Assembly: GCA_937991645.1 (NCBI GenBank)
Contig: CALKPL010000037.1
Span: forward strand, 9,168 to 73,167
Direction of reading: 5' to 3'
Length of the DNA stretch: 64,000 nucleotides
Origin: an uncultured Clostridia bacterium
Lineage (GTDB): Bacteria > Bacillota > Clostridia > Oscillospirales > UMGS1783
Shown: positions 1-64,000 of the stretch, piece after piece
Layout: every line of letters starts with the position of its first letter
Numbering within the stretch: the first letter of the stretch is position 1
Translations under genes and position numbers: made by a program
The notes under the pieces: model-generated
Database searches by the model: none
Told to the model about the DNA's origin: nothing
Seen by the model: only the letters and a program-made list of their open reading frames with translations

Positions 1-635
1 GCGATAAAACTTGCCACAAACAGCACCCCGAACGCCGTCAGGGACACAATCGCCGTATTGCGCAGCCGTCTTCTGCGCCGAGGCGGGATAGCCGGATGAA
101 AGCCGGGTCCGGGCCGGTGCGCGCCGCTGATGCAGTTTTTCTGGAAATGCAGAAACGCCTTTGCCCATTGTACCACATACAGGTGACTGTACACGGTCGC
201 AATGGCGGCGAGCACGCCGAGCGCAATGAGCGCCAGCCCAAGCGGGATGGCTGCGAACAGCGGCGCCGCTGGCAATCCGCCGGCCTGGAACATTAGCCCC
301 AGTCCGGCCGCGGCGCTCGCGGCGGCAAATGCGCCGAGCGCTATTACCCACCCATATAAAACGGTAAACAGAAGCGCCAGAACAAAATCCAGCAGCCCGA
401 ACCCGAATTTGAGTACGCCGCGCCCCATGCGTCGGCTCCCGGTCTGCGCCTGCAGATACTGCTCTGCGATCTGTTCCGGGCTGCCGAGTTTGTCGGCCAC
501 TTCTTCTTCTGTAAATCCGTCCGCGGTCTTGTAGGTGAAATGCGCGTCGTATTCCGCCACGATATCATCAATATCCGGCGTATTCTGCCTTTTCAGAAGC
601 TGTGTAAGTTCGTTTAAATATGCTTCTCTGGTCAT
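1..635 (-). CDS. DUF1700-type membrane protein (PadR-associated); 3' end cut by window edge
   Basis: Minus strand from ATG at 635 reads MTREAYLNELTQLLKRQNTPDIDDIVAEYDAHFTYKTADGFTEEEVADKLGSPEQIAEQYL, followed by hydrophobic helices. It stays open to position 1. ATGA overlap with the padR stop. Absent from the ORF track because no stop lies inside the window. Confidence 0.6.
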   Translation of the reverse strand, partial: MTREAYLNELTQLLKRQNTPDIDDIVAEYDAHFTYKTADGFTEEEVADKLGSPEQIAEQYLQAQTGSRRMGRGVLKFGFGLLDFVLALLFTVLYGWVIALGAFAAASAAAGLGLMFQAGGLPAAPLFAAIPLGLALIALGVLAAIATVYSHLYVVQWAKAFLHFQKNCISGAHRPGPGFHPAIPPRRRRRLRNTAIVSLTAFGVLFVASFI

Positions 636-949
636 GCCTGTTCCTCCTCCAATAATTCCCGAACCGTCCCGGCGAACGCGAGCCATTCGGCGCGCGCGCG
701 CCGGTATTCCGTTTCGCCCAGCTGTGTGAGCCTGTAATATTTGCGCGGCGGGCCGCCGCTGTCCTCGGACAGATAGGTCGTCACCAATCCCTCCGTCTTC
801 AGCTTGCGCAGGATGGGGTAGACCGTCCCGTCGGAAATGTCGATTTTGCGGGACAAAAGCTCCGAGATGTCGTAGCCATAACGGTCGCCCCTGCTGAGCA
901 ATGCCAGCACGCAGAGTTCCAGGACCCCTTTTTTGTACTGTACATTCAA
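632..949 (-). CDS. PadR family transcriptional regulator
   Basis: 105 aa: MNVQYKKGVLELCVLALLSRGDRYGYDISE...DGTVYPILRKLKTEGLV, a typical PadR winged helix. TTG start with an AAGAGG RBS. Confidence 0.9.
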   Translation of the reverse strand: MNVQYKKGVLELCVLALLSRGDRYGYDISELLSRKIDISDGTVYPILRKLKTEGLVTTYLSEDSGGPPRKYYRLTQLGETEYRRARAEWLAFAGTVRELLEEEQA

Positions 950-981
950 ATCGTATCGCCTCTTTCTCTATACTGGCTTAC

Positions 982-1017
982 ATCCACTACTATACAATAA
1001 ATAGTAGTGGATGTCAA
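982..1017 (-). promoter_or_regulatory. padR promoter (TTGACA-17-TATAGT) overlapped by a perfect 12-7-12 inverted repeat, a candidate PadR operator
   Basis: ATCCACTACTAT (982-993) and ATAGTAGTGGAT (1001-1012) are perfect inverted repeats. On the minus strand, TTGACA lies at 1017-1012 and TATAGT at 994-989 with a 17-nt spacer. Confidence 0.65.
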
Positions 1018-1030
1018 GAGGATAAGTATA

Positions 1031-1077
1031 TTTTTTTCAAAACACAGCGCGGGCGGACCTGTTTTCCAGGTCCGCCC
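1031..1077 (-). terminator. hairpin downstream of spoIVA
   Basis: GGGCGGACCTG/CAGGTCCGCCC 11-bp stem (1051-1077). On the minus strand it is followed by GCGCTGTGTTTTG. Confidence 0.5.
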
Positions 1078-1153
1078 GGCGTACTATTTGCAGGTTTGCC
1101 GTTTCAGATTCGCCAGAGTTTGCATAGCGCTTATGCCTTCGCCATATTTCTGT

Positions 1154-2632
1154 TTACAGGATAATACAGATCAGGCCGTCGCTGCCTTCGTTGATGACGC
1201 GCTGCAGCGTCTCCTGCATTTTTTCGCGCGCCTCGCCCGGCATTTTATAGAGCTTGTTGAGCATACCGTCGTTGACAAGGTCGTACAGGGACTTGCCGAA
1301 AATGTCGGATTCCCATATCTTGGTCGGATTATCCTCGTATTCGCGCAGAATGTCGGTGATCAGGTCTTCCGACTGTTTTTCGGTGCCGACGATGGGGGAG
1401 ACCTCGGTTTCAATGTCGGCGCGGATCATATGGATCGACGGCGCGGAGGCCTTAAGCCGGATGCCGTAGCGTCCGCCCTGCTTGATCAGTTCAGGCTCTT
1501 CCAGGGTCAGTTCCTCGGTCGCAGGCGTCACAATGCCGTAACCGACCGTCTGCGCCTGCATGATGGCGCTGGCGTACTTGTCGTACTCGGTCTTGGCGCG
1601 GGAGAGTTGGGTGAGGGTGAGCATCAGGTCTCCTTCGTTCTTGATGTCAAGCCCGGTGGTCTGGGCGAGCACTTCATAAAACAGCCCGGCCCGGACCTGG
1701 ACGTCGATGACTGCGCTGCCGCGGCCGAGGTCGACGGTTTTGACCTGCGCTTCGGTGATGTATTCGTTGTCGGTCAGGCAGGCGCTGTAATCGCGAATCT
1801 GCTTGACTTTCTGAATCTGCGCCGACTGTTCCATAATGGTGCTGTAGAAAGAGCGTTTGATTTCGCTGTCCTCGTCGAGCACTTCAATCCAGGTTGGAAT
1901 GTTTACGCCGATCTCCTTGACCGGGAATTCGAACAGGATCGTTTCAAGAATGTCCTTGATGTCGCTTTCCGTCAGCTCAAGGCAGTTGACAGGCAGGACG
2001 GGCACGCCGTATTTCTGCTCCATCGCGTCGGCAAGCCGTCTGGAATCGGACGCGGCGGGGTCGAAGCAGTTGAGGACGACGACGAAGGGCTTCCCGATCT
2101 CCGTGAGTTCCGCGACGACGCGCTGCTCCGCCTCCTCATACTCGCCGCGCGGCAGCTCGCCGAAACTGCCGTCGGTCGTAACGACCAGGCCGATGGTCGA
2201 GTGGTCGGTGATAACTTTTTTCGTGCCGATCTCAGCCGCCATGTTAAAGGGCACGGGCTTTTCAAACCAGGGGGTCATGACCATGCGCGGCATGTCGTTT
2301 TCAATATACCCGAGCGCGCTCGGCACGATATAGCCGACACAGTCGATCATCTTAACGCGGAAGGACGCGTTGTCGGAAAGATCGACGCGCACCGCCTCGT
2401 CCGGAATGAACTTGGGCTCTGCGGTCATAATGGTCCTGCCCGCCGCGCTCTGGGGCAGCTCATCCACGGCCCGTTCACGCTGGAATTCGTTTTGGATATT
2501 GGGAATCACCAGCGTCTCCATGAACTTTTTAATAAAGGTGGATTTTCCGGAGCGCACCGGGCCGACGACGCCGATGTAGATGTCGCCCTGGGTTCTTTTG
2601 CTTATATCGCTGTAAAGTCTGCTTGTATCCAT
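1154..2632 (-). CDS. spoIVA: stage IV sporulation protein A (spore-coat morphogenetic ATPase)
   Basis: ORF 1154..2758. Walker A GVVGPVRSGKST and full-length SpoIVA-like sequence. Start moved to MDTSRLYSD (ATG 2632) behind a GGGGGAG RBS, giving about 492 aa. Confidence 0.95.
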   Translation of the reverse strand: MDTSRLYSDISKRTQGDIYIGVVGPVRSGKSTFIKKFMETLVIPNIQNEFQRERAVDELPQSAAGRTIMTAEPKFIPDEAVRVDLSDNASFRVKMIDCVGYIVPSALGYIENDMPRMVMTPWFEKPVPFNMAAEIGTKKVITDHSTIGLVVTTDGSFGELPRGEYEEAEQRVVAELTEIGKPFVVVLNCFDPAASDSRRLADAMEQKYGVPVLPVNCLELTESDIKDILETILFEFPVKEIGVNIPTWIEVLDEDSEIKRSFYSTIMEQSAQIQKVKQIRDYSACLTDNEYITEAQVKTVDLGRGSAVIDVQVRAGLFYEVLAQTTGLDIKNEGDLMLTLTQLSRAKTEYDKYASAIMQAQTVGYGIVTPATEELTLEEPELIKQGGRYGIRLKASAPSIHMIRADIETEVSPIVGTEKQSEDLITDILREYEDNPTKIWESDIFGKSLYDLVNDGMLNKLYKMPGEAREKMQETLQRVINEGSDGLICIIL

Positions 2633-2659
2633 TGAAACTACTCCCCCAATCCTTTTGTC

Positions 2660-2695
2660 GGTAAATACTATTGCAGGCCCGGCGAAAATATGCAG
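2660..2695 (-). promoter_or_regulatory. possible sigma-E-type promoter of spoIVA
   Basis: Minus strand reads GCATATT-13 nt-CAATAGTA, resembling the B. subtilis sigma-E consensus (ATATT / CATACA-T). About 26 nt upstream of the start codon. Confidence 0.3.
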
Positions 2696-2787
2696 GGAAA
2701 CGAAAAATATGTGGACGGCGTTTTTTGCTTTCTCTGTTCTAAATGCGGCGCTGCGCAAATATCCTGTAACAAAGGGAGGACAACCCT

Positions 2788-3831
2788 ATGGATAACGCAA
2801 GCGCATTTTCACAGGTTTTACGGTTTCTGGAAGAGGGCCTGGCCGATCTCGTCTCCAATATTCCGGAGTTCCGCCGGCGGGAGATCACCGAGCTTCGGCT
2901 GCGGACGGGCCGGCCGCTGTCGGTGGTATTCGGCTGTGACAGCCTCTTTCTATCTGTACGCGGGGAGCTGACGGAACATGCCGGCGGCGCGTATATTTGT
3001 ACGGGCGCCGAATTGCAGGATACCTTTTATAAGCTGTGCCGCAATTCGGTCTACGCCTATGAACAGGAGCTCAAGGAGGGTTTTGTCACCATCCCCGGCG
3101 GCCACCGCTGCGGTTTTGCCGGCCGGACGGTGGTGCAGGACGGCGCGGTAACGGGCCTGCGCGAAATTTCCTCCATCAACATCCGTATCGCGCGTCAGAT
3201 CGTCGGCTGCGCGGATGGGATTCTGCCCTACATATACGACCGCAGCGGGCTCAGGTCAGGCCTGATCGTGTCCCCGCCCGGCGGCGGAAAGACGACGGTG
3301 CTCAAGGACCTGATTCGGTCCCTGTCCTACGCGGGCCGCAAGGTCGCCGTCGTGGACGAGCGGGGGGAGCTTGCCTCCATGTTTGGCGGCGTGCCGCAAA
3401 ACGATCTGGGCCCGCTTGTGGACGTGCTGGACGGCACGCCGAAAAAAGAGGGGATCCTGCAGGCGCTGCGCTGCCTGTCCCCGGACGTGATCGTGTTTGA
3501 CGAACTGGGCGACGAAGCCGAAGCTGAAGCCGTGCTGCAGGGCATGGGCGCGGGCGTGCCGGTCGTCCTTTCGCTGCACGCGCGCAGCGCGGAGGAGGCG
3601 GCCCGGCGGCCCCAGGCGGCAAAGCTGCTCGCGGCGGGCGCGATCGACGTGATCGCGGTCCTGGAGGGGGCCCGCCGTCCGGGCGTTGTACGGGAAGTGC
3701 TGCGCGTGCAGCGGACGCGTGGAGAAAAGGAAGGTGTGAGATATGAAAATTGCAGGGATACTGCTTCTGTTCGCAGCCGCAGGTTTGGCTGGGTTCCTGA
3801 AAGCTGCGGGTCTGCACCGCAGGACGCTTGA
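2788..3831 (+). CDS. spoIIIAA: stage III sporulation protein AA (ATPase)
   Basis: 347 aa with Walker A SPPGGGKTT. First gene of an eight-gene spoIIIA-ordered cluster. RBS AAAGGGAGG. Confidence 0.9.
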   Translation: MDNASAFSQVLRFLEEGLADLVSNIPEFRRREITELRLRTGRPLSVVFGCDSLFLSVRGELTEHAGGAYICTGAELQDTFYKLCRNSVYAYEQELKEGFVTIPGGHRCGFAGRTVVQDGAVTGLREISSINIRIARQIVGCADGILPYIYDRSGLRSGLIVSPPGGGKTTVLKDLIRSLSYAGRKVAVVDERGELASMFGGVPQNDLGPLVDVLDGTPKKEGILQALRCLSPDVIVFDELGDEAEAEAVLQGMGAGVPVVLSLHARSAEEAARRPQAAKLLAAGAIDVIAVLEGARRPGVVREVLRVQRTRGEKEGVRYENCRDTASVRSRRFGWVPESCGSAPQDA

Positions 3832-4237
3832 ACTGGACGGCCTGATCCAGCTTGTCGGCCGCATCCACAGCGAGATCCGCTATTTTCGCACGCCGGCGCT
3901 GGAGCTTGTGCAGCGGCTGACCGGCCTGCATGAGTTTGAAAAGTACAGGGTGATCGCGGCCTTCCACGAACGTCTGGCCCATGCGCCGGACCTGGCCGCC
4001 GCCTGGGCGGAAACGCCCGCGTCGCAGCTCACGGACGACGACAGGCTGGTCGTGGACGAGTTCGTCGCCGCGTTCGGGAAGACAGACCTTGCAGGTCAGT
4101 GCGACGTGTGCGCGGGCACGGCCGATCGCCTGCGCCGCCAGCGCGAGGAAGCAGCGGCGGCGTGCGGCGCCAAGGCGCGTCTGTATCGCTCCTTGGGCCT
4201 GCTCGGCGGCGCGCTGATCGCGGTCGTTCTGATCTGA
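3743..4237 (+). CDS. spoIIIAB: stage III sporulation protein AB
   Basis: 164 aa with an N-terminal TM helix (MKIAGILLLFAAAGLAGF). Position and size match SpoIIIAB. Overlaps the spoIIIAA 3' end by 89 nt. Confidence 0.85.
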   Translation: MKIAGILLLFAAAGLAGFLKAAGLHRRTLELDGLIQLVGRIHSEIRYFRTPALELVQRLTGLHEFEKYRVIAAFHERLAHAPDLAAAWAETPASQLTDDDRLVVDEFVAAFGKTDLAGQCDVCAGTADRLRRQREEAAAACGAKARLYRSLGLLGGALIAVVLI

Positions 4238-4264
4238 CACTATAGAGGGACGGAGAAAACGGAT

Positions 4265-4459
4265 ATGGATGTGGATTTAATCTTTAAAATCGCGGCTGTC
4301 GGCATCGTCGTGACAGTCTTAAACCAGATACTCATGCGTTCGGGCCGGGAGGACCAGGCCATGCTGACGGCCCTTGCCGGCGTGATCGTCGTGCTGCTCA
4401 TGCTTGTACAGGAGATCAAGGTATTGTTCGATACCGTGAAATCCGTGTTTGGGTTGTGA
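4265..4459 (+). CDS. spoIIIAC: stage III sporulation protein AC
   Basis: 64-aa two-TM protein: IFKIAAVGIVVTVLNQILMRSGREDQAMLTALAGVIVV. Confidence 0.9.
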   Translation: MDVDLIFKIAAVGIVVTVLNQILMRSGREDQAMLTALAGVIVVLLMLVQEIKVLFDTVKSVFGL

Positions 4460-4463
4460 TGGT

Positions 4464-4853
4464 ATGACGTTTTTACAGATTGCGGGGGTCGGCCTTGTCA
4501 TCTGCGCCTTTGCGGTTATGCTGCGCTCCTACCGTTCGGAGTACGCCCTGTTTGTCGCCATAGCGGGCGGCGTCGTCTTTCTCGCGGCCGTAGTGGCCGG
4601 AGTGGACCAGGTGCTCTCCTATGCGCAGGGACTGCTGGACAGCTACAATATTCCAGGCCAGGCCTTCGTTATCCTCATCAAATGCCTCGGCATTTCGTAT
4701 ATAGCGAAGATCGCGGGGGATATGTGCAACGACTGCGGGGAGACGGCCATCGGCTCCAAAATCGAGCTTGCGGCCAAGGTCGCGATCCTCATCACGGCCA
4801 TCCCGCTGTTCGACGGGCTGCTGTCGACGATCAACCTGTTCGCCGGCGGCTGA
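4464..4853 (+). CDS. spoIIIAD: stage III sporulation protein AD
   Basis: Polytopic membrane protein. ATG at 4464 (MTFLQIAGVG) chosen inside ORF 4449..4853. Confidence 0.85.
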   Translation: MTFLQIAGVGLVICAFAVMLRSYRSEYALFVAIAGGVVFLAAVVAGVDQVLSYAQGLLDSYNIPGQAFVILIKCLGISYIAKIAGDMCNDCGETAIGSKIELAAKVAILITAIPLFDGLLSTINLFAGG

Positions 4854-4868
4854 GCGTAAGGGGGAAGT

Positions 4869-6029
4869 GTGAAATACAAGATGAAGAAACGACTGCTGTG
4901 TATCGTAGCGTCGCTGCTGCTGCTCATTCTGCCCGCGCGCGCGGCCGAGCCCGTCTCGGCGGCCGGGCTGAACGCGGACGAACTGTATGCAGAAAAGGCC
5001 GAGCAGTTCGGGCTTTCAGACCTGTACGACGGCGCGCCGGATGAAGTCCAGGACCAGCTCGGGCAGGCCGATCTCACGTCGGAGGGCGTACAGAACCTTT
5101 TGAGCTGGGAGAAAGTCGTCAATTTTTTAACCGACAACCTGGTCGAAGCGCTCAAGGACAATATGGGCGTCATCTTCAGCCTGTTCGCCCTGCTGATCGT
5201 CATGGCGATCTACGAGATTCTGCGCGACTCGTTCAACGAACGGGGGAGCGGCCGGCTGCTCGACTTTGCCTGCGCGGGCGCGGCGGCGCTGATCGTGTGC
5301 CAACCCTTCTATTCCCGCGTAAACGAGCTGACGACGGCCGCGACGCAGATGTCGGATTACATGGAAATCTCAGTGCCGGTGCTCACCTCTCTGCTCGCAG
5401 CGTCGGGGAATGTGACGAGCGCGACGGTGCTGCATCTGTTCCTCTACAACGCAACAGTGTATGCGGGCGGGCTGTTCTCCAGCTTCCTTCTGCCTCTCGC
5501 CGGCACGTATATCTGCCTGGGTATCGCCTCCGCTGTGACGGAAAACGAGGGCCTGAAGACTATGACCCTGGGCCTGCGTACCTTTGTCAACCGCTGTATC
5601 ATGATCCTTACCGTCGCCTTCACCGGCCTGCTCTCGCTGCAGACGGCCATCACCGGCGCGGGCGATTCGCTTTCCAGGCGCGCGTTGAAAATGGCGGTTG
5701 GGTCCTTTCTGCCGGTGACGGGCAATATCATGTCCGACTCGGTCGACACCCTTATGAGCAGCCTCGGCATCATCAAGTCGGTCGCAGGCGTATTCAGCAT
5801 TATCGTAGTATTCTATCTGATCGTAGTGCCTGTAATCAAAATGGCGGTCAACTTTATCTCCCTCAAGCTCGCCTGTTTTGCGGGCGATATCCTGGGTTCC
5901 GGACGGGTGCGGTCCATGCTGTCGATCATTGCGGACGGCTACAGCCTGCTTATTGCCATTGCATGCGGGCTCATGGCGATGTTTATCGTCTGCATCGCGA
6001 TTCTACTGAAAGCGGGTGGTTCCGGATGA
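4869..6029 (+). CDS. spoIIIAE: stage III sporulation protein AE
   Basis: 386 aa with a signal peptide and multiple TM helices. Start is ambiguous (GTG 4869 or ATG 4881). Confidence 0.9.
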   Translation: MKYKMKKRLLCIVASLLLLILPARAAEPVSAAGLNADELYAEKAEQFGLSDLYDGAPDEVQDQLGQADLTSEGVQNLLSWEKVVNFLTDNLVEALKDNMGVIFSLFALLIVMAIYEILRDSFNERGSGRLLDFACAGAAALIVCQPFYSRVNELTTAATQMSDYMEISVPVLTSLLAASGNVTSATVLHLFLYNATVYAGGLFSSFLLPLAGTYICLGIASAVTENEGLKTMTLGLRTFVNRCIMILTVAFTGLLSLQTAITGAGDSLSRRALKMAVGSFLPVTGNIMSDSVDTLMSSLGIIKSVAGVFSIIVVFYLIVVPVIKMAVNFISLKLACFAGDILGSGRVRSMLSIIADGYSLLIAIACGLMAMFIVCIAILLKAGGSG

Positions 6030-6490
6030 GTCTGTTCAGCGAATACATAAGAGTCGTCATCGGCGCGGCGGTCATCTGCGGCATGGTCACGCTGCTCGTG
6101 CCCAAGGGCCATTATGAAAAGGCCTTCCGGCTCATCACGGGCGTGTTCCTGCTCTTCTGTATGGTGACGCCCGTATCCAGGGGCCTGGGCAGCCTGAAGG
6201 ACTTTGACTTTTCCGTGGACTTTGAAGACGTGCCCGCGCTGGAGGAAGGGGCGTGGGGGCAGTCGGCCATGGTGATGGAACAGCAGCTCAAGAACAGGAT
6301 AGGCGAGTGCGTGCGCACCATCATCGGCGAAGACGCGCTTGCAATCGAAGGCACGGTCTCGTTTATGAACGAACAGTTCTCCGTCGGCGAGGTGACGATC
6401 ACGGTCGGCCCCGAACACGCGGGGAAGTTCGCCGCCATACGCGATTACGTAAAAAAAGAGACGGGTATCGAACCCGAAGTTATATCATAG
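6026..6490 (+). CDS. spoIIIAF: stage III sporulation protein AF
   Basis: MSLFSEYIRVVIGAAVICGMVTLLVP... is the 3' third of ORF 5297..6490. ATGA overlap with the spoIIIAE stop. Confidence 0.8.
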   Translation: MSLFSEYIRVVIGAAVICGMVTLLVPKGHYEKAFRLITGVFLLFCMVTPVSRGLGSLKDFDFSVDFEDVPALEEGAWGQSAMVMEQQLKNRIGECVRTIIGEDALAIEGTVSFMNEQFSVGEVTITVGPEHAGKFAAIRDYVKKETGIEPEVIS

Positions 6491-6506
6491 GGACGAGGTG
6501 AATATA

Positions 6507-7079
6507 ATGAAAAACGGAAAGGCACAGACAGGCGGGCGCCTGGCCGGGTTTTTGAAGAAAAACAACATGGTGCTGCTGCTGGCCTGCGGCGGCGTCCTGC
6601 TGATCCTGTTCGCCTCAACGCTGTTCGGCGGCTCCGGACAGGAGGAGCAGCCGGCTGCTTTTGCATCGGAGACGCTCACAAACGAACAGTTCATAGCGCA
6701 GACGGAGCAAAAGCTGCAAAATATATTGAATGGTATTTCGGGGGTGGAGCGCTGTGAAGTTATGATCACGCTGGAAACCGGAATCGAATACAGGTACGCG
6801 ACCGACGAGACGGACAGCACCACGCAAAACGGCAATACGGCCGGCGACTCGGTCAAGTCGGAATCGAGCCGAGACACGGAAACCAAGATCGCGCGGGTCA
6901 ATGATAAGACGACTGGAGAGAGAGCGCTGATCGTCACCGAAATATATCCGGACATAAACGGGGTGGCGGTCATTTGCGAAGGGAGCAATACGCCCACGCT
7001 GAAGCTGTCCATCATCGAGACAGTGTCCACGGTATTGGGAATCAAAACAAGCCAAGTATGCGTCATTATGAAAGGATAG
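6507..7079 (+). CDS. spoIIIAG: stage III sporulation protein AG
   Basis: ATG 6507 after a GACGAGGTG RBS. One TM helix, then the ring-forming C-terminal domain (ERALIVTEIYPDINGVAVICEG). Confidence 0.85.
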   Translation: MKNGKAQTGGRLAGFLKKNNMVLLLACGGVLLILFASTLFGGSGQEEQPAAFASETLTNEQFIAQTEQKLQNILNGISGVERCEVMITLETGIEYRYATDETDSTTQNGNTAGDSVKSESSRDTETKIARVNDKTTGERALIVTEIYPDINGVAVICEGSNTPTLKLSIIETVSTVLGIKTSQVCVIMKG

Positions 7080-7088
7080 GTGTAACGA

Positions 7089-7628
7089 ATGAAAGCATTC
7101 AAGAAACAAATCATGCTCATAGCGGTCTGCGCCGTGATCTGCATCTCGGTGTTTGTGAGCTGGAAGCTCAATACGCCGGACAACGCCGATGATGCGATGG
7201 ATAAGCTCACGTCCACGCAGCAGCAGGGCGAGGAAGACGGCAGCAAAGTTCTCGGCGAGGCTGAATTTGTCAACAGCACAAGCGAATATTTCAGCAGCGC
7301 GCGCCTCAACCGCCAGGAGACCCGCGACGAGGCCGTCCGTATCCTCAATGAGATCATTGCCAATGAGAGCTCGACGGAGGAAGACCGCGCCGTCGCGCAG
7401 GAAAAACTGCTCGCACTGTCGGATGCGGCGGACGCCGAGGGCCGGATTGAAAATCTGGTCAAGGCCAAGGGTTTTGCCGAATGCGTCGCCATGATCGGCG
7501 AAGAGTCGGTCAACGTCGTCGTGCAGTCCGATGGCCTGGGCGCGGCGGATGTGATCGCCATTAAGGACATCGCCGTGGCTGAAACGGAGCAGACGGCCGA
7601 AAACGTCAAGATTATAGAGAGTAAATAG
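7089..7628 (+). CDS. spoIIIAH: stage III sporulation protein AH
   Basis: 179 aa. N-terminal TM helix and a YscJ/FliF-like C-terminus (IENLVKAKGFAECVAMIGEESVNVVV). Confidence 0.85.
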   Translation: MKAFKKQIMLIAVCAVICISVFVSWKLNTPDNADDAMDKLTSTQQQGEEDGSKVLGEAEFVNSTSEYFSSARLNRQETRDEAVRILNEIIANESSTEEDRAVAQEKLLALSDAADAEGRIENLVKAKGFAECVAMIGEESVNVVVQSDGLGAADVIAIKDIAVAETEQTAENVKIIESK

Positions 7629-7654
7629 TCCTTTCTCGGAGATTGTGTATCATA

Positions 7655-7687
7655 CCCCGGAGGCCCGGCAGGGCTTCCGGGGTTTTC
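7655..7687 (+). terminator. rho-independent terminator of the spoIIIA operon
   Basis: CCCCGGAGGCCC-GGCA-GGGCTTCCGGGG stem followed by TTTTCG. Confidence 0.8.
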
Positions 7688-7691
7688 GCGG

Positions 7692-7732
7692 CGCAAAAAA
7701 AGCGGGAAGGACGGATACTCCGTCCTTCCCGC
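7692..7732 (-). terminator. rho-independent terminator of the glycan operon
   Basis: Perfect 14-bp stem GCGGGAAGGACGGA/TCCGTCCTTCCCGC. On the minus strand it is followed by TTTTTTT. Confidence 0.85.
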
Positions 7733-7756
7733 AGCAGCCCGTTTCCCTGGCGGGAG

Positions 7757-10744
7757 TTACGCCCTGTTCCGCTTTCGCAGCAGCAGCGCCGCCGCGCCGG
7801 CCGCGCTGAGCGCGGCCGCGGCAAGCGTGGCCGTAAGCGGCGCGTCGCCCGTCGGCGGGTTCGGGCTCAGCTCAAAGACGAGGGCATTGTTCAGATGCGC
7901 CCAGTTCCCTGGCCCGCCGCAGGTGGCGGCGCCTGTGGTGAGGTTAAAGCGGTTGGTCGCTTCGCCTCCTGTGTAGTGTGAACCGACGCTCGCGCTCAGC
8001 GCGATCCGGTCGGTCAGAATATTCGTCTGTACCATCGGCAGCTTCACTTCATACGTGTATGTTTTTTGGATCGGATCGTAGCGGATCTCGTAGTTTGCGC
8101 CAGGCAGCTCCCATAAGTCTATGCCCTGCGTAAAGGCGTACGAGGTCTTCTGTCCGTTCACAAATCCGAACATAAATCCGGTGTACTGTTCGTAGGTCTG
8201 CCCCTGGAACACAATGCGCTCCACCGTCGTGTTCTCGTTGTAGTTGGAAACGCTGAAGTTGAAATGCGCGGCCTTGTACAGCATGCTCTTGTCCGTACAG
8301 GTGCCGTCGTATTCGCACTCGTCGATCACCGCGCCGACATAGAGATATTCATGGTCGGAGGTAAGGTAGAGCTTGACGGTCTGGGTCGGGGAAACCGAGG
8401 CGGGGTCAAACTCCCAGTAGTTGCCCCAGGTGTCCTGGCAGTGTCCCGGCGCGGTCACGACGACCGGCTCGCCCCACTCGGCGTCGCTGATGTATCCGTC
8501 CAGGATGACGACGCTCTCCAGCGGCGGCGCGACGTTCCGCACATAGGGGTTCACAACTTTTGAAATGTTGCTGAGCGTCACTTTGATCGCATTGTGCAGG
8601 TGCTGGAAATTGTCCGGCCCGCCGCTGAACGCAAAGCCCGTTGTGAGATTGTATCGGTTCGTGCCCGCGCCGCCGGTGTACTGCTGCCCGGCCGAGACGC
8701 TGATCGCAATGTCCCTGTTCTCGCTGTAGTTTATATTCGTCCGCGAAAAGGGGATTTTGACTTCGTAGGTATAGGTACCCGCCTCTGCGTCGAACGCGAC
8801 GGCATAGTGGTCGGCGGGCAGGGCCCAGGCGTCAAGCCCCTGTGTGGAGCAGGTCGCCGTCTTCGTCCCGTTCACAAGCCCGATCATGAAACTCGTATAC
8901 TGTTCAAAGTTCTGGCCGTTGTATGCAATGCGCTGTACGGTCGTGTTCTCGCTGTACTGGGATACGGAAAAGCCGAAGTGCGCCGCTTTCCACAGCTGCC
9001 CCGGATCGGTGCAGGACGTGTCGAGCGTGCAATTGTCGAGCACGAAGGCAAGGTAGAGGTTTTCCGTGTCGTTCATTATGTACAGCTTTGCGCTTTGCGC
9101 GGGATTGACGGACTCGGGGTCAAATGCCCAGTAGTTTCCCCACGTCTGCTGACAGTGCGCGGGCGATGTCACGATCGTGGGCTCGCCCCATTCCGCAGCG
9201 GTGACCGTGCCGTCCAGAATCACGGCCGGCGGCGCGGCGGAAGCCGCGTAGTCGCCGTTGTCCCGAAGCGCGTCGTTGAGCGTCACCTTGAGCGCATTGT
9301 TCTGGTGGGCAAAGTTTGCCGGGCCGCCGCTGTTTGCATAGCCGGTGGTGATGTTGTAGCGGTTTGTGCCCGCGCCGCCGGTATAATTCTGCCCGGCCGA
9401 AACGCTGAGCGCAATGTCCCGGGATACGGCAAGGTCGATATTTGTCCTGCCGTAGGGGATCTTAACCTCATACGTGTAGGTGCCTGTCTGCGCGTCGAAC
9501 GCGACGGCGTAATAGTCGTCGGGCAGGTCCCAGGCGACGATCCCCTGCGTGTCGTTCCGGGCGGCCTTCGTCCCGTTTACAAACCCCATGATGAAACTGT
9601 TATACTGTTCGTAGGCCTGTCCCTGGTACGTGATGCGCGGCATGGTCGTGTTCGCGTCGTATTTTGACAGGGTGAAACCGAAGTGCGCCGCCTTCCACAG
9701 CTGGCCCGCGTCGGTGCAGGATGTGTCAAGCGTGCACTTGTCGAGCACAAATGCAAGATAGATGTAGTCCGCATCGTTGGTCACGTACAGCTTTGCGCTC
9801 TGTCCGGCGGGCGCGGCCGCTGGATCGAACTCCCAGTAATTGCCCCAGGTCTGCTGGCAGTGCTCGGGCGAGGTCACAATCATGGGCTCGCCCCACTCCG
9901 TATCGGTAACCGTACCGTCCAGCGTGATTTCGGCGGGTACGGGAGACGCCGTATTTCCCACTTTGGTATCCACCAGGCTGATGACAAGCGGGTCGGAGGC
10001 GGCGTGCCTGAAGTTGTTCGGGCCGAGGTAGTTTCCCGCCTGTTGCGCGGCCGGGCAGATCAGATAGCGGTTGCCGCTGGTCGTAGTATAAGCGTCGGCG
10101 AGGTCAACGCTGAGCACGACGGCGCTGTGTTCGTCCGGGTCGATATTGGTCGCCGACCAGGGGACTGCCACCTCATAGACATAGGTGCTTGTCGCGGCGT
10201 GGTAGGCGACGGCGTATTCGGAACTCTGCAGGTTGTAGGTGTCCATGCCCTGCGACTTGGACTCCATCGCCTTTGTCGTACCGCCTAGCAGCCCGATCAT
10301 CCAGTAGCCGTACTGTTCGTAGGTCTGGCCCTGGAAGGTAATGCGCGGCACGGTCGTCGCCGCGTCGTAAGCGGACAGCGTAAAGGCCATATGCGCGTGC
10401 GCCCAAAGGTCGCCGACGGTAGCGGCGCCGCTGTCCGGCCCTGCCGCGCCGATCAGCTCCACGCCGATATAGGCGTAGTTTTCGTCCTTGGTAAAGTAGA
10501 TGTTAAAGTACTGTCCCGCAACAGCGGTTGTGTTCTGCCAGAAATCCCAGCCATAGGTCGCGTTTTTTGCCCAGCAGGTCTCCTTGTCGCCGTAAAACGC
10601 GGGCGCGCCCCACTCGTCCGCCGAGATGGAGCCGTCTACGCCGATCGTCCGGCTGGGGGAGGACTGCAGGCTCTTGGCCGATATGCCCGCCGTCACGGCG
10701 AGGACCACTGCGGCCGCCAGAATCAGGGATAGGATCTTTTTCAT
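7757..10744 (-). CDS. cell-surface protein with four tandem CBM9/DOMON-like repeats and a sortase-type C-terminal anchor
   Basis: Start at ATG 10744 (MKKILSL) with an AAGGAG RBS, then a signal peptide. There are four repeats of about 235 aa, each opening with (I/L)DG..(S/T)..EWGEP. The C-terminus reads NPPTGD, then a hydrophobic stretch, then RKRNRA. Confidence 0.7.
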   Translation of the reverse strand: MKKILSLILAAAVVLAVTAGISAKSLQSSPSRTIGVDGSISADEWGAPAFYGDKETCWAKNATYGWDFWQNTTAVAGQYFNIYFTKDENYAYIGVELIGAAGPDSGAATVGDLWAHAHMAFTLSAYDAATTVPRITFQGQTYEQYGYWMIGLLGGTTKAMESKSQGMDTYNLQSSEYAVAYHAATSTYVYEVAVPWSATNIDPDEHSAVVLSVDLADAYTTTSGNRYLICPAAQQAGNYLGPNNFRHAASDPLVISLVDTKVGNTASPVPAEITLDGTVTDTEWGEPMIVTSPEHCQQTWGNYWEFDPAAAPAGQSAKLYVTNDADYIYLAFVLDKCTLDTSCTDAGQLWKAAHFGFTLSKYDANTTMPRITYQGQAYEQYNSFIMGFVNGTKAARNDTQGIVAWDLPDDYYAVAFDAQTGTYTYEVKIPYGRTNIDLAVSRDIALSVSAGQNYTGGAGTNRYNITTGYANSGGPANFAHQNNALKVTLNDALRDNGDYAASAAPPAVILDGTVTAAEWGEPTIVTSPAHCQQTWGNYWAFDPESVNPAQSAKLYIMNDTENLYLAFVLDNCTLDTSCTDPGQLWKAAHFGFSVSQYSENTTVQRIAYNGQNFEQYTSFMIGLVNGTKTATCSTQGLDAWALPADHYAVAFDAEAGTYTYEVKIPFSRTNINYSENRDIAISVSAGQQYTGGAGTNRYNLTTGFAFSGGPDNFQHLHNAIKVTLSNISKVVNPYVRNVAPPLESVVILDGYISDAEWGEPVVVTAPGHCQDTWGNYWEFDPASVSPTQTVKLYLTSDHEYLYVGAVIDECEYDGTCTDKSMLYKAAHFNFSVSNYNENTTVERIVFQGQTYEQYTGFMFGFVNGQKTSYAFTQGIDLWELPGANYEIRYDPIQKTYTYEVKLPMVQTNILTDRIALSASVGSHYTGGEATNRFNLTTGAATCGGPGNWAHLNNALVFELSPNPPTGDAPLTATLAAAALSAAGAAALLLRKRNRA
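7847..7861 (-). other. candidate sortase recognition motif NPPTG
   Basis: NPPTG is followed by an Ala/Leu-rich helix and a basic tail, which is the layout of a cell-wall sorting signal. Confidence 0.5.
7868..10645 (-). repeat. four tandem intragenic repeats of about 705-717 nt (aa 40, 279, 514 and 752 in ORF numbering)
   Basis: Repeat openings are IGVDGSISADEWG, ITLDGTVTDTEWG, VILDGTVTAAEWG and VILDGYISDAEWG. Repeats 2 and 3 are near-identical over long stretches (CQQTWGNYW, QSAKLY, LYLAFVLD, CTLDTSCTD, GQLWKAAHFGF). Confidence 0.85.
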
Positions 10745-10807
10745 AATAGACTCCTTTTGCATGCTTGCATGTTTCGTAGCATTCCGTCGTCCTTTTTCCG
10801 TTTCATG

Positions 10808-13738
10808 TTACGCCGCCTGTTTTGTGCCCAGATAGGCCGCCATATTCAAAAGCAGCCTGTCCGCGACCGGCGTTCCCGCGCCGCCGGGGATATCGAAGGT
10901 ATTGACCGTAATGTAGCCTTCGCCGTAGTAGTAGGTCCCGCAGGCCACGCCGTAGTACAGGTCCTGTTCGGTGACGCCGCCGTCGTTTCCCATGAAGAAC
11001 ATGAACGCGTGCAGCTCGTCCGGCTTGTTGATGGCGCCGTAGCAGTGCGAGTCGTATACGGCCTCGTAGTATGTCGGGTCGACAAGGCATTCCGTCTGCA
11101 GCCCCGCCGTGACGGGCGTGTCAAAAATGACTGCGTCGGAGTGGTAGAGCCAGTTGCTCAAAACAGAGGCCGTGCCGGGCTGGTCAAAGGGCAGCCCGGT
11201 CTGTCCGGAATCGCCGAACACGCCGTAGCTCGTCCCCACGAGGTGGGAGCCGGTCAGCCGCACGTTTTCGAACAGTTTGTTGAGGACTGCGGCGCTGGTG
11301 TTGTTCTGGCCAAGAAGGATGGTGCAGCCGGCCGGGATATTGTCGGGATCGAGCGCCGCTACCGTCGCGCCCCTTGCTGTGAGCGTAGCGATCTCCGCCG
11401 CGCTCAGCCCGTATTGATAGACGGTGCCGGAGAGCTGGGGCAAACTGCTCCGCTGCGTCACCCAGAACGTCTTGGACCCGCTGGTCGCCTCAGCCCCGTA
11501 GAGCGTTGCGCTGATGGTGTATTCGCCTGTTGTAAAGCTCGTCAGAGCAATGGATTCGCTGAGCACCGGGATGGAGAAGTCGGCGTTCCCGCTCTCATCA
11601 AAAGCAGGATGTACGGTTACGGTCTTCTTGTAGAGCGTACCCGACTCGCCGGTAATGCGGATGACGGCGGTGTAGTCCTTGTCCTCCAGAACGCCGAAAT
11701 TGGAAAGGCGGATATCCACGTCGAGCGCCCCGTCGGAATACACGTTGTACTCGTCGAGGTTCACACACCAGCGCAGGTCGCTCCAGCAGTCCCGGATCGT
11801 GTCGTACATGGCGGTCTTGTGGGTCATTTGCCCCTCCAGTATCCCCTCGCCGCGGTAGCCGATGTCTGCGCCCTGCGTCATGCTGTATCCGCTGATTTTG
11901 GGGTTGCTGCGAATGTAGTCCACCAGCAGCGAACGCTGCCGCGCCTGCAAAATCTGCGACTGTGTGACGATATCCTCCTGCGTGGCGAAAACCGTATTCA
12001 GCCCATATTGGGTGTAGATATAGTCGAGCGCCTCGAGCTGCTGCGCAATGGACTGGTTCATCAGGTTGCCAAGCGAGGAGTTGTTCTCCTGCTGCAGAGT
12101 GCGGTAGTCGCTGATGATATTCGGCTGCGAACCCGCGCCTGCCTCTGAGACAAAGGCGGCGCGCACATCGCCAATGGCGGCGAAAGCGTCCCGCACCGAC
12201 GCGTCATACGGCATATTCGGGTAATAGTGGATGTCGCCCATGCCTGAAAACAGGGTCATATATGTAGTGTTTGTGGGCGTGACGTTTCCTTCGTTGCCCA
12301 TCCACCCGTCCCACGTACGGCTGCCGGGATTGCAGGCGGACGCGGTCTCGCGCTTGTTGTCCCATCTGCCGGAGGAGAGGAGCACAAGCACGTTTTCGTC
12401 AATGTCGCGGATGGTGTTCAGCGATCCGACCGCCGCGCCGTAACGCGCCTGCGTTCCGCTGTTGCCGTAGGTTTCGTTGAGCAGGCCTAAAATGGAAAAG
12501 CTCACATGGTTCCTGTCGCGGTACAGCAGCTGTGAAATCTCGCTTGTCACAAGCTCGCCGGTAATGGAGCAGTCGGTCGGGAACCAGGCCATGGCCGTCT
12601 CCTCATATACCATCAGCCCGATCCGGTCGCAGTAGTCGAGCATTTCAGGAAGCGCCGGCCCGCTGATAAAGCGCACCATGTTAAAGCCCGCGCTTTTGAG
12701 ATAATCCAGCTGATGCAGCTGCCGCTCCGTATCCGCGCCGACGTCCACCGACCCAAGCACATACGGCGCTGTGTGCGCGCTCTTGAGGAACAGCCGTTCG
12801 CCGTTGAGCACAAAGTAGCCCTCGCCGTCCACGCGCAGGTCCTTGAATCCCGTCGTAACGCAGGAGGAATCGATAAACGCCGCTCCCTTTGCCTGCGCAG
12901 TCGCGTTTACGTCGTAGAGAAATGGGTTGTCGGGCGACCAGGCTGTGAATTCGTCAAGCTGCATGGACAGGGTGTGCGTGCTGGTCCCCGGCCAGACCTT
13001 CACCGTTTCCGCGTCGCTGTCGAGCACGCCGCCGCCCCCCGACACGGTGATTTCGGAGGCGATATCCACACGGACGATCTCACCGGTCGGGTTGTTAATG
13101 GTCAGCGCAACGTCGACGTTTCCGGTCTGGTAGTCGGCGTCGACGTATGTGTCGTCGATCGATACGTCGGGCACGGCGCGCAGGTAAACCGGCGTCTGGA
13201 TATGCTGAAACGCGCCCAGCCACAGCGGCAGGTTGGCCTCAGTCGCGCCCCGGTGCGTACTGCTCCCGCGCGGAACATAGAGCCGCAGCGCAAGCAGGTT
13301 CTGCTCGCCGTGGCGGAGCTGATCCGTCACATCGAACTGGAATTTGCCGTAAGAGCCCTCGTGATCGCCGATGTAGGCGCCGTTGAGCCAAACCTTTGTG
13401 TAGTATTGCACGCCCTCAAAATCCAGTACGGCGCGCTGGCCGTCCTGCAGGTCGAGGTCGGCGAAGAACTGGTTGCCGAACCAGACGACGTCAGTATAGG
13501 CCACGTCGGAACTCTCATAGGGCAGCGACACGGTCGTCCCGCCGTCGGGAAAGCCGGCGAACCATCTGTTCTGCTCTCCGATATTGCTGATGTCCGGGTA
13601 CACTTTCCAGTCGTCTTTCAGGCAAACCGCCGCCCTGTCGGCGGATATCGTAGAAGCGCCCGCGCCGCCGGTGAGCAGGAACGACAGCGCCAGCAGCAGG
13701 CAGAGTATAAGCGATATTCTGACAGCATAACGTTTCAT
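10808..13738 (-). CDS. glycoside hydrolase family 2 protein, secreted
   Basis: GH2 sugar-binding signature VLDFEGVQYYTKVWLNGAYIGDHEGSYGKFQFDVT. TIM-barrel motifs YRDRNHVSFSILGLLNETYG (acid/base NE) and FVSEAGAG (putative nucleophile). Signal peptide present. ATG 13738 lies 6 nt after GGAGGA. Confidence 0.85.
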   Translation of the reverse strand: MKRYAVRISLILCLLLALSFLLTGGAGASTISADRAAVCLKDDWKVYPDISNIGEQNRWFAGFPDGGTTVSLPYESSDVAYTDVVWFGNQFFADLDLQDGQRAVLDFEGVQYYTKVWLNGAYIGDHEGSYGKFQFDVTDQLRHGEQNLLALRLYVPRGSSTHRGATEANLPLWLGAFQHIQTPVYLRAVPDVSIDDTYVDADYQTGNVDVALTINNPTGEIVRVDIASEITVSGGGGVLDSDAETVKVWPGTSTHTLSMQLDEFTAWSPDNPFLYDVNATAQAKGAAFIDSSCVTTGFKDLRVDGEGYFVLNGERLFLKSAHTAPYVLGSVDVGADTERQLHQLDYLKSAGFNMVRFISGPALPEMLDYCDRIGLMVYEETAMAWFPTDCSITGELVTSEISQLLYRDRNHVSFSILGLLNETYGNSGTQARYGAAVGSLNTIRDIDENVLVLLSSGRWDNKRETASACNPGSRTWDGWMGNEGNVTPTNTTYMTLFSGMGDIHYYPNMPYDASVRDAFAAIGDVRAAFVSEAGAGSQPNIISDYRTLQQENNSSLGNLMNQSIAQQLEALDYIYTQYGLNTVFATQEDIVTQSQILQARQRSLLVDYIRSNPKISGYSMTQGADIGYRGEGILEGQMTHKTAMYDTIRDCWSDLRWCVNLDEYNVYSDGALDVDIRLSNFGVLEDKDYTAVIRITGESGTLYKKTVTVHPAFDESGNADFSIPVLSESIALTSFTTGEYTISATLYGAEATSGSKTFWVTQRSSLPQLSGTVYQYGLSAAEIATLTARGATVAALDPDNIPAGCTILLGQNNTSAAVLNKLFENVRLTGSHLVGTSYGVFGDSGQTGLPFDQPGTASVLSNWLYHSDAVIFDTPVTAGLQTECLVDPTYYEAVYDSHCYGAINKPDELHAFMFFMGNDGGVTEQDLYYGVACGTYYYGEGYITVNTFDIPGGAGTPVADRLLLNMAAYLGTKQAA

Positions 13739-13740
13739 CT

Positions 13741-16260
13741 TCATTCCTCCAATGTCGCCTGCGAAAGGTGCGAATTGACCAGGTTGAGCAGCAGGCCGTC
13801 GGCTGCCGGGGAACCGGACGCGGCTTCCAGCCGCAGCGTGTTCACCGTGACAAAGCCGCTGCCGCTTTGCGCGGTCCCGCAGAGAACGCCGGTCGTCACG
13901 CCGCCGTCGTCCGCCGCGGCCACTGAGCTGACCGCGGGCTCAAACGAAAGCGTGGAGACGAACGTTTCACCGCCGGCCAGATCGCGGCCCATGCTCCCGT
14001 CGTGGAAACAGCCCGTGCGGGCAAGTCCTCCGGTCAGTCCGTTTTTATGTATGAGCGCAGCGTAATAACTCTGCATTTCTCCCTGTACCGGAAGGCTGTC
14101 AAAGCCCGCCGCGTCGAGAAGAATCAGGTGCGCCCCGGCTTGGGCGCGCTGGTACGCCGCCGTCAGCAGCGCGCTGTCGCTGCAGCCGCTGCCGAGCAGA
14201 ATCACCGCGCCCGCTGGCACGTCGCCGCCGATATATGCGGAAACCTGCGCGCCCTGCGTCTGCAGTAGGGACTGGACGGACTCGGCAACGCCGGCGCAGT
14301 AAACGGCGGCGCCGGTCTGCGGCAGCGCGCCGCGGCTGGCGACAAACAGCGCTTTCTCGCCGCAGGTCGGATGCCCGCCGTCGATCAGTTCCGCGGTAAT
14401 CCTGTACCGCCCGGCAGGGAAGTTGGCAAGGGATATGCTTGTTTGCAGGACGGGGATTTGCATGTCATAGCCGTCCGCATCCGCCGCAATGGCGAAGGAT
14501 ACGTCGTTGCTGTACTTCACACCGCCCTCGCCGCTGATTTTGATGCGCGCGGTATATGTTCCCTCCGTCAGAACGCCGATATTCGACAGGGAGACGTTCA
14601 GCGAGAGCGTATCGGTGTCATACGCCTCGGTCCTGTCTGTCAGGATACACCAGCGCAGGTCGTTGAACGCGTCGTGCGCCGCGTCCGTAAGCGCCGTTTT
14701 GTACGCGCTGAAATCCGCCGTCAGGCATATGCCGTTTATACGTTCGTTCGCCCGCGCGTAATCGAGCAGCAGCGCGTCCTCATTGACGTGAACCGCGCTG
14801 ATCCTGTCGGCGATCTGCGCGTCGGATAGCAGCGCGTCGATTCCGTCGTCCTCATACCATTCGTCGATCGCCTGCGCGTCAAAAACGGGATCCGTCATTC
14901 CGGACACGCCGCAGGAGTAGACGAAACGGGCCGTGTTATCGCCTGCGGTAAGAGCCGTGATCTCATCCAGGCCGGATACGGAAACCGCGGTGAACGCAGA
15001 ATGGAACGCCGCCGTACCTGGATTGGACGCGCCGCCGGCTGAAAGAACAAGCGTGTCCGGATCCTGCTGCCGAAAGGCCGCCAGCAGGCTGGCCGCACGC
15101 CCGGCCGTGTCCGTGAAATCGGGGAACAGCGCCGTCATGGCAAGGCTGGCGTGGCCTCTGTCGCGCCGGGCCAGCGCGGCATATTGCTCCGTTGTTGCGG
15201 CCTGGTCCGCATATCCGGTCTCGCACACGAGCAGGCCGAGCTTATCGCAGTAGTCCAGCATGGCGGCGGACGCCGGTCCGTCGGCGGTGCGGACGGCGTT
15301 GAAACCGCAGGTTTTGATATAGTTCAGTATTTCAAACAGCTTGTCCCCATAGCTCTGCTGGACCGTGATGTTGGCGCACTTGAGCAGAATACGCCGCCCG
15401 TTGAGCGTAAAGTACCCGCCGCCGTCGATCGCAACGCGCTGAAAGCCCGTGTAGAAATCCGCCGTATCCGCGCGGTCCGCGTCCTGAGCTTTTGCGCGCA
15501 CATTGACTTTATATAAATAGGGGTTGGCGTTCGACCATGCGATAAAGTCCGGGATCGACACCTCAATTTCATGGGTCGATACGCCCGGCGCCGCCGTCAC
15601 GTCCAGCACCTGCCGGGTCATGACGCTGTCGGTGTCGTGGGCCGATACGACGGCGTTTAACGAGACCGTCTTGGTCTCGGCCGCGCCGTTGTCGAGCGTG
15701 ACGGATATGGTCATGTCGCCGGTAGCGTAATCGGCGTGCGCATATGCATCCGTTACCATGACCTGCGGATGGACCGTGACGTTTACGCCGGTTCCAATGG
15801 CGGCGGTCGCGTCCGTATCCGCTTCGGCGCGTACGACGAGCTGGTTTGCGCCGCGGGCCTCAATCAGCCCGGTTACGTCAAGCGCCAGGCTGCCCGCGCC
15901 TGTCTGTACGCCCGCCTCCTTGCCGTTGAGCCATACCTTCATGTCCGCCGCCGCATCGTTGAACCTGAGTACTACGCGGTCTTTTTTGGAGACGGAGAGG
16001 TCGCTTGTAAAGGCGTTGCTGTACCAGAGCGTGTCCGCTCCGTCTGCGTCCGCAGACAGCGGCGCTGCATCGCTATCCGTTTGAAAACCCTCGTTCCAGC
16101 CGAGACGTTCGCCCTCTCCCGCGGGGTCGGCGCGTACTTGCCAGCCGTCGTCCAGCGAAAGCGATGTCCGGCCCGGCCGTCCGCCGCATCCGGCTGCGGA
16201 AAAACAGAGGACAGATGCGCACAGAATCGACAGTAGAGTGGCCAATGCGTTCCTTTTCAT
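13741..16260 (-). CDS. GH2-like lipoprotein, paralogue of the downstream GH2; catalytic glutamates apparently missing
   Basis: MKRNALATLLSILCASVLCFSAAGC is a lipoprotein-type signal. GH2 N-domain VVLRFNDAAADMKVWLNGKEAG. Collinear with the 978-aa GH2 including the C-terminal domains. ATG 16260 follows an AAGGAGG RBS. Confidence 0.75.
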   Translation of the reverse strand: MKRNALATLLSILCASVLCFSAAGCGGRPGRTSLSLDDGWQVRADPAGEGERLGWNEGFQTDSDAAPLSADADGADTLWYSNAFTSDLSVSKKDRVVLRFNDAAADMKVWLNGKEAGVQTGAGSLALDVTGLIEARGANQLVVRAEADTDATAAIGTGVNVTVHPQVMVTDAYAHADYATGDMTISVTLDNGAAETKTVSLNAVVSAHDTDSVMTRQVLDVTAAPGVSTHEIEVSIPDFIAWSNANPYLYKVNVRAKAQDADRADTADFYTGFQRVAIDGGGYFTLNGRRILLKCANITVQQSYGDKLFEILNYIKTCGFNAVRTADGPASAAMLDYCDKLGLLVCETGYADQAATTEQYAALARRDRGHASLAMTALFPDFTDTAGRAASLLAAFRQQDPDTLVLSAGGASNPGTAAFHSAFTAVSVSGLDEITALTAGDNTARFVYSCGVSGMTDPVFDAQAIDEWYEDDGIDALLSDAQIADRISAVHVNEDALLLDYARANERINGICLTADFSAYKTALTDAAHDAFNDLRWCILTDRTEAYDTDTLSLNVSLSNIGVLTEGTYTARIKISGEGGVKYSNDVSFAIAADADGYDMQIPVLQTSISLANFPAGRYRITAELIDGGHPTCGEKALFVASRGALPQTGAAVYCAGVAESVQSLLQTQGAQVSAYIGGDVPAGAVILLGSGCSDSALLTAAYQRAQAGAHLILLDAAGFDSLPVQGEMQSYYAALIHKNGLTGGLARTGCFHDGSMGRDLAGGETFVSTLSFEPAVSSVAAADDGGVTTGVLCGTAQSGSGFVTVNTLRLEAASGSPAADGLLLNLVNSHLSQATLEE

Positions 16261-16299
16261 CCCAAACCTCCTTAAAAAAATTAACAAAAATACATAACG

Positions 16300-16400
16300 G
16301 TATTTGCATTATAACATTTGATAATTATTATTTATATAATTCAAGCAACCAAATGTATAAATTTTTAGTTGAAAAACATAAATTTTAGGATTATAATATT
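16300..16400. promoter_or_regulatory. AT-rich divergent promoter region (GH2 operon / araC)
   Basis: Plus strand: TTGAAA (16369-16374), 17-nt spacer, TATAAT (16392-16397), upstream of araC. Minus strand: extended -10 TGTTATAAT (16316-16308), upstream of the GH2 operon. Confidence 0.55.
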
Positions 16401-16427
16401 AAAAAACAGAGATTGGAGGGGGTTGGA

Positions 16428-17291
16428 ATGTATATTCCAGAAAAATTTGGAAGCTCCAGGCAGTGCAGGGTTGGGGTTAAGATGGCAGTGACACATGAAA
16501 AAATTTCTCCCATGAGTCCTATGCTGAACGAACCGAAAATGCAGATGGACAGCTGGTCGTCGCTGATCATCCACCTCTCCGGAGACGTCACCTATACGAC
16601 GGCGTACCACTATTACAAAGCGGACGTGCTGGATATTTTCACGGTGGATGCAAACGAAGTTTACTGTATCGACTGGGGACACAGCCAGCCCTATGAGCGC
16701 TATGTCGTCTATTTCGACAACGACATTTTCGATCAGGTGTTCACGGGCGAGGAAGAGAGCCGGAAAGCGATCATGGGGTTTCTCGACCACAAGCGCTATC
16801 CCAACCTGCTGCGCCTGACCGACCCGTTCAAGGACGCTCTCACCACGCTGATCAACGCGGTCGATCCGCTCCTGGGTTCGGGAGAGTCGGACAATATCAT
16901 CTCTGTATTTTCAAACGTTACGAAACTCTTTGAGCTGGTGCACCACATTGTCAACGCTGAAATCCAGCCCAGTGCCAGCGGCAAGGCGAACGATATCACG
17001 GTCAAGGCCATACAGTACATCAACCAGAAGTTTAAGAGCGTATCCTCTTTAACGGAGGTTTCAGAGCAGCTGCATGTGAGTCCGGAGCACCTTTCGCGCA
17101 AGTTCAAGCAGGATATGGGCGTGCCGCTGAAAGCGTACTTAATCGACAAAAAACTGCAGCACAGCCGCCATCTGCTGCGTCTGGGCAGCAACGTGACCGA
17201 AGCCGCTCTCGAGTCCGGTTTCCAGAACGTGTCCTATTTCATTCAGCTCTATAAGAACAAATACGGCGTCACGCCGCATAAATCGAAATAG
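16428..17291 (+). CDS. AraC family transcriptional regulator
   Basis: C-terminal double HTH: LTEVSEQLHVSPEHLSRKFKQDMGVPLKAYLIDKKLQHSRHLL...ESGFQNVSYFIQLYKNKYGVTP. ATG 16428 follows GGAGGGGG. Confidence 0.9.
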   Translation: MYIPEKFGSSRQCRVGVKMAVTHEKISPMSPMLNEPKMQMDSWSSLIIHLSGDVTYTTAYHYYKADVLDIFTVDANEVYCIDWGHSQPYERYVVYFDNDIFDQVFTGEEESRKAIMGFLDHKRYPNLLRLTDPFKDALTTLINAVDPLLGSGESDNIISVFSNVTKLFELVHHIVNAEIQPSASGKANDITVKAIQYINQKFKSVSSLTEVSEQLHVSPEHLSRKFKQDMGVPLKAYLIDKKLQHSRHLLRLGSNVTEAALESGFQNVSYFIQLYKNKYGVTPHKSK

Positions 17292-17334
17292 CGGCCGGAT
17301 CGAACAAATCTGCGCGGCGCCGCCGCCGGATGGG

Positions 17335-17363
17335 TTGATAAATGAACGCCTGTGTGATATAAT
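17335..17363 (+). promoter_or_regulatory. sigma-A promoter upstream of asp23
   Basis: TTGATA (17335-17340), 17-nt spacer, TATAAT (17358-17363). Confidence 0.6.
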
Positions 17364-17460
17364 AACAACGCAGACCAAACGAACGGTTTTGAAGAAGAAG
17401 CGGATGCGGCCGTCGCGCGTTTTATGCGCCGTCCGCGCCATTGAAAGGAGTATATGCACT

Positions 17461-17832
17461 ATGGCCAAATATCTCAGCAGCGAAGATGCCTGCAACGTCC
17501 AGATATCCGAAGAGGTTATCACCGCCATCGTCGCCATTGCGGCGGGCGATGTGGAAGGCGTCGTGCCCGCCGGCGCAAAGAACTCGAATATTGACTGGAA
17601 GGACCTCTTGCCCAAAAAAGGCTTCGGCAAAAACGTCCGGGTCGAGTCGCCGGAAGGCAAGCTGGTGATCGACGTGGACATCTCGGTGGAATACGGCAGA
17701 CCCATCCAGCAGATTTCGGAGAACGTGCAGAAAGCGGTGTTCGACGCGGTCACGAGCCAGACGGGGCTCAAAGTCGGCAGTGTCAATGTGCACGTGAGCG
17801 GGATTCTGTTCCCGAAAAAGAAGCCGGAATAA
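17461..17832 (+). CDS. Asp23/Gls24 family envelope-stress protein
   Basis: MAKYLSSEDACNVQISEEVITAIVAIAAGDVEGVV...LKVGSVNVHVSGI. Sits upstream of nusB, as yqhY does in Bacillus. Confidence 0.85.
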   Translation: MAKYLSSEDACNVQISEEVITAIVAIAAGDVEGVVPAGAKNSNIDWKDLLPKKGFGKNVRVESPEGKLVIDVDISVEYGRPIQQISENVQKAVFDAVTSQTGLKVGSVNVHVSGILFPKKKPE

Positions 17833-17904
17833 CCCTGGCCGAACGCAATTGTCCGCGCTTTTGCATGGCCGGTTTCAGCATGAATGTAAACAGAATAAAA
17901 ATAT

Positions 17905-17938
17905 CCCCTTCGCGCAGGCGCGAGGGGTTTATTTTTTT
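17905..17938 (+). terminator. rho-independent terminator after asp23
   Basis: CCCCTTCGCGC-AG-GCGCGAGGGG stem followed by TTTATTTTTTT. Confidence 0.7.
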
Positions 17939-18016
17939 GCTAGTTTATAGTATAATGTTTAAAATATAGAACAAATATGCGGCCCGCTCTGCTGCGCGGC
18001 CGCGGCGGAGGAAGCG

Positions 18017-18463
18017 ATGGATAGAAGATCAGCGCGCAGGGAGGCGTTCTGCCTTGCGTTTGAATACGGGTTTGACAGCGCGCGAACGGCGGACGAACTG
18101 TTGTCACTGGCGGCCGATGCGCGCGATCTGGCGGCCGACGAGTACGTAACGGAGCTTTTGCGCCTGCTGACGGCGCACGCCGACCAGATCGACGATGCGA
18201 TCCGTCCCTGGCTGAAGGGCTGGAAGCTGGAACGCATTTCCCGGGTCGCCCGCGCGGTGCTGCGCGTGGCCGTCTGTGAAATATTATACATGCCCGAAAT
18301 CCCCGGCAGCGTGTCCATTAACGAAGCGGTGGAGCTCGCAAAGGAATACGGGGACGAGCAGGACGCAAGCTTTGTCAACGGCGTGCTCGGCTCGCTCGTG
18401 CGCGCGGAAGCCGCGCCGGAACCCGCCGCGCCGTCCGGGCTCGGGCAGGCGGAGCCTAAGTGA
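18017..18463 (+). CDS. nusB: transcription antitermination factor NusB
   Basis: 148 aa: RRSARREAFCLAFEY...ERISRVARAVLRVAVCEILYMPEIPGSVSINEAVELAKEYG. Confidence 0.9.
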   Translation: MDRRSARREAFCLAFEYGFDSARTADELLSLAADARDLAADEYVTELLRLLTAHADQIDDAIRPWLKGWKLERISRVARAVLRVAVCEILYMPEIPGSVSINEAVELAKEYGDEQDASFVNGVLGSLVRAEAAPEPAAPSGLGQAEPK

Positions 18464-18471
18464 GGAGCGCA

Positions 18472-19683
18472 ATGGATATCATAACCGTAAAACAGCTCAA
18501 TACGTATATTAAATCCGTCATCGAAGGGGACGCCCTGCTCTACAACGTCACCGTCAAGGGCGAGATCTCGAATTTTACAAACCACTACAAGTCGGGACAC
18601 TTCTATTTCAGTCTCAAGTACGAGGGCGCGCTGATCCGCGCCGTCATGTTCCGTTCGAGCGCGCAGAAGGTCCGCTTCGAACCGCGCGACGGCATGCTTG
18701 TGCTCGCCCGCGGCCGCGTCTCGGTTTTTGAGCGGGACGGGCAGTACCAGCTTTACGTCGATCAGATGACGCTCGACGGCGCAGGCGACCTGTACATGCA
18801 GTTTGAGCTGCTCAAGCAGAAGCTGAGCGCCAAGGGCCTGTTCGATCCCGCGCGCAAAAAGCCCATTCCCAAGATACCGCTGCGCATCGGGGTCGTCACC
18901 TCGCCCACTGGCGCCGCGGTGCGGGACATTATCAACGTGCTCGGCCGCCGTTTTCCCGCCGCGAAGGTAATCCTGTATCCCGTCCTGGTCCAGGGCGAAG
19001 GCGCGGCGGCGCAGATCTGCGAGGCCATCGAGTATTTCAACCGCGAACGCGCGGCGGACGTGCTGATCGTGGGCCGCGGCGGCGGCTCGATCGAAGACCT
19101 CTGGGCCTTCAACGAAGAACGGGTCGCCTATGCCATCGCCGCTTCCGAGCTGCCCGTTATCTCCGCCGTCGGCCATGAGATCGACTTTACCATCGCCGAC
19201 TTTGTCGCCGACCTGCGCGCGCCCACGCCGTCGGCCGCGGCGGAGCTGGCCGCGCCTGAGGTGGGCGTGCTCATGAACCGTTTTGTCAACCTCATGGCCC
19301 GCCTGCAGCTGCTGCTGATCAACAGCGTCAAGGCCAAGCGCCAGCGGCTAGATTATGTCTGTTCCATGCCGGCGCTGCGCGATCCGATGAAACTCATCAA
19401 TGAACGGCGTATGCTCACCGATCATCTCACCGCGCAGATGACCGCGCAGATGCGCCTTGTGACGTCAGCGGCCAAACAGCGTTCCGGCGGCCTTACTGCA
19501 AAGCTCGAGTCTCTCAGTCCGCTCGCGGTGCTGGGCCGGGGCTATACCTACATGCGCGGCCCGGACGGGCGCATTATCAAAAGCATTGGCGAACTGAACA
19601 GGGGCGATACGGTCTCGGCCGTGTTTGCCGACGGCAGCGCTATGCTCACAGTCGATTCCACCACTCCGAAGGAGGATATATAA
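18472..19683 (+). CDS. xseA: exodeoxyribonuclease VII large subunit
   Basis: MDIITVKQLNTYIKSVIEGDALLYNVTVKGEISNF (OB fold), then the catalytic core GRGGGSIEDLWAFNEE. ATG 18472 follows GAGGAG. Confidence 0.9.
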   Translation: MDIITVKQLNTYIKSVIEGDALLYNVTVKGEISNFTNHYKSGHFYFSLKYEGALIRAVMFRSSAQKVRFEPRDGMLVLARGRVSVFERDGQYQLYVDQMTLDGAGDLYMQFELLKQKLSAKGLFDPARKKPIPKIPLRIGVVTSPTGAAVRDIINVLGRRFPAAKVILYPVLVQGEGAAAQICEAIEYFNRERAADVLIVGRGGGSIEDLWAFNEERVAYAIAASELPVISAVGHEIDFTIADFVADLRAPTPSAAAELAAPEVGVLMNRFVNLMARLQLLLINSVKAKRQRLDYVCSMPALRDPMKLINERRMLTDHLTAQMTAQMRLVTSAAKQRSGGLTAKLESLSPLAVLGRGYTYMRGPDGRIIKSIGELNRGDTVSAVFADGSAMLTVDSTTPKEDI

Positions 19684-19916
19684 TGGCACAGAAAAAGAGT
19701 TTTGAGGAGGCGATCAAGCGTCTGGAGGAAATTGTGAAGGCGCTTGAGAGCGGGGACACCCCTCTGGAACAGTCCATCGCGTTGTTCGAGGAGGGCACCG
19801 AACTTGCCGGATACTGCAACAAACTGCTGGAAACGGCGCAACAGAAAGTCGTCATGTTGACGTCTGACGAAGCGGGCGGAATGGAAGAACGTCCCTTTGT
19901 CAGTGAGGCGGGATAA
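19683..19916 (+). CDS. xseB: exodeoxyribonuclease VII small subunit
   Basis: 77 aa: SFEEAIKRLEEIVKALESGDTPLEQSIALFEEGTELAGYC. Confidence 0.9.
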   Translation: MAQKKSFEEAIKRLEEIVKALESGDTPLEQSIALFEEGTELAGYCNKLLETAQQKVVMLTSDEAGGMEERPFVSEAG

Positions 19917-20794
19917 TGGGATACGAGGAACAATACAAACAGTACGTCTCGGATATAGAGACCGCGCTGCAGACGGCGTTTCCCCTGAAGAAAATTACGG
20001 AGCGGTGTATCTACGAATCCGCGCGCTACAGCCTGCTGGCAGGCGGCAAGCGCGTCAGACCGGTGCTGCTGCTGGAGTTTGCGACCCGGTTTGGCTGCGA
20101 TAAAGAGCGGGCCATGCCCTATGCGCTCGCACTGGAGATGATCCACACCTATTCCCTGATCCACGACGACCTTCCCTGCATGGACAACGACACCCTGCGC
20201 CGCGGCCGGCCCACCAACCACATGGTTTACGGTGAGGCCGTCGCGCTGCTCGCGGGCGACGCGCTGCTCAACCGCGCCTATGAACTGATGCTCAACGCCG
20301 CCATCAAGGACGGGCTCAACGGCGTAAAGGCCGCTGCTTATATCTCCCGCAGCGCCGGGATTGCCGGTATGATCGGCGGGCAGGGAATCGATCTTGTGTC
20401 GGAGAGCCAGCCGGTCGACGCCTTTATTCTTACGGATATGTACCTGAAAAAGACCTGCGCGCTGATCGACGCCGCCTGCGTGGGCGGCGCGCTGTTGGGC
20501 GGCGCGGGGCGGGACGTGCTGACCACGGTTTCGGAGTACGCGGACCAGCTGGGCCTCGCCTTCCAGGTGGTGGACGATATCCTCGATGTGGAAGGGGACG
20601 CGTCCGAGCTCGGCAAAAACGTCGGGAGCGACGTGGACAACGGGAAATCCACCTCTGTGTCCGTGTTCGGGCTGGAGGAGGCGAAGGAGCGCGCCAAGGC
20701 GTACTCGCTGCGCGCGGAAGCGCGTCTGCGCACCCTGCCGGGCAGTGGATTTCTGCTGTGGTTTACGCGCAAGCTCCTGCAGCGCCGGCATTGA
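19916..20794 (+). CDS. ispA: (2E,6E)-farnesyl diphosphate synthase / polyprenyl synthetase
   Basis: First Asp-rich motif LIHDDLPCMDNDTLRRGRPT and second Asp-rich motif FQVVDDILD. Confidence 0.85.
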   Translation: MGYEEQYKQYVSDIETALQTAFPLKKITERCIYESARYSLLAGGKRVRPVLLLEFATRFGCDKERAMPYALALEMIHTYSLIHDDLPCMDNDTLRRGRPTNHMVYGEAVALLAGDALLNRAYELMLNAAIKDGLNGVKAAAYISRSAGIAGMIGGQGIDLVSESQPVDAFILTDMYLKKTCALIDAACVGGALLGGAGRDVLTTVSEYADQLGLAFQVVDDILDVEGDASELGKNVGSDVDNGKSTSVSVFGLEEAKERAKAYSLRAEARLRTLPGSGFLLWFTRKLLQRRH

Positions 20795-20828
20795 CGGGCA
20801 AAAAACGCAGAAAGCGTGAAGCGAACGA

Positions 20829-22673
20829 ATGAGCATACTGGACTTTATCGAAAGTCCGCGGGATATCAAAAACCTGAGCGTGGACGAACTCGATCAGCTC
20901 GCCGGCGAGATACGCGCGTTTCTGATCGAATCGGTCTCGCATACGGGCGGCCATCTCGCCTCCAACCTGGGCGTGGTGGAACTGACCATCGCCCTGCACA
21001 GGGTCTTTGACGTGCCGCGGGATAAGCTGATATTCGACGTCGGCCATCAGTGCTATGTGCACAAGATCCTGACCGGCCGCCGCGGCCGGATGGATACCCT
21101 GCGCAGCATCGACGGCCTGAGCGGGTTTCCCAAACCCTATGAGAGCACATACGACTGTTTTGGCACGGGCCACAGCAGCACCTCGGTTTCTCTCGCGCTC
21201 GGGTTTGCGACGGCGGACAAACTCGCCGGCCGGGACAACAGCAGCGTCGCCGTCATCGGCGACGGGGCGCTGACCGGCGGCATGGCCTTTGAAGCGCTCA
21301 ACAACGCCGGCCGCAGCAAAACCAATACCATAGTGGTACTCAATGACAACGGGATGGCCATTTCGCGCAACGTGGGCGGCATTGCCCGCGGCATGACGCG
21401 TATCCGCATTTCAAGAAAATACTTCCATGCCAAAGACCGCGTCCACCGCTTTCTCAGCCGGACACGGCTGGGCATGAAACTGGACCGGGGCATTTCGCGC
21501 ACAGTGCGCGCCGTCAAGGACGTCATATACGACACCACCTGGTTTGAGGATTTCAACTTTGTGTACCTCGGCCCCGTAGACGGGCACGACATCGGCGCGC
21601 TGACCGTACTTCTCGATCGCGCCAAACAGCTGAAAAAGCCCTGCGTCGTCCACGTTGTGACAAAAAAGGGGCGCGGTTTTTCCGCCGCCGAACACGACCC
21701 GGTCACCTTCCATGGCGCGCCGCATTTCAACGCCGAGACCGGCGTGTGCGAGACGCCGGGCGAGCCGGACTTCTCGGCCGTGTTCGGGCAGTCGCTCGTG
21801 GAGCTCGCGTCGAAGGACGAGCGCATCTGCGCCGTAACGGCCGCTATGACGGACGGCTGCGGCCTCACCGGCTTCAAACGCGCCTGTCCCGCCCGGTTCT
21901 TTGACGTAGGCATTGCCGAACAGCACGCCGTCACCTTCTCCGCGGCCCTGAGCGCAGGCGGCTACCTGCCCGTGTTCGCCGTATATTCGACCTTTTTGCA
22001 GCGCGCCTACGACCAGGTTCTGCACGACGCGGCGCTATCAGGGGTCAAGCTCGTGCTGGGCGTGGACCGCGCCGGGATCGTCGGCAGCGACGGGGAGACC
22101 CACCAGGGCCTGTTCGACGTACCGCTGCTCAGCGGCATTCCGGGCGTAACGGTCCTTTGCCCCGCAAGCTTTGCCGAACTTCGCACCGGCCTGGAACAGG
22201 CGCTGTACCAGTATGAGGGCGTCGTTGCCGTGCGCTATCCGCGCGGCGGCGAACCGGCCTGCTTCCGGGGTATGGACACAATGCACGAGCCTGTGTCCGT
22301 AATACGGGAATCGGCGGCTAAAAACCTTGCCATTGTAAGTTACGGCCGTGAGACGGCGGACGCGCTGGACGCGTGCGCGCTGCTTGCGGAATACGATCCG
22401 GCGCTGATCAAACTCAACCGCGTCTCTCCGCTTCCGGACGGCCTGTACGGCCTGCTGCAGGAGTACCGCTATGTCGTGGCGGTCGAGGAGTCCATGCGCG
22501 CAGGCGGCGTGGGTGAACGCCTGGCCGCCCTGCTTTCGGATACGCCGGCCATCGTGAAGACATTGGCCGTGGACGGATTTGTTGAACACGGCGCGCCCGC
22601 GCTCCTGCGCGCGCGGCTTGGCCTGGACGGACCGGGAATCGCGGATTTCTGCATGAGGGAGTGTGTTCTGTGA
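20829..22673 (+). CDS. dxs: 1-deoxy-D-xylulose-5-phosphate synthase
   Basis: 614 aa: GGHLASNLGVVELTIALH, GHSSTSVS, IGDGALTGGMAFEALN. Full-length Dxs-like. Confidence 0.95.
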   Translation: MSILDFIESPRDIKNLSVDELDQLAGEIRAFLIESVSHTGGHLASNLGVVELTIALHRVFDVPRDKLIFDVGHQCYVHKILTGRRGRMDTLRSIDGLSGFPKPYESTYDCFGTGHSSTSVSLALGFATADKLAGRDNSSVAVIGDGALTGGMAFEALNNAGRSKTNTIVVLNDNGMAISRNVGGIARGMTRIRISRKYFHAKDRVHRFLSRTRLGMKLDRGISRTVRAVKDVIYDTTWFEDFNFVYLGPVDGHDIGALTVLLDRAKQLKKPCVVHVVTKKGRGFSAAEHDPVTFHGAPHFNAETGVCETPGEPDFSAVFGQSLVELASKDERICAVTAAMTDGCGLTGFKRACPARFFDVGIAEQHAVTFSAALSAGGYLPVFAVYSTFLQRAYDQVLHDAALSGVKLVLGVDRAGIVGSDGETHQGLFDVPLLSGIPGVTVLCPASFAELRTGLEQALYQYEGVVAVRYPRGGEPACFRGMDTMHEPVSVIRESAAKNLAIVSYGRETADALDACALLAEYDPALIKLNRVSPLPDGLYGLLQEYRYVVAVEESMRAGGVGERLAALLSDTPAIVKTLAVDGFVEHGAPALLRARLGLDGPGIADFCMRECVL

Positions 22674-23479
22674 GTGAAAAACGGCGTATCGATCAGCTGC
22701 TTGTGGAGCGCGGCCTCGCGCAGAGCAGGCAGCGCGCCCAGAGCGCGCTGATGGCGGGGCTTGTGTACGTGTCCGGCCAGAGGGTGGACAAGGCGGGCGC
22801 ACTCGTTGCCGCCGATGCGGAAATCGAGCTGCGCGGTGAAGCCTGCCCCTATGTGAGCCGCGGCGGCCTCAAGCTCGCCCGCGCCGTCGAGGCGTTTGGG
22901 CTGGATCTGCGCGGCCGGGTGTGCCTGGACGTCGGCGCTTCAACCGGCGGGTTTACCGACTGTATGCTGCAGCAGGGCGCGAAAAAGGTGTACTGTGTGG
23001 ACGTGGGCTACGGCCAGCTGGCCTGGTCTTTGCGCAGCGATCCGCGGGTGGTCAACCTCGAGCGCACCAATGTGCGCGGCCTCACCGAAAACGAGGTTGG
23101 CGAGCCCATAGACTTTGCGAGTATCGACGTCTCTTTTATATCATTAAAGCTCGTGCTCCCCGTCGTGCAGCGCTTTCTGCGCCCGGGCGCGGAACTGGTC
23201 GCCCTCGTCAAGCCGCAGTTTGAAGCGGGCCGGGCGGAAGTGGGCAAAAACGGCGTGGTGCGGGACGCGTCCGTGCATGCGTCCGTGCTGCGCGAGGTCG
23301 CCGGATTCTGCGCGGAAATCGGCCTTCCCCCCTCCGGCCTGACCTGGTCTCCCATCAAAGGTCCCAAGGGCAATATCGAGTTTCTGCTCTGGCTCTGCGG
23401 GCGCGCGGAGGAGATATGCATAGACAAAGTCGTTGAGCAGGCCCATGCGGCGCTGCGTGGAGGCGATCAGAATGAATAA
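22661..23479 (+). CDS. tlyA: TlyA family rRNA 2'-O-methyltransferase
   Basis: S4-like N-terminus RIDQLLVERGLAQSRQRAQSALMAGLVYVSGQRVDKAG and SAM motif LDVGASTGGFTD. Start is uncertain (GTG 22661 or 22670). Confidence 0.85.
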   Translation: MCSVSEKRRIDQLLVERGLAQSRQRAQSALMAGLVYVSGQRVDKAGALVAADAEIELRGEACPYVSRGGLKLARAVEAFGLDLRGRVCLDVGASTGGFTDCMLQQGAKKVYCVDVGYGQLAWSLRSDPRVVNLERTNVRGLTENEVGEPIDFASIDVSFISLKLVLPVVQRFLRPGAELVALVKPQFEAGRAEVGKNGVVRDASVHASVLREVAGFCAEIGLPPSGLTWSPIKGPKGNIEFLLWLCGRAEEICIDKVVEQAHAALRGGDQNE

Positions 23480-24338
23480 GATAGGACTTCTGCCCAACCC
23501 GGAAAAAGACCCCGATCTCTTTTACAGCGGCCGTATCTGCGAGTTTCTCATCCAGAGCGGCGCGCAAGTCTATACAAGCCCCGAATTCGCGATTTCCATG
23601 CCCGACGGGGTCGTATCCGTGCCGCGCGCCGAAATCTTCAGCTGCGCCGACTGTGTCGTCACACTGGGCGGCGACGGCACGCTGCTTCGGATCGCGCATG
23701 AGGCGGCGCGCCACAGCAAGCCCATCATGGGCGTCAATTTCGGCAAAATCGGCTATATGGCCGAGCTGGAATACAATGAGATTGAAAAGCTGTCCCGTTT
23801 GCTGTCCGGCCAGTTCGCCATTGAAAAGCGGCTCATGCTCGACGTGCGCGTACACCGCGGCGGCCGTACCGTATTCAAATCCATCGCGCTCAACGACGCG
23901 GTGATTTCCAAGGGCGTCATTGCCCGCCTGATCGAGCTGCACGTCGCCGCCGGCGGCGACCGCGTGTCCGACTACCGTGCCGACGGGATCATACTGTCCA
24001 CGCCCACCGGCTCCACCGGCTATTCCATGTCCGCCGGCGGCCCGATTCTGGAGCCGAGCATGGAGGCGATCATCATGACCCCGGTCTGTCCGCATTCGCT
24101 TGTGGCGCGCCCCATCGTCTTTTCCAAAGACGCCGTAATCGAGGTTACGACGCATAACATGGCCGACAAAGACACCTACCTCACCATAGACGGGTTTGAA
24201 ACGCTCAAGCTGCGCGAAGGCGATACGGTCGCCGTGCGCCGTTCACGGAGCGTCACCCGGCTGGTCAAGCTGAAAAACATGAATTTTTATAAAATACTCA
24301 ACCAGAAGCTGGCAACCGATGGGGAGGGATTCATTTGA
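23472..24338 (+). CDS. nadK: NAD kinase
   Basis: GGDGTLL motif (VVTLGGDGTLLRIA) and DGIILSTPTGSTGYSMSAGGPI. ATG 23472 (MNKIGLL). Confidence 0.9.
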   Translation: MNKIGLLPNPEKDPDLFYSGRICEFLIQSGAQVYTSPEFAISMPDGVVSVPRAEIFSCADCVVTLGGDGTLLRIAHEAARHSKPIMGVNFGKIGYMAELEYNEIEKLSRLLSGQFAIEKRLMLDVRVHRGGRTVFKSIALNDAVISKGVIARLIELHVAAGGDRVSDYRADGIILSTPTGSTGYSMSAGGPILEPSMEAIIMTPVCPHSLVARPIVFSKDAVIEVTTHNMADKDTYLTIDGFETLKLREGDTVAVRRSRSVTRLVKLKNMNFYKILNQKLATDGEGFI

Positions 24339-24793
24339 AACAACACCGGCACCTGAAGATTCTGGAACTCGTCCAGACCGAGCCGATCGAGACGCAGGAA
24401 CAGCTGCTCGCGCGTCTCAACGAGAATGGGTTTGACGTGACGCAGGCGACGATTTCGCGGGACATCAAAGAACTGCGCCTGTACAAGCGCGTTGACAGGA
24501 CAGGGAAGACGCGGTACGCAGTCAGCGGCGCGGCGGACGAAGGGGCGATGCAGCCGGAGCGCTATCACGGCCTGATGAAAGAGAGCGTGCGCATGATCGA
24601 CTATGCGGGCAACACCGTAGTCATCAAATGTATCGCGGGCATGGCGCAGGCGGTCTGCGCCGCGATTGACGCAATGGATATGGAGTCCGTGGTCGGCACG
24701 GTCGCGGGCGAGGACACCATATTCCTGCTCGTACGCCAGCAGTCGCAGGTCGAGAAACTCATTTCCGACCTGAATAAAATGCTCCAGCCGTAA
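24335..24793 (+). CDS. argR: arginine repressor
   Basis: 152 aa: HLKILELVQTEPIETQEQLLARLNENGFDVTQATISRDIKELRL. C-terminus GTVAGEDTIFLL. Confidence 0.9.
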   Translation: MKQHRHLKILELVQTEPIETQEQLLARLNENGFDVTQATISRDIKELRLYKRVDRTGKTRYAVSGAADEGAMQPERYHGLMKESVRMIDYAGNTVVIKCIAGMAQAVCAAIDAMDMESVVGTVAGEDTIFLLVRQQSQVEKLISDLNKMLQP

Positions 24794-24826
24794 ACGGCGG
24801 TCTGTGGGAAAGGGCGTTGCAGGGAG

Positions 24827-26509
24827 ATGCTTGAACGGCTCTATATTGAAAACGTAGCGGTCATTGAACGGGCCGAAATAGAATTTTTCAGCGGGTTCAA
24901 TATCCTCACGGGCGAGACGGGCGCCGGCAAGTCGATTATCATCGATTCGCTCGGCCTGCTGCTCGGCCAGCGCGCGTCGAAGGACCTGGTCCGCACCGGC
25001 TGCCCCTATGCGTATGTGGCGGGCAGGTTCGCGCTCAGCGGCGCGGCGGTGCACCATAAGCTTGACGAGCTGGACATCTGTCCGGAGGACGATGGGACCC
25101 TGTTTATCGAGCGCAAATTCACGGCGGAAGGGAAGAGCACTGCAAAAATAGGCGGTCGTCCTGTCCCGCTCGCGTCGCTGAAGGAGCTGTCGCCCTATCT
25201 GGTCGTCATCCACGGCCAGCACCTGAACCAGCGTATTTTGGATCCCGCCACCCACATCGGGTACCTGGACGGGTATCTTGGCTCGAACGCCGCAATGTCG
25301 GAATACGTATCGCAGTACAAGCTTACGCAGGCGGCGCGCAGGGAGCTGCTGCGGCTGCAGCGTCTGGACGCGGACAAGCAGGAGCGTCTGGACATGCTCC
25401 AGTACCGGATCGATGAGCTGACCCGCGCGCACCTGTCCGCAGGCGAGGAAGAGGCGCTCATGGCCCGCCGCGACGCGGCGGCGAACGCCGAGAAGCTCAA
25501 GACCGCCATCCACGCCGCGCGCGCCCTGCTCTACGACATGGACGGCAGCGCATGCGAACGCCTCACCGCCGCCGCCGCCGCTCTCGACCCGGCGTCGGCG
25601 CATTCGGCAAAGCTGCGTGAACTCGGCGACCGCCTTCGTACGCTGGCGGTCGAAGCCGAATCGGTAAGCGACGATCTGCGCGCCGCGGGCGGCGAGGTGG
25701 ACGACGCCGGCAGCCTGGACGAAATCGAGCAGCGTCTGGCCGAACTCAGGCGTATCCGCAAAAAATACGGCGGCAGCATTTCAGCCGCGATGGAGCTGCT
25801 TGAAAGCTCGGTGCGCGAACGCGATGAATTTGAGGGCATGTCCCAGCGCGTCGCCGCACAGGCGGCGGAGTTTGAACGGCTGGCCCTGTGCCTGGCCGAG
25901 CGGGCCGAGGCGCTGACAAACGCGCGGCGCGCCGCGGCCGACCGTCTAGCTGCGGCCGTGATGGAAAAGCTCGCCTTTCTCGATATGGAAAAATGCGTGT
26001 TTGAGATCCGGATCGAAAAGAGCGAGAAATTCACCGCGAACGGCCGTGATACAGTCGAGTTTTTTCTCTCGGCCAACCCTGGCGAGTCGCCCAAACCCCT
26101 TGCCAAAATCGCGTCGGGCGGCGAGCTTTCGCGGATCATGCTCGCAATCATCAGCGTGCTGTCGGAGGGCGACCCGGCCGACACCGTCATTTTCGACGAA
26201 GTCGACTCGGGCGTAAGCGGCAAGACTGCGCAGAAGATCGGCGTGCTGCTCAAGGCGGCGGCGCGTCGTCCACAGGTCCTGTGCGTGACCCACCTGGCGC
26301 AGATCGCGGCCATGGCGGATTCGCACCTGCTCATCACGAAACAGGCCGACGCGGACCGCACGACCACCACGGTCCGTATCCTGGACGAGCAGGGCCGGCG
26401 CGAGGAACTGGCGCGGATCCTCGGCGGGATGCAGATTACCGACGCGGCGCTGCAGGCGGCGGACGCGTTGATTGCAGAGGGCAGAAAACAGACTGAAAGA
26501 TTCAGATAG
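24827..26509 (+). CDS. recN: DNA repair protein RecN
   Basis: 560 aa. Walker A GETGAGKS, coiled-coil middle region, and C-terminal SGGELSRIMLA...FDEVDSG. Confidence 0.95.
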   Translation: MLERLYIENVAVIERAEIEFFSGFNILTGETGAGKSIIIDSLGLLLGQRASKDLVRTGCPYAYVAGRFALSGAAVHHKLDELDICPEDDGTLFIERKFTAEGKSTAKIGGRPVPLASLKELSPYLVVIHGQHLNQRILDPATHIGYLDGYLGSNAAMSEYVSQYKLTQAARRELLRLQRLDADKQERLDMLQYRIDELTRAHLSAGEEEALMARRDAAANAEKLKTAIHAARALLYDMDGSACERLTAAAAALDPASAHSAKLRELGDRLRTLAVEAESVSDDLRAAGGEVDDAGSLDEIEQRLAELRRIRKKYGGSISAAMELLESSVRERDEFEGMSQRVAAQAAEFERLALCLAERAEALTNARRAAADRLAAAVMEKLAFLDMEKCVFEIRIEKSEKFTANGRDTVEFFLSANPGESPKPLAKIASGGELSRIMLAIISVLSEGDPADTVIFDEVDSGVSGKTAQKIGVLLKAAARRPQVLCVTHLAQIAAMADSHLLITKQADADRTTTTVRILDEQGRREELARILGGMQITDAALQAADALIAEGRKQTERFR

Positions 26510-26521
26510 GAGAAAGATAAA

Positions 26522-27748
26522 ATGGGCGTATTTGACGAGTTAAAGCGGCGCGGCATGATCGCGCAGATGACAAATGAGGAGAAGATCCGGGATCTGCTCA
26601 ACAACGAAAAAATCAGCTTCTATATCGGTTTCGACCCCACGGCGGACTCCCTGCACGTCGGCCATTTTGTGCAGATCATGGTAATGGCGCACATGCAGCG
26701 CGCCGGGCACAGGCCCATCGTCATCCTGGGCAACGGCACCGGCATGGTCGGCGACCCATCCGGCAAAAGCGATATGCGTAAAATGCTCACGCCCGAACAG
26801 GTCGACCACAACGCAAACTGTTTCAAGGCGCAGATGAGCGGGCTGATCGACTTTTCCGAGGACAGGGCGCTTGTGCTGAAAAACGGCGACTGGCTGCTTC
26901 CGCTCAATTATATCGACTTTCTGCGCGAGGTCGGCGTGCATTTTTCCGTCAACCGTATGCTGACGGCCGAGTGTTTCAAAAGCCGTATGGAAAAGGGCCT
27001 CACCTTCCTGGAGTTCAACTATATGATCATGCAGAGCTACGATTTCTATGTTCTCTACAGCAAGTACGGCTGCGTTCTGGAGATGGGCGGGGACGACCAG
27101 TGGTCGAATATCCTGGGCGGCGTCGAGCTCATTCGCCGCAAGCTGCGCAAGGAGGCGTACGGCATCACCTTTACCCTGCTGACGACAAGCGAGGGCAAAA
27201 AGATGGGCAAGACGGAAAAAGGCGCGGTCTGGCTCGACCCGGAGAAAACCTCTCCCTATGAATTCTATCAGTACTGGCGCAATGTGGACGATGCGGACGT
27301 TGTCAAATGCCTTAAGCTGCTCACCTTCGTCCCCGTCGAGCAGATCGAGACGTACGAGGGCGTGCGCGACAGCCGCATCAACGAGGCAAAAGAGCTGCTC
27401 GCCTATGAAATTACGAAAGAGGTGCATGGCGAAGCGGAAGCGTCCAAAGCGCGGGACACGGCGCGCGCGCTGTTCTCGCAGAACGCGGACGCGAAGGACA
27501 TGCCCACGGCCACGGTTCCCGCCTCGGCATTTGCCGATGGGAAGATCGGCGTGCTCGATCTTCTGCTCGCGGCGGGTATTATCCCCTCCAAAGGCGAGGG
27601 CCGTCGCCTGATCGCACAGCGCGGCGTCACGGCCGCCGGCGCGGTCGTGGAGGACCCCATGCAGACCTATGCGCTGGAGGAGTTCAGCTCCGGCGAATTC
27701 ATTGTTAAAAAGGGCAAGAAGGTCTTTGTCCGTATTCTGGTGGACTGA
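26522..27748 (+). CDS. tyrS: tyrosine--tRNA ligase
   Basis: 408 aa. HIGH-type motif SLHVGH, KMSKS-type motif KKMGKT, and a C-terminal S4 domain. Confidence 0.95.
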
Positions 27749-27990
27749 CCGGTTTGCGGCGCGGGTGTTTTCTGCCGGAAAACGTGCCGGCTGTCTGACA
27801 GTGCGGGCCCCGCGCCGGACCGGGATTCGGGCGCGTCGCCCCAGCCGCCCGCGCCAACCTGCCTTTTGTTTGAACGGCTGCGCCGCAGTGCGCAGTCTGC
27901 CGCCGGCCCGGCTCCCCTTTGCCGCGGCCGGCCCTCTTTTCAAAAAAACACGCGACTGGCTACAAATAGAACACAGAGGAGGATGCGCTT

Positions 27991-28980
27991 GTGATCGCGC
28001 TGGATGAGAGCAATACCCGCTGGCTTGGCAGAACGTTTGTCAGGGAAGATGGAAAAACGCAGATTTCGTGGACGGATTCCGGCTTTGAACTTCGTTTTGA
28101 CGGAACGGGTCTGGAGGCGGAGCTCGGCTCGGTCTGTGCCGGCGAACCTCCGCGCGTTCAGGTCTATGTGGACGGCTTGCCGCAGGGCGGGCGAATCCCT
28201 GTGCCGGCGTCCTCCTGGGTCCCGCTCGCGGCCGGCCTTGCGCCGGGGGAACATACGGTCAGAGTCGTCAAGCTGACAGAGGCGCTTCAGTCCAGTCTGC
28301 TTGTCGGCCGCGTCCGGTTCCCCGGCGGCGGTGCGCTGCTTTGCCCGCCCCCGGCAAAGGCGCGCAAAATCGAGTTTATCGGCGATTCCATCACCTGCGG
28401 GCATACCATCGAGCGCGGCCCGCAGGACCCGGACGAGTGGGATATCGACACCCAAAACGGGATGCTGACGTACGCCGCCGTCTGCGCGCAAAATCTGGAC
28501 GCGGATTTCAATTGTTTTTCCCTGTCCGGCTGGACGGTGTACCGCCGCGTCGATATCGAAAACGGCGGCGACTGCGCGGTCCCGCCGGTTTACGGCCAGA
28601 TCGCGCCGCTCAACGGGAACGCGGCGCCGTGGGACTTTTCGCGGTTCCAGCCCGGCGTGGTCGTCGTCGCCCTGGGCACCAACGATTCATCCTACATCGC
28701 CCTGGGCCAGGCGGAGGCGGATACGTTCTCCCGCAAATACAGGGAATTTCTGCAGCAGCTGCGCGGCTGTTATCCGGCCGCCGCAATCGTCTGCACCGTC
28801 GGTATGATGAACCCCACTTCGTTTGCGCATATCGAGCGAGCGGTCAGAGCGTTTGGCGATGAGAACGTCTATACGCATAAGGAGCGCTTTTGCCGCGGCA
28901 CGCATCCCATCGCGGCCGACCACAAGCAGGCCGGGGATGCGCTGAGCGCCTTGATCGCGCGGATCAAGGGCTGGAATTGA
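27991..28980 (+). CDS. SGNH/GDSL hydrolase with an N-terminal beta-sandwich (CE2-like carbohydrate esterase)
   Basis: 329 aa with GDS block IEFIGDSITCGH and later LGTNDS. GTG start after AGAGGAGGA. Confidence 0.7.
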   Translation: MIALDESNTRWLGRTFVREDGKTQISWTDSGFELRFDGTGLEAELGSVCAGEPPRVQVYVDGLPQGGRIPVPASSWVPLAAGLAPGEHTVRVVKLTEALQSSLLVGRVRFPGGGALLCPPPAKARKIEFIGDSITCGHTIERGPQDPDEWDIDTQNGMLTYAAVCAQNLDADFNCFSLSGWTVYRRVDIENGGDCAVPPVYGQIAPLNGNAAPWDFSRFQPGVVVVALGTNDSSYIALGQAEADTFSRKYREFLQQLRGCYPAAAIVCTVGMMNPTSFAHIERAVRAFGDENVYTHKERFCRGTHPIAADHKQAGDALSALIARIKGWN

Positions 28981-29009
28981 CAAACACGTTACAGGCAAGA
29001 GGGACCCGT

Positions 29010-29717
29010 ATGCCGTTTCAGGGCTTTTCGGAGGAGACGAACCGCTATTTTTTCGGCGCGGAGCTGGAAAACACCCGCGCCTATTTCGAGCGCAACCGGG
29101 AAGTCTACCAAACCTATGTAAAAAAGCCGCTTCTGGCCCTGCACGAAGAGCTGGTCGCCGTCGCAAAGGAGATAGACGAGGACATTGTCGTCGCGCCGAA
29201 CCGGTGCATGTCTAAGGCTTTTAACGACTTCCGCTATACCGGCAAGGTTACGCCGGTGAAAACGTATATGTATCTGCACTTTTTCTCTCCCGCAGAGAAC
29301 AAGGCCTATGACACGCCCGGCGTCTTCTTTGACGCGGGCAGCACCGGCTACCGGATCGGCTTCGGCAGTTACGACATGACCCCGCCCGCCATGGAGGCGG
29401 TGCGCCGGGCCATTTTAAGCCGCCGGCGGGCGTTTCTGAACCTGGAGGAACAGCGCGTGGCGGACGGATTCGAGCTGCGCGGCGCCGATTATAAGCGCGA
29501 TCATTTCCCGGACGAGCCGGAACCGTTGAAAACATGGCTTAACAAGCGCAGCTTTTATCTTGTCCGCGAGTGCGCGCACGACGAAGCGTATTACAGCCAT
29601 GCCCTGGTCGACGTGCTGCGCGACGCGTTTCTGCGCTGCAAGCCCATATACTGGTTCATGAAACGGGCTATGCAAGAGCAGGCTGCCGAAAGGCCGCGCG
29701 GGTACACGCCGGTATGA
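29010..29717 (+). CDS. DUF2461 family protein
   Basis: MPFQGFSEETNRYFFGAELENTRAYFERNREVYQTYVKKPL... is typical of the DUF2461/TIGR02453 family. ATG 29010 lies inside ORF 28890..29717. Confidence 0.7.
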   Translation: MPFQGFSEETNRYFFGAELENTRAYFERNREVYQTYVKKPLLALHEELVAVAKEIDEDIVVAPNRCMSKAFNDFRYTGKVTPVKTYMYLHFFSPAENKAYDTPGVFFDAGSTGYRIGFGSYDMTPPAMEAVRRAILSRRRAFLNLEEQRVADGFELRGADYKRDHFPDEPEPLKTWLNKRSFYLVRECAHDEAYYSHALVDVLRDAFLRCKPIYWFMKRAMQEQAAERPRGYTPV

Positions 29718-30296
29718 CGGTCCGCAAGGGTTTTGACAGCGTGCCTGTATAATGTGCGGTACCGACCTGGCCCCGCGTATCGGCCGCAGCCCTGCTGTTA
29801 GCGCCGGCTTTCCCTCCCGCGGCGGCAGGCGCGGCCTTTCCGCCTCAGCGGTACGGCCGGCATGAACGCGGTGAAGCCGGCCGCAGGAAACGTCGTCGTG
29901 TGAAACATCCGTCCCTTTGCCGCGGGAAACGCCGTCCACTACGGCGTTTGGGAAACCGTAGCGGCTGCGCCGGGTCGACTGCGGGACGCGCCTTCGCCTG
30001 TTTTCTGTCCAACTCGTCTTGCCGTTTCGCCCAGTTCGGTTTCACGGCGGGCGGCCGCGCGGTCTGTACGATGCGGCGGAATGCTTGATGGCGGCAAGCG
30101 CGGCGCGGCCGCGCAGCAAACTGCGGTCCGTATTCAGCGGCGCGCGTTGAACCGGGCAGGATTGGCATCCTGTTTTCGCTCTGAAAAACTTGCCGCCGCG
30201 CCGTGTCCGGTAAAGGTAACCAGCCTTTCCTTCAAAAACTGTATAAGCGCCATGCCGCGCGGTGTGCGCGCGGCAAAAGGCCGAAATGTATAACAA

Positions 30297-30336
30297 ATCG
30301 CCTGGAAACGCAAAGCGTCCCAGGCGATTGTTTTTG
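30297..30336 (+). terminator. orphan terminator-like hairpin inside a 1-kb gene-free stretch
   Basis: ATCGCCTGG-14 nt-CCAGGCGAT followed by TGTTTTT. A second perfect 9-bp hairpin TGCCGCGCG/CGCGCGGCA lies at 30253-30275. No upstream ORF is convincing. Confidence 0.45.
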
Positions 30337-30750
30337 AGGGGAGGGGGGAGAGTTGTGGAAACCGCCGGCTCTGCCGGGCGGAGGTGTCCCGCGAAAAAGC
30401 TTTTGCTTCAAATACCGGGCATACCGGGCGAATCGGGCCGCGAACAAGAAGCGTGCAATGATGGCGTGCTTCCGTTTGCACGGCAATCTCCCGTTTGCGG
30501 ACGGCAGGGCGGGGATACAAATGCCAGTACGTTGGGACGCCCGCCAGAACAGGCCTCTTACAGAGCCAACGCAGGCCGCCGGCTGAGCCGGCGGCGCTGG
30601 CAACGGCGCTTGCATATTTTCTCGACAAGGCGGGCCGCCATGGCCGGCAATACGGTCCGCCGCATTGGGCGCTTTCGTATTCGTCCGGTGACTTTGTCAC
30701 GGAACTCCGACATCTCCTTCTGTATACTGATTACAACGAAAGGGGATTTT

Positions 30751-30945
30751 ATGCTGCGAAGAAAAGCGATCATCAATACGAAAGAGTGCGTTGCATGCGG
30801 CTGCTGTATCGGGGTTTGTCCGAGAAATGCCATAACGGTCCCTTATGGGATCTTCGCCGAGGTGAACTTCGATTTGTGCGTCGGCTGCGGCAAGTGCGTC
30901 AGGGAATGCCCGGCAGGCGTGATCACATTGGAGGCAGCGCAATGA
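30751..30945 (+). CDS. 2x[4Fe-4S] ferredoxin
   Basis: 64 aa with CVACGCCIGVCP and CVGCGKCVRECP. RBS AAAGGGGA. 3' part of ORF 30262..30945. Confidence 0.85.
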   Translation: MLRRKAIINTKECVACGCCIGVCPRNAITVPYGIFAEVNFDLCVGCGKCVRECPAGVITLEAAQ

Positions 30946-31580
30946 AACGGAAAAGGCCATGGTACGATTACCTCTGGGCGTTGTCGCTGGCGTATCTCAT
31001 TCTCGGATTTTTCAATATTCTGTTCGCGTGGCTGGGGCTGCTTTGTTTTTTTATCCCGCTGGGTGTAGCGGCTGTAAAAGGGAATAAAGCCTACTGCAAC
31101 AGGTATTGCGGCAGAGGCCGTCTGTTCGCGCTTGCAGGGGGCAGTCTGGGGCTTTCCCGCAAAAGAGATATTCCCAAATGGATGCGTTCCAGGTATTTCC
31201 GGTACGGGTTCTTAATTTTCTTTCTTATCATGTTTGCCCTTATGCTCTGGAATACATATCTGGTGTTCGCAGGCGCAAAGGATCTGAGCCGGACGGTAAC
31301 GCTGCTATGGACTTTTCAGGTCCCATGGCATTGGGCCTATCACGGCGCCATGTTTTCCGAAGGCGTCGCGCAGTTTACCTTCGGCTTTTACAGCATAATG
31401 CTTACGTCAACGATTCTCGGCTTTATAACCATGATTCTGTATAAGCCCCGCTCATGGTGCGTGTACTGTCCCATGGGGACGATGACGCAGCTGATATGCA
31501 AGGCGAAAAACGTGACCTTGTCACAGAAACGCGCGCAGTCTTCGTCTATACTGAAAACACAAACAGAAGAAAGGGAGTAA
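30942..31580 (+). CDS. polytopic membrane protein with Cys motifs (4Fe-4S-binding-like)
   Basis: MKRKRPWYDYLWALSLAYLILGFFNILFAWLGLLCFFIP, with motifs CNRYCGRG and WCVYCPMG. ATGA overlap with the ferredoxin stop. Confidence 0.5.
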   Translation: MKRKRPWYDYLWALSLAYLILGFFNILFAWLGLLCFFIPLGVAAVKGNKAYCNRYCGRGRLFALAGGSLGLSRKRDIPKWMRSRYFRYGFLIFFLIMFALMLWNTYLVFAGAKDLSRTVTLLWTFQVPWHWAYHGAMFSEGVAQFTFGFYSIMLTSTILGFITMILYKPRSWCVYCPMGTMTQLICKAKNVTLSQKRAQSSSILKTQTEERE

Positions 31581-31585
31581 TCAAT

Positions 31586-31894
31586 ATGTCAGTTCTTCGT
31601 GTAAGTAAAAACAATTTTGCACAGGTGCAAAACAGTGAAAAGCCCGTTTTGCTCGACTTTTACGCCGACTGGTGCGGACCCTGCCGTATGGTTTCGCCCC
31701 TGGTCGATCAAATCGCAAAGGAGAATCCGCAGTACCTCGTCGGAAAAGTCAACGTGGACAGCGAGCCGGAACTGGCGCAGGCGTTCGGCGTGGCGAGCAT
31801 TCCCATGCTGGTTGTCATGAAGGGCGGGAAAACGGTCAGCCGCTCGGTAGGCGCCCGGCCGAAGCCGCAGATTCTGGCCATGTTAGAGGGTTAA
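31586..31894 (+). CDS. trxA: thioredoxin
   Basis: 102 aa with active site WCGPC (LLDFYADWCGPCRMVSP). Confidence 0.9.
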   Translation: MSVLRVSKNNFAQVQNSEKPVLLDFYADWCGPCRMVSPLVDQIAKENPQYLVGKVNVDSEPELAQAFGVASIPMLVVMKGGKTVSRSVGARPKPQILAMLEG

Positions 31895-32557
31895 TGCGCG
31901 CAACCGTTTTTTGTCTAGAACCTTCACGCCTTTGCGGGAAACTTCAACAATGCCTTCGTTTGCAAAATACTTCAGCATGCGGGAAACGACTTCACGGGCG
32001 GAGCCGATATATCTTGCGATCTGCTCGTGTGTCAGTGCGATCGTATCCGAACCGGTTCGCGCTGTCTCATCGGCCAGAAAAACGGCGAGGCGCTTGTCCA
32101 TACTCATAAACAGGATTTGCTGCATAACCCACATAACGTCTGAAAAGCGCCCGACAGCCGTTTCCAGCGAGAATATACGGATGCACGGATTGCGGTCGGA
32201 AACCGCCGCAAAGGCCGGTCCGCTGATGACAAAACATTCGCTGTCCTCCTCCGCGTCTATAAACACATCGAAAGTAATCGCCTGAAGTACGCAGGAGGCG
32301 GAGAGCATGCACATGTCCCCCTTGTGCAGGCGATAGAGTGTAATGTCCTTTCCCTCTTCCGACATCATATAAAGTCTGAGACTGCCAGAACGGACGAGGA
32401 TTACGCCGGAACATTCGTTTCCGTCGTGGATATTGGTTCCTTTTGGATAGTGCAGAGCCTGAGAATTCTGGCAGATATAGTCCCGGTCCGCGTCCGTGAT
32501 CCTGTCCCAAAACGGAAATATCTCCCTATATACAGGTTCAAACAATTCCCGTGCCAT
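31883..32557 (-). CDS. Crp/Fnr family transcriptional regulator
   Basis: 224 aa. cNMP-binding-type N-domain and C-terminal HTH: HEQIARYIGSAREVVSRMLKYFANEGIV. Confidence 0.85.
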   Translation of the reverse strand: MARELFEPVYREIFPFWDRITDADRDYICQNSQALHYPKGTNIHDGNECSGVILVRSGSLRLYMMSEEGKDITLYRLHKGDMCMLSASCVLQAITFDVFIDAEEDSECFVISGPAFAAVSDRNPCIRIFSLETAVGRFSDVMWVMQQILFMSMDKRLAVFLADETARTGSDTIALTHEQIARYIGSAREVVSRMLKYFANEGIVEVSRKGVKVLDKKRLRALTL

Positions 32558-32595
32558 TCGTTTACATGTCTCCTTTCCGAAAAAGAGGTGTATTT

Positions 32596-34266
32596 ATGAA
32601 AACAGTCATTATAGGCGGCGTAGCCGGCGGCGCGTCCGCGGCTGCCAGGCTCCGCAGGCTGGATGAAAAAGCTGAGATCATTCTGCTGGAGCGGGGCGAA
32701 TACGTCAGCTTTGCCAACTGCGGTCTTCCATATTATATCGGCGGCGTTATTCAGGAGAGAGGCAACCTGACCCTGCAAACGCCCGAAAGCTTTAAATCGA
32801 GGTTCCATATAGACGTCCGCACCCTGCATGAGGCAGTATCGATCGACCCGGAAAAGAAGTCGGTCGCCGTCAAGGACCTGCGGCGCGGAACCGTATATGA
32901 AGAATCCTATGACAACCTCATCCTTTCGCCCGGCGCGGAACCGATACGCCCGATGATCGAAGGCGCCGGCGGCCCCGCCGTATTCACGCTCCGCAATATT
33001 CCCGATACGCTGAAAATCAAGTCGTATATAGCGTCTGAAAAGCCGAAATCGGCCGTTGTCGTCGGCGGCGGCTATATCGGTGTGGAAATGGCTGAAAACT
33101 TGAAAGGAGCGGGGCTCGACGTCGCCATTGTAGAGCTTGCCGACCATCTGATCGCCCCGCTGGACTTTGATATGGCGGCCGACGTCCACCGCTATCTGCG
33201 GGAAAAAGGCGTCAGATTATACCTGAACAACAGTGTAAAGGCAATGGACGGCGGCACGGTTGTCCTACAGGACGGAAAGGTATACGCCGATATGGTCGTT
33301 CTGGCGGTCGGCGTCCGGCCGGAAACGGCGCTCGCCGTACAGTGCGGCATTCCATGCAACAGTCGCGGCGCAATCGTCGTAAACCGGCGTATGCAGACCG
33401 GCGTACCCGGCATTTACGCTGTGGGCGACGCGGCCGAAGTGCGCGACTTTATTACAAATGCCCCCGCGTTTATCCCGCTTGCCGGACCGGCGAACAAACA
33501 GGGCCGCATAGCGGCGGACAATATCGCAGGTATTGCTTCAGAGTATACCGGAACGCAGGGCTCCGCCGTACTGAAAATCTTTGATATGACGGTCGCCACG
33601 ACTGGCCTGAATGAAAAAAACGCCGCCGCTGCGGGAATCGATTACGATAAGGCGTACACCTATTCCGCATCCCACGCAAGCTATTATCCCGGCGGTTCGA
33701 ACATGTCGATCAAAGCGCTGTGGGATAAAAAAACGAAAAGACTGATCGGCGCGCAGATCGTGGGTTTTGACGGTGTGGACAAGCGAATGGACGTCCTCGC
33801 CGCCGCCATTCGCTTCGGCGCGAAAATCACAGACCTGACCGAGCTTGAGCTCTGCTACGCTCCGCCCTTTGGCAGCGCGAAAGACCCGGTAAATATGCTC
33901 GGCTACGTAGGCGAAAACATAGTCACCGGCAAAGTCCGGCAGTTTTTCTGGCACGATGTGGAGTTTTTGCCGCGCGACGGGAGCGTGACCCTGCTCGACG
34001 TCCGCACCCTGACCGAGACCGCCCGCGGCGGCATCGACGGGTTTGTCAATATACCGCTGGACTCTTTGCGGGAGCGGCTCCATGAGCTGCCAAAGGATAA
34101 ACCGGTCTATGTGCACTGCCACAGCGGGCTTCGCAGCTATATCGCCTGCCGCATCCTTGCCGGCCACGGCTATACGTGCTATAACCTTGCCGGCGGCTGG
34201 CGGCTGTACGAATCCGTCGTCCATGAACGCGCCGTCCCCGAATACGTCTGTACGGAGTGCGTATAA
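32596..34266 (+). CDS. CoA-disulfide reductase-type FAD oxidoreductase fused to a C-terminal rhodanese domain
   Basis: MKTVIIGGVAGGASAAARLRRL, redox Cys in SFANCGLPYY, second Rossmann motif VVVGGGYIGVE, and rhodanese loop VHCHSGLRS. Confidence 0.85.
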   Translation: MKTVIIGGVAGGASAAARLRRLDEKAEIILLERGEYVSFANCGLPYYIGGVIQERGNLTLQTPESFKSRFHIDVRTLHEAVSIDPEKKSVAVKDLRRGTVYEESYDNLILSPGAEPIRPMIEGAGGPAVFTLRNIPDTLKIKSYIASEKPKSAVVVGGGYIGVEMAENLKGAGLDVAIVELADHLIAPLDFDMAADVHRYLREKGVRLYLNNSVKAMDGGTVVLQDGKVYADMVVLAVGVRPETALAVQCGIPCNSRGAIVVNRRMQTGVPGIYAVGDAAEVRDFITNAPAFIPLAGPANKQGRIAADNIAGIASEYTGTQGSAVLKIFDMTVATTGLNEKNAAAAGIDYDKAYTYSASHASYYPGGSNMSIKALWDKKTKRLIGAQIVGFDGVDKRMDVLAAAIRFGAKITDLTELELCYAPPFGSAKDPVNMLGYVGENIVTGKVRQFFWHDVEFLPRDGSVTLLDVRTLTETARGGIDGFVNIPLDSLRERLHELPKDKPVYVHCHSGLRSYIACRILAGHGYTCYNLAGGWRLYESVVHERAVPEYVCTECV

Positions 34267-34270
34267 ATGC

Positions 34271-34316
34271 AAAACCACACCTGTGTCTTTAGCGGTACAG
34301 GTGCGGTTTGTTTTTC
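34271..34316. terminator. bidirectional terminator between convergent genes
   Basis: AAACCACACCTGT / ACAGGTGCGGTTT stem with one mismatch. Flanked by an A-run upstream and GTTTTT downstream. Confidence 0.7.
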
Positions 34317-34728
34317 AATGGCAGCCGTGCCCGCCGCAGCCATGGCTTGCGCAGCCGTGTTCGCCGCAGGAACGGCCTTCGCCGTGGTGATGTTCATGAT
34401 GGTCGCATTCCACGTTGGGGTCATAGTCGAGCATTCCGCCGGCAAAGCGCTCTGCCGCCTTGTCCGCGTCTCCCTGAACGCCGCCGTAAAGCCGGATGCC
34501 CGCCTGCGCCAGCGCCGTTTTTGCGCCGCCGCCGATGCCGCCGCAGATAAGCGCGTCGACATTCAGCGCCGCAAGAAGTCCCGCAAGCGCGCCGTGTCCG
34601 CTGCCGTTGGTGTCTATTATCTCAGCGCCGGCGATTTTTCCGTCCTCAATACTGTAGATCTTGAACCGCTCGGTATGTCCGAAGTGCTGGAAGATTTGTC
34701 CGTTTTCATAGGGTACTGCGATTTTCAT
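34315..34728 (-). CDS. NifB/NifX-type (dinitrogenase Fe-Mo cofactor biosynthesis domain) protein with a His/Cys-rich tail
   Basis: MKIAVPYENGQIFQHFGHTERFKIY...ICGGIGGGA. C-terminal tail CDHHEHHHGEGRSCGEHGCASHGCGGHGCH. Confidence 0.8.
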   Translation of the reverse strand: MKIAVPYENGQIFQHFGHTERFKIYSIEDGKIAGAEIIDTNGSGHGALAGLLAALNVDALICGGIGGGAKTALAQAGIRLYGGVQGDADKAAERFAGGMLDYDPNVECDHHEHHHGEGRSCGEHGCASHGCGGHGCH

Positions 34729-34743
34729 AGCTGTGTTCTCCTT

Positions 34744-35520
34744 TTAAATATGGATAGTCTGTCCTGTAGACAGATAAAATAAACGATGCATGGACTCTTT
34801 CATAAACGCAAACTGCGCCGCGCCTGTGCAGTGGCAGGTGTAGAAGTCCGTATGAAACCGATCCAGGTATGCGGCGTATGCGCGAAGCGTTTCATCCAGC
34901 GGAAGCGTTGAAAAATGGAACCCGCCGACCAAAACGTCCGGCTTCAGCCACTGTACAATATCCAATATGCCCTTGTGCGAGCAGCCGCTGAACAGCGTTT
35001 TTTTTCCGTTTTCTTCAATCAGCAGATACTGCTCATGGCGAAAATCATCCGGCGCGCGTACTCCGTTCCGCTCCGTCTCCATGCCGAAGCTGCCCAGATC
35101 GTGGTTTCGCGCGCGTCCGTTGCAGGCGCAGAGCGTCAGCCCCTCTCCGATTACGGCATGGTCGTCCGTAAATCTGAATCTTTCATTGTCCCTGAGCGAA
35201 GCATCCAGTCCGTTGTACCTTCCCGTTGCGTTGTAATGGGGTTCAAACGCGTGCCGGCTCATATAGACGGGCGCGCTTTGGTTGATCTCCAGAAACCGTT
35301 TCAGCCCGCCGCCGTGGTCGTAGTGGCCGTGCGAGAGAACGGCAATGTCCACATCCCGGAGATCGACGCCGAGTTTCGCGGCGTTTTCCGCAAACAACCC
35401 GGTCTGGCCCATATCGAACAGGAGGATATGCGCGCCGGTCTCAATATACAGCGACAAACCGTGCTCCGCGCCGAAACGGCGGTCTGCCGCAGTGTTTTCC
35501 ACCAAAGCCGTTATTCGCAT
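34744..35520 (-). CDS. MBL-fold metallo-hydrolase
   Basis: 258 aa with the HxHxDH motif (LSHGHYDHGGG). Confidence 0.8.
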   Translation of the reverse strand: MRITALVENTAADRRFGAEHGLSLYIETGAHILLFDMGQTGLFAENAAKLGVDLRDVDIAVLSHGHYDHGGGLKRFLEINQSAPVYMSRHAFEPHYNATGRYNGLDASLRDNERFRFTDDHAVIGEGLTLCACNGRARNHDLGSFGMETERNGVRAPDDFRHEQYLLIEENGKKTLFSGCSHKGILDIVQWLKPDVLVGGFHFSTLPLDETLRAYAAYLDRFHTDFYTCHCTGAAQFAFMKESMHRLFYLSTGQTIHI

Positions 35521-35867
35521 ATTTCACCGCCGCATCCTGACCGGCGCCGGCAGCCGCAGCCGACGCAGCGCTTTTCCGCACCGTCGCACAGCGTGTAGTC
35601 GCCGCCTTCAATGCGTATGCCCGCGCCGCTGACCAGCGCCTTTGCAATTTTGCTCCTGGCGGCGTTGTAAATCTGCTGTACTGTCGTACGGGCCACCTGC
35701 ATATACCCCGCGCACTCCTCCTGTGAAAGCCCTTCGTTGTCGATCAGTCGGATCGTCTCATATTCGTCGATGGTCAGAATAACGCGTTCACAGGCGCCGT
35801 CCGCCGGCTGAAATTCATTGATTTTTGGCAGCCGGCAGACTTTTCTGCATTTTTTCGGTCTCGGCAT
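35511..35867 (-). CDS. DUF134 family putative DNA-binding protein
   Basis: MPRPKKCRKVCRLP...DEYETIRLIDNEGLSQEECAGYMQVARTTVQQIYNAARSKIA. ATG 35867 follows AGGAAAGGGGA. The longer ORF start at 35903 would overlap the promoter. Confidence 0.75.
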   Translation of the reverse strand: MPRPKKCRKVCRLPKINEFQPADGACERVILTIDEYETIRLIDNEGLSQEECAGYMQVARTTVQQIYNAARSKIAKALVSGAGIRIEGGDYTLCDGAEKRCVGCGCRRRSGCGGEICE

Positions 35868-35886
35868 AGATTTCCCCTTTCCTGCA

Positions 35887-35951
35887 TTATTGACATATGC
35901 CATTTATATGGCTATTATACCCCCGTTATTGACATATGTCAATAACGGGGG
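35887..35951. promoter_or_regulatory. interlocked divergent near-consensus promoters carrying TTATTGACATATG repeats and a 32-nt perfect palindrome
   Basis: Minus strand: TTGACA (35942-35937), 17-nt spacer, TATAAT (35919-35914), driving the DUF134 operon. Plus strand: TTGACA (35890-35895), 17-nt spacer, TATTAT (35913-35918), towards the rhodanese gene. Perfect palindrome CCCCCGTTATTGACATATGTCAATAACGGGGG at 35920-35951. Confidence 0.6.
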
Positions 35952-36140
35952 TCTTTTTTGTCGCATTTTTTTCGCGCCGCAAATAAATTCGTCGGCATAC
36001 GTGTATGCGGCCTGGATTTATGTTATAATCATTCCACACGGAATACGGCGGTTTTCGCCGCCTTATGTGACTAAGTTACGGTTGTCCGCCGAAAGAGAGG
36101 ATATAATAAAAGCAAATTTAGCCAAAGGAAGTGCAGGAAT

Positions 36141-36455
36141 ATGTTGTCTGGCCTGTTTTCCCGCAGGAATATCAATCAAGGCGTCGCCGCCTGGGCGGCG
36201 ACGGCAGGCGCCGTACTGCTCGACGTCCGAACGGAAGAGGAGTATGCGGCCGGCCATATAGACGGCAGTCTGAATATACCGCTTCATTCCATGGATGCCA
36301 TTGAGAATTGGGTGTCGGATAAAAACGCAGCTATTTTTGTCTACTGCCAAAGCGGCGCGAGAAGCGCGGGCGCCGCGGGCCTATTAAAATCGAAAGGGTA
36401 TCGGCGCGTAACCGATATAGGCGGGATCCGCGGCTATCGGGGGCGGACGGTGTGA
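36141..36455 (+). CDS. single-domain rhodanese sulfurtransferase
   Basis: 104 aa: LLDVRTEEEYAAGHIDGSLNIP, active-site loop VYCQSGARS. Confidence 0.85.
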   Translation: MLSGLFSRRNINQGVAAWAATAGAVLLDVRTEEEYAAGHIDGSLNIPLHSMDAIENWVSDKNAAIFVYCQSGARSAGAAGLLKSKGYRRVTDIGGIRGYRGRTV

Positions 36456-36465
36456 GGGTAGGTAT

Positions 36466-37128
36466 ATGCAGTATTTCATCGCTTTTTTAGAGGGAATCAT
36501 CACGTTTATTTCGCCGTGCCTTTTGCCCATGCTGCCCGTTTATATCTCCTATTTTGCCGGCGGCGGCGAACGTACGGTCGGCAAAACGTTGAAGAACGCG
36601 TTCGGCTTTGCGGCGGGCTTTACCGTTGTTTTTGTCGCAATGGGCGCGCTGGCCGGAACGCTCGGCGGGTTCTTTACAGAGCATCAGACCGCCGTCAATA
36701 TCGTCACAGGGCTTGTCGTCGTCTTTTTTGGGCTGCACTATCTCGGCGTGTTCCGGCTCGGCGTGTTGAATGGGACGAACCGGCCTGTGCAAACGCAGAA
36801 TCTCGGCTTCTTTTCCTCACTGCTGTTCGGGGTTGTGTTTTCCGTCGGCTGGACCCCCTGCGTCGGCGCGTTTCTCGGCTCGGCGCTCATGCTGGCCTCC
36901 CAGCAGGGGCAGGCGCTCGCCGGGGTGTTTATGCTGCTGGCATACTCTCTGGGCTTAAGCATACCGTTTATCATTAGCGCCGTGCTGATCGGCAAACTGA
37001 AAACCGCCTTTCAGTTTATAAAAAGAAATTATAAAGTCATCAACATTATCAGCGGTTCTCTGCTTGTACTGCTGGGCGTTTTGATGATGACGGGATTACT
37101 CGGCAGGTTCCTTGCCGCAATTTCCTGA
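36466..37128 (+). CDS. ccdA: cytochrome c biogenesis / thiol-disulfide electron transporter CcdA
   Basis: 220 aa. FISPCLLPMLPVYISYF and GWTPCVG, the two conserved Cys-containing TM helices. Confidence 0.9.
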   Translation: MQYFIAFLEGIITFISPCLLPMLPVYISYFAGGGERTVGKTLKNAFGFAAGFTVVFVAMGALAGTLGGFFTEHQTAVNIVTGLVVVFFGLHYLGVFRLGVLNGTNRPVQTQNLGFFSSLLFGVVFSVGWTPCVGAFLGSALMLASQQGQALAGVFMLLAYSLGLSIPFIISAVLIGKLKTAFQFIKRNYKVINIISGSLLVLLGVLMMTGLLGRFLAAIS

Positions 37129-37140
37129 GGTGAATGGACT

Positions 37141-37707
37141 ATGAAAAAGAAAATACTATGGGCAGTCGTCGTCATGGGCGCGGTTGCGCTTTTTGTGGGC
37201 GCGTTTTTTCTGTATGACTATCTGCGCGATGCGTATGAGCCCGGCGGGCTTGCCGTCCAAACTGAGAGCAGCCAGTCTGCGCCGGCAGAAACTGTCGCGG
37301 CCCCTGATTTTTCCGCGGTGGACAGCGATGGCAATGAAGTCCGCCTTTCCGATTATTTTGGAAAGCCCATCGTGCTGAACTTTTGGGCGAGCTGGTGTCC
37401 GCCCTGTAAAGCGGAGATGCCGCATTTTGAAAATGCCTTTCAAGAAAGGACGGACATACAGTTTTTAATGGTGAACATGACTACGAGCAGCCGTGAATCG
37501 CTCAAAGCGGCGAAAGCGTTTATCGCGGAGGAGGGCTATACGTTTCCGGTTTTGTTCGACACTGAGGGCGCCGCGGCCGCCGCATACGGCGCATCCTCTT
37601 TGCCCATAACTTTTTTTATAGATAAAAACGGAAATCTCGTAACGTATGGCGTCGGCATGCTAAGCGCTGAAATCCTCGAAAAAGGAATGGGAATGATCGC
37701 GGAATGA
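37141..37707 (+). CDS. TlpA/ResA-family membrane-anchored thiol-disulfide oxidoreductase
   Basis: 188 aa. N-terminal TM helix and WASWCPPCKAEMP active site. Confidence 0.85.
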   Translation: MKKKILWAVVVMGAVALFVGAFFLYDYLRDAYEPGGLAVQTESSQSAPAETVAAPDFSAVDSDGNEVRLSDYFGKPIVLNFWASWCPPCKAEMPHFENAFQERTDIQFLMVNMTTSSRESLKAAKAFIAEEGYTFPVLFDTEGAAAAAYGASSLPITFFIDKNGNLVTYGVGMLSAEILEKGMGMIAE

Positions 37708-37720
37708 AGGAAAGGAAACA

Positions 37721-38123
37721 ATGCTGGAAACAGGCATAAAGGCGCCGCGGTTCACTTTGTATGATCAAACCGGCAACCCGGTATTATCGTCCCATTATCT
37801 CGGGCAGAAGTCGTGTTATGCTCTAATCAAAGGACTATACGCCGGTCTGCACCCATTGGGCTGCGCGTTTGACGGACTGTACCGGGAGTTTCAGCATCGG
37901 AGCGCCGCGGTGACCGGCGTAAGCCGCGACAGTTCTGCTTCCCGTCTCCGGTTCGCTGCAAAGCACGGCCCCTGCCATTCGTTTTGCTGTCCCACCCCGC
38001 GCTTGACGCCATGCAAATGTACGGGGTGTGGCAGGAGAAAAGACTGTACTTAAAGTCGGAATGGGCGTCGTACGCGCCACGTTTATCATGGATGAACGCG
38101 AATATATAAAAAATCATGCGTAA
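37721..38123 (+). pseudogene. bcp: Bcp-type peroxiredoxin, multiply frameshifted
   Basis: Bcp-like segments sit in different frames. They read MLETGIKAPRFTLYDQTGNPV, then KDYTPVCT (+1 frame, 37830-37853), then CAFDGLYREFQ..VTGVSRDS..FAAKHG, then LPFVLLSHPALDAMQMYGVWQEKRLY, then KVGMGVVRATFIMDEREYIKNHA* ending at 38123. Confidence 0.7.
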
Positions 38124-38177
38124 AGTCAAGGCCCGATACATTCGCGGCGGAAGTTTGCGCAGCGATAAAACCGTACA

Positions 38178-38214
38178 AAAAAAGGCGGGAGGTCACCCTT
38201 CCGCCTTTTTCCTG
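38178..38214. terminator. bidirectional terminator
   Basis: AAAAAAA-GGCGGGAGG-TCAC-CCTTCCGCC-TTTTTCC. Confidence 0.6.
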
Positions 38215-38229
38215 TCAGTATACCGCCGG

Positions 38230-39279
38230 TCAGATCGTCACGACTACTTTGAATGCCTCGCGGCTGAGCGTTTTGTCAATCGCCTGCTGGAAGTCGTCGA
38301 TCGGCACGGTGTGGCTGTAAAAGTTTTTGGGATCCACCTTTCCCGAAACAATCAGATCGCACAGTTCGTCGTTTACGTCCAAGTCCCCGTCGGGGAAGAA
38401 GTGCTTGTGCAGCACAACATTGTTTTTGAACTGGTGCAGGTCGAGCATATGCTGCTTTGGCCCCACGCTCGCGTACAGAACAACCTTGCCGCCTCTGCGC
38501 ACGAGGTTGGAAGCTTCGATCATAATCTCGTGCCTGCCCACGCCGTCCACCGCTATATCGGGTGTGACGCCGGCCTTGCGCATTTCTTCCGTCACATTCT
38601 GCGTATGGGAGTTGATATACAGATCCACCGCGGTATGCTTTCTGAAATGATCCATGCGTTTCTCATTATGGCCCACAAGGCCGATCCACTCCGCGCCCAG
38701 ATATTTGGCGAACGTGGCGAAACCGAATCCGTTCGGACCGTCTCCGTATAAAAGCACTTTAGAACCCTTTGTAATCCCGACATTGCGCGCGGCGCTCAGG
38801 GTTTCCCGCATAGGTACGATCACGCCGCCGTCCGCAAAGGGAATCGACGCCGGTATTTTCCGTGCGAACCCTTCCAGATCCTTTTCCATATCGCGCACGT
38901 CTATCCCGTCTTCGCGCATGGACATAAGGTCTTTCACCACGCCATACTCGGCGTAATGGCCGGAGTTTATGTAAAATCCGGAGTCTGCGGGGTTTCCGTT
39001 GCCGGTTTTGCCCAGCGGGAATACGATATGTTCGCCCACCGCAAAATTTTTCACCTTCGCGCCGCACTCTACAATTTCACCCACGCCTTCGTGGCCCAGA
39101 ACAAACGGGTATTTAAATACGACGTTCACATGTCTGTCCTGAATCATCTCCATGTCGGAGCAGTTGCAAAAGCCGCAGGCCCGGATCCGGACGAGCGCTT
39201 CATATTCCGTAAGCTGCGGGTCGGGAACGTCGCTCCGGATTTCAAATTAATCGGGTGCAGTTACAACAACAGCTTTCAT
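38230..39279 (-). pseudogene. zinc-type (MDR) alcohol/polyol dehydrogenase with an in-frame TAA at codon 11
   Basis: From ATG 39279 the frame reads MKAVVVTAPD*FEIRSDVPDPQLTEYEALVRIRACGFCNCSDMEMIQD, which continues in frame into ORF 38230..39153 (GHEGVGEIVECG...). The stop lies at 39247-39249. Confidence 0.7.
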
Positions 39280-39306
39280 GGCATTTAATCCTCCGTTTTC
39301 ACCGGC

Positions 39307-39960
39307 TTAATAAGTCCAGTAGTCATAGTTATAATAAAAATCTTCAAACAGATCGCCCGCGGTTCCAATATCCGCAACGAAAATGATCCCGATGACAATG
39401 CTCAGCACAAAGCCGACGATTCCGATCACAAGCCCGGAAACGGCAAGCGCCTTATTGGCAGGGTTCTTCATCGCGACCGCACCGAAGATCACGCCGAGAA
39501 TGCAGCAAAGCGTGCCGACAAAGGCTAGGCAGCAGGAGAAGGCGAACAGCACGCCGACAAGCGAGAGGATCAGAGACGCGATAGCGAATCCTTTTCTGCT
39601 GGTGTCCTGCGCGGGTGACGCGGCATAGGGGGGTACGGGCTGCTGGTTCTGCGACGCGCCCGTGGAATAGGGCGGCACAGGCGTGGAAGCCTGCGGCTTT
39701 CCGGTGTAGTAGGGCGGTACGGGCGGCTGATAAGCCGACGTCTGCGGCTGGCTTTCTTCCACGACCGTATACGCTGCCGCGGCGGCGTTTTCCGCGTCGG
39801 CGGGCTGGCCTTCCACGGCGGGCGGCGTATAGACCGCCGCGGCTTCCGCAGCAGGCTGTTGTGTATCCGCCGTCTGCGCCGCGGCGGATACGGCCGTGCC
39901 GCAGTATTGGCAGAATTTGCTTTCATCCTTAATGGTATTTCCGCAATTTGAACAGATCAT
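39307..39960 (-). CDS. zinc-ribbon / Pro-rich / DUF4190-type membrane protein
   Basis: MICSNCGNTIKDESKFCQYCG, a proline-rich linker, then two TM helices. ATG 39960 follows AAGGGAG. Confidence 0.65.
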   Translation of the reverse strand: MICSNCGNTIKDESKFCQYCGTAVSAAAQTADTQQPAAEAAAVYTPPAVEGQPADAENAAAAAYTVVEESQPQTSAYQPPVPPYYTGKPQASTPVPPYSTGASQNQQPVPPYAASPAQDTSRKGFAIASLILSLVGVLFAFSCCLAFVGTLCCILGVIFGAVAMKNPANKALAVSGLVIGIVGFVLSIVIGIIFVADIGTAGDLFEDFYYNYDYWTY

Positions 39961-40069
39961 GCTGTTCAGCTCCCTTCGCATGCAGATTTTTTACTATTAA
40001 AGTATAATCAAGTATAGCATAGAAAACGCTTTATTTCAATAAGTATTCCGCAAAACAGGCATATAGAAT

Positions 40070-40098
40070 TTGCATTTTCATGAAATTTCATGTATACT
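40070..40098 (+). promoter_or_regulatory. sigma-A promoter of the ComEC-like gene
   Basis: TTGCAT (40070-40075), 17-nt spacer, TATACT (40093-40098). The spacer contains the TTCATGAA palindrome. Confidence 0.5.
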
Positions 40099-40129
40099 GA
40101 GAACAACAGAAGAAAGGGCCGGATAATCC

Positions 40130-41026
40130 ATGAAAAAAACGCAGAAAAAAACACCGTTGTTTGTACAGATCCTCGTCATCGCGGTGATCTTTGCAGTTGG
40201 CTTTGCGCTTTTGGCGCAGTCGCTGAAAAAGGAGAAGAACAGCCTGGGCGTCGTGATTGAGGACAGCACCTATCCTCTGGTTACCATACACTATATCGAT
40301 GTCGGGCAGGGCGACGCAGTTTTTGTGGAACTGCCCAAGCACCGTGCTATGCTCATAGACGCGGGCCCGGCGAACCGGGGCGGGGATGTGGTCGATTATA
40401 TACGCGAGCTCGGCTATACCCAGATCGATTATCTGATCGGCACCCACCCGCACGAAGACCATATCGGCGGTCTGCCCGCGGTGCTGCAAGCGTTTGACGT
40501 GGTGAATTTTTATATGCCGAAAGTCGTTCACACCACAAAAACGTTTGAGAACGTGCTGGACGCGGCGGAGCAAAACGGCCTTAAAATCCAAACGGCAAAG
40601 GCCGGGGTCGTGCTCCTGGAGGAGGAGCTGCTCAAGGCGGAGCTGCTCGCGCCCGTTCGGGATGATTATGAGGACCTCAATAATTGGTCGGCTGTGTGCC
40701 GGCTCACATATGACGAGACGCACTTTCTGTTTATGGGCGATGCGGAAGCGCTGTCCGAGTCGGACATACAGGGCGATGTTTCGGCCGATGTGCTGAAGGT
40801 CGGCCATCATGGGAGCAATACCTCCACTTCGGAGGCGTTCCTGGAGCGTGTGGACCCGACCTATGCGGTCATCAGTGTGGGCGAAGGCAATTCGTATGGG
40901 CATCCGCATGCCGAAACGCTGGAAAAATTGGAGGCGCAGGGCTGTAAGGTCTGCCGAACTGATACGGACGGCACAGTCGTCGTCACGTCGAACGGACAGC
41001 GGTTCATGGTGGAAACGGAGAAGTAG
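40130..41026 (+). CDS. ComEC/Rec2-related MBL-fold hydrolase, membrane-anchored
   Basis: 298 aa: IHYIDVGQGDAVFVELP...LIGTHPHEDHIGGL...KVGHHGSNTS. Confidence 0.8.
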   Translation: MKKTQKKTPLFVQILVIAVIFAVGFALLAQSLKKEKNSLGVVIEDSTYPLVTIHYIDVGQGDAVFVELPKHRAMLIDAGPANRGGDVVDYIRELGYTQIDYLIGTHPHEDHIGGLPAVLQAFDVVNFYMPKVVHTTKTFENVLDAAEQNGLKIQTAKAGVVLLEEELLKAELLAPVRDDYEDLNNWSAVCRLTYDETHFLFMGDAEALSESDIQGDVSADVLKVGHHGSNTSTSEAFLERVDPTYAVISVGEGNSYGHPHAETLEKLEAQGCKVCRTDTDGTVVVTSNGQRFMVETEK

Positions 41027-41027
41027 T

Positions 41028-41228
41028 ATGCAGGTAACGATAGATCGTTTTGAAGAAGGGATCGCCGTTGTGCAGACGCCGGACGGCGGGGTGTACCGGC
41101 TGGACCGCGCCCTCGTCCCTCCGGAGGCGCGCGAGGGCGATGTGCTTGTGATCGGGCTGGATCCGGACGCGACGCAGGCGCGACGCAGGTTTATGGAGCG
41201 GCGGATGAAGGACGTTTGGGCGGACTGA
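41028..41228 (+). CDS. DUF3006 family protein
   Basis: 66 aa: MQVTIDRFEEGIAVVQTPDGGVYRLDRALVPPEAREGDVL. Usual partner of ComEC-like MBL genes. Confidence 0.7.
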   Translation: MQVTIDRFEEGIAVVQTPDGGVYRLDRALVPPEAREGDVLVIGLDPDATQARRRFMERRMKDVWAD

Positions 41229-41351
41229 GCCTTGCGGTCGCGGTTTTACGCCGGCGCGCTGCCGAATAAAATCGGTAAGGTCCTGCAAAAGGCTTGACAG
41301 AATTGTAAATCATGCGTATAATATAATGCGTGCCTTCAATATGGCGCGTTT

Positions 41352-41429
41352 CGGGGTGTAGCTCAGTTTGGTATGAGTGCTTGGTTCGGGACCAAGAGGC
41401 CGTGAGTTCGAGTCTCACCACTCCGACCA
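41352..41429 (+). tRNA. tRNA-Pro (anticodon CGG)
   Basis: The cloverleaf folds by hand. Acceptor CGGGGTG/CACTCCG, D stem GCTC/GAGT, and anticodon stem CTTGG/CCAAG with loop TTCGGGA. T arm GTGAG-TTCGAGT-CTCAC, discriminator A, and an encoded CCA. Confidence 0.9.
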
Positions 41430-41434
41430 CGAAA

Positions 41435-41475
41435 TGCGGTAGTCCATGATACAATGGGCTACCGCACTTTTTTAT
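41435..41475 (+). terminator. rho-independent terminator after tRNA-Pro
   Basis: TGCGGTAG..CCAT / ATGG..CTACCGCA stem followed by CTTTTTTATTT. Confidence 0.7.
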
Positions 41476-41773
41476 TTATCTGCCGAGAAAGTCCTTATAT
41501 CAAGCGATTTTCCGAGTGTGGGGGTGCAAAAGTCCTCAATGCTCGGATTTTTCTATTTTACCGGAAGCGAGCTGCTGATTTTTGCTTTGCACCCCCTTAT
41601 GGGAAAAATCAAAAAGTAGATAGGTTTATCAAAAGGTTGCAGAGAAAAATCAAATTGTTCCTTGACATTTATTTGCTACGCTTTTCCTCTTCCCCAGGGA
41701 GAGTCAATGTTCCTGCTGACTTTGATACAATAGAAAAAGCCTTCTCCGGGGTCAAAACCGCCGAAAAGGCATA

Positions 41774-41820
41774 AAACAAGGGCTTTCGAGGTCAAATACT
41801 GACTTCGAAAGCCCTTGTTT
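41774..41820. terminator. long bidirectional hairpin terminating the defence operon
   Basis: 21-bp stem AAACAAGGGCTTTCGAGGTCA / TGACTTCGAAAGCCCTTGTTT with one G-U pair and loop AATAC. T-rich on both sides. Confidence 0.7.
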
Positions 41821-41950
41821 GCTTTATTCAGTTGTGGATTTCTGCCATTCCAAAGCCTGACGGCACCGTAGGGTGTAAGTCTTGCGGTGTATGGATTTTG
41901 GAATAATTAAAAGGTATGGCATAATTAAAAGGTTTAGCGCCTTTTTTCGT

Positions 41951-42136
41951 TTATTCCTTATTGTCGGTGCCCTCTACATAATCGGCCAGGCAAGCCTCCA
42001 GAAGCATTCTTGTGACGTCTGTGTAAGCAAGGATTTTTCCCTGGGCATACATATCATCGTCTTTTGCGTCCTTCAGCTTCGTCATTTCGGTATCGATTTG
42101 AGCCTTGATAAACTTAATAACATCAATTTTTTCCAT
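41951..42136 (-). CDS. 61-aa acidic hypothetical protein, last gene of the defence operon
   Basis: ATG 42136 lies 5 nt after the stop of the 511-aa gene. The GGAGGA RBS sits inside that gene's last codons. No recognisable motif. Confidence 0.5.
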   Translation of the reverse strand: MEKIDVIKFIKAQIDTEMTKLKDAKDDDMYAQGKILAYTDVTRMLLEACLADYVEGTDNKE

Positions 42137-42141
42137 TGCAA

Positions 42142-43677
42142 TTATTCCTCCGGCGGGTCAAAATCTTCATCCGTGCATTTGCGGATAATATGCTTAGTGC
42201 GGTCAAGCGGCAGAGGCACGTCCTCCTCTGCGAAATACTCCACCTTCACTACCGCTGCTGCGGAGTGGTGGTTATCCTTGCCCACGGGTACAATCACATA
42301 ATCGCCAACGGAAATATCGTCCTCATCGGCAATGTAATAATAACTTTTGTAGCCTTCGTCAAATTCCACGCTACAGTAGATATAATCGGTTCTGCGGCGC
42401 TTGACCTTCTCATAGACCGCAGGATTGAGTATTTCCCCCATTCCGTAGAAACGCATAAACTGCCATACGGATTCAGCAAAATCGCTCCAGAGCTCCGGAA
42501 GAGCCTTCTTGTCATATGTTCCTTGGATGACACGCTGCGGTCCTTTCTTGAAGTCCACTGTGATCGTGTAATCTATGGTTTCAAGCGGATTGTCTACCGC
42601 ATCATCCGGGTTGCCCTCAATCTCGCCAAACAGGTCATCGGCATCAATATCATTGAGCAGGCCTTCAACGCCACCCTGGACATAGTATTTTCTGGACACA
42701 GCACAACCGCTGCCGATGTTCTGAATATGCTCCAAGGTCTCACTTTTACGGTCAAGCACCAATCTCTCGGTGTAGTCCCAAGTCACATATTCAACGGTTT
42801 CGGAGATCGGCTGCTTCGGCTTCATTTTGGTAATGCGGTGATAATCGATGGTGACGCGGTCAACTCTGTCTGGCTTGTTATTGCCGTCAAACACATAAAG
42901 GTCATCCATTTCGACTGCTTCTCGCACCATATCCGACAGGTCAACGCCATCCACTTCAAAATCAGCAATCAACGAGCCACGGTACTTATAAATATCTCCC
43001 TCGGTGTTGGTGATCTCCATCTCCCATTCACCGATATCGGTAGCAAAAACCTCAATGTACTCAGTGCTGAAATATCGTGCTATGCTGTTCAGCACTTTTG
43101 TGGCGCTTTCCTTTTCAATTTTATAAATTTTGCTCCTGGACTTTTCATGTCCATCAAAGCCAGAGCCAAAGTTGTATGCTGAGAACCATATGCGCCCATC
43201 GGCGTTGATGGTGATATGCTGTTCAACCTCGTCATCTGGTTCAGGCGGTGGGCCATAGCAGATATTATTGGAAACGATGCGCACCTTCTGCGGAGTGCCT
43301 TTAAACCGCTTCATGTGACATTCTGCTAATTCGCCCAGGCGGGATAGAGCCATCGTAAACCACGCACGGTTCTTCAGCTCCAAAATTTCCTCACCAGAAT
43401 ATGCCCAATGATTGAAATACCGCCATCGGGAGTAAATAGCCGATCCGAGCAAAGGAATATCAGTTATCTCCCCGATGATGCGTTCCAGTGCCTCAAAATC
43501 GTTTGCAGCTTTGCCGTACTTCTCAGAAAAGGCATGACCGCAGTCCATTACGAACCCAAGTGCCTCACAGTCATCAGCCATATAATGGTCTACCAGTTCA
43601 ATGTAGGTGGTTTTCTTATTTCTGAATTTGTCATACCACTTGACTGCAAATTCGTGGATTTGCTTCATGTCCGCCAC
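42142..43677 (-). CDS. 511-aa hypothetical protein, no recognisable domain
   Basis: Long ORF whose codon usage matches its neighbours. GTG start 7 nt after GGGAGGTG. No Walker, HEXXH or nuclease motifs and no TM helices were seen by eye. Confidence 0.7.
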   Translation of the reverse strand: MADMKQIHEFAVKWYDKFRNKKTTYIELVDHYMADDCEALGFVMDCGHAFSEKYGKAANDFEALERIIGEITDIPLLGSAIYSRWRYFNHWAYSGEEILELKNRAWFTMALSRLGELAECHMKRFKGTPQKVRIVSNNICYGPPPEPDDEVEQHITINADGRIWFSAYNFGSGFDGHEKSRSKIYKIEKESATKVLNSIARYFSTEYIEVFATDIGEWEMEITNTEGDIYKYRGSLIADFEVDGVDLSDMVREAVEMDDLYVFDGNNKPDRVDRVTIDYHRITKMKPKQPISETVEYVTWDYTERLVLDRKSETLEHIQNIGSGCAVSRKYYVQGGVEGLLNDIDADDLFGEIEGNPDDAVDNPLETIDYTITVDFKKGPQRVIQGTYDKKALPELWSDFAESVWQFMRFYGMGEILNPAVYEKVKRRRTDYIYCSVEFDEGYKSYYYIADEDDISVGDYVIVPVGKDNHHSAAAVVKVEYFAEEDVPLPLDRTKHIIRKCTDEDFDPPEE

Positions 43678-43720
43678 TGCAGTACACCTCCCATCATTTT
43701 ATAAAGTTGACCGTTCTTTT

Positions 43721-45034
43721 TTAACAGAATGCGCTCATAAACTCTTGTTCCGAAACTTTCATCATTGAGACAAATCCAGCATAATCAGTAGCGTCCATGG
43801 GTATTTTCAATCCGTGCTTGGTTATGCTGATATCTTCCCGTGGGATAACATTCGCCTCATAGGTAGAGCCGCGATTCATTCGCAATCTCAGACCCTCGGA
43901 GTTTTCTGCTTCGGGATAGAGATAATAACCCGTTTGAGCATCGAAGCGGAACATATAGGCAAGTACCTGCAGATAGTCCCGGTTGCCGATATTATCGATT
44001 GGTTTATATTTTGCATCAGCAATCACTCGCTTTTCGCTGTTACGGCTGATGAAATCAGGGTAAATAAGACCCACATTTCCTTCGAAGAGTCTCTGTGCGC
44101 CTTTTCCGCCTTTATTCATTGGGTGGTAGAACACGTCATCAATGAGAGAATTGATGTACTCCTCCCAAAGCCATGCACCGTCAAACAGGATGCCGTATAT
44201 TTGTCTTGTTCCTGTACCGATTTGGTGCTTTTGGTGCCGCAGAATAAGCAGGCACAGTCTCTGCAATGCATGGTACTCTCGGTAATACGCATGGCGGACG
44301 GTATTCTTTTTGTTCTGTTCAATGATTTTCTGCCTGTTATACGGCTCATATCCCGGAGTCGCATCTATAACGAGTTTTACCTCGTCTTTCACTTTGGTAA
44401 GAAGTTTATTTCCGTAAGGCTTTCTTTTGATAAACTCTATGGTATGCCGCACCAGCTCCATCAGACTATTATCGTAGGAAAACTCTCTCTGGCTGTATGC
44501 AACATTTCCTACAAATGGGGTATTCTCCTCGATATGTCTTGCGACATCAATCGTGCCTTTTACATTTCCATCATTGTACCTACGGCGGATATATTTTTTG
44601 AACAACCCCTTCCGCATAGCTGCCTTGAGGTAATACGGAAACAGAAACAGCAGAAAATTGAACAGCCGATTGTCTTGATTGGCATCGGAGTTCAAATCTA
44701 CGATGTTTGGAAAGTCCAGGACTTTATCTAAAAGATACTGGAAAAAGTAATCCTCACCCTCTCCGCAAAAACGGGACGCGATCACAAGCCGCTCATCACC
44801 ATAGCCGAGAAAACCCATCACATTGCCAGAACGAAAGGTGTCATTGATGCTTTGGAGGATCATCTGATCTTGGGTAATATCCTCTGCATCTTTTACGGTT
44901 TCTGGAAATACGAATACACCTTCACGCTCAAGCTGTTCCAACGTTTTATCTGCAATTTTACCTGCCAGCTTCGCTACTTGAGAAAAGGCATCTTTTTTCT
45001 GTTGGGAGTTATCCTTGATCCTGAGTAGCTTCAT
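43721..45034 (-). CDS. mcrC: McrC-like type IV restriction endonuclease subunit
   Basis: PD-(D/E)xK signature LIYPDFISRNSEKRVIADAKYK. Immediately downstream of mcrB and overlapping it. Start is ambiguous (45034, 45040 or 45079). Confidence 0.85.
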   Translation of the reverse strand: MKLLRIKDNSQQKKDAFSQVAKLAGKIADKTLEQLEREGVFVFPETVKDAEDITQDQMILQSINDTFRSGNVMGFLGYGDERLVIASRFCGEGEDYFFQYLLDKVLDFPNIVDLNSDANQDNRLFNFLLFLFPYYLKAAMRKGLFKKYIRRRYNDGNVKGTIDVARHIEENTPFVGNVAYSQREFSYDNSLMELVRHTIEFIKRKPYGNKLLTKVKDEVKLVIDATPGYEPYNRQKIIEQNKKNTVRHAYYREYHALQRLCLLILRHQKHQIGTGTRQIYGILFDGAWLWEEYINSLIDDVFYHPMNKGGKGAQRLFEGNVGLIYPDFISRNSEKRVIADAKYKPIDNIGNRDYLQVLAYMFRFDAQTGYYLYPEAENSEGLRLRMNRGSTYEANVIPREDISITKHGLKIPMDATDYAGFVSMMKVSEQEFMSAFC

Positions 45035-47105
45035 GTACATCACCTCTGGACTGTCGCTGATAGCCATATGCCTTTGCAAACCGTTTCATAATCCCTTCCT
45101 CATCGTACATACCCTGAATGTATTCCTGGAGGAGCGGTTGCAGATAATCCGTCCAAAGCTGGTCAAAGTCCAGTGTTTTCAGCTTCAGGAAGTAAGAAGC
45201 ACCGATTTGATAATTCTCATTCAAATCCTCAACGGCAGCAATTTCCTTGTTAAGGGCAGCCATTCTTCTGATTGCTTCAGCCTCCAACTCCTCGTTTTCC
45301 AGCAAGGCCAGCATCTCAAGGCGTTCGTCTGCCCGAAGCTCCACAAAGCGGAAACGACGGCGCATAGCAAAATCGAAGCTATCCACAGAACGGTCAATAT
45401 CATTCATCGTGCCGATGATATAGACGTTTTCGGGAATGTAGAACTTTTCATCCGGGTTGGGGTGCAGATTGGAATACTGCGTAGATATCTCACCGGATCT
45501 TCCACGATAACCAGGGTCGATGGCAAAGAACAGTTCACCGAAGATTTTAGATATTTCACCACGGTTAATCTCATCGATGATGAAAATGAATTTTTTCAAT
45601 TCGGTCTGTTTTGCATGAATCTTGGAACCGGTAGCTTTTCTCGCCTTGATGGCTTTGTAGATAGCGAAGTCGTAGGAGTATGCCTGCGTTGCGAAGGACT
45701 TTCCGAAGAAGGACGTGATGTCCTTGATTTTCTCGAACCGAAGACCGGACTCCAACATTCTCCGAACCTCATCAAGATTTAGTGCGAGTTTGTTAACCGT
45801 TGCATTGCCAGGGATAGAGATATTAATGTGGCTGTCATCTACGCTTACGATGGTAAATTCATTGCCATTGATGGTTTTGAAGGAATCAACGCCCAATTCC
45901 AGGCTGGCGAAAAATTCTGCCATTGCTTCCTGAACTGAGAGTTCCTTTTCGACCGTTTCTTTGGATTTCTGTGAATCCTCGTAGTTCTTTCTGGCGCGAG
46001 TAACAAACTTTTTGAAAATGCCGTCCTGCAGTTCAAAACCCATAGTACCGTCATCGTTGACCCTCGGTCTCAAACCTTCAACAAAATCAGAGTAATCGTA
46101 GCTCGGATGGAACTGGACGAATTCCACCTGTCTCTTCTGCTCATCTGTCAGCAGGGTGTAATCGTCAAAATATCCGTTGCTGATAATATCCGCAGCGATT
46201 TCCTTTGCAAGGTAAGACTTGCCAGTACCCGGAGCGCCTCTGAAGATCAGATTTTTAGATTCAATCAGCATAGAGGAGAACGGATTCCTGTATCCTTTGA
46301 ACTGCTGAACCAATTCCTCTTGGGCAGCGGCTTCTGCCTCCTCGACAACAGTTTCTTTTTCATCTTTTTCTCGGTATGTCAGTACAAACTGGTCTCCCGG
46401 TTCACCGAACCGCTTCAAGCATTCCTGAACGAAACTAATTGTGGAGAAGATATTCCAACAGTAAATGACGAACTGACGGCCGTTGTCATAACCGTAGGTC
46501 ATGTATTCTATGGTCTTGCGGTGCTTTTTGTATTCATCGACACTTGCAAAGATGCCGCAAATCATCTCACTGTCCGGGTTGTATTTGCATACAGGAAAAC
46601 TCTCCTTATCCTCAACAGACAAAGATGCAATCTGCTTTTCAAAAACCTGGCAGGCGATGCGAGGCAGGGTCTGATTGGAATTTCTTCTCTCACCCTTGCT
46701 GTAGGCGCGCTTGATCACCTCGCCAGTTGCCTTTTTGAAGGAGACATCAAGGGGCTTATAGTTGTCACCTAGGCTGATATTATCCATCGTGAACCGCTCG
46801 TCTGTAGATACCACACTTTCGGCGGTGATGGACAGTTCGAACTTTTCCTGCTGCTTTGTCTCAATAGTAAAGCCCTGGCCTTCCAGAAAGCTTTTTGCTT
46901 CTACGGCATTAAAGCCGTCCGTAGAAATATTTGTTCCGTTTGCCAAATAGTCAGCAACAGCCACTACATATTTCGGTGGATACCGCTTTCCGTCATCGGT
47001 TACAAGTTCGTATTTTGTGCTTTGATTATGAAAAGGGACACCATTCTCATCGATGTATTTTAAGGCATCCATGACGTATTCCTTTTTGAATTTTGGTATA
47101 GCCAT
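45009..47105 (-). CDS. mcrB: McrB-like AAA+ GTPase with about 290 aa of N-terminal putative DNA-recognition region
   Basis: Walker A FRGAPGTGKSYLAKEIA, Walker B FIFIIDEINRGEISKIFGELF, and the McrB signature IIGTMNDIDRS. The N-terminus contains GKRYPPKYVVAVA. Confidence 0.9.
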   Translation of the reverse strand: MAIPKFKKEYVMDALKYIDENGVPFHNQSTKYELVTDDGKRYPPKYVVAVADYLANGTNISTDGFNAVEAKSFLEGQGFTIETKQQEKFELSITAESVVSTDERFTMDNISLGDNYKPLDVSFKKATGEVIKRAYSKGERRNSNQTLPRIACQVFEKQIASLSVEDKESFPVCKYNPDSEMICGIFASVDEYKKHRKTIEYMTYGYDNGRQFVIYCWNIFSTISFVQECLKRFGEPGDQFVLTYREKDEKETVVEEAEAAAQEELVQQFKGYRNPFSSMLIESKNLIFRGAPGTGKSYLAKEIAADIISNGYFDDYTLLTDEQKRQVEFVQFHPSYDYSDFVEGLRPRVNDDGTMGFELQDGIFKKFVTRARKNYEDSQKSKETVEKELSVQEAMAEFFASLELGVDSFKTINGNEFTIVSVDDSHINISIPGNATVNKLALNLDEVRRMLESGLRFEKIKDITSFFGKSFATQAYSYDFAIYKAIKARKATGSKIHAKQTELKKFIFIIDEINRGEISKIFGELFFAIDPGYRGRSGEISTQYSNLHPNPDEKFYIPENVYIIGTMNDIDRSVDSFDFAMRRRFRFVELRADERLEMLALLENEELEAEAIRRMAALNKEIAAVEDLNENYQIGASYFLKLKTLDFDQLWTDYLQPLLQEYIQGMYDEEGIMKRFAKAYGYQRQSRGDVHEATQDQG

Positions 47106-47132
47106 ACTGATCCTCCAATATTATTTTCATTT

Positions 47133-48635
47133 TTACAGCCTTTGCTTTGTGCCGAGAGGGGGAACGCCAATCTCGGTTAAAAACGCATTGCAGGTTTCAA
47201 TGTCCTGCTGATAAAAACCTGTGAACAGGTACTTATAAGCCTCTTGTTCTTTGTCGCCATCAACAAAGGTCATTCCACCGAGCCTCAACACCTCTTGCAT
47301 CTCTTGTAGATCCAATCCCAAACCAACTCCCATTGCTATCAGCGGGCGCATCGTAAATTTGTGCGTTTCGCCCTGTACGCGGGAGAAGTTCATTTTGTCC
47401 AACCCCGTTTTGCTTTCAAATGTATACTCGTACCAGTTCTCTTCGGCCATGCGTTTTTTCATCCATGCTGCGGGAGTAGTAGCAGTGGCCTGTGCGCGCT
47501 TTAGTTTTTTCTCAAAATCCTTCGCCTTATTGAATAGTTCCGTATTCTGCGTATTCGCATCATAGGCGGATTCTGTGTTAAAAACACTATCAGATCGGAA
47601 CATCATTTGAGAGGCTCCGTGCATCAAGCTGTCAGGAATCAGCTTGATAGAGAAATCAAGTGTACATTCAGCAAGATGCTCTTTTGCATAAGGCGTCATT
47701 GATTTGACGCCATTTCCAGCATCAAACAAATAACGGTCATCATTCAGAACGAAATATCCCTCGGAAAAGCAGAATACGCCTGTATCTAATGTCGCACGTA
47801 ACAAATCATTTTCACGATACAGCTTAAACGCATCGAGCGGTGAAATGGGGCGTTGATGCCGTTTCGCTTGCGTCGCCTTACGATGCTGAATTTGACTCGC
47901 AGGAGCGTTGGATTCACCCGCACAATATGCCTCAGCTTCACCATATCCCAATTCATACATTCGTATGGCAGCTGACTGTCGGGACACTTCAAAAAAATCT
48001 GCTACATTGTCGATTACATATTCAGTTACGATGCTACGGTCTGCGTTTGGATTATCTGCAAGAAGCACCTGGTAAATATGGTCGACCTTTTTCTTGAATG
48101 CGGTTCGTGGCATGAGTATTTTGGGTGCAATTGTTTTTGCCTGCCACTCCATTTTATCAATATCAGACCACTGTCCACCGATCAAGCTCCCGGTAGTTGA
48201 AATTCCTCTGTTACAGCGGAATGCAAACTCTGTCCCATTTTCATGGTTTCGCTTGTAATTAAAGTAATTCCGATGCCGCCACCAATGGAAGCATTCATGA
48301 GCCAAAGTATTATTGAACCGTCCGATATTCATGATATCTGCATCAACGAAAATCGAAGGTTGTGACACCTCATATCCGATGGTTTCTTCGGCAGACCAGT
48401 CATACACTTCAATGATGCCCTTCGTAAATGCGATGGCACCTTGAACACTACCATCGAATGACAAATACTCCGTATCAATGATTTCCAGAGACATAAGCCT
48501 TGTGGCAATATCCCGGATCGGTATGGGTCTGGGATTGTCTATGGCATCAGCGCATTCGTATTTTGTCAGAAATGCCTCGGCTTCTTTTTCATAATCAGCC
48601 ACATAATGCATAAATGGGTTTGCAGCCTTTGCCAT
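47133..48635 (-). CDS. ImmA/IrrE-type (Peptidase_M78/DUF955) zinc metallopeptidase with a long uncharacterised C-terminal region
   Basis: HEXXH motif in NNTLAHECFHWWRH. About 350 further residues end in an Xre-HTH-like segment (RPLIAMGVGLGLDLQEMQEVLRLGGMTF). ATG 48635 follows AGGAGG, 18 nt after the hsdR stop. Confidence 0.75.
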   Translation of the reverse strand: MAKAANPFMHYVADYEKEAEAFLTKYECADAIDNPRPIPIRDIATRLMSLEIIDTEYLSFDGSVQGAIAFTKGIIEVYDWSAEETIGYEVSQPSIFVDADIMNIGRFNNTLAHECFHWWRHRNYFNYKRNHENGTEFAFRCNRGISTTGSLIGGQWSDIDKMEWQAKTIAPKILMPRTAFKKKVDHIYQVLLADNPNADRSIVTEYVIDNVADFFEVSRQSAAIRMYELGYGEAEAYCAGESNAPASQIQHRKATQAKRHQRPISPLDAFKLYRENDLLRATLDTGVFCFSEGYFVLNDDRYLFDAGNGVKSMTPYAKEHLAECTLDFSIKLIPDSLMHGASQMMFRSDSVFNTESAYDANTQNTELFNKAKDFEKKLKRAQATATTPAAWMKKRMAEENWYEYTFESKTGLDKMNFSRVQGETHKFTMRPLIAMGVGLGLDLQEMQEVLRLGGMTFVDGDKEQEAYKYLFTGFYQQDIETCNAFLTEIGVPPLGTKQRL

Positions 48636-48653
48636 AGACAGCCTCCTAACCAA

Positions 48654-51650
48654 TTAGTCTGTTTGCGTTCCTTCGCGCAGGATTCGATAGATTTCTGTCA
48701 TAAAGACATTTGCAAATTTCGCACGAATTTCCTCGTTATTGAGGAGTAGCGTATAGAAATCCGCATTCTGGTCATAACCTTCAACCAATGCGTCCTGGAC
48801 ACAGTCGTCATAGGTGAACTTGAACTCGTTGAGGGTGTTGTTTTTTGCACTCTTTTCAAGACGCTCTTTGAGTGCAGCGTTCTTCAAAAGTAGGTCACGA
48901 ATCTGCATGGCGGCTTTCGTAGTGAAATCCGGCTCGTAGTCCTTATCGTACAGGGCGTTAACCTCATCGATAATCTGGGAGAGGAGCTTTTTCTGTTCCT
49001 CCTCAAGACTTGCAGGCTTCGGTTTCTTGATTTTCACTTCAGGCTTGGCTTCGATTTCCTCGCCCTGGTGCTTTTCCAGCTGCTTCTGTCTGAAATCGCT
49101 GACGGTAATTTTATCAGCAATATCAAAGTTGTTTCCACCACCACCGGGGTTCAATTCCTTAATCAAATAAGAAAGGAAATTGTATCGCTTATGGAATTCG
49201 AGGTTTTCATAGGCGGTAGCCTGGATAAGGAAACAATAGCCTTTCAGGAATCGGCGGATGGTAATCTTGATCTCCATCTGCTCCAATTCGGGGCGTTTGG
49301 TAATTTTCTTCAAAGCCCCATCCAATAACGACCACATACGCTGCTTGTCCCGTGCTGTGCGGTTATCCTTGTAGAGGTATGTATTGAATTCATCAACATC
49401 GTCCGCATCAAGGAAGTCATACGCATCAATTTCACGATCCATGTCACGAATATCGGACGGAGAAATTGTTTCAAAAAGGATGGTGTCTTTGTAATACGGC
49501 TCAAATGCCGCTTTGATATCATCGTAGCTGTTTTTAAAGTCCAACACAAAGGTAGTCTTATCGTAAGGCGGACAAATTCTGTTCAGTCGAGAGAGGGTCT
49601 GGACGGCCTGAACTCCACGCAGGCGCTTGTCCACATACATTGCCACCAGTCTCGGCTGGTCAAAGCCAGTCTGATACTTATCTGCAACGATAAGCACTTG
49701 ATAACAACTGCGGTCAAACTCGTAACGCAGGTCTTCCTCTTTGAAACCGTTCATGCCGGTTTCAGTGTATTCCTTGTCGTCCAGTTTGACCTTGCCAGAG
49801 AATGCCACCAGAGCCTGAATGCCCGTATAGCCACGCGCCTGAATATACCGTTCAAATTCCTGGCGGTATTTTACAGCAGCCGGGCGAGAAGAAGTGATAA
49901 CCATAGCCTTTGCCTTACCACCAAGGCACCCGGCCACATTTGCTCTGAAATGCTCAATGATGATTTCGACCTTCTGTGCGATGTTGGTATCATGCAGGTC
50001 GATAAAGCGAGCCATCTTACGCTTTGCGGCGATAGACTGGAGTTCCGGGTCATCCTGGATTGCCTTATTGATATGGCAGTAAGTTTTCCAGGTCACATAG
50101 TTGTCCAAAACATTAAGGATATAGCCCTCCTCAATGGCTTGCTTCATAGAATACAGATCGAAGGATTCCTTCTTACCTTCAGCGTTCAGAGTGCCGAAAA
50201 GCTGAAGGGTATCCGGCTTCGGTGTAGCAGTAAAGGCAATCATAGAAACATTGCTCTGCTTGCCACTCTTCTGGATTTCCTCAAGCATCTTGTCTTCTTC
50301 AGTCTTTTCCTCCTCGTCCTCCTCATTGGCGAGGACATTGGTTACGGACTGCATATAGACACCCTCAGTAGAAGAATGTGCCTCGTCAATCAGTACAGCA
50401 AACTTCTTGCCCTTAAGGTTTCCGAGCAGATTGTTGTTGAGAATGTAATAGAATTTATGAATGGTGGTAACAACGATCTTAGTGTTGCCGCCGAGTGCGA
50501 TAGCCAGGTCCTCGGAATCGCACCTATCATCCATAACCTTGACCTGTCCGCTTTTGTGCTCGATGCCGAGAATGGCCTCTTGCAGCTGACGGTCAACAAT
50601 GATACGGTCAGTGATAATCAGCACCGTATCAAAAATATTTTCATTGGCGGCATCGTGAACCGTCGCGAGAATGTGAGCAAGCCAGGAAATGGTTTCGGTC
50701 TTGCCGCTGCCCGCAGAATGTTCAATAAGGTAATTGCAGGAGGTGTGGTTCTCGATAACATCGTTCATAACCCGCTCAACAGCACGAAGCTGATGGAAAC
50801 GTGGGAAAATGAGCACCTTGGACTTTTTGATTTTGCCGGTATCAGCATCCTTGCGCTCTTTCTTTTTGATATAGATGAAACGCTCGATGAGGAACAGGAT
50901 TTTATCCTTCGTCCAGATGTTCTCCCACATATAGGAGACGTTCACGCCGTTCTGATTGTGGGGATTTCCCTTGCCGAAGTTTTCACCAATGTTGAACGGA
51001 TTGAAGAAGGTATCGGGGCCCTTCAGTTCCGTGGTGAAATACACTTCATTCAGGTCCATGGCAAACGCAGCAAATACGCCAACCCTGCTCTTGAAAAGGC
51101 GGGTGGAAGGATCGCGCTCATTCTTGTACTGCTTAATGGCGTCCTCGTAGCTTTGACCGGAGGTGTTGCATTTCAGTTCAACTGTGAAGATAGCCAAGCC
51201 ATTCAGAAAAATAACGAGGTCAATGCGTTCGTCAGCCTTGTGATATACCTCTTCCATTACGGAGAAGATATTTTTTCGGTAGTTCGCAACAGCCTGGGTG
51301 TTGATGGTGCTGTCCGGCTTGCGATACATCAGCCGAAGGGTAACACCATTATCGAACTCTACGCCGTGCTTGATAACATCGATCAGGCCACGGCTTTCCT
51401 TGTTGATTTCCGAGTTGATGTAATTAATGACCGTATCGTTGGTGCGGTCTTTATACATACGGCGCAGACGCTCCATTTCATCGTGCTGCGTATCCTCCAG
51501 AAACTCAAGCAGGACTTCGGTATCCATTGCCAACCCAGGCTTATAGGCTGTGTTGGGACGGATACGGAATTTGTTATCCTCTTCCAAACGCTCCAGAATC
51601 AACTTTTGGAAATCTTCTTTTTCTCTCAGCTGGTCTGCTCTGATAGGCAT
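48654..51650 (-). CDS. hsdR: type I restriction enzyme R subunit
   Basis: 998 aa. Helicase motif I HSAGSGKTETISW, motif II VLIDEAHSS, and later motifs VAFSGK and QTGFDQP. Confidence 0.95.
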   Translation of the reverse strand: MPIRADQLREKEDFQKLILERLEEDNKFRIRPNTAYKPGLAMDTEVLLEFLEDTQHDEMERLRRMYKDRTNDTVINYINSEINKESRGLIDVIKHGVEFDNGVTLRLMYRKPDSTINTQAVANYRKNIFSVMEEVYHKADERIDLVIFLNGLAIFTVELKCNTSGQSYEDAIKQYKNERDPSTRLFKSRVGVFAAFAMDLNEVYFTTELKGPDTFFNPFNIGENFGKGNPHNQNGVNVSYMWENIWTKDKILFLIERFIYIKKKERKDADTGKIKKSKVLIFPRFHQLRAVERVMNDVIENHTSCNYLIEHSAGSGKTETISWLAHILATVHDAANENIFDTVLIITDRIIVDRQLQEAILGIEHKSGQVKVMDDRCDSEDLAIALGGNTKIVVTTIHKFYYILNNNLLGNLKGKKFAVLIDEAHSSTEGVYMQSVTNVLANEEDEEEKTEEDKMLEEIQKSGKQSNVSMIAFTATPKPDTLQLFGTLNAEGKKESFDLYSMKQAIEEGYILNVLDNYVTWKTYCHINKAIQDDPELQSIAAKRKMARFIDLHDTNIAQKVEIIIEHFRANVAGCLGGKAKAMVITSSRPAAVKYRQEFERYIQARGYTGIQALVAFSGKVKLDDKEYTETGMNGFKEEDLRYEFDRSCYQVLIVADKYQTGFDQPRLVAMYVDKRLRGVQAVQTLSRLNRICPPYDKTTFVLDFKNSYDDIKAAFEPYYKDTILFETISPSDIRDMDREIDAYDFLDADDVDEFNTYLYKDNRTARDKQRMWSLLDGALKKITKRPELEQMEIKITIRRFLKGYCFLIQATAYENLEFHKRYNFLSYLIKELNPGGGGNNFDIADKITVSDFRQKQLEKHQGEEIEAKPEVKIKKPKPASLEEEQKKLLSQIIDEVNALYDKDYEPDFTTKAAMQIRDLLLKNAALKERLEKSAKNNTLNEFKFTYDDCVQDALVEGYDQNADFYTLLLNNEEIRAKFANVFMTEIYRILREGTQTD

Positions 51651-51651
51651 A

Positions 51652-52983
51652 TTACCGAACCTCCTTTACTCGTTTTTTGCCTGTGACATACTCAAATATT
51701 ACGGCAGCCATATGATTTTGCATGGTAAGCAGCTGACGCTCCTTTTCCGCAATAGTTGCATCAATAAGTGCCGTTTTATAGTCCAGCTCTGCTACTATAG
51801 CATCTTGCTCTTCTAACGGAGGAACAGAGATATTCTGTTTCTTCAAAATGCTGAACGGAGGGATATTTTTTATAGCACTACCGTTGCTATATTTTTCATT
51901 CATATATTCCAGTGCAACATCGAATAAGTAAATAAAATAAGATTTATTGAACCCATCTTTTATTCTTACCCTCATCAATGCCTGATTGATAATACCCGGC
52001 TCAATGTTGTCTGGTAGAACATAACACTTACCAATAGTGCCTGCGCAACTCACTATTATGTCGCCAGGAGCAACAGAAAAGTCCTTAAGTCCTCTATAAT
52101 CTTCGTAGGATAGATAATACCACCCCAGCGAAGCATCGCCCTGAATTGCATTCTTTTGCTCATAGACCTTAAAGGTGTTTTCACCCTTTTCTATAAACAT
52201 ATCGACAGTTACAGCACTTCCAAAGGGACCTTTTTTGTAAGTTGCGATATCCTGCATACGAAGGATTTCCCAATGTTCGGGAGTCGCTCCGCACCACTCT
52301 ATATGGCTATTCTTTTTCTGCACATCGGGGTTCAAACCGTGTGTAACAACTTCTGAAATATAAGTTTTTTTATATTTTTTCAGCAATGCAAGTTGTGCTT
52401 CCAGTTCAGTGATGATAGCCTGCAACTTTCCGCAATGAACATCCAAATAGTCTGCAATGGCTTCCTGTTCGGCATAATCTGGAAACGCATACAAAAATTC
52501 CGCAAAATCTCCTTGGTACAGATGCACAATTGTACTGTTGCCAGCATTTTTGTAGTTAAACCAGTTCCAAAACTCATCGGATTTAATCACCCAATAGAGA
52601 AACCGCTGGCTATATCCTTCGATAGGTACAATACGAAGAACGCCGCTATTAAGTGATGTTTCACCCGGCATATTCGTTACAATAGCAACCTTACCAATAG
52701 TACCGTCTTTGGTAATCAACAGATCGCCTTCCTGAATTTGAATATCCGTAGCTTCTTCCCAACGCTTCATAGGAACATGAACACAATTTTCCCAATCAAT
52801 ACCACCGTCAGCAAAATCAACTCCGGTGATAAGATATGCGCCCTCGTCCTGGTACTCTTCGGATGTCAATCCTTGCCATCCAATGCGTCCCTTCAACGTT
52901 GCCATATATTTAATTCGCTTGGTGTTCCAGGCAGTTGGAATTTCTCCAATCCACTGGATGCCAGTCTGTCTCATCTCTTCCAT
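51652..52983 (-). CDS. hsdS: type I R-M specificity subunit
   Basis: 443 aa with two target-recognition domains separated by coiled-coil conserved regions (LEAQLALLKKYKKTYISEV ... EKERQLLTMQNHMAAVIFEYVTG). Confidence 0.9.
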   Translation of the reverse strand: MEEMRQTGIQWIGEIPTAWNTKRIKYMATLKGRIGWQGLTSEEYQDEGAYLITGVDFADGGIDWENCVHVPMKRWEEATDIQIQEGDLLITKDGTIGKVAIVTNMPGETSLNSGVLRIVPIEGYSQRFLYWVIKSDEFWNWFNYKNAGNSTIVHLYQGDFAEFLYAFPDYAEQEAIADYLDVHCGKLQAIITELEAQLALLKKYKKTYISEVVTHGLNPDVQKKNSHIEWCGATPEHWEILRMQDIATYKKGPFGSAVTVDMFIEKGENTFKVYEQKNAIQGDASLGWYYLSYEDYRGLKDFSVAPGDIIVSCAGTIGKCYVLPDNIEPGIINQALMRVRIKDGFNKSYFIYLFDVALEYMNEKYSNGSAIKNIPPFSILKKQNISVPPLEEQDAIVAELDYKTALIDATIAEKERQLLTMQNHMAAVIFEYVTGKKRVKEVR

Positions 52984-55145
52984 TATTCTGCCCCTTTCTG
53001 CAAGGCAGCAATTTTTGCAGTAAGCGAAGACTCCAATTCCATGAATTGCGCCAGCAGATCATCAGCCTTTTCGGGCTCATGGTACACATAGAAATACCTG
53101 GTGAACGGGAATTCCGCACCCAATTTCTCTTTATTGGTAGCACTCTCCGCTTTGCTTTCGTCAAAGTCATAGAAGTAAATCGCATCCGGAATATGCGGAT
53201 ACACTTCAGCATCCATATAAGCCTTCTCGTCCTGATTGAGGCGAATAATTTCCGTGTCTTTTGTTGTCGGGTCGATAATCACACGGCCTTTTCTGTCCTT
53301 CTGGACAACAGCGGTCTTGTCAATAAACGACAGTTCCATGGCAATGCCGTTGAGACGAGAATCCGACATACCCTCAATACCTGCGAGAGCCTTTTTCAGT
53401 ACTGCTACGAATTTGGAAAAATCATCGTATTCCTTGTCAGACTCCTGCGCCTTCAACGCCTCAATTACAGCAGCAGTAAAGGTGCGACCCTTAATCTGCT
53501 TCTGATATGCCTTTTCGTCAGTAGCGTCACGAGGATCGGTCTGCTCCAATTCCTCAAATTTAGCTTCATTGAAAATGTTGGTATTGGCGGTGAAATAAGC
53601 GCTGGTACGAAGTGCCTCAATAGAAGCCGCATTGATAACACCACGGCGCTGTAAGGGCTGGTACACAGACCACTCCTTATACAGGAATTCCTCTCGGTCA
53701 AAAATCTTGCTCTCAATAACGCATTCGTGCTTGCGCTTTTCGCACCACTGAGTCTTTCTACCAGGTGCAAAATCCGCATAGATCTCAGTGATAAGGGTAA
53801 TCTGCTCCTTGGAGATTTCTCTACGCTTTTTGCCAAGAGAACGCTTCAGAGGAGTCCACATATCGGTTGCATCGATAAGCTGAACCTTGCCCTTGCGTTC
53901 TTTACGCTTGCCCTTGGACAAAATGAACGCATAGATTGCAATATCGGTATTGTAGAACAACTGAGAAGGCAGACCGATAATGGCTTCTATAAGATCATTC
54001 TCAAGCAGGTATCTTCTAATCTGGCTTTCACCACTTGTGGTATTGCCGGAAAACAGAGGAGAACCATTTGTGATAATAGCAGCTCTACCAACGCCTTTCT
54101 GCATTTTTGCAACGGCGTGCTGCATAAACAGCAATTGCATATCACCGGTTGTAGGCAATCCCGCCGGGAACCTGCCATTATTGCCTTTCTTGTATTCTTT
54201 GCGCACCGCTTTTTCAACACCATCGCCGGCATCTTTGCCGCCCCAAGCCTCACCAAAAGGTGGGTTGGCAATGACAAAACGCATGGAGGTATCTTCAAAG
54301 CAGTCCTCCTTCATGGTGTCAGCAAAGCGGATGTTTTCTGCAGTCTGGTTCTTAATCAGCATATCCGCAAGGCAGATAGCATGGGATTCAGGGCTGTTCT
54401 CCTGTCCGAACAGGCGCACATTGGCGTCCGGGTTCATACGCACGATGAAATCGTGTGCGGTAGAAAGCATACCGCCAGTACCGCAGGCCATGTCCAATAC
54501 GGTGATTTCTCTGCCTTCGGAGAAAATATCACTGCAACCTTCAGCAAGCAGAATGCTGGTGAGGAGGCGGATAACTTCACGAGGGGTGTAGTGATCGCCC
54601 GCAGACGCATTTTCAGAAAAGCGGCGGATGATTTCCTCGAACATATAGCCCATCTTGACATTATCGACTTTTTCGGGGTCGAGTTCGAGTTCAGAGAACT
54701 TTTTGACAACACCCAACAGTCGGTTATTTTTGTCGAGATTTTTGATTTCTTCCTTAAACTTCAGTTCTTCAAAAATTGCTTGGACATTCGGAGAGAAGGA
54801 CTCAATGTAAAAAGTCAGATTCTCTACGATGGCAGGTGCTTCGGTAAGCAGTTTCTTCAAATCAAATTCACAGGTATTGTAGAACTGATAGCCAGATTTT
54901 TTGCACAGCAACTGTGCAGGAGCCGCGGGGTTCTTCTTGAATGCGTCAACCACAGCCTTCTTTTTAGGCGCAAGAGCACACTCCAACCGGCGCAGGATAA
55001 TCATGGGAATGATGACATCCTTGTACTTGTCCGGCTTATAAGGACCACGCAGCGTATTTGCAATGGAGAATACCATGGCGATTTCTTTGGACGCATCTAT
55101 CGTTTTGTCGTCCATCATTACTTCGGTGATTTTTGTCTGTGCCAT
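52983..55145 (-). CDS. hsdM: type I R-M N6-adenine DNA methyltransferase subunit (long form, 720 aa)
   Basis: HsdM N-domain, SAM motif LDMACGTGGML and catalytic motif FVIANPPFG. About 230 aa of C-terminal extension. Confidence 0.95.
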   Translation of the reverse strand: MAQTKITEVMMDDKTIDASKEIAMVFSIANTLRGPYKPDKYKDVIIPMIILRRLECALAPKKKAVVDAFKKNPAAPAQLLCKKSGYQFYNTCEFDLKKLLTEAPAIVENLTFYIESFSPNVQAIFEELKFKEEIKNLDKNNRLLGVVKKFSELELDPEKVDNVKMGYMFEEIIRRFSENASAGDHYTPREVIRLLTSILLAEGCSDIFSEGREITVLDMACGTGGMLSTAHDFIVRMNPDANVRLFGQENSPESHAICLADMLIKNQTAENIRFADTMKEDCFEDTSMRFVIANPPFGEAWGGKDAGDGVEKAVRKEYKKGNNGRFPAGLPTTGDMQLLFMQHAVAKMQKGVGRAAIITNGSPLFSGNTTSGESQIRRYLLENDLIEAIIGLPSQLFYNTDIAIYAFILSKGKRKERKGKVQLIDATDMWTPLKRSLGKKRREISKEQITLITEIYADFAPGRKTQWCEKRKHECVIESKIFDREEFLYKEWSVYQPLQRRGVINAASIEALRTSAYFTANTNIFNEAKFEELEQTDPRDATDEKAYQKQIKGRTFTAAVIEALKAQESDKEYDDFSKFVAVLKKALAGIEGMSDSRLNGIAMELSFIDKTAVVQKDRKGRVIIDPTTKDTEIIRLNQDEKAYMDAEVYPHIPDAIYFYDFDESKAESATNKEKLGAEFPFTRYFYVYHEPEKADDLLAQFMELESSLTAKIAALQKGAE

Positions 55146-55162
55146 TACATCGTTCCTCCAAA

Positions 55163-55372
55163 TTAATATTCATTCAGGTCGATACCGGCCTTCAGCAAAC
55201 GCTCATAGCGGTCATTGGAAATGATAACCGCCATAGGCTTACCGTTTTTCAAGACAAAACCAGCCTTATCTTCGGTAGATATTGTCGTTATAATCTTTGA
55301 TGCCTGCCCACGCAGGAAGTCTGACATATTATAATGCTCCATCGGAGTGATACTTTTCTTTACCTCAGCCAT
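55163..55372 (-). CDS. Phd/YefM-like antitoxin-fold protein, first gene of the operon, no toxin partner
   Basis: 69 aa: MSDFLRGQASKIITTIS...GFVLKNGKPMAVIISNDRYERL, matching the Phd/YefM N-terminal pattern. hsdM starts 17 nt downstream. Confidence 0.6.
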   Translation of the reverse strand: MAEVKKSITPMEHYNMSDFLRGQASKIITTISTEDKAGFVLKNGKPMAVIISNDRYERLLKAGIDLNEY

Positions 55373-55404
55373 GATTTGCCTCCTTGTAATTCATGCTATT
55401 TTAC

Positions 55405-55433
55405 ATCATAGCACAAAGTAATTACTTTTTCAA
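55405..55433 (-). promoter_or_regulatory. near-consensus sigma-A promoter of the defence operon
   Basis: Minus strand: TTGAAA (55433-55428), 17-nt spacer, extended -10 TGCTATGAT (-10 hexamer at 55410-55405). Confidence 0.6.
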
Positions 55434-55495
55434 TGACTTTTGTGTAACTTTTTGTTTGTACAATTCAGGCTACCTCAACAAACACAAAAAAGTTA

Positions 55496-55512
55496 GTAAC
55501 TCACCGAGTTAC
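55496..55512. promoter_or_regulatory. perfect 7-3-7 palindrome GTAACTC-ACC-GAGTTAC
   Basis: Read directly from the sequence. Other GTAAC(T) copies lie at about 55445, 55604 and 55662. Confidence 0.4.
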
Positions 55513-55538
55513 GATTAGAGGCACATATTAACCTTCAT

Positions 55539-55594
55539 CCCTGTCCACAGCCTTTCCAAAACATCGGAAAGGTACTGTTGGCAGGGATTTTTTG
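55539..55594 (+). terminator. compound hairpin with T-tract, no upstream plus-strand gene
   Basis: CCCTG...CCTTTCC-AAAACATC-GGAAAGG...CAGGG followed by ATTTTTTG. Confidence 0.5.
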
Positions 55595-55802
55595 CTTATT
55601 CACTGTAACTCGCCAAGATTCGGGTTTTCAGACATTGTTAGATATAATTTTGGTATCGAAGGTAACTCCTTCGAAATAAATTTTACTCCGCTTTGTGAGT
55701 GGCCATTAACGAAGCGGTGGATACATACGGAACCCGGGACGGATTCTCCGTCAGCCATCCGATGTACCACCGTTGATTCGTCATGCCTTCTCACGAGCGT
55801 CG

Positions 55803-55838
55803 AAGCCGGTGTGTCATCTGATGCACCGGCTTTTGTTG
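55803..55838 (+). terminator. terminator/attenuator 40 nt upstream of the sigma-like gene
   Basis: AAGCCGGTG-12 nt-CACCGGCTT followed by TTGTTG. The 150 nt before it contain several further hairpins. Confidence 0.6.
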
Positions 55839-55878
55839 TATCTGCCGCCTCCCTTCCCAAAGCGGGAAAGGACAAGCA

Positions 55879-56388
55879 ATGCAAAAGAATGACAATCAGC
55901 ACTACATCTATCTGCGTTCCACCCGTGAGCGCATCCCCTGCACAGAGCAGGAGTTCCACGATTATTACCGCGACATTGATGCCTTCCGCAAAAAGCAACA
56001 GCGCCACGGGCGCTGCGTGTGTCCCGTCGCCAAGCGACTGGACTGTGACATGGACTGCGTGACTTGCCCCTTCAGCAGAGCCGGAGACTCCCTCTCCTTG
56101 GATTACACCGCTACAAACGACGAGGGTGAAGAAAGACCCTGGCTTGACGATATACCAGATGCATTCGCAGAGGTCGATGTGAAAGTTGAGGAAGCTGAGA
56201 TGCTCGATGCGCTGCATCTTCTTCTATCAACCCTCGCACCGGAGGAACTGGAAATTTGTAAAACCATCATGGTCGATCTTTCCGAGCGTGCTGCTGCCGC
56301 ATCACTAAACATCTCCCGAAAGGCCTTTACGTGCCGCAGAGATAAGGTTTTGAATCATTTGAAAAATTCTCTAAAAAATTATCTCTGA
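55879..56388 (+). CDS. sigma-70 region-4-like HTH protein with an N-terminal Cys cluster (phage/ICE early regulator type)
   Basis: 169 aa. CVCPVAKRLDCDMDCVTCPF, then LLLSTLAPEELEICKTIMVDLSERAAAASLNISRKAFTCRRDKVLNHLK. Confidence 0.6.
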   Translation: MQKNDNQHYIYLRSTRERIPCTEQEFHDYYRDIDAFRKKQQRHGRCVCPVAKRLDCDMDCVTCPFSRAGDSLSLDYTATNDEGEERPWLDDIPDAFAEVDVKVEEAEMLDALHLLLSTLAPEELEICKTIMVDLSERAAAASLNISRKAFTCRRDKVLNHLKNSLKNYL

Positions 56389-56471
56389 TTTGGGGGCCAA
56401 ACGGCAATCCCGTGTCCGGTGGCAAGTGTAAGAGGCAAAACGATACCGCCGATTATGGGAGGTGACAAAGA

Positions 56472-56681
56472 ATGTACGAGTCCGAAAACAAGGCGATGAA
56501 CCCTGACGAGGAACTGGTTGATATCCTTCTGGAGTTTATCATCGTCGCAGCAAACCTGGCAAAAAGCATCAACCGCTCACTCAAGCAGAAGCAAATCAAG
56601 GAAGGAGGCAACGTCAATGGGCAGAATCAGCGAATTGGATATGGCGATCAAAGACCTGCGCAGCGCCGCAGCCACTATTAA
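56472..56681 (+). CDS. 69-aa hypothetical protein
   Basis: ATG follows a GGGAGGTG RBS. Overlaps the next gene by 65 nt, so the call is uncertain. Confidence 0.35.
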   Translation: MYESENKAMNPDEELVDILLEFIIVAANLAKSINRSLKQKQIKEGGNVNGQNQRIGYGDQRPAQRRSHY

Positions 56682-56934
56682 TGAAGTGGCAAACACCCTG
56701 GCAGAGATGTTCAGCACCACGGCTGATGAAGCCCCTGACACTGCCGCCCCTGCCGATCCTGCGCTGACGCTGGAACAGGTCAGAGCCGTTCTTGCGGACA
56801 AGTCCCGCAAGGGGTACACCGCTGAGATCCGCACGCTGCTCCAGAAGTACGGTGCGGCAAAGCTGTCCGGCATCGACCCCGTCCACTACAAGGCGCTGCT
56901 TGCCGATGCGGAGGTGCTGACCGATGCCACCTAA
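56617..56934 (+). CDS. 105-aa hypothetical phage protein
   Basis: ATG 56617 follows GAAGGAGG. MGRISELDMAIKDLRSAAATINEV...TLEQVRAVLADKSRKGYTAEIRTLLQKYG. Confidence 0.6.
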   Translation: MGRISELDMAIKDLRSAAATINEVANTLAEMFSTTADEAPDTAAPADPALTLEQVRAVLADKSRKGYTAEIRTLLQKYGAAKLSGIDPVHYKALLADAEVLTDAT

Positions 56935-58054
56935 AGGACACGCTATTCTCTCGGCATCGTCTTCCGAGCGGTGGCTCAACTGCCCGCCCTCCGCAAGGCT
57001 GTGTGAAGCCTACGAGGATAAAGGCAGCGACTACGCCGCCGAGGGCAGCGATTGCCATGCTCTATGCGAGTTCCGGCTCAAGCAGGCACTTGGTATTCCG
57101 GCTGAAAGCCCCATCGAAAATCTCTCTTGGTACAACGAGGAGATGGAGGAATGTGCCGCCGGATACGCTACCTATGTGACGGAGCTTCTGACAGCCGCAA
57201 AGCAAACCTGCTCCGACCCTGTGGTCATGATCGAACAGCGGGTGGATTTCTCTCACTGGGTGCAGGACGGTTTCGGAACAGCCGACTGCATTCTCATTGC
57301 CGACGGTACGCTCAATATCTGCGATTACAAGCATGGCAAAGGGGTCGAGGTCAGCGCAGAGTGGAACCCGCAAATGATGCTCTATGCCCTGGGTGCCTTG
57401 GAGATTTTCGACGGCATCTACGATATTGACACCGTCCGCATGACCATCTATCAGCCCCGGAAGTCGAATATCAGCATCTTCGAGATGTCCAAGGACGCTC
57501 TGCTCGAATGGGCAGACACGGAACTGACGCAGAAAGCACAGCTTGCCTACGAGGGACAGGGCAACTTCTCCTGCGGCGAGTGGTGCCGCTTCTGCAAGGC
57601 GAAAGCCGAGTGCAGAGAACGCGCAGAAACCAATCTCGCTCTTGCACGGTACGACTTTGAGAAACCAGCGCTCCTTGACGACGATGAGATTGCCGACATT
57701 CTCGGAAAGGTCGATGCATTGACCGCTTGGGCAGCCGATGTGAAGGAATATGCCCTTCAGCAGGCTGTCAGCGGCAAGGAATGGAGCGGGTGGAAACTGG
57801 TCGAAGGCCGTTCCAACCGCAAGTACACCAGTGAAGCCTTTGTTGCCGCCGCTGTTGAAAGCGCAGGCTTTGACCCCTATGAGCGCAAGGTGCTCGGCAT
57901 CACCGCCATGCAGAAACTGCTCGGCAAATCCCGCTTTGATGAGCTTCTCGCTCCCTACATTAAAAAGCCGCAAGGCAAACCCACGCTCGTGCCGGAGAGC
58001 GATAAACGTCCGGCAATGAACACCGCAAAATCAGATTTTATGGAGGAATTTTAA
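56924..58054 (+). CDS. DUF2800-type PD-(D/E)XK (Cas4/RecB-like) nuclease
   Basis: 376 aa. HAILSASSSERWLNCPPSARL, ICDYKHGKG, and a C-terminal Cys cluster CGEWCRFCKAKAEC. Confidence 0.8.
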   Translation: MPPKGHAILSASSSERWLNCPPSARLCEAYEDKGSDYAAEGSDCHALCEFRLKQALGIPAESPIENLSWYNEEMEECAAGYATYVTELLTAAKQTCSDPVVMIEQRVDFSHWVQDGFGTADCILIADGTLNICDYKHGKGVEVSAEWNPQMMLYALGALEIFDGIYDIDTVRMTIYQPRKSNISIFEMSKDALLEWADTELTQKAQLAYEGQGNFSCGEWCRFCKAKAECRERAETNLALARYDFEKPALLDDDEIADILGKVDALTAWAADVKEYALQQAVSGKEWSGWKLVEGRSNRKYTSEAFVAAAVESAGFDPYERKVLGITAMQKLLGKSRFDELLAPYIKKPQGKPTLVPESDKRPAMNTAKSDFMEEF

Positions 58055-58055
58055 T

Positions 58056-58631
58056 ATGTCTACCAACACAAACAGAGTCAACAATCCCATGAAGGTCATC
58101 ACCGGTCCCGACACCCGTTGGTCTTACGCCAATGTCTGGGAGCCTAAGAGCATCAACGGCGGCACTCCCAAGTACAGTGTCAGCCTCATCATCCCCAAGT
58201 CCGATACTAAGACGGTCGCAAAGATCAAGGCGGCAATCGAAGCTGCCTATCAGGAAGGACAGGCTAAGCTGAAGGGCAATGGAAAGATCGTACCGCCCCT
58301 CGCAGCCATCAAGACCCCGCTCCGCGACGGCGACATTGAGCGCCCTGACGATCCGGCTTATGCCAATGCCTACTTCATCAATGCCAACTCCGCTACCGCG
58401 CCCGGTATCGTGGACGCTGACCGCAACCCTGTGCTGACTCGCTCTGAGGTTTACTCCGGCGTGTACGGCCGTGCAAGCATCAACCTGTATGCTTTCAACA
58501 GCAACGGCAACAAGGGTATCGCCTGTGGTCTGAACAATCTGCAGCTTATCCGTGCCGGTGAACCCCTGGGCGGCAAGGCAAGTGCCGAGTCCGACTTTGC
58601 AACCGATGACGATGATGACTTTCTGGCTTAA
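58056..58631 (+). CDS. DUF2815-type phage ssDNA-binding protein
   Basis: 191 aa: VITGPDTRWSYANVWEPKSINGGTPKYSVSLIIPKSD. Acidic tail DDDDDFLA. Confidence 0.8.
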   Translation: MSTNTNRVNNPMKVITGPDTRWSYANVWEPKSINGGTPKYSVSLIIPKSDTKTVAKIKAAIEAAYQEGQAKLKGNGKIVPPLAAIKTPLRDGDIERPDDPAYANAYFINANSATAPGIVDADRNPVLTRSEVYSGVYGRASINLYAFNSNGNKGIACGLNNLQLIRAGEPLGGKASAESDFATDDDDDFLA

Positions 58632-58645
58632 GGAGGTAACCGAAT

Positions 58646-58861
58646 ATGGAACTGACTACGATTCTTTGCATCCTGCTTCTCAGCCTGTATCTGTTGCTGG
58701 CGGTCTTTTGGATTGTCCGCTCGGTCATTGATGCCATCGATGACCATGAGCGCAAGAAAAGGGACGATGCCTGGGAAGCCGAAAAGCAGCAGCTTGAGAA
58801 AGAGCGTGCTATTCGTGAAGTGGAATACCACGAAGCCCGCATGAAAAATATGCACGAGTAA
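58646..58861 (+). CDS. 71-aa small membrane protein
   Basis: One TM helix (ILCILLLSLYLLLAVFWIV) followed by a charged helix. Confidence 0.5.
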   Translation: MELTTILCILLLSLYLLLAVFWIVRSVIDAIDDHERKKRDDAWEAEKQQLEKERAIREVEYHEARMKNMHE

Positions 58862-58929
58862 AACGCAATACCCCGTGGGCGGCGGAGCGATCTGCCGCCC
58901 TATTGGGGTAAGCGAAAGGACCGGTGAAT

Positions 58930-60870
58930 ATGAAAACTCTCTCAATCGACATTGAGACTTACAGCGATCAGAACCTTGCGAAAACCGGTGTCTATCGCTA
59001 TGTGGAGTCTCCCATATTTGAAATCCTGCTCTTTGCCTACAGTGTGGACGGTGGCAGCGTGCAGCAGGTAGACCTTGCCTGCGGAGAGCAGATTCCCGCC
59101 AAGGTCCTGTCGGCGCTGACAGATGGTTCCGTAACCAAGTGGGCCTTCAACGCAAACTTTGAACGCATCTGCCTGTCCCGCTTTCTTGGTTTTCCGACCG
59201 GGGATTACCTTGCGCCGGACTCGTGGAAATGCTCTATGGTCTGGGCAGCCACGATGGGACTACCGCTTTCCTTGGAAGGTGTCGGCGCGGTTCTTGGGCT
59301 TGAAAAGCAGAAGCTGACCGAAGGCAAAGACCTCATCAAATATTTCTGTCAGCCCTGTGCACCGACCAAATCCAACGGACAGCGCACCCGCAACCTTCCG
59401 GCACACTCCCCGGACAAGTGGCTGGCTTTCAAAAAATACAACATCCGCGATGTGGAGACCGAAATGTCCATTCAGACGCGGCTTGCCAAATATCCCGTGC
59501 CGGACAGCGTGTGGGACGAATACCACATCGACCAGGAGATCAATGACCGTGGTGTTGCCCTGGATATGGAGCTTGTGCGGCAGGCCATTCAAATGGACGG
59601 CAGATCCCGCTCCGAACTGACGCAGGCAATGAAGGAACTGACCGCACTTGAGAATCCCAACTCCGTGCAGCAGATGAAGCAGTGGCTTTCGGACAACGGT
59701 ATGGAAACCGATACTCTCGGCAAAAAGGCTGTATCAGAAATGCTGAAAACCGCACCACCGGAACTGCAAACGGTATTGACTCTCCGGCAGCAGCTTGCAA
59801 AGTCCTCGGTAAAGAAATACCAGACAATGGGGACTGCGGTCTGCGCCGATGGTCGTGCCAGAGGTATGTTCCAGTTTTACGGTGCCAACCGCACAGGCCG
59901 ATGGGCAGGACGCATCATTCAGATGCAGAACCTGCCGCAGAACCACCTCTCCGACCTTGCTGAAGCCCGTGGCCTTGTCCGCTGCGGCGACTTTGAAGGC
60001 GTGAAAATGCTCTACGAAGATGTGCCGGATACACTGTCACAGCTGATCCGCACAGCGTTTGTGCCGCAAGGTGACCGCAAATTCATCGTTGCCGACTTCT
60101 CGGCCATTGAAGCCCGTGTCATTGCGTGGCTTGCCGGAGAGGAATGGCGGCAGAAGGTCTTTTCCGATGGAAAGGATATCTACTGTGCGTCTGCGTCGCA
60201 GATGTTTGGTGTCCCTGTCGAAAAGCACGGCGTCAACGGACACCTTCGGCAGAAAGGCAAAATCGCAGAATTGGCTCTCGGCTACGGTGGCTCCGTCGGC
60301 GCGCTAAGGGCAATGGGTGCGCTTGACATGGGACTGACCGAAGATGAACTGCCGCCCCTTGTAGGCGCATGGCGGCAGGCCAATCCGAAAATCGTACAGT
60401 TCTGGTGGGCGGTCGACCGTGCCGTTATGGAAGCTGTTCGATTCAAGCACACCAACGAGACCCACGGCATTACCTTTTCCTGCAGAAGCGGGATGCTGTT
60501 CATTATGCTCCCGTCCGGCAGACATCTTGCCTATGTAAAGCCCAAGATCGGCACGAACAAGTTCGGCGGTGACTGTATCACTTATGAAGGTGTCGGTGGC
60601 ACAAAAAAGTGGGAACGGCTCGACAGCTATGGTCCCAAGTTCGTGGAGAACATTGTGCAGGCAACGGCTCGTGACATTCTCTGCTATGCAATGAAAACGC
60701 TCCGCTGCTGTTCCATCGTGATGCACATCCACGATGAAGTGGTCATCGAAGCCGACCACCGGATGTCTTTGCAGGCAATATGCGATCAGATGGGCAGAAC
60801 CCCTCCCTGGGCGAAAGGATTACAGCTTCGTGCCGATGGCTATGAAACGGAATTTTATAAGAAAGACTGA
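58930..60870 (+). CDS. family A DNA polymerase with 3'-5' exonuclease (phage type)
   Basis: Exo I motif LSIDIETYS and polymerase motifs ADFSAIEARVIAWLAGE, RQKGKIAELALGYGG and HIHDEVVIE. Confidence 0.9.
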   Translation: MKTLSIDIETYSDQNLAKTGVYRYVESPIFEILLFAYSVDGGSVQQVDLACGEQIPAKVLSALTDGSVTKWAFNANFERICLSRFLGFPTGDYLAPDSWKCSMVWAATMGLPLSLEGVGAVLGLEKQKLTEGKDLIKYFCQPCAPTKSNGQRTRNLPAHSPDKWLAFKKYNIRDVETEMSIQTRLAKYPVPDSVWDEYHIDQEINDRGVALDMELVRQAIQMDGRSRSELTQAMKELTALENPNSVQQMKQWLSDNGMETDTLGKKAVSEMLKTAPPELQTVLTLRQQLAKSSVKKYQTMGTAVCADGRARGMFQFYGANRTGRWAGRIIQMQNLPQNHLSDLAEARGLVRCGDFEGVKMLYEDVPDTLSQLIRTAFVPQGDRKFIVADFSAIEARVIAWLAGEEWRQKVFSDGKDIYCASASQMFGVPVEKHGVNGHLRQKGKIAELALGYGGSVGALRAMGALDMGLTEDELPPLVGAWRQANPKIVQFWWAVDRAVMEAVRFKHTNETHGITFSCRSGMLFIMLPSGRHLAYVKPKIGTNKFGGDCITYEGVGGTKKWERLDSYGPKFVENIVQATARDILCYAMKTLRCCSIVMHIHDEVVIEADHRMSLQAICDQMGRTPPWAKGLQLRADGYETEFYKKD

Positions 60871-60883
60871 CGAGGTATAACCC

Positions 60884-61303
60884 ATGAGTATCAACAAATT
60901 CAACAGCGAGGGGTATTACGACCCCACCGCTTATGAGGCTATGACAGCCGTAGAAAAAGAGGAAAAGGCTCTCCGAGCCTTTCGCCCCATCGTGTATATC
61001 TGCTCTCCTTATGCAGGGGCGGTATCGGAGAATATCGAAAATGCCCGAAAGTACAGCCGCTTCGCCGTGGACAAGGGGTACATCCCTGTAGCACCCCACT
61101 TGCTGTTTCCGCAGTTTCTGAATGACAACAATCCGAAAGAGCGTCAGTTAGGACTGTTCTTCGGAAATGCCCTGATGAGCAAGTGCAGCGAGGTGTGGGT
61201 CTTTGGCGACCGCATCTCCGCCGGCATGGAAGCAGAAATTCGCAGAGCCAAATGGAAGAACTACCGCTTGCGCTACTTCACCAATACTTGCGAGGAGGTA
61301 TAA
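60884..61303 (+). CDS. DUF4406 / nucleoside 2-deoxyribosyltransferase-like protein
   Basis: 139 aa: PIVYICSPYAG...GYIPVAPHLLFPQFL...CSEVWVFGDRISAGMEAEI. Confidence 0.5.
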   Translation: MSINKFNSEGYYDPTAYEAMTAVEKEEKALRAFRPIVYICSPYAGAVSENIENARKYSRFAVDKGYIPVAPHLLFPQFLNDNNPKERQLGLFFGNALMSKCSEVWVFGDRISAGMEAEIRRAKWKNYRLRYFTNTCEEV

Positions 61304-61306
61304 ACC

Positions 61307-63583
61307 ATGTTCACCCTTTACAGTGCTGACTATATCAACGCACCCAGCAACTGCTCCTATCCGCACAGATTTGAGGTGACCGACTCCGCTAACTTTGCGG
61401 ATGCGGTCAGCCGCGACTATGTGTGTGCCGAGTACATGAACCATTACCGCAACGGGGATAACTTCCTCGGTTCGGATTGCCTGCCTGTGGACTGTGACAA
61501 TGACCACTCAGAGAATCCTGCCGATTGGGTCACTCCGGCAGATGTCCAGGCGGCATTTCCCAGCATTACCTTTGCCGTTCACTACAGTCGCTTTCATATG
61601 CGCGAGAAAAACGGCAAACCTGCCCGTCCCAAGTTCCATGTGCTGTTTCCCATTGACTACATGACAGACGCTGCCGCCTACAGCGAAATGAAGAAACTTG
61701 TCAACACCATTTTCCCGTATTTTGACACCAAGGCTCTGGATGCTGCCCGTTTCTTTTTCGGAACAGCAAACCCAGAGGTTGAACTGTACCCTGGCGAGAT
61801 GACCTTAAGCGAGTATCTGTCCGCAGAAGATTTTGATGCGGAAATGCCTGGTGGTTCCCACGGCGGCACACAGGTCATTCCCGAAGGCAGCCGTAATGCA
61901 ACCATGTCCCGCTTTGCCGGTCGCGTCATCAAAAAGTACGGTGACAATGACACCGCTTTCCAGTGCTTTATGGAAGAAGCAGAAAAATGCACTCCTCCTC
62001 TGGAACAGCAGGAACTGATGACCATCTGGCACAGCGCACAGAAGTTCTATGCCAAAGTTCAACAGCAGGACGGATATGTTCCTCCCGAACTGTATAACGA
62101 TGATACCTCCTATAAGCCGGACGATTTCTCCGATGTCGGACAGGCAGAGGTGCTGGCAAAGCACTTCTCCGGGGAACTGCGTTATTCTCCAGCGACCCAC
62201 TACATCCGTTACAACGGCCGATACTGGCAGGAAACCGAACCCGGGGCGCAGGCTGTTGCCCACGAACTGACCCGCCGTCAGCTGAAAGAAGCGTCTGCGG
62301 ATATGATTGCTGCTCTTGCTGCTCTTAAGGCTTGCGGCGCACAGGACATTCTGGACAACAACAGCAAGGCCAAGGCCGAGGGCATGATGAACGATGAGCA
62401 GATGGAAGCCTATAAAGCCTTCCTCGCTGCAAAGGCATATCAGTCCTATGTCATTCAGCGCCGCGCTTCCAAAAACATCACCGCCACACTGAAAGAGTCC
62501 CGTCCGATGCTTGAGATCACTCCGCAGGACTTGGACGCCAACCCTTACTTGCTCTGCACCCCAGATGCCACCTATGACCTGCGTCTCGGTATGGCGGGTG
62601 CAAGGGAGCATTCGCCGGAGGACTTCATCACCAAAACGACCACCGTTTCTCCCAGCGACCGTGGCAAACAGATCTGGCTCGACTGCCTGGACACCATTTT
62701 TTGCGGCGACCGGGAGCTCATTGACTATGTGCAGATGATCTGCGGTCTTGCCGCTGTTGGCAAGGTCGAGGTCGAAGCCCTCATTATCGCATACGGCTGC
62801 GGTCGCAACGGTAAGTCCACCTTCTGGAACTCCGTATCCCGTGTTCTCGGCCTTTATAGCGGCAACATTTCTGCCGACACACTGACCTTCGGATGTCGCC
62901 GCAATGTGAAGCCGGAAATGGCTGAGGTCAAGGGCAAGCGTCTGCTCATTGCAGCCGAAATGCAGGAAGGCGCACGGCTGAACGATTCCACTGTGAAGCA
63001 GCTCTGCTCCGTGGACGATATCTTTGCGGAGAAAAAGTACAAAGACCCCTTCAGTTTTTCTCCCAGTCACAGCCTGGTGCTGTACACCAACCATCTGCCC
63101 AAGGTCAGTGCATCCGATGACGGCACCTGGCGCCGCCTAATCGTGATCCCGTTCGATGCCAAGATTGAGGGAAAGAGCGACATCAAGAACTACGGCGACT
63201 ACCTGTATCAGAATGCCGGAGAAAGCATTCTCGAATGGGTCATAGAAGGAGCCAAAAAGGTCATTGACCTGGACTACAAATTCCCGGTTCCGGCTACCGT
63301 GCAGAAAGCCATTGACGATTACCGCGCGCAAAACGACTGGTTCGGCAACTTTCTCGATGAGAGGTGCGAGGTCGGCAACAGCTACAGAGAGAGTTCCAAT
63401 GCGCTGTACCAGGCATACCGCAACTATTGTGTAGATACCAACGAGTATGTCCGCAGCACCGCCGACTTCTATACTGCTCTTGAGGGTGTAGGCTTTGACC
63501 GTATCAAGGTTAAAAATAAGCGTTTTATCAAGGGTGTGCGGCTGAAACCGGACGATGCGGGCAGTGAGGATTTCCTTAACTGA
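61307..63583 (+). CDS. phage/plasmid primase-helicase (P4/D5 family)
   Basis: 758 aa. N-terminal primase-like domain and a C-terminal SF3-type NTPase with Walker A GCGRNGKST and Walker B LLIAAEM. Confidence 0.85.
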   Translation: MFTLYSADYINAPSNCSYPHRFEVTDSANFADAVSRDYVCAEYMNHYRNGDNFLGSDCLPVDCDNDHSENPADWVTPADVQAAFPSITFAVHYSRFHMREKNGKPARPKFHVLFPIDYMTDAAAYSEMKKLVNTIFPYFDTKALDAARFFFGTANPEVELYPGEMTLSEYLSAEDFDAEMPGGSHGGTQVIPEGSRNATMSRFAGRVIKKYGDNDTAFQCFMEEAEKCTPPLEQQELMTIWHSAQKFYAKVQQQDGYVPPELYNDDTSYKPDDFSDVGQAEVLAKHFSGELRYSPATHYIRYNGRYWQETEPGAQAVAHELTRRQLKEASADMIAALAALKACGAQDILDNNSKAKAEGMMNDEQMEAYKAFLAAKAYQSYVIQRRASKNITATLKESRPMLEITPQDLDANPYLLCTPDATYDLRLGMAGAREHSPEDFITKTTTVSPSDRGKQIWLDCLDTIFCGDRELIDYVQMICGLAAVGKVEVEALIIAYGCGRNGKSTFWNSVSRVLGLYSGNISADTLTFGCRRNVKPEMAEVKGKRLLIAAEMQEGARLNDSTVKQLCSVDDIFAEKKYKDPFSFSPSHSLVLYTNHLPKVSASDDGTWRRLIVIPFDAKIEGKSDIKNYGDYLYQNAGESILEWVIEGAKKVIDLDYKFPVPATVQKAIDDYRAQNDWFGNFLDERCEVGNSYRESSNALYQAYRNYCVDTNEYVRSTADFYTALEGVGFDRIKVKNKRFIKGVRLKPDDAGSEDFLN

Positions 63584-63724
63584 CAGACCATTGGGTTAAC
63601 CTCGATTAAGATCAAATACAAAAAGTCTCTTAGGGAGATTTTTCATAAAACCCATAAGAAGAAGTCTTGTAAATGACCTTCAACGAGGTTAACCCAGGCC
63701 TTAAATCTCAACAGGAGAAAGCAT

Positions 63725-64000
63725 TATGAGAGAAAAAACAATCGAGCGAAAATTAACGCTGATGGTTAAGAAGCGGGGCGGCATCTGTCCGAAGTTCGTG
63801 TCTCCCGGATTTGACGGGATGCCCGACCGAATCGTTCTTCTGCCAGGTTGCCATTTTGCCTTTGTGGAAGTAAAGGCTCCCGGCGAAAAGCCCCGCCCAC
63901 TTCAGCTTTCGCGGCACAAATTACTGCGCAGACTTGGTTTTCCGGTATATGTCCTGGATGCCGAGGAGCAAATCGGAGGTATCCTTGATGAAATACAGTC
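63725..64000 (+). CDS. VRR-NUC domain nuclease; 3' end outside the window
   Basis: MREKTIERKLTLMVKKRGGICPKFVSPGFDGMPDRIVLLPGCHFAFVEVKAPGEKPRPLQLSRHKLLRRLGF, giving the D...E-V-K catalytic pattern. Confidence 0.8.

Follow-up and report, generated by a model that had tools for sequence, protein, structure and literature searches.

A modular defense cargo with a type I restriction-modification core and an M78-HTH peptidase at the tRNA-Pro end of a Heliusvirales-type prophage

We found that a Heliusvirales-type Oscillospiraceae gut prophage carries, at its tRNA-Pro end, a block of nine minus-strand genes as cargo; the block lies in the window (the whole 64,000-nt stretch of DNA analyzed here) and is built from modules. 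We are highly confident that the block is modular prophage cargo, and we slightly favor the fuller reading of it as temperate-phage defense cargo made of an autoregulated restriction-modification (R-M) core plus peptidase, followed by a variable slot. The most interesting part of the operon is the peptidase family, which is uncharacterized and which, by its position after the R gene in 38 of 40 loci, is dedicated to R-M cassettes. We read the peptidase as a signal-activated protease-regulator of mobile restriction systems; the main rival is a restriction-alleviation protease.

Results

All nine of the minus-strand open reading frames initially annotated at 55372-41951 are present, running from the region's best promoter to a 21-bp convergent terminator. 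These are g1 (55372-55163, 69 aa), hsdM (55145-52983, 720 aa), hsdS (52983-51652, 443 aa), hsdR (51650-48654, 998 aa), a peptidase gene (48635-47133, 500 aa counted from ATG), mcrB (47105-45009, 698 aa), mcrC (45034-43721, 437 aa counted from ATG), a 511-aa gene with a GTG start (43677-42142), and a 61-aa gene (42136-41951). Reading the sequence bore out the tight junctions that had been described, which from g1 to the 61-aa gene are 17, -1, 1, 18, 27, -26, 43, and 5 nt. We read GGAGG-type ribosome-binding sites at g1, hsdM, the peptidase gene, mcrB, the 511-aa gene, and the 61-aa gene and a GAGGTG site at mcrC; hsdS and hsdR each start in tight coupling to the gene before them. No intergenic gap within the block is long enough for a terminator, and intragenic terminator-like matches are weak. 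The nine genes are probably read as one unit.

The operon promoter (55405-55433, minus strand) has a -35 element of TTGAAA, a 17-nt spacer, and an extended -10 element of TGcTATGAT. Matching at 10 of 12 positions plus the TG, it ranks first among minus-strand matches in 41000-56500, where the internal minus-strand matches are all 9/12 and promoter-like sites number 26 versus a shuffle expectation of 24.4 ± 5.2. A weak promoter-like site (9/12, 43724-43696) lies in the gap between mcrC and the 511-aa gene, so the tail may also have separate transcription. Both promoter hexamers are kept in 16 distinct homologous upstream regions. The promoter spacer holds the palindrome AAGTAATTACTT (55416-55427), whose core GTAATTAC (55418-55425) is nearly invariant across 16 diverged promoters while its flanks vary; it is a putative operator at which binding is predicted. 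A putative second operator, about 65 nt upstream of the -35 element, is the inverted repeat GTAACTC-N3-GAGTTAC (55496-55512), which has a partial second copy at 55605-55622 and whose arms covary in relatives (TAACTT/AAGTTA, TATCTT/AAGATA). This repeat is unlikely to be a terminator because it lies upstream of the promoter, in the divergent intergenic region. The terminator hairpin (41774-41820; 21-nt arms, 95% complementary) is common to the defense operon and a convergent recombinase fragment.

The prophage boundary falls in the 3' end (~41421-41426) of tRNA-Pro(CGG) (41352-41429, plus strand), and homology between differently inserted copies ends at 41401-41426. At this prophage end lies the 3' fragment of a large serine recombinase gene (41454-41774, plus strand), which is 100% identical to residues 425-530 of an intact 530-aa recombinase at another locus (L015). 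Divergent from the defense block is a phage early/replication module (55879-63583, plus strand) with phrog_13787, a DUF2800 exonuclease, an Enc34-type SSB, a family A polymerase, DUF7768, and a D5-type primase-helicase. We found ~85% nucleotide identity to the Oscillospiraceae phages NatCom_11393 and NatCom_21982 (Ca. Heliusvirales), which covers the replication module and the 511-aa gene and not hsd, the peptidase gene, or mcrBC. The GC content of the block (0.42 to 0.48) is, as initially claimed, below that of both flanks (immediate left, 0.49 to 0.56; further left, ~0.6; right phage module, 0.53 to 0.56). The identical operon and phage module stand beside different chromosomal flanks in eight contigs. 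The same nine-gene order is found in many metagenomes, but every instance is a near-identical copy of a single element, so their number adds no independent support. The initial annotation had missed both the prophage cargo beside the attachment site and g1 as a likely autoregulator.

HsdM is a type I m6A methyltransferase of a long-C-terminus family (N6_Mtase, 1e-56; HsdM_N, 2e-21), and its translation contains an NPPFG motif. The long C-terminal extension that had been pointed out is real but not unusual: the PADLOC MTase_I model PDLC03029 (661 positions) aligns with residues 17-715 (2.9e-218), and homologues are 714 to 728 aa long, making it a family trait. HsdS, the specificity subunit, has two target-recognition domains, with Methylase_S matching in two stretches; it is 55% identical, or differs in length (443, 439, 418 aa), between operons that are otherwise 99 to 100% identical. 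The restriction subunit HsdR has HSDR_N, SWI2_SNF2, and T1R_D3 domains, a D...ELK nuclease motif, and a DEAH box. We found that the core order (69-aa gene, hsdM, hsdS, hsdR, peptidase gene) was kept at 58, 53, 48, and 47% peptidase identity and that the five genes stay together down to 45% peptidase identity (~19 species-level genomes).

The head gene, g1, encodes a basic, weakly Phd/YefM-like protein, which matched PF02604 (1.8e-4) below the curated Pfam cutoff (21.6 versus 29.8 bits) and the phrog_2268 antitoxin at 9e-5. No toxin gene lies directly downstream of g1 at this locus. Identity of g1 is 70 to 90% across all group A cassettes. g1 is likely the autoregulator of the operon, a putative autorepressor heading the cassette. 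LlaJI cassettes are headed by a Pfam-annotated HTH_17 gene, and group B cassettes by a different small gene that is HTH_17-like as read from its sequence only. That the head genes differ in this way between cassettes, Phd/YefM-like versus HTH_17-type, argues against the head protein as a universal peptidase substrate.

The peptidase consists of a CapP/IrrE-like M78 domain (~1-240, with H113-E-C-F-H117), a mixed alpha/beta middle domain, and an Xre-type HTH (~403-470). It matched Peptidase_M78 (1.6e-6), PADLOC capP (1e-10), and phrog_4031 (4.7e-69). By Foldseek, its AF2 model (pLDDT 84) matched CapP (7t5t, 1e-4) as the best PDB match and also IrrE (3dti), and the HTH matched C.Esp1396I. There is no curated NCBIfam family for the peptidase, and we found no paper on its family in the literature. 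Among the 40 loci in which a full-length family member had enough upstream sequence, 32 had it directly 3' of hsdR and 6 after type III res, in agreement with the initial view that the peptidase is tied to R-M. The preceding hsdR genes fall into two families that share just 22% identity. LlaJI-type cassettes contribute a 630-aa member of this peptidase family, and in the family alignment HExxH and the HTH are kept in type I, type III, and LlaJI contexts. Group B has the 500-aa unit joined with a YgjP-like domain (PF01863, 1.7e-53) in one protein, encoded directly after hsdR. Every examined context is on or beside prophage or conjugative-element genes; in Streptococcus, for example, a member follows a type III system beside conjugation-type genes. 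We consider the peptidase a probable functional partner of the R-M cassette. One type I relative (L135) lacks the peptidase and has hsdR followed directly by EVE-McrB, so the peptidase is not essential to the type I enzyme.

How the peptidase acts is suggested by analogy. Its characterized relatives all cleave HTH repressors (preprint 10.64898/2026.05.16.725639; for IrrE, PMC7213743), and repressor cleavage is a quite possible, if tentative, mode of action here. The peptidase gene has a fixed slot directly after the R gene, and this placement suits a protein that partners R no less than it suits a regulator. Regulators are usually encoded at the operon head. The peptidase could be a restriction-alleviation protease, an M78-HTH protein activated by DNA damage from self-restriction, whereupon it breaks down or inactivates the translocating R subunit (HsdR, Res, or LlaJI R). 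Four kinds of NTP-dependent restriction system have its gene just 3' of the R gene, its contexts are those of mobile elements, and it evolves faster than its R-M partners (45 to 70% identity versus 77 to 93% for HsdR). However, we know of no precedent for a helicase-nuclease target among characterized M78, ImmA, and IrrE peptidases, and the conserved C-terminal HTH would be left without an obvious role. Alleviation would also agree with the activation of CapP-type peptidases by single-stranded DNA (10.64898/2026.05.16.725639) and with HsdR proteolysis, a known route in E. coli (PMC4231737). If true, it would let a phage- or ICE-borne R-M system establish itself in an unmethylated host without killing it, as a self-contained counterpart of ClpXP-dependent EcoKI alleviation. 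We regard alleviation as unlikely, while still a serious candidate.

A different possibility is that g1 and the peptidase form an ImmR/ImmA-like lysis-lysogeny switch of the prophage and that R-M and McrBC are passengers in an immunity operon. ImmA-type proteases control phage and ICE induction; the operon is divergent from early replication genes, as expected of an immunity operon; and short M78-only relatives adjoin the same type of replication module in other phages (L074 and L077). We found, however, that the full-length members, which follow an R gene in all but 2 of the 40 informative loci, never directly follow a head gene and that a Heliusvirales phage with different cargo (L014) has no family member by tblastn. 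The Streptococcus member also does not suit a phage switch, which we consider quite improbable.

McrB, the AAA+ GTPase subunit (AAA_5; NCBIfam McrB, 4e-39), has a Walker A motif, GAPGTGKS, and MNDIDRS...RRRF; its unclassified N-terminal 270 aa had no sequence match in Pfam or PDB. McrC, the nuclease subunit (PF10117, 3.5e-51), is encoded with a 26-nt overlap with mcrB. In the window, McrBC occupies the slot after the peptidase; elsewhere, the slot holds Mrr, GmrSD, GIY-YIG/DUF4357, other genes, or nothing, and more distant core relatives carry Mrr, DUF4357, DUF3791/DUF3990, other genes, or no tail. The order type I R-M, peptidase, type IV nuclease recurs behind two unrelated type I families. 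Since it recurs with nonhomologous type IV enzymes (McrBC, Mrr, GmrSD, and GIY-YIG/DUF4357), chance adjacency does not suffice to explain why type I is paired with a modification-dependent nuclease.

The 511-aa protein is a very acidic protein of unknown function (charge, -37; pI 4.7). Its model (pLDDT 92.5) has an N-terminal helical domain (1-120), beta-rich repeats, and a small C-terminal barrel that resembles the PriA 3' DNA-binding domain. Neither it nor the 61-aa protein has a family in Pfam, NCBIfam, PADLOC, or PHROGs. The evidence on the 511-aa protein includes 2238 cluster representatives. Close homologues are found behind other restriction cassettes, chiefly GmrSD and LlaJI-type ones, and in 17 of 23 viral loci they directly follow a GmrSD/McrBC nuclease or end a LlaJI-type cassette. 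Among close relatives, the 511-aa gene forms part of the tail of restriction cassettes located at prophage ends; this is an association only. The small genes that follow the 511-aa gene in different loci are unrelated to each other and to the 61-aa protein, which is acidic and had tblastn matches only in copies of this element.

These associations could mean that the 511-aa protein is the key unknown, a type IV nuclease inhibitor or guard for the phage's methylated DNA or an anti-restriction sensor, and that the rest is ordinary. Its negative charge is spread over all domains, and a resident McrBC would be at odds with the C5-cytosine methyltransferase that the majority of Heliusvirales encode (PMC11283538). 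Yet we found no catalytic motif and no significant full-length fold match, relatives at 33 to 48% identity stand alone rather than adjoining restriction genes, and an inhibitor always cotranscribed with its target would cancel it. We think this role improbable.

The initial annotation had taken the block for one layered, coregulated system in which type I, peptidase, McrBC, 511-aa, and 61-aa proteins depend on each other. The operon-like layout and the nonchance pairing of type I with type IV stand, and tight junctions, a single strong promoter and terminator, a nine-gene order shared by many metagenomes, and the recurrence of a type IV nuclease after the peptidase all speak for such a system. 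The hard-wiring of nine genes does not stand: all nine genes together are confined to near-identical copies of a single prophage, core relatives have different tails or lack one, members of the 511-aa family also come after GmrSD, LlaJI-type, and DpnII cassettes or, when distant, stand alone, and the 61-aa gene has no homologues outside the element. Interdependence of all these proteins is very improbable.

Discussion

We prefer the reading of a modular defense cargo with an autoregulated core. The cargo occupies the space between the attachment-site end and the divergent replication genes, with modules joined translationally. Its core module consists of g1, hsdM, hsdS, hsdR, and the M78-HTH peptidase gene under one promoter with a conserved spacer palindrome, and McrBC in the variable slot would add attack on modified DNA that escapes or mimics type I methylation. 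In this model, g1 would bind the GTAATTAC palindrome and repress the operon. The peptidase-HTH protein would work like CapP/CapH, ImmA/ImmR, and IrrE/DdrO: the metallopeptidase would be activated by a signal, for instance single-stranded DNA arising through DNA damage or infection, and would then cleave a DNA-binding repressor (its own HTH module or g1) and reset the level of restriction gene expression. Control of this kind would be important to an R-M system carried by a mobile element, which again and again reaches hosts whose DNA is unmethylated.

The peptidase shares with CapP/CapH, IrrE/DdrO, and ImmA/ImmR an M78 fold with HExxH, an Xre-type HTH, and an association with immune operons. 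It differs in that its HTH is fused to the C terminus, whereas CapP-type pairs have a separate repressor, and in that its gene follows the R gene, whereas CapP/CapH-type genes are upstream of the operon and divergent from it. Its link is with R-M and not CBASS; cleavage and single-stranded-DNA activation are predicted by analogy with CapP.

The E. coli immigration control region, where hsdRMS lies with mrr and mcrBC, is a well-established example of type I and type IV systems side by side; as in the cassettes here, several different type I families occur there alongside different type IV families (PMC12707154). That region is a chromosomal hotspot of separately transcribed genes with no peptidase, whereas the block is a translationally joined, operon-like prophage array whose junction carries an M78-HTH gene. 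RptR of Gammaproteobacteria offers a precedent for a small repressor encoded at the head of a type I R-M island (PMC12255303). Like g1, RptR is ~70 to 80 aa, is encoded by the first gene of the island, and has promoter repeats as candidate sites. RptR is a helical, bZIP-like protein of 79 aa that binds TAGCTA, while g1 is weakly Phd/YefM-like with GTAATTAC as its candidate site, and the two have no sequence relationship.

Prophage defense genes in lysogeny-expressed operons include lambda rexAB and mycobacteriophage prophage-mediated defense. As there, the defense genes here belong to a temperate phage and lie near a regulatory region and attachment site; in the block, whose expression in the lysogen is putative, the cargo is a full type I R-M system plus McrBC. 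Stand-alone YgjP-like (DUF45) genes commonly adjoin hsdR. We found nothing relevant to these in the literature. The window peptidase has no YgjP domain, whereas the group B fusion shares both their domain and their position.

Gene content and layout of the block

Using Pfam, PADLOC, and NCBIfam, we confirmed HsdM, HsdS, HsdR, an M78 peptidase, McrB, and McrC in the block. HsdM matched PF12161 (HsdM_N, 1.9e-21), PF02384 (N6 methyltransferase, 1.2e-56), and PADLOC MTase_I (2.9e-218), and its translation contains an NPPFG motif. HsdS has two target-recognition domains, with PF01420 matching in two stretches and PADLOC Specificity_I at 2.3e-82. HsdR combines an N-terminal nuclease with an SF2 motor (Pfam HSDR_N, SWI2_SNF2, ResIII, and T1R_D3); DEAH is seen in its translation, and it matched TIGR00348 at 1.1e-54, under the curated cutoff. 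By the domains of these three proteins, the genes belong to a type I restriction-modification (R-M) system, which is predicted to make sequence-specific m6A marks and to cleave unmodified DNA at a distance. The C-terminus of HsdM is as long as the initial annotation described but is not unusual, since the whole HsdM subfamily has the same tail. We also found that hsdS differs (443, 439, and 418 aa) among operons that are otherwise 99 to 100% identical (those of the window and of loci L018, L019, and L031), and the L031 hsdS is only 55% identical to that of the window (51652-52983). This variation suggests swapping of target-recognition domains, which would shift specificity inside one phage lineage.

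McrB (45009-47105) is an AAA+ GTPase (AAA_5, 1.5e-12) with Walker A and an MNxxDR signature in its translation; it matched NCBIfam McrB at 3.6e-39, under the equivalog cutoff. An insertion of ~170 residues after Walker A (residues about 320 to 490) splits the AAA+ domain. We searched McrB residues 1 to 270 for a modified-cytosine reader domain and found no Pfam family and no PDB sequence match. The nuclease partner McrC (PF10117, 3.5e-51) adjoins McrB, and the two genes overlap by 26 nt. Type I and type IV systems are classically found side by side, as in the E. coli immigration control region (PMC12707154). We rejected membership of the block in MADS; matches to mad2, mad5, and mad8 were weak and far under the curated cutoffs.

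All nine minus-strand ORFs were present exactly where the initial annotation had placed them, and the promoter, terminator, and base composition that it described were also borne out. Read from the sequence, the junctions in gene order are 17, -1, 1, 18, 27, -26, 43, and 5 nt. Among the starts examined (all but those of hsdS and hsdR), six have GGAGG-type ribosome-binding sites and mcrC is preceded by GAGGTG. The near-consensus promoter, TTGAAA-17-TGcTATGAT (55433-55405), tops the minus-strand matches in 41000-56500. In total, 26 promoter-like sites were found, compared with 24.4 ± 5.2 in shuffles, and the internal matches were no better than chance. The bidirectional terminator is a hairpin at 41774-41820 with 21-nt arms, which stands between the block and a convergent recombinase fragment. 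The stretch that separates the 61-aa gene from the terminator contains a tandem 18-nt direct repeat (41899-41934, TGGAATAATTAAAAGGTA / TGGCATAATTAAAAGGTT). The block is more AT-rich than its flanks, with a GC content of 0.42 to 0.48 inside it and higher values on either side.

The block is located at a prophage end

Directly left of the block is a tRNA-Pro gene. To its right, on the opposite strand, lies a phage replication module encoding a DUF2800 exonuclease, an Enc34-type SSB, a family A polymerase, and a D5-type primase-helicase. At the DNA level, this module and the 511-aa gene are about 85 to 90% identical to Oscillospiraceae phages that belong to a proposed order, Heliusvirales (PMC11283538); the hsd, peptidase, and mcrBC genes have no such identity to these phages. 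Over the replication module, nucleotide identity to NatCom_11393 and NatCom_21982 is ~85%. We assign the element to Ca. Heliusvirales on the backbone similarity of this module, as the structural genes and the TerL marker fall outside the window. In those phages, the equivalent position is taken by an LlaJI-type R-M cassette or by some other large system.

In a public-assembly collection, 849 indexed blocks contain the exact peptidase sequence. We found that eight long contigs carry an identical operon and phage module, each with a different sequence past the 61-aa gene, and that homology among these copies ends at window position 41401-41426, within the tRNA 3' end. The ORF at 41454-41774 is identical to the last 106 residues (425 to 530) of an intact 530-aa serine recombinase encoded in one of these contigs (L015, 16862-18454). 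Given the different flanks, the end of homology in the tRNA 3' end, and the recombinase fragment, we conclude that the block is the cargo that an integrated prophage carries at one of its ends. With the boundary in the tRNA-Pro 3' end and the recombinase fragment beside it (both within 41352-41774), integration appears to split the recombinase reading frame, placing the attachment site inside the integrase gene. The C-terminal residues of the serine recombinase are odd for a protein, and the true stop codon may come earlier. An Rfam search of 41000-56600 found nothing but the tRNA, and the block had no match in a plasmid collection. The chromosomal stretch left of the prophage, otherwise 0.6 GC, dips to 0.50 to 0.53 at 16001-18000 and 31001-33000.

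A five-gene core precedes an exchange slot

The initial annotation read the nine genes as one hard-wired, layered defense system. We found that peptidase relatives at 58, 53, 48, and 47% identity are always preceded by the 69-aa gene (g1), hsdM, hsdS, and hsdR and adjoin a phage module of the same kind. Scanning species-representative genomes, we obtained 80 peptidase-family loci, about 19 of which have the five-gene core ending in the peptidase gene (tblastn with window proteins). In these core loci, identity to the window copy is 77 to 93% for HsdR, 73 to 89% for HsdM, 70 to 90% for g1, and 45 to 70% for the peptidase. Among the core loci, the McrBC, 511-aa, and 61-aa genes are found in only one, which is the same element as the window. 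Other loci have, after the peptidase, Mrr-type nucleases (L023, L036, L044, and L045), GIY-YIG/DUF4357 proteins (L027 and L034), DUF3791/DUF3990 (L025), helicase and NERD genes (L039), or nothing recognizable (L029, L032, L038, and L046). Relatives of the core thus carry other tails or none, and the reading as a single nine-gene system did not hold up. From these sequence comparisons, we regard the modular architecture and the prophage location of the block as established.

Prophage-borne defense and protease-plus-HTH regulators of immune operons are already known. What appears to be new is the joining of these parts at the operon level on a prophage that is widespread in the gut, a defined slot in which type IV nucleases are exchanged, and an uncharacterized M78-HTH family linked to R genes from several types of restriction system. 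The prophage lineage is very widespread in the human gut, and its exchange of entire restriction cassettes and type IV nucleases at a defined slot is relevant to gene flow and to phage-phage exclusion there.

An M78-HTH peptidase follows R genes of several restriction types

The AlphaFold model of the 500-aa peptidase (pLDDT, 84) has three parts. In structure searches with the model, the N-terminal domain matched CapP, IrrE, and a mycobacterial HTH-peptidase regulator. The middle part is an alpha/beta domain, and the C-terminal part is an Xre-type helix-turn-helix (HTH). R-M controller proteins were the best structural matches to this last part. The zinc-site motif of the M78 fold (PF06114, 1.6e-6), H113-E114-x-x-H117, is invariant. 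Characterized M78 peptidases act on a cognate Xre-type HTH repressor; here an HTH of this type is fused in cis to the peptidase, and the operon has no separate Xre-type gene. Rather than lying upstream of or divergent from a regulated operon, the peptidase gene is internal, directly after hsdR. The protein also differs from R-M controller (C) proteins, small stand-alone HTH proteins whose genes lie immediately before the restriction gene and come with C-boxes. Its likeness to C.Esp1396I is limited to the HTH fold (target-normalized TM-score, 0.71), and this HTH is one domain within 500 residues, in a protein whose gene follows hsdR.

The same position recurs with other restriction systems. In a second group of ~22 loci, the 500-aa unit is fused to a YgjP-like metallopeptidase domain and again directly follows hsdR; the type I family of this group is only 22% identical to that of the window, and the genes after its peptidase unit encode Mrr, GmrSD, McrBC, DUF4357 proteins, or RhuM. 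In all eight Streptococcus loci, the unit directly follows res of a type III system. In LlaJI-type cassettes, a 630-aa gene belongs to the peptidase family (L001, 8089-9981), and a neighboring 266-aa protein (7274-8074) resembles only the C-terminal half of the family. The 266-aa protein looks like a peptidase-less paralogue and could be a substrate or partner. For 40 full-length family members, the upstream sequence available was 4.5 kb or more; the gene directly upstream is hsdR in 32 of these and res in 6. The family alignment showed that HEC[FVY]HW, MEWQA..APKILMP, and the HTH are kept in all contexts. We take the fixed position after R genes, the intact catalytic site, and the HTH to be established features of the family.

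One Streptococcus type III cassette with a peptidase-family gene (L090, 3801-5245) adjoins an ATPase gene that we judged to be FtsK/TraG-like from a Walker A motif in its translation, which suggests that the cassette is on an integrative conjugative element (ICE). On a viral contig (L135, 1433-9518), an hsdR 53% identical to that of the window leads directly into EVE-McrB, McrC, and the 511-aa gene. The contig has no peptidase gene there, so this type I family can do without the peptidase.

NCBIfam has no model for the peptidase family, Pfam gives a weak M78 match alone, and the PHROGs entry is listed as function unknown. In a literature search with most subscription journals outside its scope, we found no description of an R-M-associated M78, ImmA, or YgjP peptidase, and a long review of R-M biology does not mention peptidases.

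The core promoter and possible roles for g1 and the peptidase

In an alignment of 16 distinct sequences from upstream of the core cassette, both promoter hexamers are kept, the spacer palindrome GTAATTAC is nearly invariant, and both arms of an upstream inverted repeat change symmetrically between lineages. A partial second copy of this repeat lies 109 nt off. We rejected the inverted repeat at 55496-55512 as a terminator; it is upstream of the promoter, with no minus-strand gene upstream of it. We infer that the core promoter is autoregulated, and the obvious candidate binder is the 69-aa basic protein g1 at the head of the operon. RptR is a precedent for a small repressor heading a type I island (PMC12255303). 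The matches of g1 to Phd/YefM are below threshold (PF02604, 21.6 bits versus a cutoff of 29.8; TIGR01552, 15.3 versus 20.8), its comparison to PDB Phd gave E = 0.56, and the next gene is hsdM rather than a cognate toxin gene (Doc, YoeB, or similar). LlaJI cassettes start with a different small gene, annotated by Pfam as HTH_17, and the group with the YgjP-like fusion starts with a 64-aa ORF that is HTH_17-like as read by eye.

In our reading, g1 would repress the operon promoter, and the peptidase would be a signal-activated protease like CapP, ImmA, or IrrE that cleaves a DNA-binding repressor and so changes operon expression. Two features speak for this regulator model, namely, the conservation of the HTH and the relationship to proteases that cleave repressors. 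In the main alternative, the peptidase would clear away the R subunit once self-damage has occurred, as a built-in restriction alleviation for mobile R-M systems. Its constant placement behind R and its occurrence on mobile elements speak for this alternative. To our knowledge, how mobile R-M systems avoid killing unmethylated hosts is understood only for a few E. coli type I enzymes, for which ClpXP is responsible. Across four kinds of restriction system, a conserved gene for a protease with a DNA-binding domain sits at a constant position after R, which makes it a concrete and testable candidate for such control. More broadly, and quite tentatively, the M78-HTH family could be a hitherto unrecognized partner, dedicated to NTP-dependent restriction enzymes on mobile elements (type I, type III, and LlaJI-type), that senses DNA damage from self-restriction or infection and then degrades the R subunit or resets operon transcription. 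If so, phage- and ICE-borne R-M systems would gain a built-in establishment or alleviation switch, and the peptidase may also couple R-M to the adjoining type IV nuclease.

The 511-aa gene often follows restriction cassettes

The 511-aa and 61-aa proteins matched no family in Pfam, PADLOC, or NCBIfam. A first search gave 811 matches to the 511-aa protein, and its family comprises 2,238 representative clusters at 50% identity, with many members lacking the N-terminal 120 residues. The model (pLDDT, 92.5) had no significant full-length fold match in PDB or BFVD, and the family profile had no sequence match in PDB. Locally, the C-terminal barrel resembles the PriA 3' DNA-binding domain and is also found as a small stand-alone protein in many phages; there are weak PUR/SsgA-like repeats. 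The very acidic net charge of -37 argues against a nucleic-acid-binding role. Some members have a C-terminal Macro or GNAT acetyltransferase domain (family proteins P0013, 691 aa, and P0204, 658 aa), and these fusions gave no clear functional lead. With more than 2,000 clusters, a confident model, and no known fold or function, the family lends itself well to structural and genetic study.

We determined the neighbors of close homologues in 23 viral contigs and sampled 31 loci for the family overall. In the viral contigs, the upstream neighbor is GmrSD (11 loci), an LlaJI-type cassette ending in a peptidase-family gene (5 loci), unknown genes (3 loci), or, at one locus each, EVE-McrB/McrC, DpnII R-M, a UmuC-like gene, and McrC (the window element itself), and most of the 511-aa genes are near contig ends. 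Relatives at 33 to 48% identity adjoin a SIR2 gene, phage genes of unknown function, ordinary chromosomal genes, or a hemerythrin gene. A 610-aa gene before one distant relative was rejected as a peptidase-family member (hhalign probability, 1%). We also discarded the idea that the 61-aa gene is a conserved partner of the 511-aa gene, since the genes that follow the latter (61, 180, and 201 aa) bear no relation to one another. We concluded that the 511-aa gene is self-contained and tends to travel behind restriction cassettes located at prophage ends. In the 43-nt gap between mcrC and the 511-aa gene, there is a weak promoter-like site (TTAAAA-17-TAAAAT, 43696-43724, 9/12 matches), from which the 511-aa gene might have its own transcription besides that of the operon.

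Follow-up and report, generated by a model that had tools for sequence, protein, structure and literature searches.

What do the last two genes of a restriction operon contribute to it, and do they act together? The question is raised by a pair of genes, encoding proteins of 511 and 61 amino acids, that closes a 13-kb HsdMSR/M78-peptidase/McrBC operon on the minus strand of the window (the whole 64,000-nucleotide stretch of DNA from an uncultured Clostridia bacterium that was analysed here). A first-pass annotation, made from the sequence without database searches, had described the two genes as translationally coupled and had proposed that their products form an effector/immunity or sensor/adaptor pair. 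We have weighed that proposal, and the alternatives to it, against the homologues of both proteins, the genes around those homologues and a predicted structure of the larger protein.

Results

Position of the gene pair

Both of the open reading frames described by the first-pass annotation are present on the minus strand, the 511-aa gene at 42142..43677 (GTG start; TAA stop at 42142-42144) and the 61-aa gene at 41951..42136. The larger protein begins MADMKQ..., a start that is identical in its homologues, and the ribosome-binding site of its gene, GGGAGGTG, lies 7 nt 5' of the start codon. Upstream in the same operon, and likewise on the minus strand, are genes for McrC (43721-45079), a McrB-like AAA+ protein (45009-47105), an M78/CapP-like protein (47133-48653), HsdR (48654-51650), HsdS (51652-52983) and HsdM (52983-55145). 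The defence-operon context claimed for the pair, with HsdM, HsdR, a CapP-like M78 protein and McrB/McrC, is therefore correct; the M78 protein matches capP in PADLOC-DB v2, and the upstream genes match the AAA_5/McrB and McrBC families, neither of which is matched by the 511-aa or the 61-aa protein. The gap between McrC and the 511-aa gene is 43 nt. That the pair ends the operon was also borne out: the next feature is a perfect 20-bp-stem hairpin followed by a T-run (41774..41820), likely a bidirectional terminator that separates the defence operon from the remnant of a serine recombinase gene, convergent with the operon, that lies beyond it. The hairpin region is 91% conserved in phage NatCom_9287, where it adjoins a 541-aa ORF.

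The GC content of the 511-aa gene (0.47) and of the upstream cistrons (43721..55145; 0.45) compares with 0.585 for the chromosome. The segment of the window between 56 and 64 kb shares 84-85% identity over 83-94% of its length with four NatCom phages classed as Ca. Heliusvirales, and a DUF2800 exonuclease is present, as part of a replication module of the Ca. Heliusvirales type. On the basis of the marker replication genes, those for an exonuclease, an ssDNA-binding protein, a DNA polymerase and a helicase being considered, and of DNA similarity to described members, the structural genes lying outside the window, the operon is thus assigned to the low-GC cargo of a predicted prophage of the Ca. 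Heliusvirales type. Megablast matches to three related phages, NatCom_21982, NatCom_35866 and NatCom_11393, start at 42138-42147 and end at 43692-43706, depending on the phage. The DNA that these phages have in common is the 511-aa gene with at most ~30 nt on each side, the sole common stretch upstream being the RBS region (43678..43692); the conserved unit therefore lacks a promoter of its own and relies on read-through from upstream.

The exact 511-aa sequence is on record as WP_347503059.1, a 'hypothetical protein' carried on 762 contigs. Among 50,697 phage records 8 match the family, all of them gut temperate phages, and full-length copies are found in three INPHARED phage records as compared with 10 that are matched by the element's replication module. 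A scan of viral contigs with the single sequence gave 13 loci, and a search of 72,556 plasmids gave one partial match.

Coupling and distribution of the 61-aa gene

At the junction of the two genes (42137..42153, minus strand), the GGAGG that precedes the 61-aa gene (42147-42151) falls within the last codons of the 511-aa gene and is followed by the TAA stop, a 5-nt spacer (TTGCA) and the ATG at 42136, reading ...CCG CCG GAG GAA TAA TTGCA ATG. The coupling that had been noted is therefore confirmed, and in two loci of ~80% nucleotide identity (L048 and L052) the same arrangement is kept, with 6 nt between stop and ATG. The small protein is indeed acidic (pI 4.55, net charge -5). When compared to L048, its gene has 21 synonymous and 8 non-synonymous codon differences (180:84 for the 511-aa gene), and because of this ratio we regard the 61-aa ORF as a real gene under purifying selection.

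The protein was found in 21 clusters among 5.8 billion sequences, all of them at least 79% identical, and wherever it was found the gene lies directly 3' of a 511-aa homologue and behind HsdR-McrB-McrC. It gave no family or PDB match (Pfam, NCBIfam, PHROG, PADLOC, PDB), and a relative of it was seen in 0 of 26 species-level loci that carry a 511-aa homologue. In one case (P0001), a homologue that is 91% identical to the 511-aa protein, and shares its 90% cluster, is followed by an unrelated 180-aa gene. Family members of ~570 aa were considered as fusions of the two proteins and rejected, the extension being an unrelated Cys-rich segment without phmmer similarity to the 61-aa protein. The downstream genes found elsewhere (~100-270 aa) were likewise rejected as divergent versions of a single partner, since all-against-all BLAST left mostly singletons and their Pfam matches were heterogeneous. 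With 21 narrow clusters as against 2,238 for the larger protein, and with none of the 26 loci carrying it, the 61-aa protein is best described on present sequence comparisons as a lineage-specific accessory rather than an obligate partner of the family, that is, as a clade-specific add-on and not as half of a conserved two-protein system.

These observations bear directly on the proposal that the two genes form a self-contained system, with the 61-aa protein giving immunity against, or serving as antitoxin to, a toxic 511-aa effector, or with the two acting as a dedicated sensor and adaptor. The locus resembles type II toxin-antitoxin and effector-immunity pairs in the translational coupling of its genes and in the small size and acidity of one of the products, and such a pair would account for the conservation of the coupling, for the purifying selection on the small gene and for its never being seen without a 511-aa gene upstream. 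It would also account for four loci (L052-L055) in which the 511-aa gene is frameshifted or truncated and the 61-aa gene intact, a pattern of decay expected of toxin/antitoxin genes. However, the 61-aa partner is missing from almost the whole family, even beside ~90%-identical homologues, so that co-occurrence of the pair across the family failed to appear; the order of a large gene first and a small gene second, together with the 21-cluster distribution, does not fit a conserved system; and neither the conserved residues of the 511-aa protein nor searches of Pfam, NCBIfam, PHROG, PADLOC and PDB revealed a toxin-like domain or catalytic motif in it. The 91%-identical homologue does without the small gene, its downstream neighbour being a different one, which makes intrinsic toxicity of the 511-aa protein improbable. 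What stands of the original proposal is that the genes are real, coupled and located in a defence operon; that they are a dedicated pair we consider highly improbable.

Neighbouring genes

Homologues of the 511-aa protein sit in prophage or ICE cargo regions of gut bacteria, between variable neighbours. In 15 of the 26 species-level loci the gene at position -1 encodes a predicted nuclease (YhcG_C in 6, GmrSD_N in 5, GIY-YIG in 2, McrC in 1 and DUF4268 in 1), a count in which the loci are phylogenetically non-independent: the five loci with GmrSD look like a single lineage of element, and so, separately, do most of those with YhcG. When the four upstream genes are considered, position -1 holds 6 of 7 YhcG and 5 of 5 GmrSD matches, and among the four downstream genes all three Mrr_cat matches are at +1. 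The homologue is preceded in most of the 26 loci by a co-directional gene whose end is no more than ~45 nt away, and the wider neighbourhoods are rich in R-M, Abi_alpha, HEPN, SIR2, RES, Fic, DUF4238 and serine recombinases. The association with defence genes expected from the first-pass annotation is thus found for the 511-aa family, which by its neighbourhood would be classed as a defence-island gene, on loci that are non-independent and without a genome-wide background control.

The identity of the neighbour is far from fixed. McrC is found at -1 in the window clade, in L048/L007 and in 1 of the 26 species-level loci, and elsewhere the position is taken by YhcG, GmrSD, GIY-YIG or other genes. 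Even among 511-aa proteins that are at least 80% identical the gene upstream differs, being McrC of either of two types, a 630-aa M78 homologue or a 79-aa ORF; swapping of the upstream gene is also seen within a clade of ~65% identity, and the downstream neighbours are mostly unrelated to one another. A role as a third subunit of McrBC was accordingly rejected, the 511-aa protein having no homology to McrB (an AAA+ GTPase) or McrC (a PD-(D/E)xK nuclease) and McrBC not being a constant neighbour. In one protein a nuclease is part of the same polypeptide: WP_013283110 of Butyrivibrio pCY186, which adjoins a Type I R-M system, consists of the N-terminal module of the family and a KOW-like stretch fused to an Mrr_cat nuclease.

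Alternatively, one could envision the 511-aa gene as an independent single-gene moron, acting in abortive infection, superinfection exclusion or some other form of lysogenic conversion, that has settled in a recombination hotspot, the 61-aa gene being another hitch-hiker. Its neighbours vary on both sides, the gene is swapped between phages as a gene-sized mosaic unit, at about 10 of the 26 loci position -1 lacks a recognisable nuclease, and three copies (L010, L017 and L035) are solitary, flanked by genes on the opposite strand. However, the exchanged unit comes without a promoter, and in most loci it follows the upstream gene as closely as the cistrons of an operon do; the nucleases cluster at the very positions next to the gene instead of being spread across the neighbourhood, a fusion of the N module to an Mrr nuclease exists, and no effector domain that could act alone is visible in the protein. 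We regard this explanation as somewhat unlikely.

The family and its predicted structure

The 511-aa family comprises 2,238 clusters at 50% identity (811 matches in another search) and keeps 65% identity across orders. Consistent with the first impression that the larger protein carries no known signature, sequence searches of Pfam, NCBIfam, PHROG, PADLOC and PDB returned nothing above threshold for either protein, nor did profiles of the whole family, of its N module or of its C module. With E values of up to 1 allowed, PADLOC-DB v2 gave 0 matches for either protein, and no description of the family was found in literature on McrBC, defence islands, Whirly and the anti-phage activity of DUF1016/YhcG. 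As judged by these searches, the 511-aa protein belongs to a very large, unnamed and hitherto undescribed family. Short forms of ~390 aa are without the N module, and some members have C-terminal fusions to Macro and GNAT domains.

The AlphaFold model of the 511-aa protein (pLDDT 94.1) has four modules, comprising a helical N domain, two tandem beta4-alpha-beta-alpha domains and a KOW/SH3-like C-terminal barrel, all encoded on the minus strand. The all-helical N-terminal module (residues 1-122; 43312..43677) has eight helices in the model and, in the alignment, the conserved motifs LLGSAI, WRY..HW and NR.WF..A..RL; by itself it makes up proteins of 119-130 aa. Middle module 1 (residues 123-265; 42883..43311) is modelled as four strands, a helix, two or three strands and a helix, and alone forms a 147-aa protein of Evtepia phage NatCom_42594 (hmmsearch E 1e-45). 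Middle module 2 (residues 266-415; 42433..42882) is predicted to repeat the arrangement of strands and helices of module 1. The claim of two similar middle segments therefore holds in predicted structure, where residues 129-255 and 272-408 have an equal order of elements, but is marginal in sequence (hhalign E 0.015, probability 3%, over 83 columns). The compact C-terminal module that had also been claimed is seen in the model as a separate beta-barrel of residues 432-482 (the string YIYCSV...VKVEYF), with a KOW-like GDxVxVPxG, lying within a C-terminal module (residues 416-511; 42145..42432) in which the barrel is followed by a conserved tail, P.P..K.K.IIRK. Thus, the N, first middle and C modules all occur apart from the full protein, C-terminal-only matches being found in other genomes (L033, L034 and L038).

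In BFVD the C module matches many phage proteins of 63-150 aa (probability 1.0, TM 0.4-0.82), and 12 of 30 family C-terminal domains match phrog_3489 (best E 4e-5), so the module is predicted to be a barrel common to the small phage proteins of phrog_3489. It resembles KOW and PriA-3'BD barrels, as well as the small phage proteins of phrog_3489, phrog_20007 and phrog_4760, in carrying GDxVxVPxG...V on a small barrel; it differs from the former in having no Pfam KOW or PriA_3primeBD match, its alignment to the L24 KOW region is weak, and the PHROGs are without known function. The likeness to PriA-3'BD is presumed, together with a single BFVD match that is labelled 'Primosomal protein N'. For the full model and for the two middle modules alone, Foldseek searches against the PDB yielded no convincing analogue. 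The best matches were SsgA-like 3cm1 (probability 0.91-0.95) and PURA repeats I-II (0.2-0.4), both of them weak (TM <=0.27, rmsd >=14 Å, E 3e-3 at best); matches to sliding clamps, GFP and beta-propellers were dropped, all having a probability <0.15. The middle modules share with the Whirly, PUR and SsgA-like folds a predicted order of beta-beta-beta-beta-alpha followed by beta-beta(-beta)-alpha. Unlike those folds they are acidic rather than basic, with net charges of -12 and -10 and no basic nucleic-acid-binding surface, and the resemblance is one of topology only, not a demonstrated relationship.

Every module of the 511-aa protein is strongly acidic (net charge -38, pI 4.7 for the whole). 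The family alignment has no invariant His or Cys; aromatic or aliphatic side chains predominate among the near-invariant residues, few of which are charged or polar (Q153, S248, R252, E304, R310, D459 and K495). Because the protein is so acidic, the nucleic-acid binding that the Whirly/PUR-like and KOW-like hints might suggest is disfavoured. This also weakens the case for a housekeeping factor of the mobile element, such as an accessory (directionality factor) of a large serine recombinase or a protein of replication restart or ssDNA handling. Serine recombinases do lie within a few genes of some copies (the remnant in the window, P0001, P0022 and P0079), and the BFVD label and the weak SsgA-like and PUR-like fold hints point the same way; however, resolvase-family matches are few among the four flanking genes on each side of the 26 loci (3 upstream, 3 downstream), the gene lies in low-GC cargo, and it is full-length in only three phage records and is not among the nine marker genes listed for Heliusvirales (PMC11283538), so that it does not behave as a core gene. 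A housekeeping role is in our opinion very unlikely.

The same acidity raises the possibility of counter-defence or self-protection, in which the protein would be a binder that inhibits or restrains the nucleases of the host or of rivals or, while the element is becoming established, the Type IV enzymes that it carries itself, as do anti-restriction or polyvalent proteins. With the DNA mimics ArdA and Ocr and the polyvalent proteins it has in common that it is acidic, modular and borne by mobile elements (phages and ICEs), that three of its modules recur as small stand-alone phage or ICE proteins, and that some relatives have the Macro and GNAT fusions typical of conflict proteins; a DNA mimic could also inhibit generically the several unrelated nucleases that the family adjoins. 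Yet the gene is co-transcribed with, and distal to, the Type I R-M and McrBC systems that its product would inhibit, the protein is similar to none of ArdA, Ocr, ArdC and the LPD domains that Pfam contains, the family is nearly absent from plasmids and virulent phages, and its identity across orders is higher than that of most DNA mimics. An ArdA/Ocr-type mimic was rejected on account of the missing Pfam match, the position as distal cistron of an R-M/McrBC operon and the near absence from plasmids, and counter-defence in the broader sense appears improbable.

Discussion

The explanation we favour, with low confidence, is that the 511-aa protein may take part in nuclease-type phage exclusion as a non-enzymatic companion or as a sensor. 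It would be an accessory 'conflict' protein of mobile elements, neither a housekeeping factor nor a member of a recognisable enzyme class, whose gene is probably transcribed together with the nuclease-type defence genes upstream of it, as a distal cistron of their operon in a prophage resembling the Heliusvirales. On the side of defence it would act as a binder (a sensor, an adaptor or a regulator), its output being delivered through an interchangeable neighbouring nuclease, McrBC here and YhcG/DUF1016, GmrSD, GIY-YIG or Mrr elsewhere, and in this way competing phages, or mobile elements of other kinds, would be excluded. The 61-aa protein would then be a coupled, clade-specific helper, probably binding or tuning the 511-aa protein in this lineage only. 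The CapP-like M78 protein of the operon, and the 630-aa homologue of it directly upstream of the 91%-identical 511-aa homologue, would fit with expression that is regulated by stress or infection.

Accessory genes are known to occur inside R-M operons, as with the PrrC/RloC-type guards in hsd loci and the YhcG, RhuM and GmrSD inserts in Type I R-M islands. Like these, the 511-aa gene is an additional cistron on mobile DNA that runs in the direction of hsdMSR and McrBC and has varying neighbours; unlike them, it encodes no anticodon nuclease, ATPase or other recognisable effector domain and has no sequence similarity to them. It is also a general design principle of some defence systems that a constant sensor or scaffold is paired with interchangeable nuclease effectors. 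A constant 511-aa gene beside unrelated nucleases that are swapped, with one module fused to Mrr, is in keeping with this design, although here the effector is a separate gene that varies even among close relatives, and no NTPase or signalling enzyme accompanies it.

Several observations speak against a companion role and account for our caution. The 511-aa protein is without homology to any validated defence protein, to judge from PADLOC; its modules recur as small phage proteins, as those of counter-defence proteins do; and the association with nucleases could simply reflect a defence hotspot. Because the nucleases are structurally unrelated, it is not parsimonious to suppose that one protein couples to all of them. 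A more far-reaching version, which strikes us as unlikely, is that the family is a new class of non-enzymatic nuclease companion, a four-module protein of prophages and ICEs whose N-terminal and middle folds had no counterpart among solved structures in Foldseek. It would plug into structurally unrelated stand-alone nucleases (McrBC, GmrSD, YhcG, GIY-YIG and Mrr) and would gate or direct them, e.g., in response to a phage protein or a counter-defence factor that it senses, with lineage-specific small partners such as the 61-aa protein tuning it.

Regardless of what the 511-aa protein does, the locus is, by the evidence assembled here, a good candidate for an uncharacterised defence-island component and not a conserved system of two proteins, which corrects a tempting two-gene effector/immunity reading. 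The family has annotation value even without a function, for it contributes four separable domains that lack Pfam models, three of them also seen apart, and its C-terminal barrel ties it to several PHROGs of unassigned function. If the family does act with neighbouring nucleases, this would explain why many solitary Type IV-like nucleases precede one conserved gene, and it would represent a widespread new module in how the prophages of human-gut Firmicutes arm their hosts.

Results

The 511-aa protein is encoded on the minus strand (42142-43677; GTG start, MADMKQ...) and is followed by a 61-aa ORF (41951-42136, minus strand, ATG start). The stop-to-start junction reads CCG CCG GAG GAA TAA TTGCA ATG, with GGAGG inside the last codons of the 511-aa gene and the 61-aa start 5 nt past its stop, and it is kept in a relative with ~81% nucleotide identity; the junction thus bears out the translational coupling, with its ribosome-binding site in the last codons, that was proposed in the first-pass annotation. 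Against that relative, codon changes are 21 synonymous and 8 non-synonymous in the 61-aa gene and 180:84 in the 511-aa gene, and the 61-aa ORF is a real gene. The pair comes last in a run of genes that share its orientation (HsdM-HsdS-HsdR, M78 peptidase, McrB, McrC), 43 nt past McrC, so its placement at the end of a defence operon stands as well. Just 3' of the 61-aa gene, two copies of ATAATTAAAAGGT lie 18 nt apart (41903-41933), and a perfect 20-bp-stem hairpin or palindrome (41774-41820) follows ~130 nt downstream of the pair. This region, which may hold candidate recombinase or regulatory sites, has 91% identity to non-coding DNA beside the 541-aa ORF of phage NatCom_9287; similar ACCTTTTAA(C/T) motifs occur 3' of the 61-aa gene in loci L048 and L052, the other downstream DNA being unrelated.

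Ordinary chromosomal DNA makes up the window below ~41.4 kb, with genes for RecN, CoA-disulfide reductase, DsbD and a metallo-beta-lactamase-fold protein (GC 0.585). From 56 kb on, the window shares 84-85% identity with four gut phages of the Ca. Heliusvirales and encodes the marker replication genes of that group (PMC11283538), a DUF2800 exonuclease among them. Because the GC of the R-M/McrBC block and the pair is 0.45-0.47, they are foreign cargo inside the prophage. Beside tRNA-Pro (41352-41429), a serine recombinase remnant (41454-41774, plus strand) corresponds at 100% identity to residues 425-530 of a large serine recombinase that is intact, at 530 aa, and occupies the same position in another locus (L071). 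The prophage has thus lost most of its recombinase gene at this end through a 5' truncation, and excision is therefore probably impossible. The same 106-aa remnant is present in a Ruminococcus bicirculans genome (L078). An operon copy elsewhere (L002) is otherwise 99-100% identical (HsdM/HsdR 99%) and differs in HsdS (51652-52983, minus strand; only 55%), a specificity-subunit swap within the same element. The McrB-like protein (698 aa; 45009-47105, minus strand) has a ~260-residue N-terminal region without a Pfam match, and a related lineage carrying the 61-aa gene has a 798-aa EVE-domain McrB in its place and a shorter McrC (350-352 aa). As listed, the McrC ORF (43721-45079, minus strand; TTG at 45079) shares 71 nt with mcrB; elsewhere, gene callers place its start later, giving 437 or 448 aa.

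The protein between hsdR and mcrB (47133-48653, minus strand; 506 aa) has an M78/ImmA-like HExxH domain and is CapP-like in PADLOC (E 1e-10). In other phages, a 630-aa protein homologous to it over the full length (27% identity) sits directly 5' of a 91%-identical 511-aa homologue and itself follows a 266-272-aa Xre-type HTH protein. The C-terminal halves of the HTH and M78 proteins are homologous, and the two look to be a regulator pair of the CapH/CapP or ImmR/ImmA kind that has a C-terminal domain in common.

The two members of the coupled pair differ sharply in distribution. Neither matched Pfam, NCBIfam, PHROGs, PADLOC or the PDB by sequence search, and profile searches likewise gave no known relatives, in agreement with the first reading; our literature search found no paper describing the 511-aa family. 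The 511-aa protein has 811 matches in the 90% database (the best 120 all full-length, 64-100% identity) and belongs to a family of 2,238 clusters at 50% identity, 456 of them scoring below 1e-30; the exact sequence (WP_347503059.1, 'hypothetical protein') is on 762 contigs. Homologues are chiefly from Clostridia, with some from Lactobacillaceae and Bacillaceae. There are 3 full-length and 5 partial matches among 50,697 phage records, one partial match among 72,556 plasmids, and 13 IMG/VR contigs, often with the gene close to a contig end. The family is accessory.

The 61-aa protein forms only 21 clusters, each at least 79% identical. In every context examined, including the lineage with the EVE-domain McrB, its gene lies directly 3' of a 511-aa homologue behind HsdR-McrB-McrC; beyond the 61-aa gene come lysis genes of a prophage in some contexts, and a serine recombinase or chromosomal genes in others. 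No 61-aa relative was found in the 26 other species-level loci with a 511-aa homologue. Even P0001, a homologue that is 91% identical to the window protein and shares its 90% cluster, has an unrelated gene of 180 aa after it, and downstream genes across the family are mutually unrelated. The 61-aa protein is thus a local partner, and the effector/immunity or sensor/adaptor pair first envisaged is not supported by this distribution; a true toxin/immunity pair is highly improbable. In L052-L055, the loci of homologue P0277, frameshifts have left the 511-aa homologue in two pieces (295 + 179 aa) or cut it to 476 aa, with the downstream 61-aa gene intact (85% identity); HsdR is fragmented there too, and decay may thus affect the block as a whole.

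An AlphaFold2 model built with an 89-sequence alignment (pLDDT 94.1, pTM 0.78) divides the 511-aa protein into four modules. Residues 1-122 form the helical N module; the two middle modules follow in tandem (129-255 and 272-408), and the C module comes last. The similarity suspected between the middle segments holds for secondary structure, each having four strands, a helix, two or three strands and a helix in that order, but is marginal in sequence. The suspected compact C-terminal module, quoted as a string matching residues 432-482, is a small barrel in the model and is followed by a conserved tail. It contains a KOW-like GDxVxVPxG motif and matches many 63-150-aa phage proteins in BFVD (probability 1.0, TM up to 0.82); family members also match phrog_3489, phrog_20007 and phrog_4760, none of which has an assigned function. 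The N and middle modules are without recognisable relatives, their predicted structure confident but unmatched.

Three of the four modules also occur outside the full protein. The N module is missing from short forms of ~390 aa and by itself makes proteins of 119-130 aa, one example being in an ICE; middle module 1 by itself is a 147-aa phage protein. In Butyrivibrio proteoclasticus pCY186 (L080, 88129-89511), a 460-aa 'restriction endonuclease' joins an N module (37% identity, E 2e-22) to a KOW-like stretch, similar to the C module (E 0.004), and to an Mrr_cat nuclease; it lies immediately 5' of a Type I R-M operon holding two further Mrr_cat genes. C-terminal additions in other members (P0013, P0204, P0006/P0007/P0056/P0088 and P0099) comprise a Macro domain (on a core 80% identical), a GNAT acetyltransferase, a probably zinc-binding Cys-rich segment of ~60 aa (CP...C...CCxCxxH) and an acidic helical extension of ~115 aa; the Macro, GNAT and Cys-rich additions extend full-length proteins. 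The 511-aa protein is acidic in all modules (net charge -38) and has no invariant catalytic-type residues.

Upstream of the 511-aa gene, most of the 26 loci have a co-directional gene that ends no more than ~45 nt away. A predicted nuclease is at -1 in 15 (YhcG_C 6, GmrSD_N 5, GIY-YIG 2, McrC 1, DUF4268 1), in counts from loci that are not phylogenetically independent, and these nuclease families concentrate at -1 and are not scattered over -4 to -2. Mrr_cat occurs three times among the four downstream genes, each time at +1 (3/3). Beside such nucleases, the 511-aa protein might serve counter-defence or self-protection, which we think unlikely. Other neighbours include R-M genes, SIR2, RES, Fic, HEPN, Abi_alpha, DUF4238 and serine recombinases; a role as a recombination or replication accessory seems very unlikely. 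Three genes recur together just past the serine recombinase in the prophage contexts of homologues P0001 and P0022: one for a YpsA/DprA-like protein (162 aa), one for an HTH_3 protein (102-104 aa) and one for an uncharacterised protein of 144-155 aa. The same trio adjoins the solitary N-module gene in an ICE (L042-L047, L062-L066, L082-L086), which suggests a backbone or cargo module common to these phages and ICEs.

The upstream gene differs between closely related 511-aa genes. The window shares 87-88% DNA similarity with three NatCom phages over the gene and at most ~30 nt on each side only (42147-43692 for NatCom_21982), so the 511-aa gene is a mosaic unit no larger than a gene and carries no promoter. 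Such a unit could be an independent moron in a recombination hotspot, a reading that we consider somewhat unlikely.

Discussion

The evidence supports an accessory gene that a mobile element carries within defence cargo rich in nucleases, and lends no support to a conserved two-gene system. We tentatively favour, at rather less than even confidence, a non-enzymatic binding protein that would act with the neighbouring nuclease as a sensor, adaptor or regulator, with the 61-aa protein as a helper that would be limited to one clade. Against this reading, the 511-aa protein has no functional homologue, the neighbour counts are phylogenetically non-independent, and the acidic charge conflicts with the hints of nucleic-acid binding.

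The family is thus an unnamed one in a familiar kind of place, the defence cargo of prophages. Among many similar candidates it is distinguished by its size, its conservation and a confident, unmatched predicted structure, and further by the arrangement of a constant gene beside variable nucleases.

Follow-up and report, generated by a model that had tools for sequence, protein, structure and literature searches.

A restriction-linked protein joining an M78 zinc peptidase to an Xre-type HTH module, and its relatives in phi-m46.1-like elements

Zinc proteases of the M78 family act in several bacterial control systems. In ImmA/ImmR (ICEBs1 and Bacillus phages) and IrrE/DdrO (Deinococcus), an M78 protease works with an Xre-type HTH repressor. 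The module lies in the control region of a mobile element, and DNA damage triggers cleavage of the repressor. An Xre HTH with a helical extension is the module that M78 proteases normally cleave (ImmR, DdrO, and CapH), and the signal for the known proteases is DNA damage, ssDNA, or RecA. To our knowledge, every characterised M78 protease cleaves HTH repressors, and we know of no non-HTH substrate. The CapH/CapP pair is associated with defence operons, upstream of the operon and divergent from it. The GAF domain of CapP binds ssDNA, and a CapH-CapP fusion is associated with DISARM (bioRxiv 10.1101/2022.04.27.489752). In RosmerTA, RmrA combines an HTH and an ImmA-type protease and is found next to variable toxic partners in defence islands. 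PrrC and RloC are encoded by accessory genes embedded in type I restriction-modification (R-M) loci, and PrrC is an ATPase-nuclease effector. Type I operons can also be repressor-controlled and induced on infection, as with RptR; in the EPEC island RptR-hsdMS-DarTG-hsdR-M48, a small DNA-binding gene precedes hsdM, hsdS, and hsdR, and a zinc metallopeptidase comes last (PMC12255303).

A gene with affinities to these systems was analysed in a 64,000-nt stretch of DNA (the window) from an uncultured Clostridia bacterium. It is referred to here as the M78/HTH gene. Its product has an N-terminal zinc protease, a conserved middle domain, a flexible but conserved linker, and an Xre HTH with a helical extension. 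The features of the locus are as follows.

43721-45079, minus strand: McrC type IV restriction gene, same operon (PF10117, 3.5e-51)
45009-47105, minus strand: McrB-like AAA_5 type IV restriction gene, 27 nt downstream of the M78/HTH gene (NF008457, 3.6e-39)
47133-48635, minus strand: M78/HTH gene, 500 aa, M78 peptidase, conserved middle domain, and Xre HTH (ORF, translation)
47136-47483, minus strand: Xre-type HTH (about residues 385-450) and helical C-terminal extension (profile matches, Foldseek)
47520-47654, minus strand: predicted disordered linker, residues 328-372, with conserved motif QNTELFNKA (pLDDT, conservation)
47655-47852, minus strand: middle domain (residues 262-327), conserved and beta-rich, no relative detected (conservation, Foldseek)
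47916-48635, minus strand: M78 (ImmA/IrrE/CapP-like) peptidase domain, residues 1-240 (Pfam PF06114, PADLOC capP, Foldseek, AF2)
48147-48149, minus strand: E163, probable third zinc ligand, in motif MEWQAKTIAPKILMP (invariant)
48285-48299, minus strand: HEXXH zinc-binding and catalytic motif, H113 E114 C F H117 (invariant, alignment A1)
48642-48647, minus strand: AGGAGG ribosome-binding site of the M78/HTH gene, 6 nt before its ATG
48654-51650, minus strand: hsdR, type I restriction subunit, directly upstream in the same operon (Pfam, TIGR00348)
51652-52983, minus strand: hsdS (Pfam Methylase_S)
52983-55145, minus strand: hsdM (Pfam N6_Mtase, HsdM_N)
55163-55372, minus strand: s69, 69-aa Phd/YefM-like small protein, first gene of the operon (weak PF02604 and PDB matches)
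55405-55433, minus strand: predicted operon promoter TTGAAA-17-TG-TATGAT (best promoter match of the region)
55415-55428, minus strand: palindrome AAAGTAATTACTTT in the promoter spacer (sequence)

The preliminary description of this DNA gave the coordinates and the 500-aa length correctly. The strand, which it did not give, is confirmed as minus by the ORF and its translation (ATG at 48635, stop at 47133-47135, 500 codons). The sequence also bears out the 18-nt gap after hsdR, whose stop codon is at 48654-48656, and the gene's own AGGAGG within that gap. The protein has 210 homologues, mostly of about 500 aa. Pairwise dN/dS of the gene is 0.04-0.06 (about 0.05), with no positive selection by this measure. 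Therefore the gene is real and functional, and it is kept by purifying selection.

The Pfam profile Peptidase_M78 (PF06114) matches residues 92-226 with 28.4 bits (gathering cut-off 22, E 1.5e-6). The PADLOC capP profile matches at 9.6e-11. In Foldseek, the model of the protein matches CapP (7t5t, 7.6e-5) and IrrE (3dti, 1.6e-3) with probability 1.00, at modest TM scores of 0.39-0.42 on the target. AF2 pLDDT is 80-95 across most of the peptidase domain and lower at residues 51-90 and 134-160. The core AHECFHWWRH, already pointed out in the preliminary description, occupies residues 112-121 and contains HEXXH as H113-E114-x-x-H117. These three residues and E163 are invariant in the 24 homologues of alignment A1, down to 47% identity. 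In the alignment of a longer, 630-aa form (A4), H246 and E247 are invariant and H250 is conserved at 90% or more. We take E163 to be a zinc ligand from the M78 motif E-x-x-A...LLMP. Searching PDB sequences with the full protein or with the family profile gave no hit, and matches to solved structures came solely from fold comparison and from the profile of the C-terminus. Judged by these profile and model matches, which go beyond chance, the protein is an ImmA/IrrE/CapP-type M78 zinc peptidase. This agrees with the first assignment, for which a Peptidase_M78 profile search and a structure prediction followed by Foldseek had been suggested as checks.

The middle domain (residues 262-327) has a mean pairwise identity of 0.56 and is kept in all full-length clades. 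Foldseek found no PDB fold match for it, and model confidence there is only about 75. The linker (residues 328-372) has pLDDT below 50, yet D349, Q363, N364, and N369 are invariant in alignment A1; cleavage or docking may take place here. A profile built from the last 130 residues matches HipB (9e-5) and C.BclI (1e-3). HTH_3 or HTH_26 is matched individually by 7 of 20 family members (best 4.9e-7), and the relative L030 reaches 25.7 bits for HTH_26 (cut-off 22). Foldseek gives C.Esp1396I, 434 Cro, and DdrO at TM about 0.7. The Xre-HTH-like C-terminus first suspected from the sequence is upheld by these profile and fold matches, and they support a DdrO/CapH/ImmR-like repressor module made of the HTH and its extension.

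Compared with ImmA/ImmR and IrrE/DdrO, the M78/HTH protein, as read from its sequence, joins the two parts in a single chain, with the protease at the N-terminus and the HTH at the C-terminus. It carries an extra middle domain, and members of the wider family have an N-terminal domain as well. The M78/HTH gene is co-transcribed with restriction genes, and cleavage of a repressor is putative. CapP is the best match in both sequence and fold, and both are associated with defence operons. While CapH/CapP is upstream and divergent, the M78/HTH gene shares the strand of its operon and closes it as the last core gene. The CapP/CapH criterion is an HTH partner with a C-terminal oligomerisation domain; here a fused Xre HTH is followed by a predicted helical extension of ~50 aa. 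The domain order of the CapH-CapP fusion is the reverse of the one seen here, and neither Pfam nor Foldseek revealed a GAF-type sensor domain like those of CapP and IrrE. RmrA of RosmerTA is comparable, but its HTH is at the opposite end, and the neighbours here are the restriction nucleases HsdR and McrB. The PADLOC RmrA match is not significant (E 0.019, 11.8 bits), and no RmrT-type toxin gene is adjacent. Like prrC and rloC, the M78/HTH gene is embedded in a type I locus. While PrrC is an ATPase-nuclease, the protein here is a protease with a repressor module, and no ABC-ATPase or anticodon-nuclease domain was matched in Pfam, NCBIfam, or PADLOC. R-M controller (C) proteins are small stand-alone HTH proteins encoded upstream, whereas the M78/HTH protein is 500 aa long; no C-box turned up, and the HTH resembles C.Esp1396I and C.AhdI only in fold, at E 0.09-0.3 in Foldseek. 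The operon has the same layout as the EPEC island. It differs from that island and from hsdR-coupled YgjP/SprT-like peptidases in that its peptidase is M78 and not YgjP/PF01863 (in Pfam, PF01863 is absent and SprT-like reaches only E 0.055), and in that s69 is Phd/YefM-like and not RptR.

HsdR of the operon has HSDR_N, ResIII, SWI2_SNF2, and T1R_D3 domains (TIGR00348, 1e-54). At the other end, s69 scores 21.6 bits against PF02604, under the cut-off of 29.8, with weak PDB matches to Phd and Rv2865. It is found upstream of hsdM in every locus of the 500-aa clade whose upstream sequence was read directly (the ORF caller labelled it in 49 of 65 loci) and is 70-98% identical across this clade. It is probably the autorepressor of the operon. 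It was considered as an RptR homologue and rejected: RptR is a four-helix protein (PDB 9R2Z), while s69 is Phd/YefM-like. The core GTAATTAC or a near-match lies just upstream of s69 in most distinct upstream regions read. This palindrome is also present in L194, a locus with s69 but without the M78 gene, and for this reason the simplest reading, in which it is the operator of the M78/HTH protein, was rejected; it tracks s69, which is expected to bind it, and stays constant while the HTH diverges. A second upstream palindrome reads TAACTYG-N3-CRAGTTA in most loci, and the 47%-identity subclade has TATATCTTTGAAAGATA instead; its type initially appeared to co-vary with the HTH. It comes with a T-run and a partner half-site, and the changes in its central hairpin are compensatory. 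Terminators or RNA structure fit it equally well, and it too was set aside as operator; Rfam gave no family match. No operator for this HTH was identified in the upstream regions compared.

In the gene's own clades, the association with hsdR is strong. hsdR is immediately upstream in 126 of the 142 loci having enough upstream sequence, and the median gap in these 126 loci is 14 nt. In the 500-aa clade, 94 of 98 loci place a same-strand hsdR directly before the gene; in a clade of roughly 850 aa, 30/30 do. The 850-aa clade follows a different type I family (HsdR identity between the two families is 21-23%), and its proteins carry an N-terminal fusion to a YgjP-like peptidase (PF01863, 1.7e-53). 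In locus L189, a YgjP-like peptidase (PF01863, 1.7e-60) is encoded by a separate adjacent gene. The fusion was considered as a Rosetta-stone proof of a functional link to HsdR. This argument is weakened, since the 850-aa protein corresponds to a last cargo gene joined to the 630-aa element gene, so that adjacency alone could yield the fusion. The downstream slot in related loci is occupied by Mrr, McrBC, GmrSD, or GIY-YIG/DUF4357, usually type IV enzymes. In one subclade (L052-L060), the peptidase is retained after hsdR while the middle and HTH domains have been lost, implying that the peptidase has a role independent of its own HTH.

The wider family gives a different picture. The M78/HTH protein matches phrog_4031 at 4.7e-69, with residues 7-492 aligned to profile positions 136-624 of 626. 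It therefore lacks roughly the first 135 positions, which form an N-terminal domain. The family has at least 513 representative clusters (50% identity) at E<=1e-30. In the 150 representatives with the best scores, the form of roughly 630 aa far outnumbers any other. Just 2 of its 57 evaluable loci carry hsdR directly upstream, and in a few others one small ORF intervenes. A replication module follows on the same strand in 50/69 loci, and a small divergent ORF lies upstream in 24/57 evaluable loci; six of seven such ORFs sampled are HTH_26 or HTH_3. In phi-m46.1, the gene divergent from the family member encodes a CI/S24 repressor that cleaves itself and needs no antirepressor. The phi-m46.1-like elements, which spread macrolide and tetracycline resistance in streptococci, have a DUF2800-SSB-PolA-primase replication module. 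In its dominant form, then, the family gene is a stand-alone gene of these elements, divergent from a small Cro/C1 repressor gene, and comparison of sequences places the family's origin as a stand-alone control gene at the switch of such temperate elements. In L203, the sole 630-aa locus scanned, the gene starts from a divergent promoter of its own and is followed by two strong terminators. The element in the window has one family member alone and no small Xre gene at its switch.

Ten same-strand upstream neighbours of the 630-aa form were sampled: restriction or modification genes account for six, a helicase fragment for one, a RosmerTA-like pair for two, and genes outside defence for two. 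By this comparison, the slot just upstream of the 630-aa gene is a hotspot for restriction cargo, and the hsdR synteny may derive from it. A first context survey had used search patterns from the 500-aa clade and thus made R-M linkage look too strong across the whole family; the bias was removed by the representative search and another survey. The preliminary description asked for a survey of whether orthologues are preferentially adjacent to hsdR. They are in the gene's own clades but not in most of the wider family, where the 630-aa form lies in phage switch regions; a setting mainly in prophage immunity regions, beside Xre repressors and with no R-M linkage, had been named in that description as evidence against its idea. 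Literature searches found no paper describing the phrog_4031-type family, no functional study of it, and no paper testing any hsdR-adjacent peptidase.

The wider family consists of genes that control temperate phage-like elements, which makes a stress-triggered regulatory switch more likely than a killer that guards restriction. The best reading, possible rather than probable, is a switch that unites protease and repressor in a single chain, comparable to ImmA-ImmR or CapP-CapH and transcribed together with restriction cargo. Comparison shows such cargo inserted repeatedly just upstream of the family gene, within its transcription unit. In the branch of the window, the N-terminal domain has been lost, and the gene has become the fixed terminal core gene of the cassette s69-hsdM-hsdS-hsdR-M78/HTH, followed by swappable type IV nucleases and transcribed from one predicted autoregulated promoter. 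The HTH module would bind control-region DNA, at 55373-55880, between the restriction operon and the replication operon of the element. A stress signal would activate the protease, which would cut the tethered repressor or a partner repressor and so switch transcription of the element, the restriction operon, or both. The protein would then be a regulator and not a toxic effector. The preliminary description offered an operon regulator and a PrrC-like effector as equal alternatives; the regulator is the better-supported half, while the effector gained no specific support.

Several observations count against the protease-repressor switch. The gene is at the 3' end of its operon, while CapH/CapP-type regulators are upstream and divergent. 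The conserved promoter palindrome GTAATTAC follows s69 and the HTH operator was not identified, the L052-L060 peptidases have no HTH, the CI/S24 repressor of phi-m46.1 cleaves itself, and no GAF-type sensor domain was detected. Moreover, near-perfect adjacency to hsdR across two type I families exceeds the obvious prediction of a hotspot. This adjacency, with its short gap and the low HsdR identity between the families, would be explained if the protein were a cassette protease acting on HsdR, and perhaps on the type IV nucleases too, in restriction alleviation or in an antitoxin-like role. Cleavage of HsdR would be triggered by unmodified sites, DNA damage, or entry of the element into a new host. 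Analogues in alleviation are ClpXP in E. coli and Lon/AsrA in P. aeruginosa. Proteolysis of HsdR is a known alleviation route (PMC4231737; bioRxiv 10.1101/2024.10.21.619520), M78 proteases respond to DNA-damage signals (bioRxiv 10.1101/2022.04.27.489752), and ImmA-domain antitoxins exist (RosmerTA, PMC10440598). Self-toxic nucleases flank the gene on both sides, the HTH-less forms hold their position after hsdR, and the M78 protein is adjacent to or fused with a YgjP/SprT-like peptidase. The YgjP-like peptidase is itself hsdR-coupled in 3/3 unrelated plasmids inspected, whatever sits between hsdS and hsdR. We nevertheless consider an HsdR-directed protease unlikely: no M78 protease with a non-HTH substrate is known to us, hsdR is absent beside most members of the wider family (630-aa form), the YgjP fusion is explicable by a last cargo gene adjoining the element gene, and the interaction with HsdR is putative, from gene context. 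YgjP/SprT-like peptidases are widespread and translationally coupled to hsdR. It is similarly doubtful that they and the M78 protein are all DNA-tethered, damage-activated anti-autoimmunity proteases, which would remove HsdR and type IV nucleases from the host chromosome.

Two further explanations seem much less probable. Mobile phage-like elements carry the family as a core gene, and the anti-type-I protein ArdC has an IrrE/Spartan-like metalloprotease domain (PMC7213743), so that an element-encoded counter-defence protease could be imagined, ArdC-like and directed against host restriction subunits, or directed against phage DNA-mimic anti-restriction proteins. Its HTH would bind a DNA-like ligand or serve as a DNA tether, and it would be expressed early or with the cargo. 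We regard this as improbable. Anti-restriction by ArdC did not need protease activity (PMC7213743), nothing specific supports such a role in the present case, and in L203, the single 630-aa locus scanned, the gene is monocistronic and followed by terminators of its own, as expected of a regulator. Slightly less credible still, and very unlikely, is the second-line effector or sensor modelled on PrrC, a protease held by the R-M complex and freed when a phage blocks restriction, which would cleave a host target and abort infection. The gene does lie inside a restriction operon, protease effectors and sensors exist in other defence systems, and the protein diverges faster than HsdR and HsdM (47% identity where HsdR has 75-80%). 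The extra divergence is partly recombination (dS 1.98 vs 0.79 for hsdR in the same pair), and dN/dS is low. There is no similarity to PrrC or RloC and no conserved partner gene of toxicity type, and neither the HTH module nor the family's setting in phage switches would be explained. The protein's own repressor-like module, and the HTH repressors cleaved by characterised M78 proteases, speak against the latent effector of the preliminary description.

If the protein is a switch, it would be a fused, reversed-order addition to the ImmA/ImmR and CapP/CapH class of damage-sensing protease-repressor switches, and the phrog_4031 family would be a large, uncharacterised family within a known class. 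The restriction cargo of phi-m46.1-like elements is inserted into the transcription unit of the family gene, and this placement ties the expression of defence genes to the control circuit of the element itself. The result also bears on what zinc peptidases do in the many type I systems where their gene comes right after hsdR. If instead the protein removes HsdR, mobile type I systems would bring their own restriction alleviation, independent of ClpXP or Lon.

The gene between hsdR and the mcrB-like gene encodes a 500-aa protein (the target) in which an M78 metallopeptidase is joined to an Xre-type helix-turn-helix (HTH). The preliminary description placed it correctly but did not give its strand, which is minus (ATG at 48635, stop codon at 47133-47135). 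The 18-nt gap described there is exact, the hsdR stop codon being 48654-48656, and so is the gene's own AGGAGG (48642-48647, with the ATG 6 nt further on). In order of transcription, the operon comprises:

55163-55372, minus strand, 69-aa gene (s69), first in the operon
52983-55145, minus strand, hsdM
51652-52983, minus strand, hsdS
48654-51650, minus strand, hsdR
47133-48635, minus strand, target, M78/HTH gene
45009-47105, minus strand, mcrB-like gene
43721-45079, minus strand, mcrC
42142-43677, minus strand, gene for a 511-aa protein, after mcrC

The 511-aa protein has no match in Pfam, NCBIfam, or PADLOC. In two phage contigs that carry McrBC (L254 and L279), its homologues come directly 3' of a ~630-aa form of the M78 gene, and it possibly belongs to the cluster as well.

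The peptidase occupies N-terminal residues 1-240 of the target (Pfam PF06114, 28.4 bits against a gathering cut-off of 22; PADLOC capP profile, 9.6e-11), and its best fold matches in Foldseek are CapP (7t5t, E 7.6e-5), IrrE (3dti), and M. tuberculosis PrpR. The motif AHECFHWWRH is present at residues 112-121. H113, E114, H117, and E163, the last within MEWQAKTIAPKILMP, show no variation across 24 homologues with identity down to 47%. The ImmA/IrrE-type assignment first made from the sequence alone is thus borne out, as is the Xre-HTH-like C-terminal segment (HTH with helical extension, residues ~373-500). The C-terminal family profile matches HipB (9e-5), an immunity repressor, and C.BclI; HTH_3 or HTH_26 is reached unaided by 7 of 20 relatives, and one relative passes the HTH_26 cut-off. 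In Foldseek the module aligns with C.Esp1396I, 434 Cro, DdrO, and SinR (TM ~0.7 on the matched structure). The conserved beta-rich middle domain (residues 262-327) has no relative detectable by Foldseek. The linker (residues 328-372) is predicted to be disordered, yet contains invariant residues. The target is under purifying selection, with pairwise dN/dS of 0.04-0.06 versus ~0.02 for hsdR.

In a first survey, 162 loci were fetched from genomes, a phage database, IMG/VR, and metagenomes, and 142 of them have sufficient upstream sequence. A same-strand hsdR is found immediately 5' of the M78 gene in 126 of the 142, with a median gap of 14 nt. By similarity grouping, this linkage is found in two deep clades, the 500-aa clade of the window (94/98) and a ~850-aa clade (30/30). 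The HsdR proteins of the 850-aa clade share only 21-23% identity with that of the window and therefore represent a different type I family. The 850-aa protein consists of a YgjP-like peptidase, N-domain, M78, middle domain, and HTH; in loci L189-L193 the YgjP-like and M78/HTH genes are unfused and adjacent, both 3' of hsdR. In one subclade (L052-L060) the middle and HTH domains have been lost, yet the gene still follows hsdR. Within the 500-aa clade, the target diverges faster than its neighbours (47% identity where HsdR has 75-80%), and recombination at the hsdR/M78 boundary accounts for part of this extra divergence (dS in one pair, 1.98 versus 0.79 for hsdR). Locus L014 has, 5' of s69, a divergently oriented 180-aa ORF with a match to the M78 family on the strand opposite the s69-hsdMSR cassette, perhaps what is left of a second copy.

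Peptidase genes also follow hsdR elsewhere. Among 552 plasmid records with a match, three unrelated plasmids were inspected (L196-L198, from E. coli, K. pneumoniae, and A. johnsonii). All three carry a YgjP/SprT-like zinc peptidase gene directly after hsdR, beginning at its stop or at most 4 nt from it, though different defence genes separate hsdS from hsdR in each:

8938-9651, YgjP/SprT-like gene, L196
8881-9636, YgjP/SprT-like gene, L197
8878-9624, YgjP/SprT-like gene, L198

An EPEC island has the same layout, with an M48 gene last after hsdR (PMC12255303). No paper was found on the function of any hsdR-adjacent peptidase, including YgjP/SprT-like ones.

The gene after the M78 gene varies and mostly encodes a modification-dependent nuclease.

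Downstream neighbours of the M78 gene
GIY-YIG/DUF4357, 24 loci
Mrr or Mrr_N-McrB, 23 loci
McrBC, 9 loci
GmrSD-DUF4268, 3 loci

The nucleases in this slot are interchangeable: McrBC in the window (43721-47105, minus strand), others in L004 (9499-10359), L005 (6041-6958), L023 (9461-13474), and L026 (9486-12014). With type I and type IV genes combined, the arrangement is reminiscent of the E. coli immigration control region.

The type I operon is headed by s69, which is Phd/YefM-like; its identification as RptR, the repressor of an E. coli type I island, was rejected. The operon promoter, TTGAAA-17-TG-TATGAT (55405-55433, minus strand), contains the palindrome AAAGTAATTACTTT within its spacer, and the core GTAATTAC or a near-match is seen in most distinct upstream regions read. 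The same palindrome recurs in L194, whose LlaJI-type operon begins with an s69 homologue and has no M78 gene, so the operator goes with s69. Both s69 and the operator are conserved throughout the clade, and they also stand at the head of the second type I family of L189-L193. Probably, s69 and AAAGTAATTACTTT form a portable autorepressor-operator module of restriction operons. In the 850-aa clade, a small HTH_17 gene occupies the equivalent place. A conserved non-coding stretch of ~190 nt lies 5' of the promoter (~55440-55680, minus strand) and recurs in L002, L071, L013, L140, and other loci. It comprises, in order, a half-site CGAATCTYGGNGAGTTAC, a long hairpin with compensatory changes in its arms between loci, and the full palindrome GTAACTCGNNGAGTTAC with a T-run; one subclade has the same layout with other sequence (ATCAATGAAAGATAT ... 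TATATCTTTGAAAGATA). The stretch has no match in Rfam and may act as stacked terminators, as an attenuator, or as a small RNA.

When 1.84 billion representatives were searched by profile, 513 clusters were found at E<=1e-30. Judged from the 150 representatives with the best scores, the prevailing form by a wide margin is ~630 aa long and has an additional N-terminal domain; its length and domain layout agree with the phrog_4031 profile (626 positions). A second survey covered 69 loci of this form, with the upstream neighbour evaluable in 57. In 50 of the 69, the replication module of phi-m46.1-like elements is found downstream, on the gene's own strand. A divergent small ORF lies upstream in 24 of the 57 (six of seven sampled are Cro/C1-type HTH proteins), and hsdR is directly upstream in only two, with a few more loci one small ORF away. 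At L203, a separate divergent promoter precedes the gene and two strong terminators follow it, making it a monocistronic unit there. In phi-m46.1-like phages of streptococci, a CI/S24 repressor or small Xre protein is encoded next to the family gene.

Ten upstream same-strand genes were sampled with Pfam. Six are restriction or modification genes, including McrC, RE_LlaJI, RE_Eco29kI, and two methyltransferases; one is a helicase fragment, and two make up a RosmerTA-like pair of DUF5986 and HTH-M78. The exceptions are an FtsX permease and a transposase. Other loci of this survey have type I R-M and McrBC cassettes in the same place. The slot just 5' of the family gene, at the switch of the element, is thus a hotspot for restriction cargo. 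The RosmerTA-like pair, in which a 403-aa HTH_3 and Peptidase_M78 gene comes after a DUF5986 gene, lies directly 5' of the 630-aa gene in L224 (2865-4829), L227, L228, and L231, which gives these loci two different M78 proteins next to each other.

To the right of the window's operon, on the plus strand, are DUF2800, an Enc34-type SSB, DNA polymerase A, DUF7768, and a D5-type primase, a replication module typical of phi-m46.1-like temperate elements. The left part of such an element spans 55879-63583 (plus strand). It also encodes a 169-aa protein with no Pfam match, whose C-terminus resembles sigma-70 region 4 by eye. The target is its single family member, and no small Xre gene is present at its switch. 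In L163 (12728-14086), the cassette abuts a tRNA/rRNA U5-methyltransferase-like gene (PF05958), a junction similar to the rum integration site of phi-m46.1.

The comparisons establish the domain layout, its conservation, the hsdR synteny of the orthologous clade, the phage-switch setting of the wider family, and the hotspot for restriction genes; the function is inferred. The target is tentatively read as a single-chain switch that combines protease and repressor, akin to ImmA/ImmR or CapP/CapH, a possibility somewhat short of even. Restriction genes would then be carried within the switch gene's transcription unit, as rexAB ride with cI in lambda. Cargo of this kind is of use only when the lysogen expresses it, suggesting that the switch gene is expressed at that stage as well. 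What is new is a fused M78-HTH switch protein with reversed domain order and two domains without assigned fold, fixed, in the window's clade, within a restriction operon that combines types I and IV; no paper on the M78/HTH (phrog_4031) family was found.

The main rival reading, a protease that acts on HsdR, is unlikely. Exact adjacency to hsdR across type I families, HTH-less forms kept after hsdR, and the YgjP connection all fit this explanation, as does the known requirement for HsdR proteolysis in restriction alleviation (PMC4231737; bioRxiv 10.1101/2024.10.21.619520); however, the bulk of the family has no adjacent hsdR. A role in counter-defence finds little support and is very improbable, and the PrrC-like effector suggested in the preliminary description, likewise with little in its favour, is very improbable indeed. 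If true, the restriction-alleviation reading would make the family of high interest.
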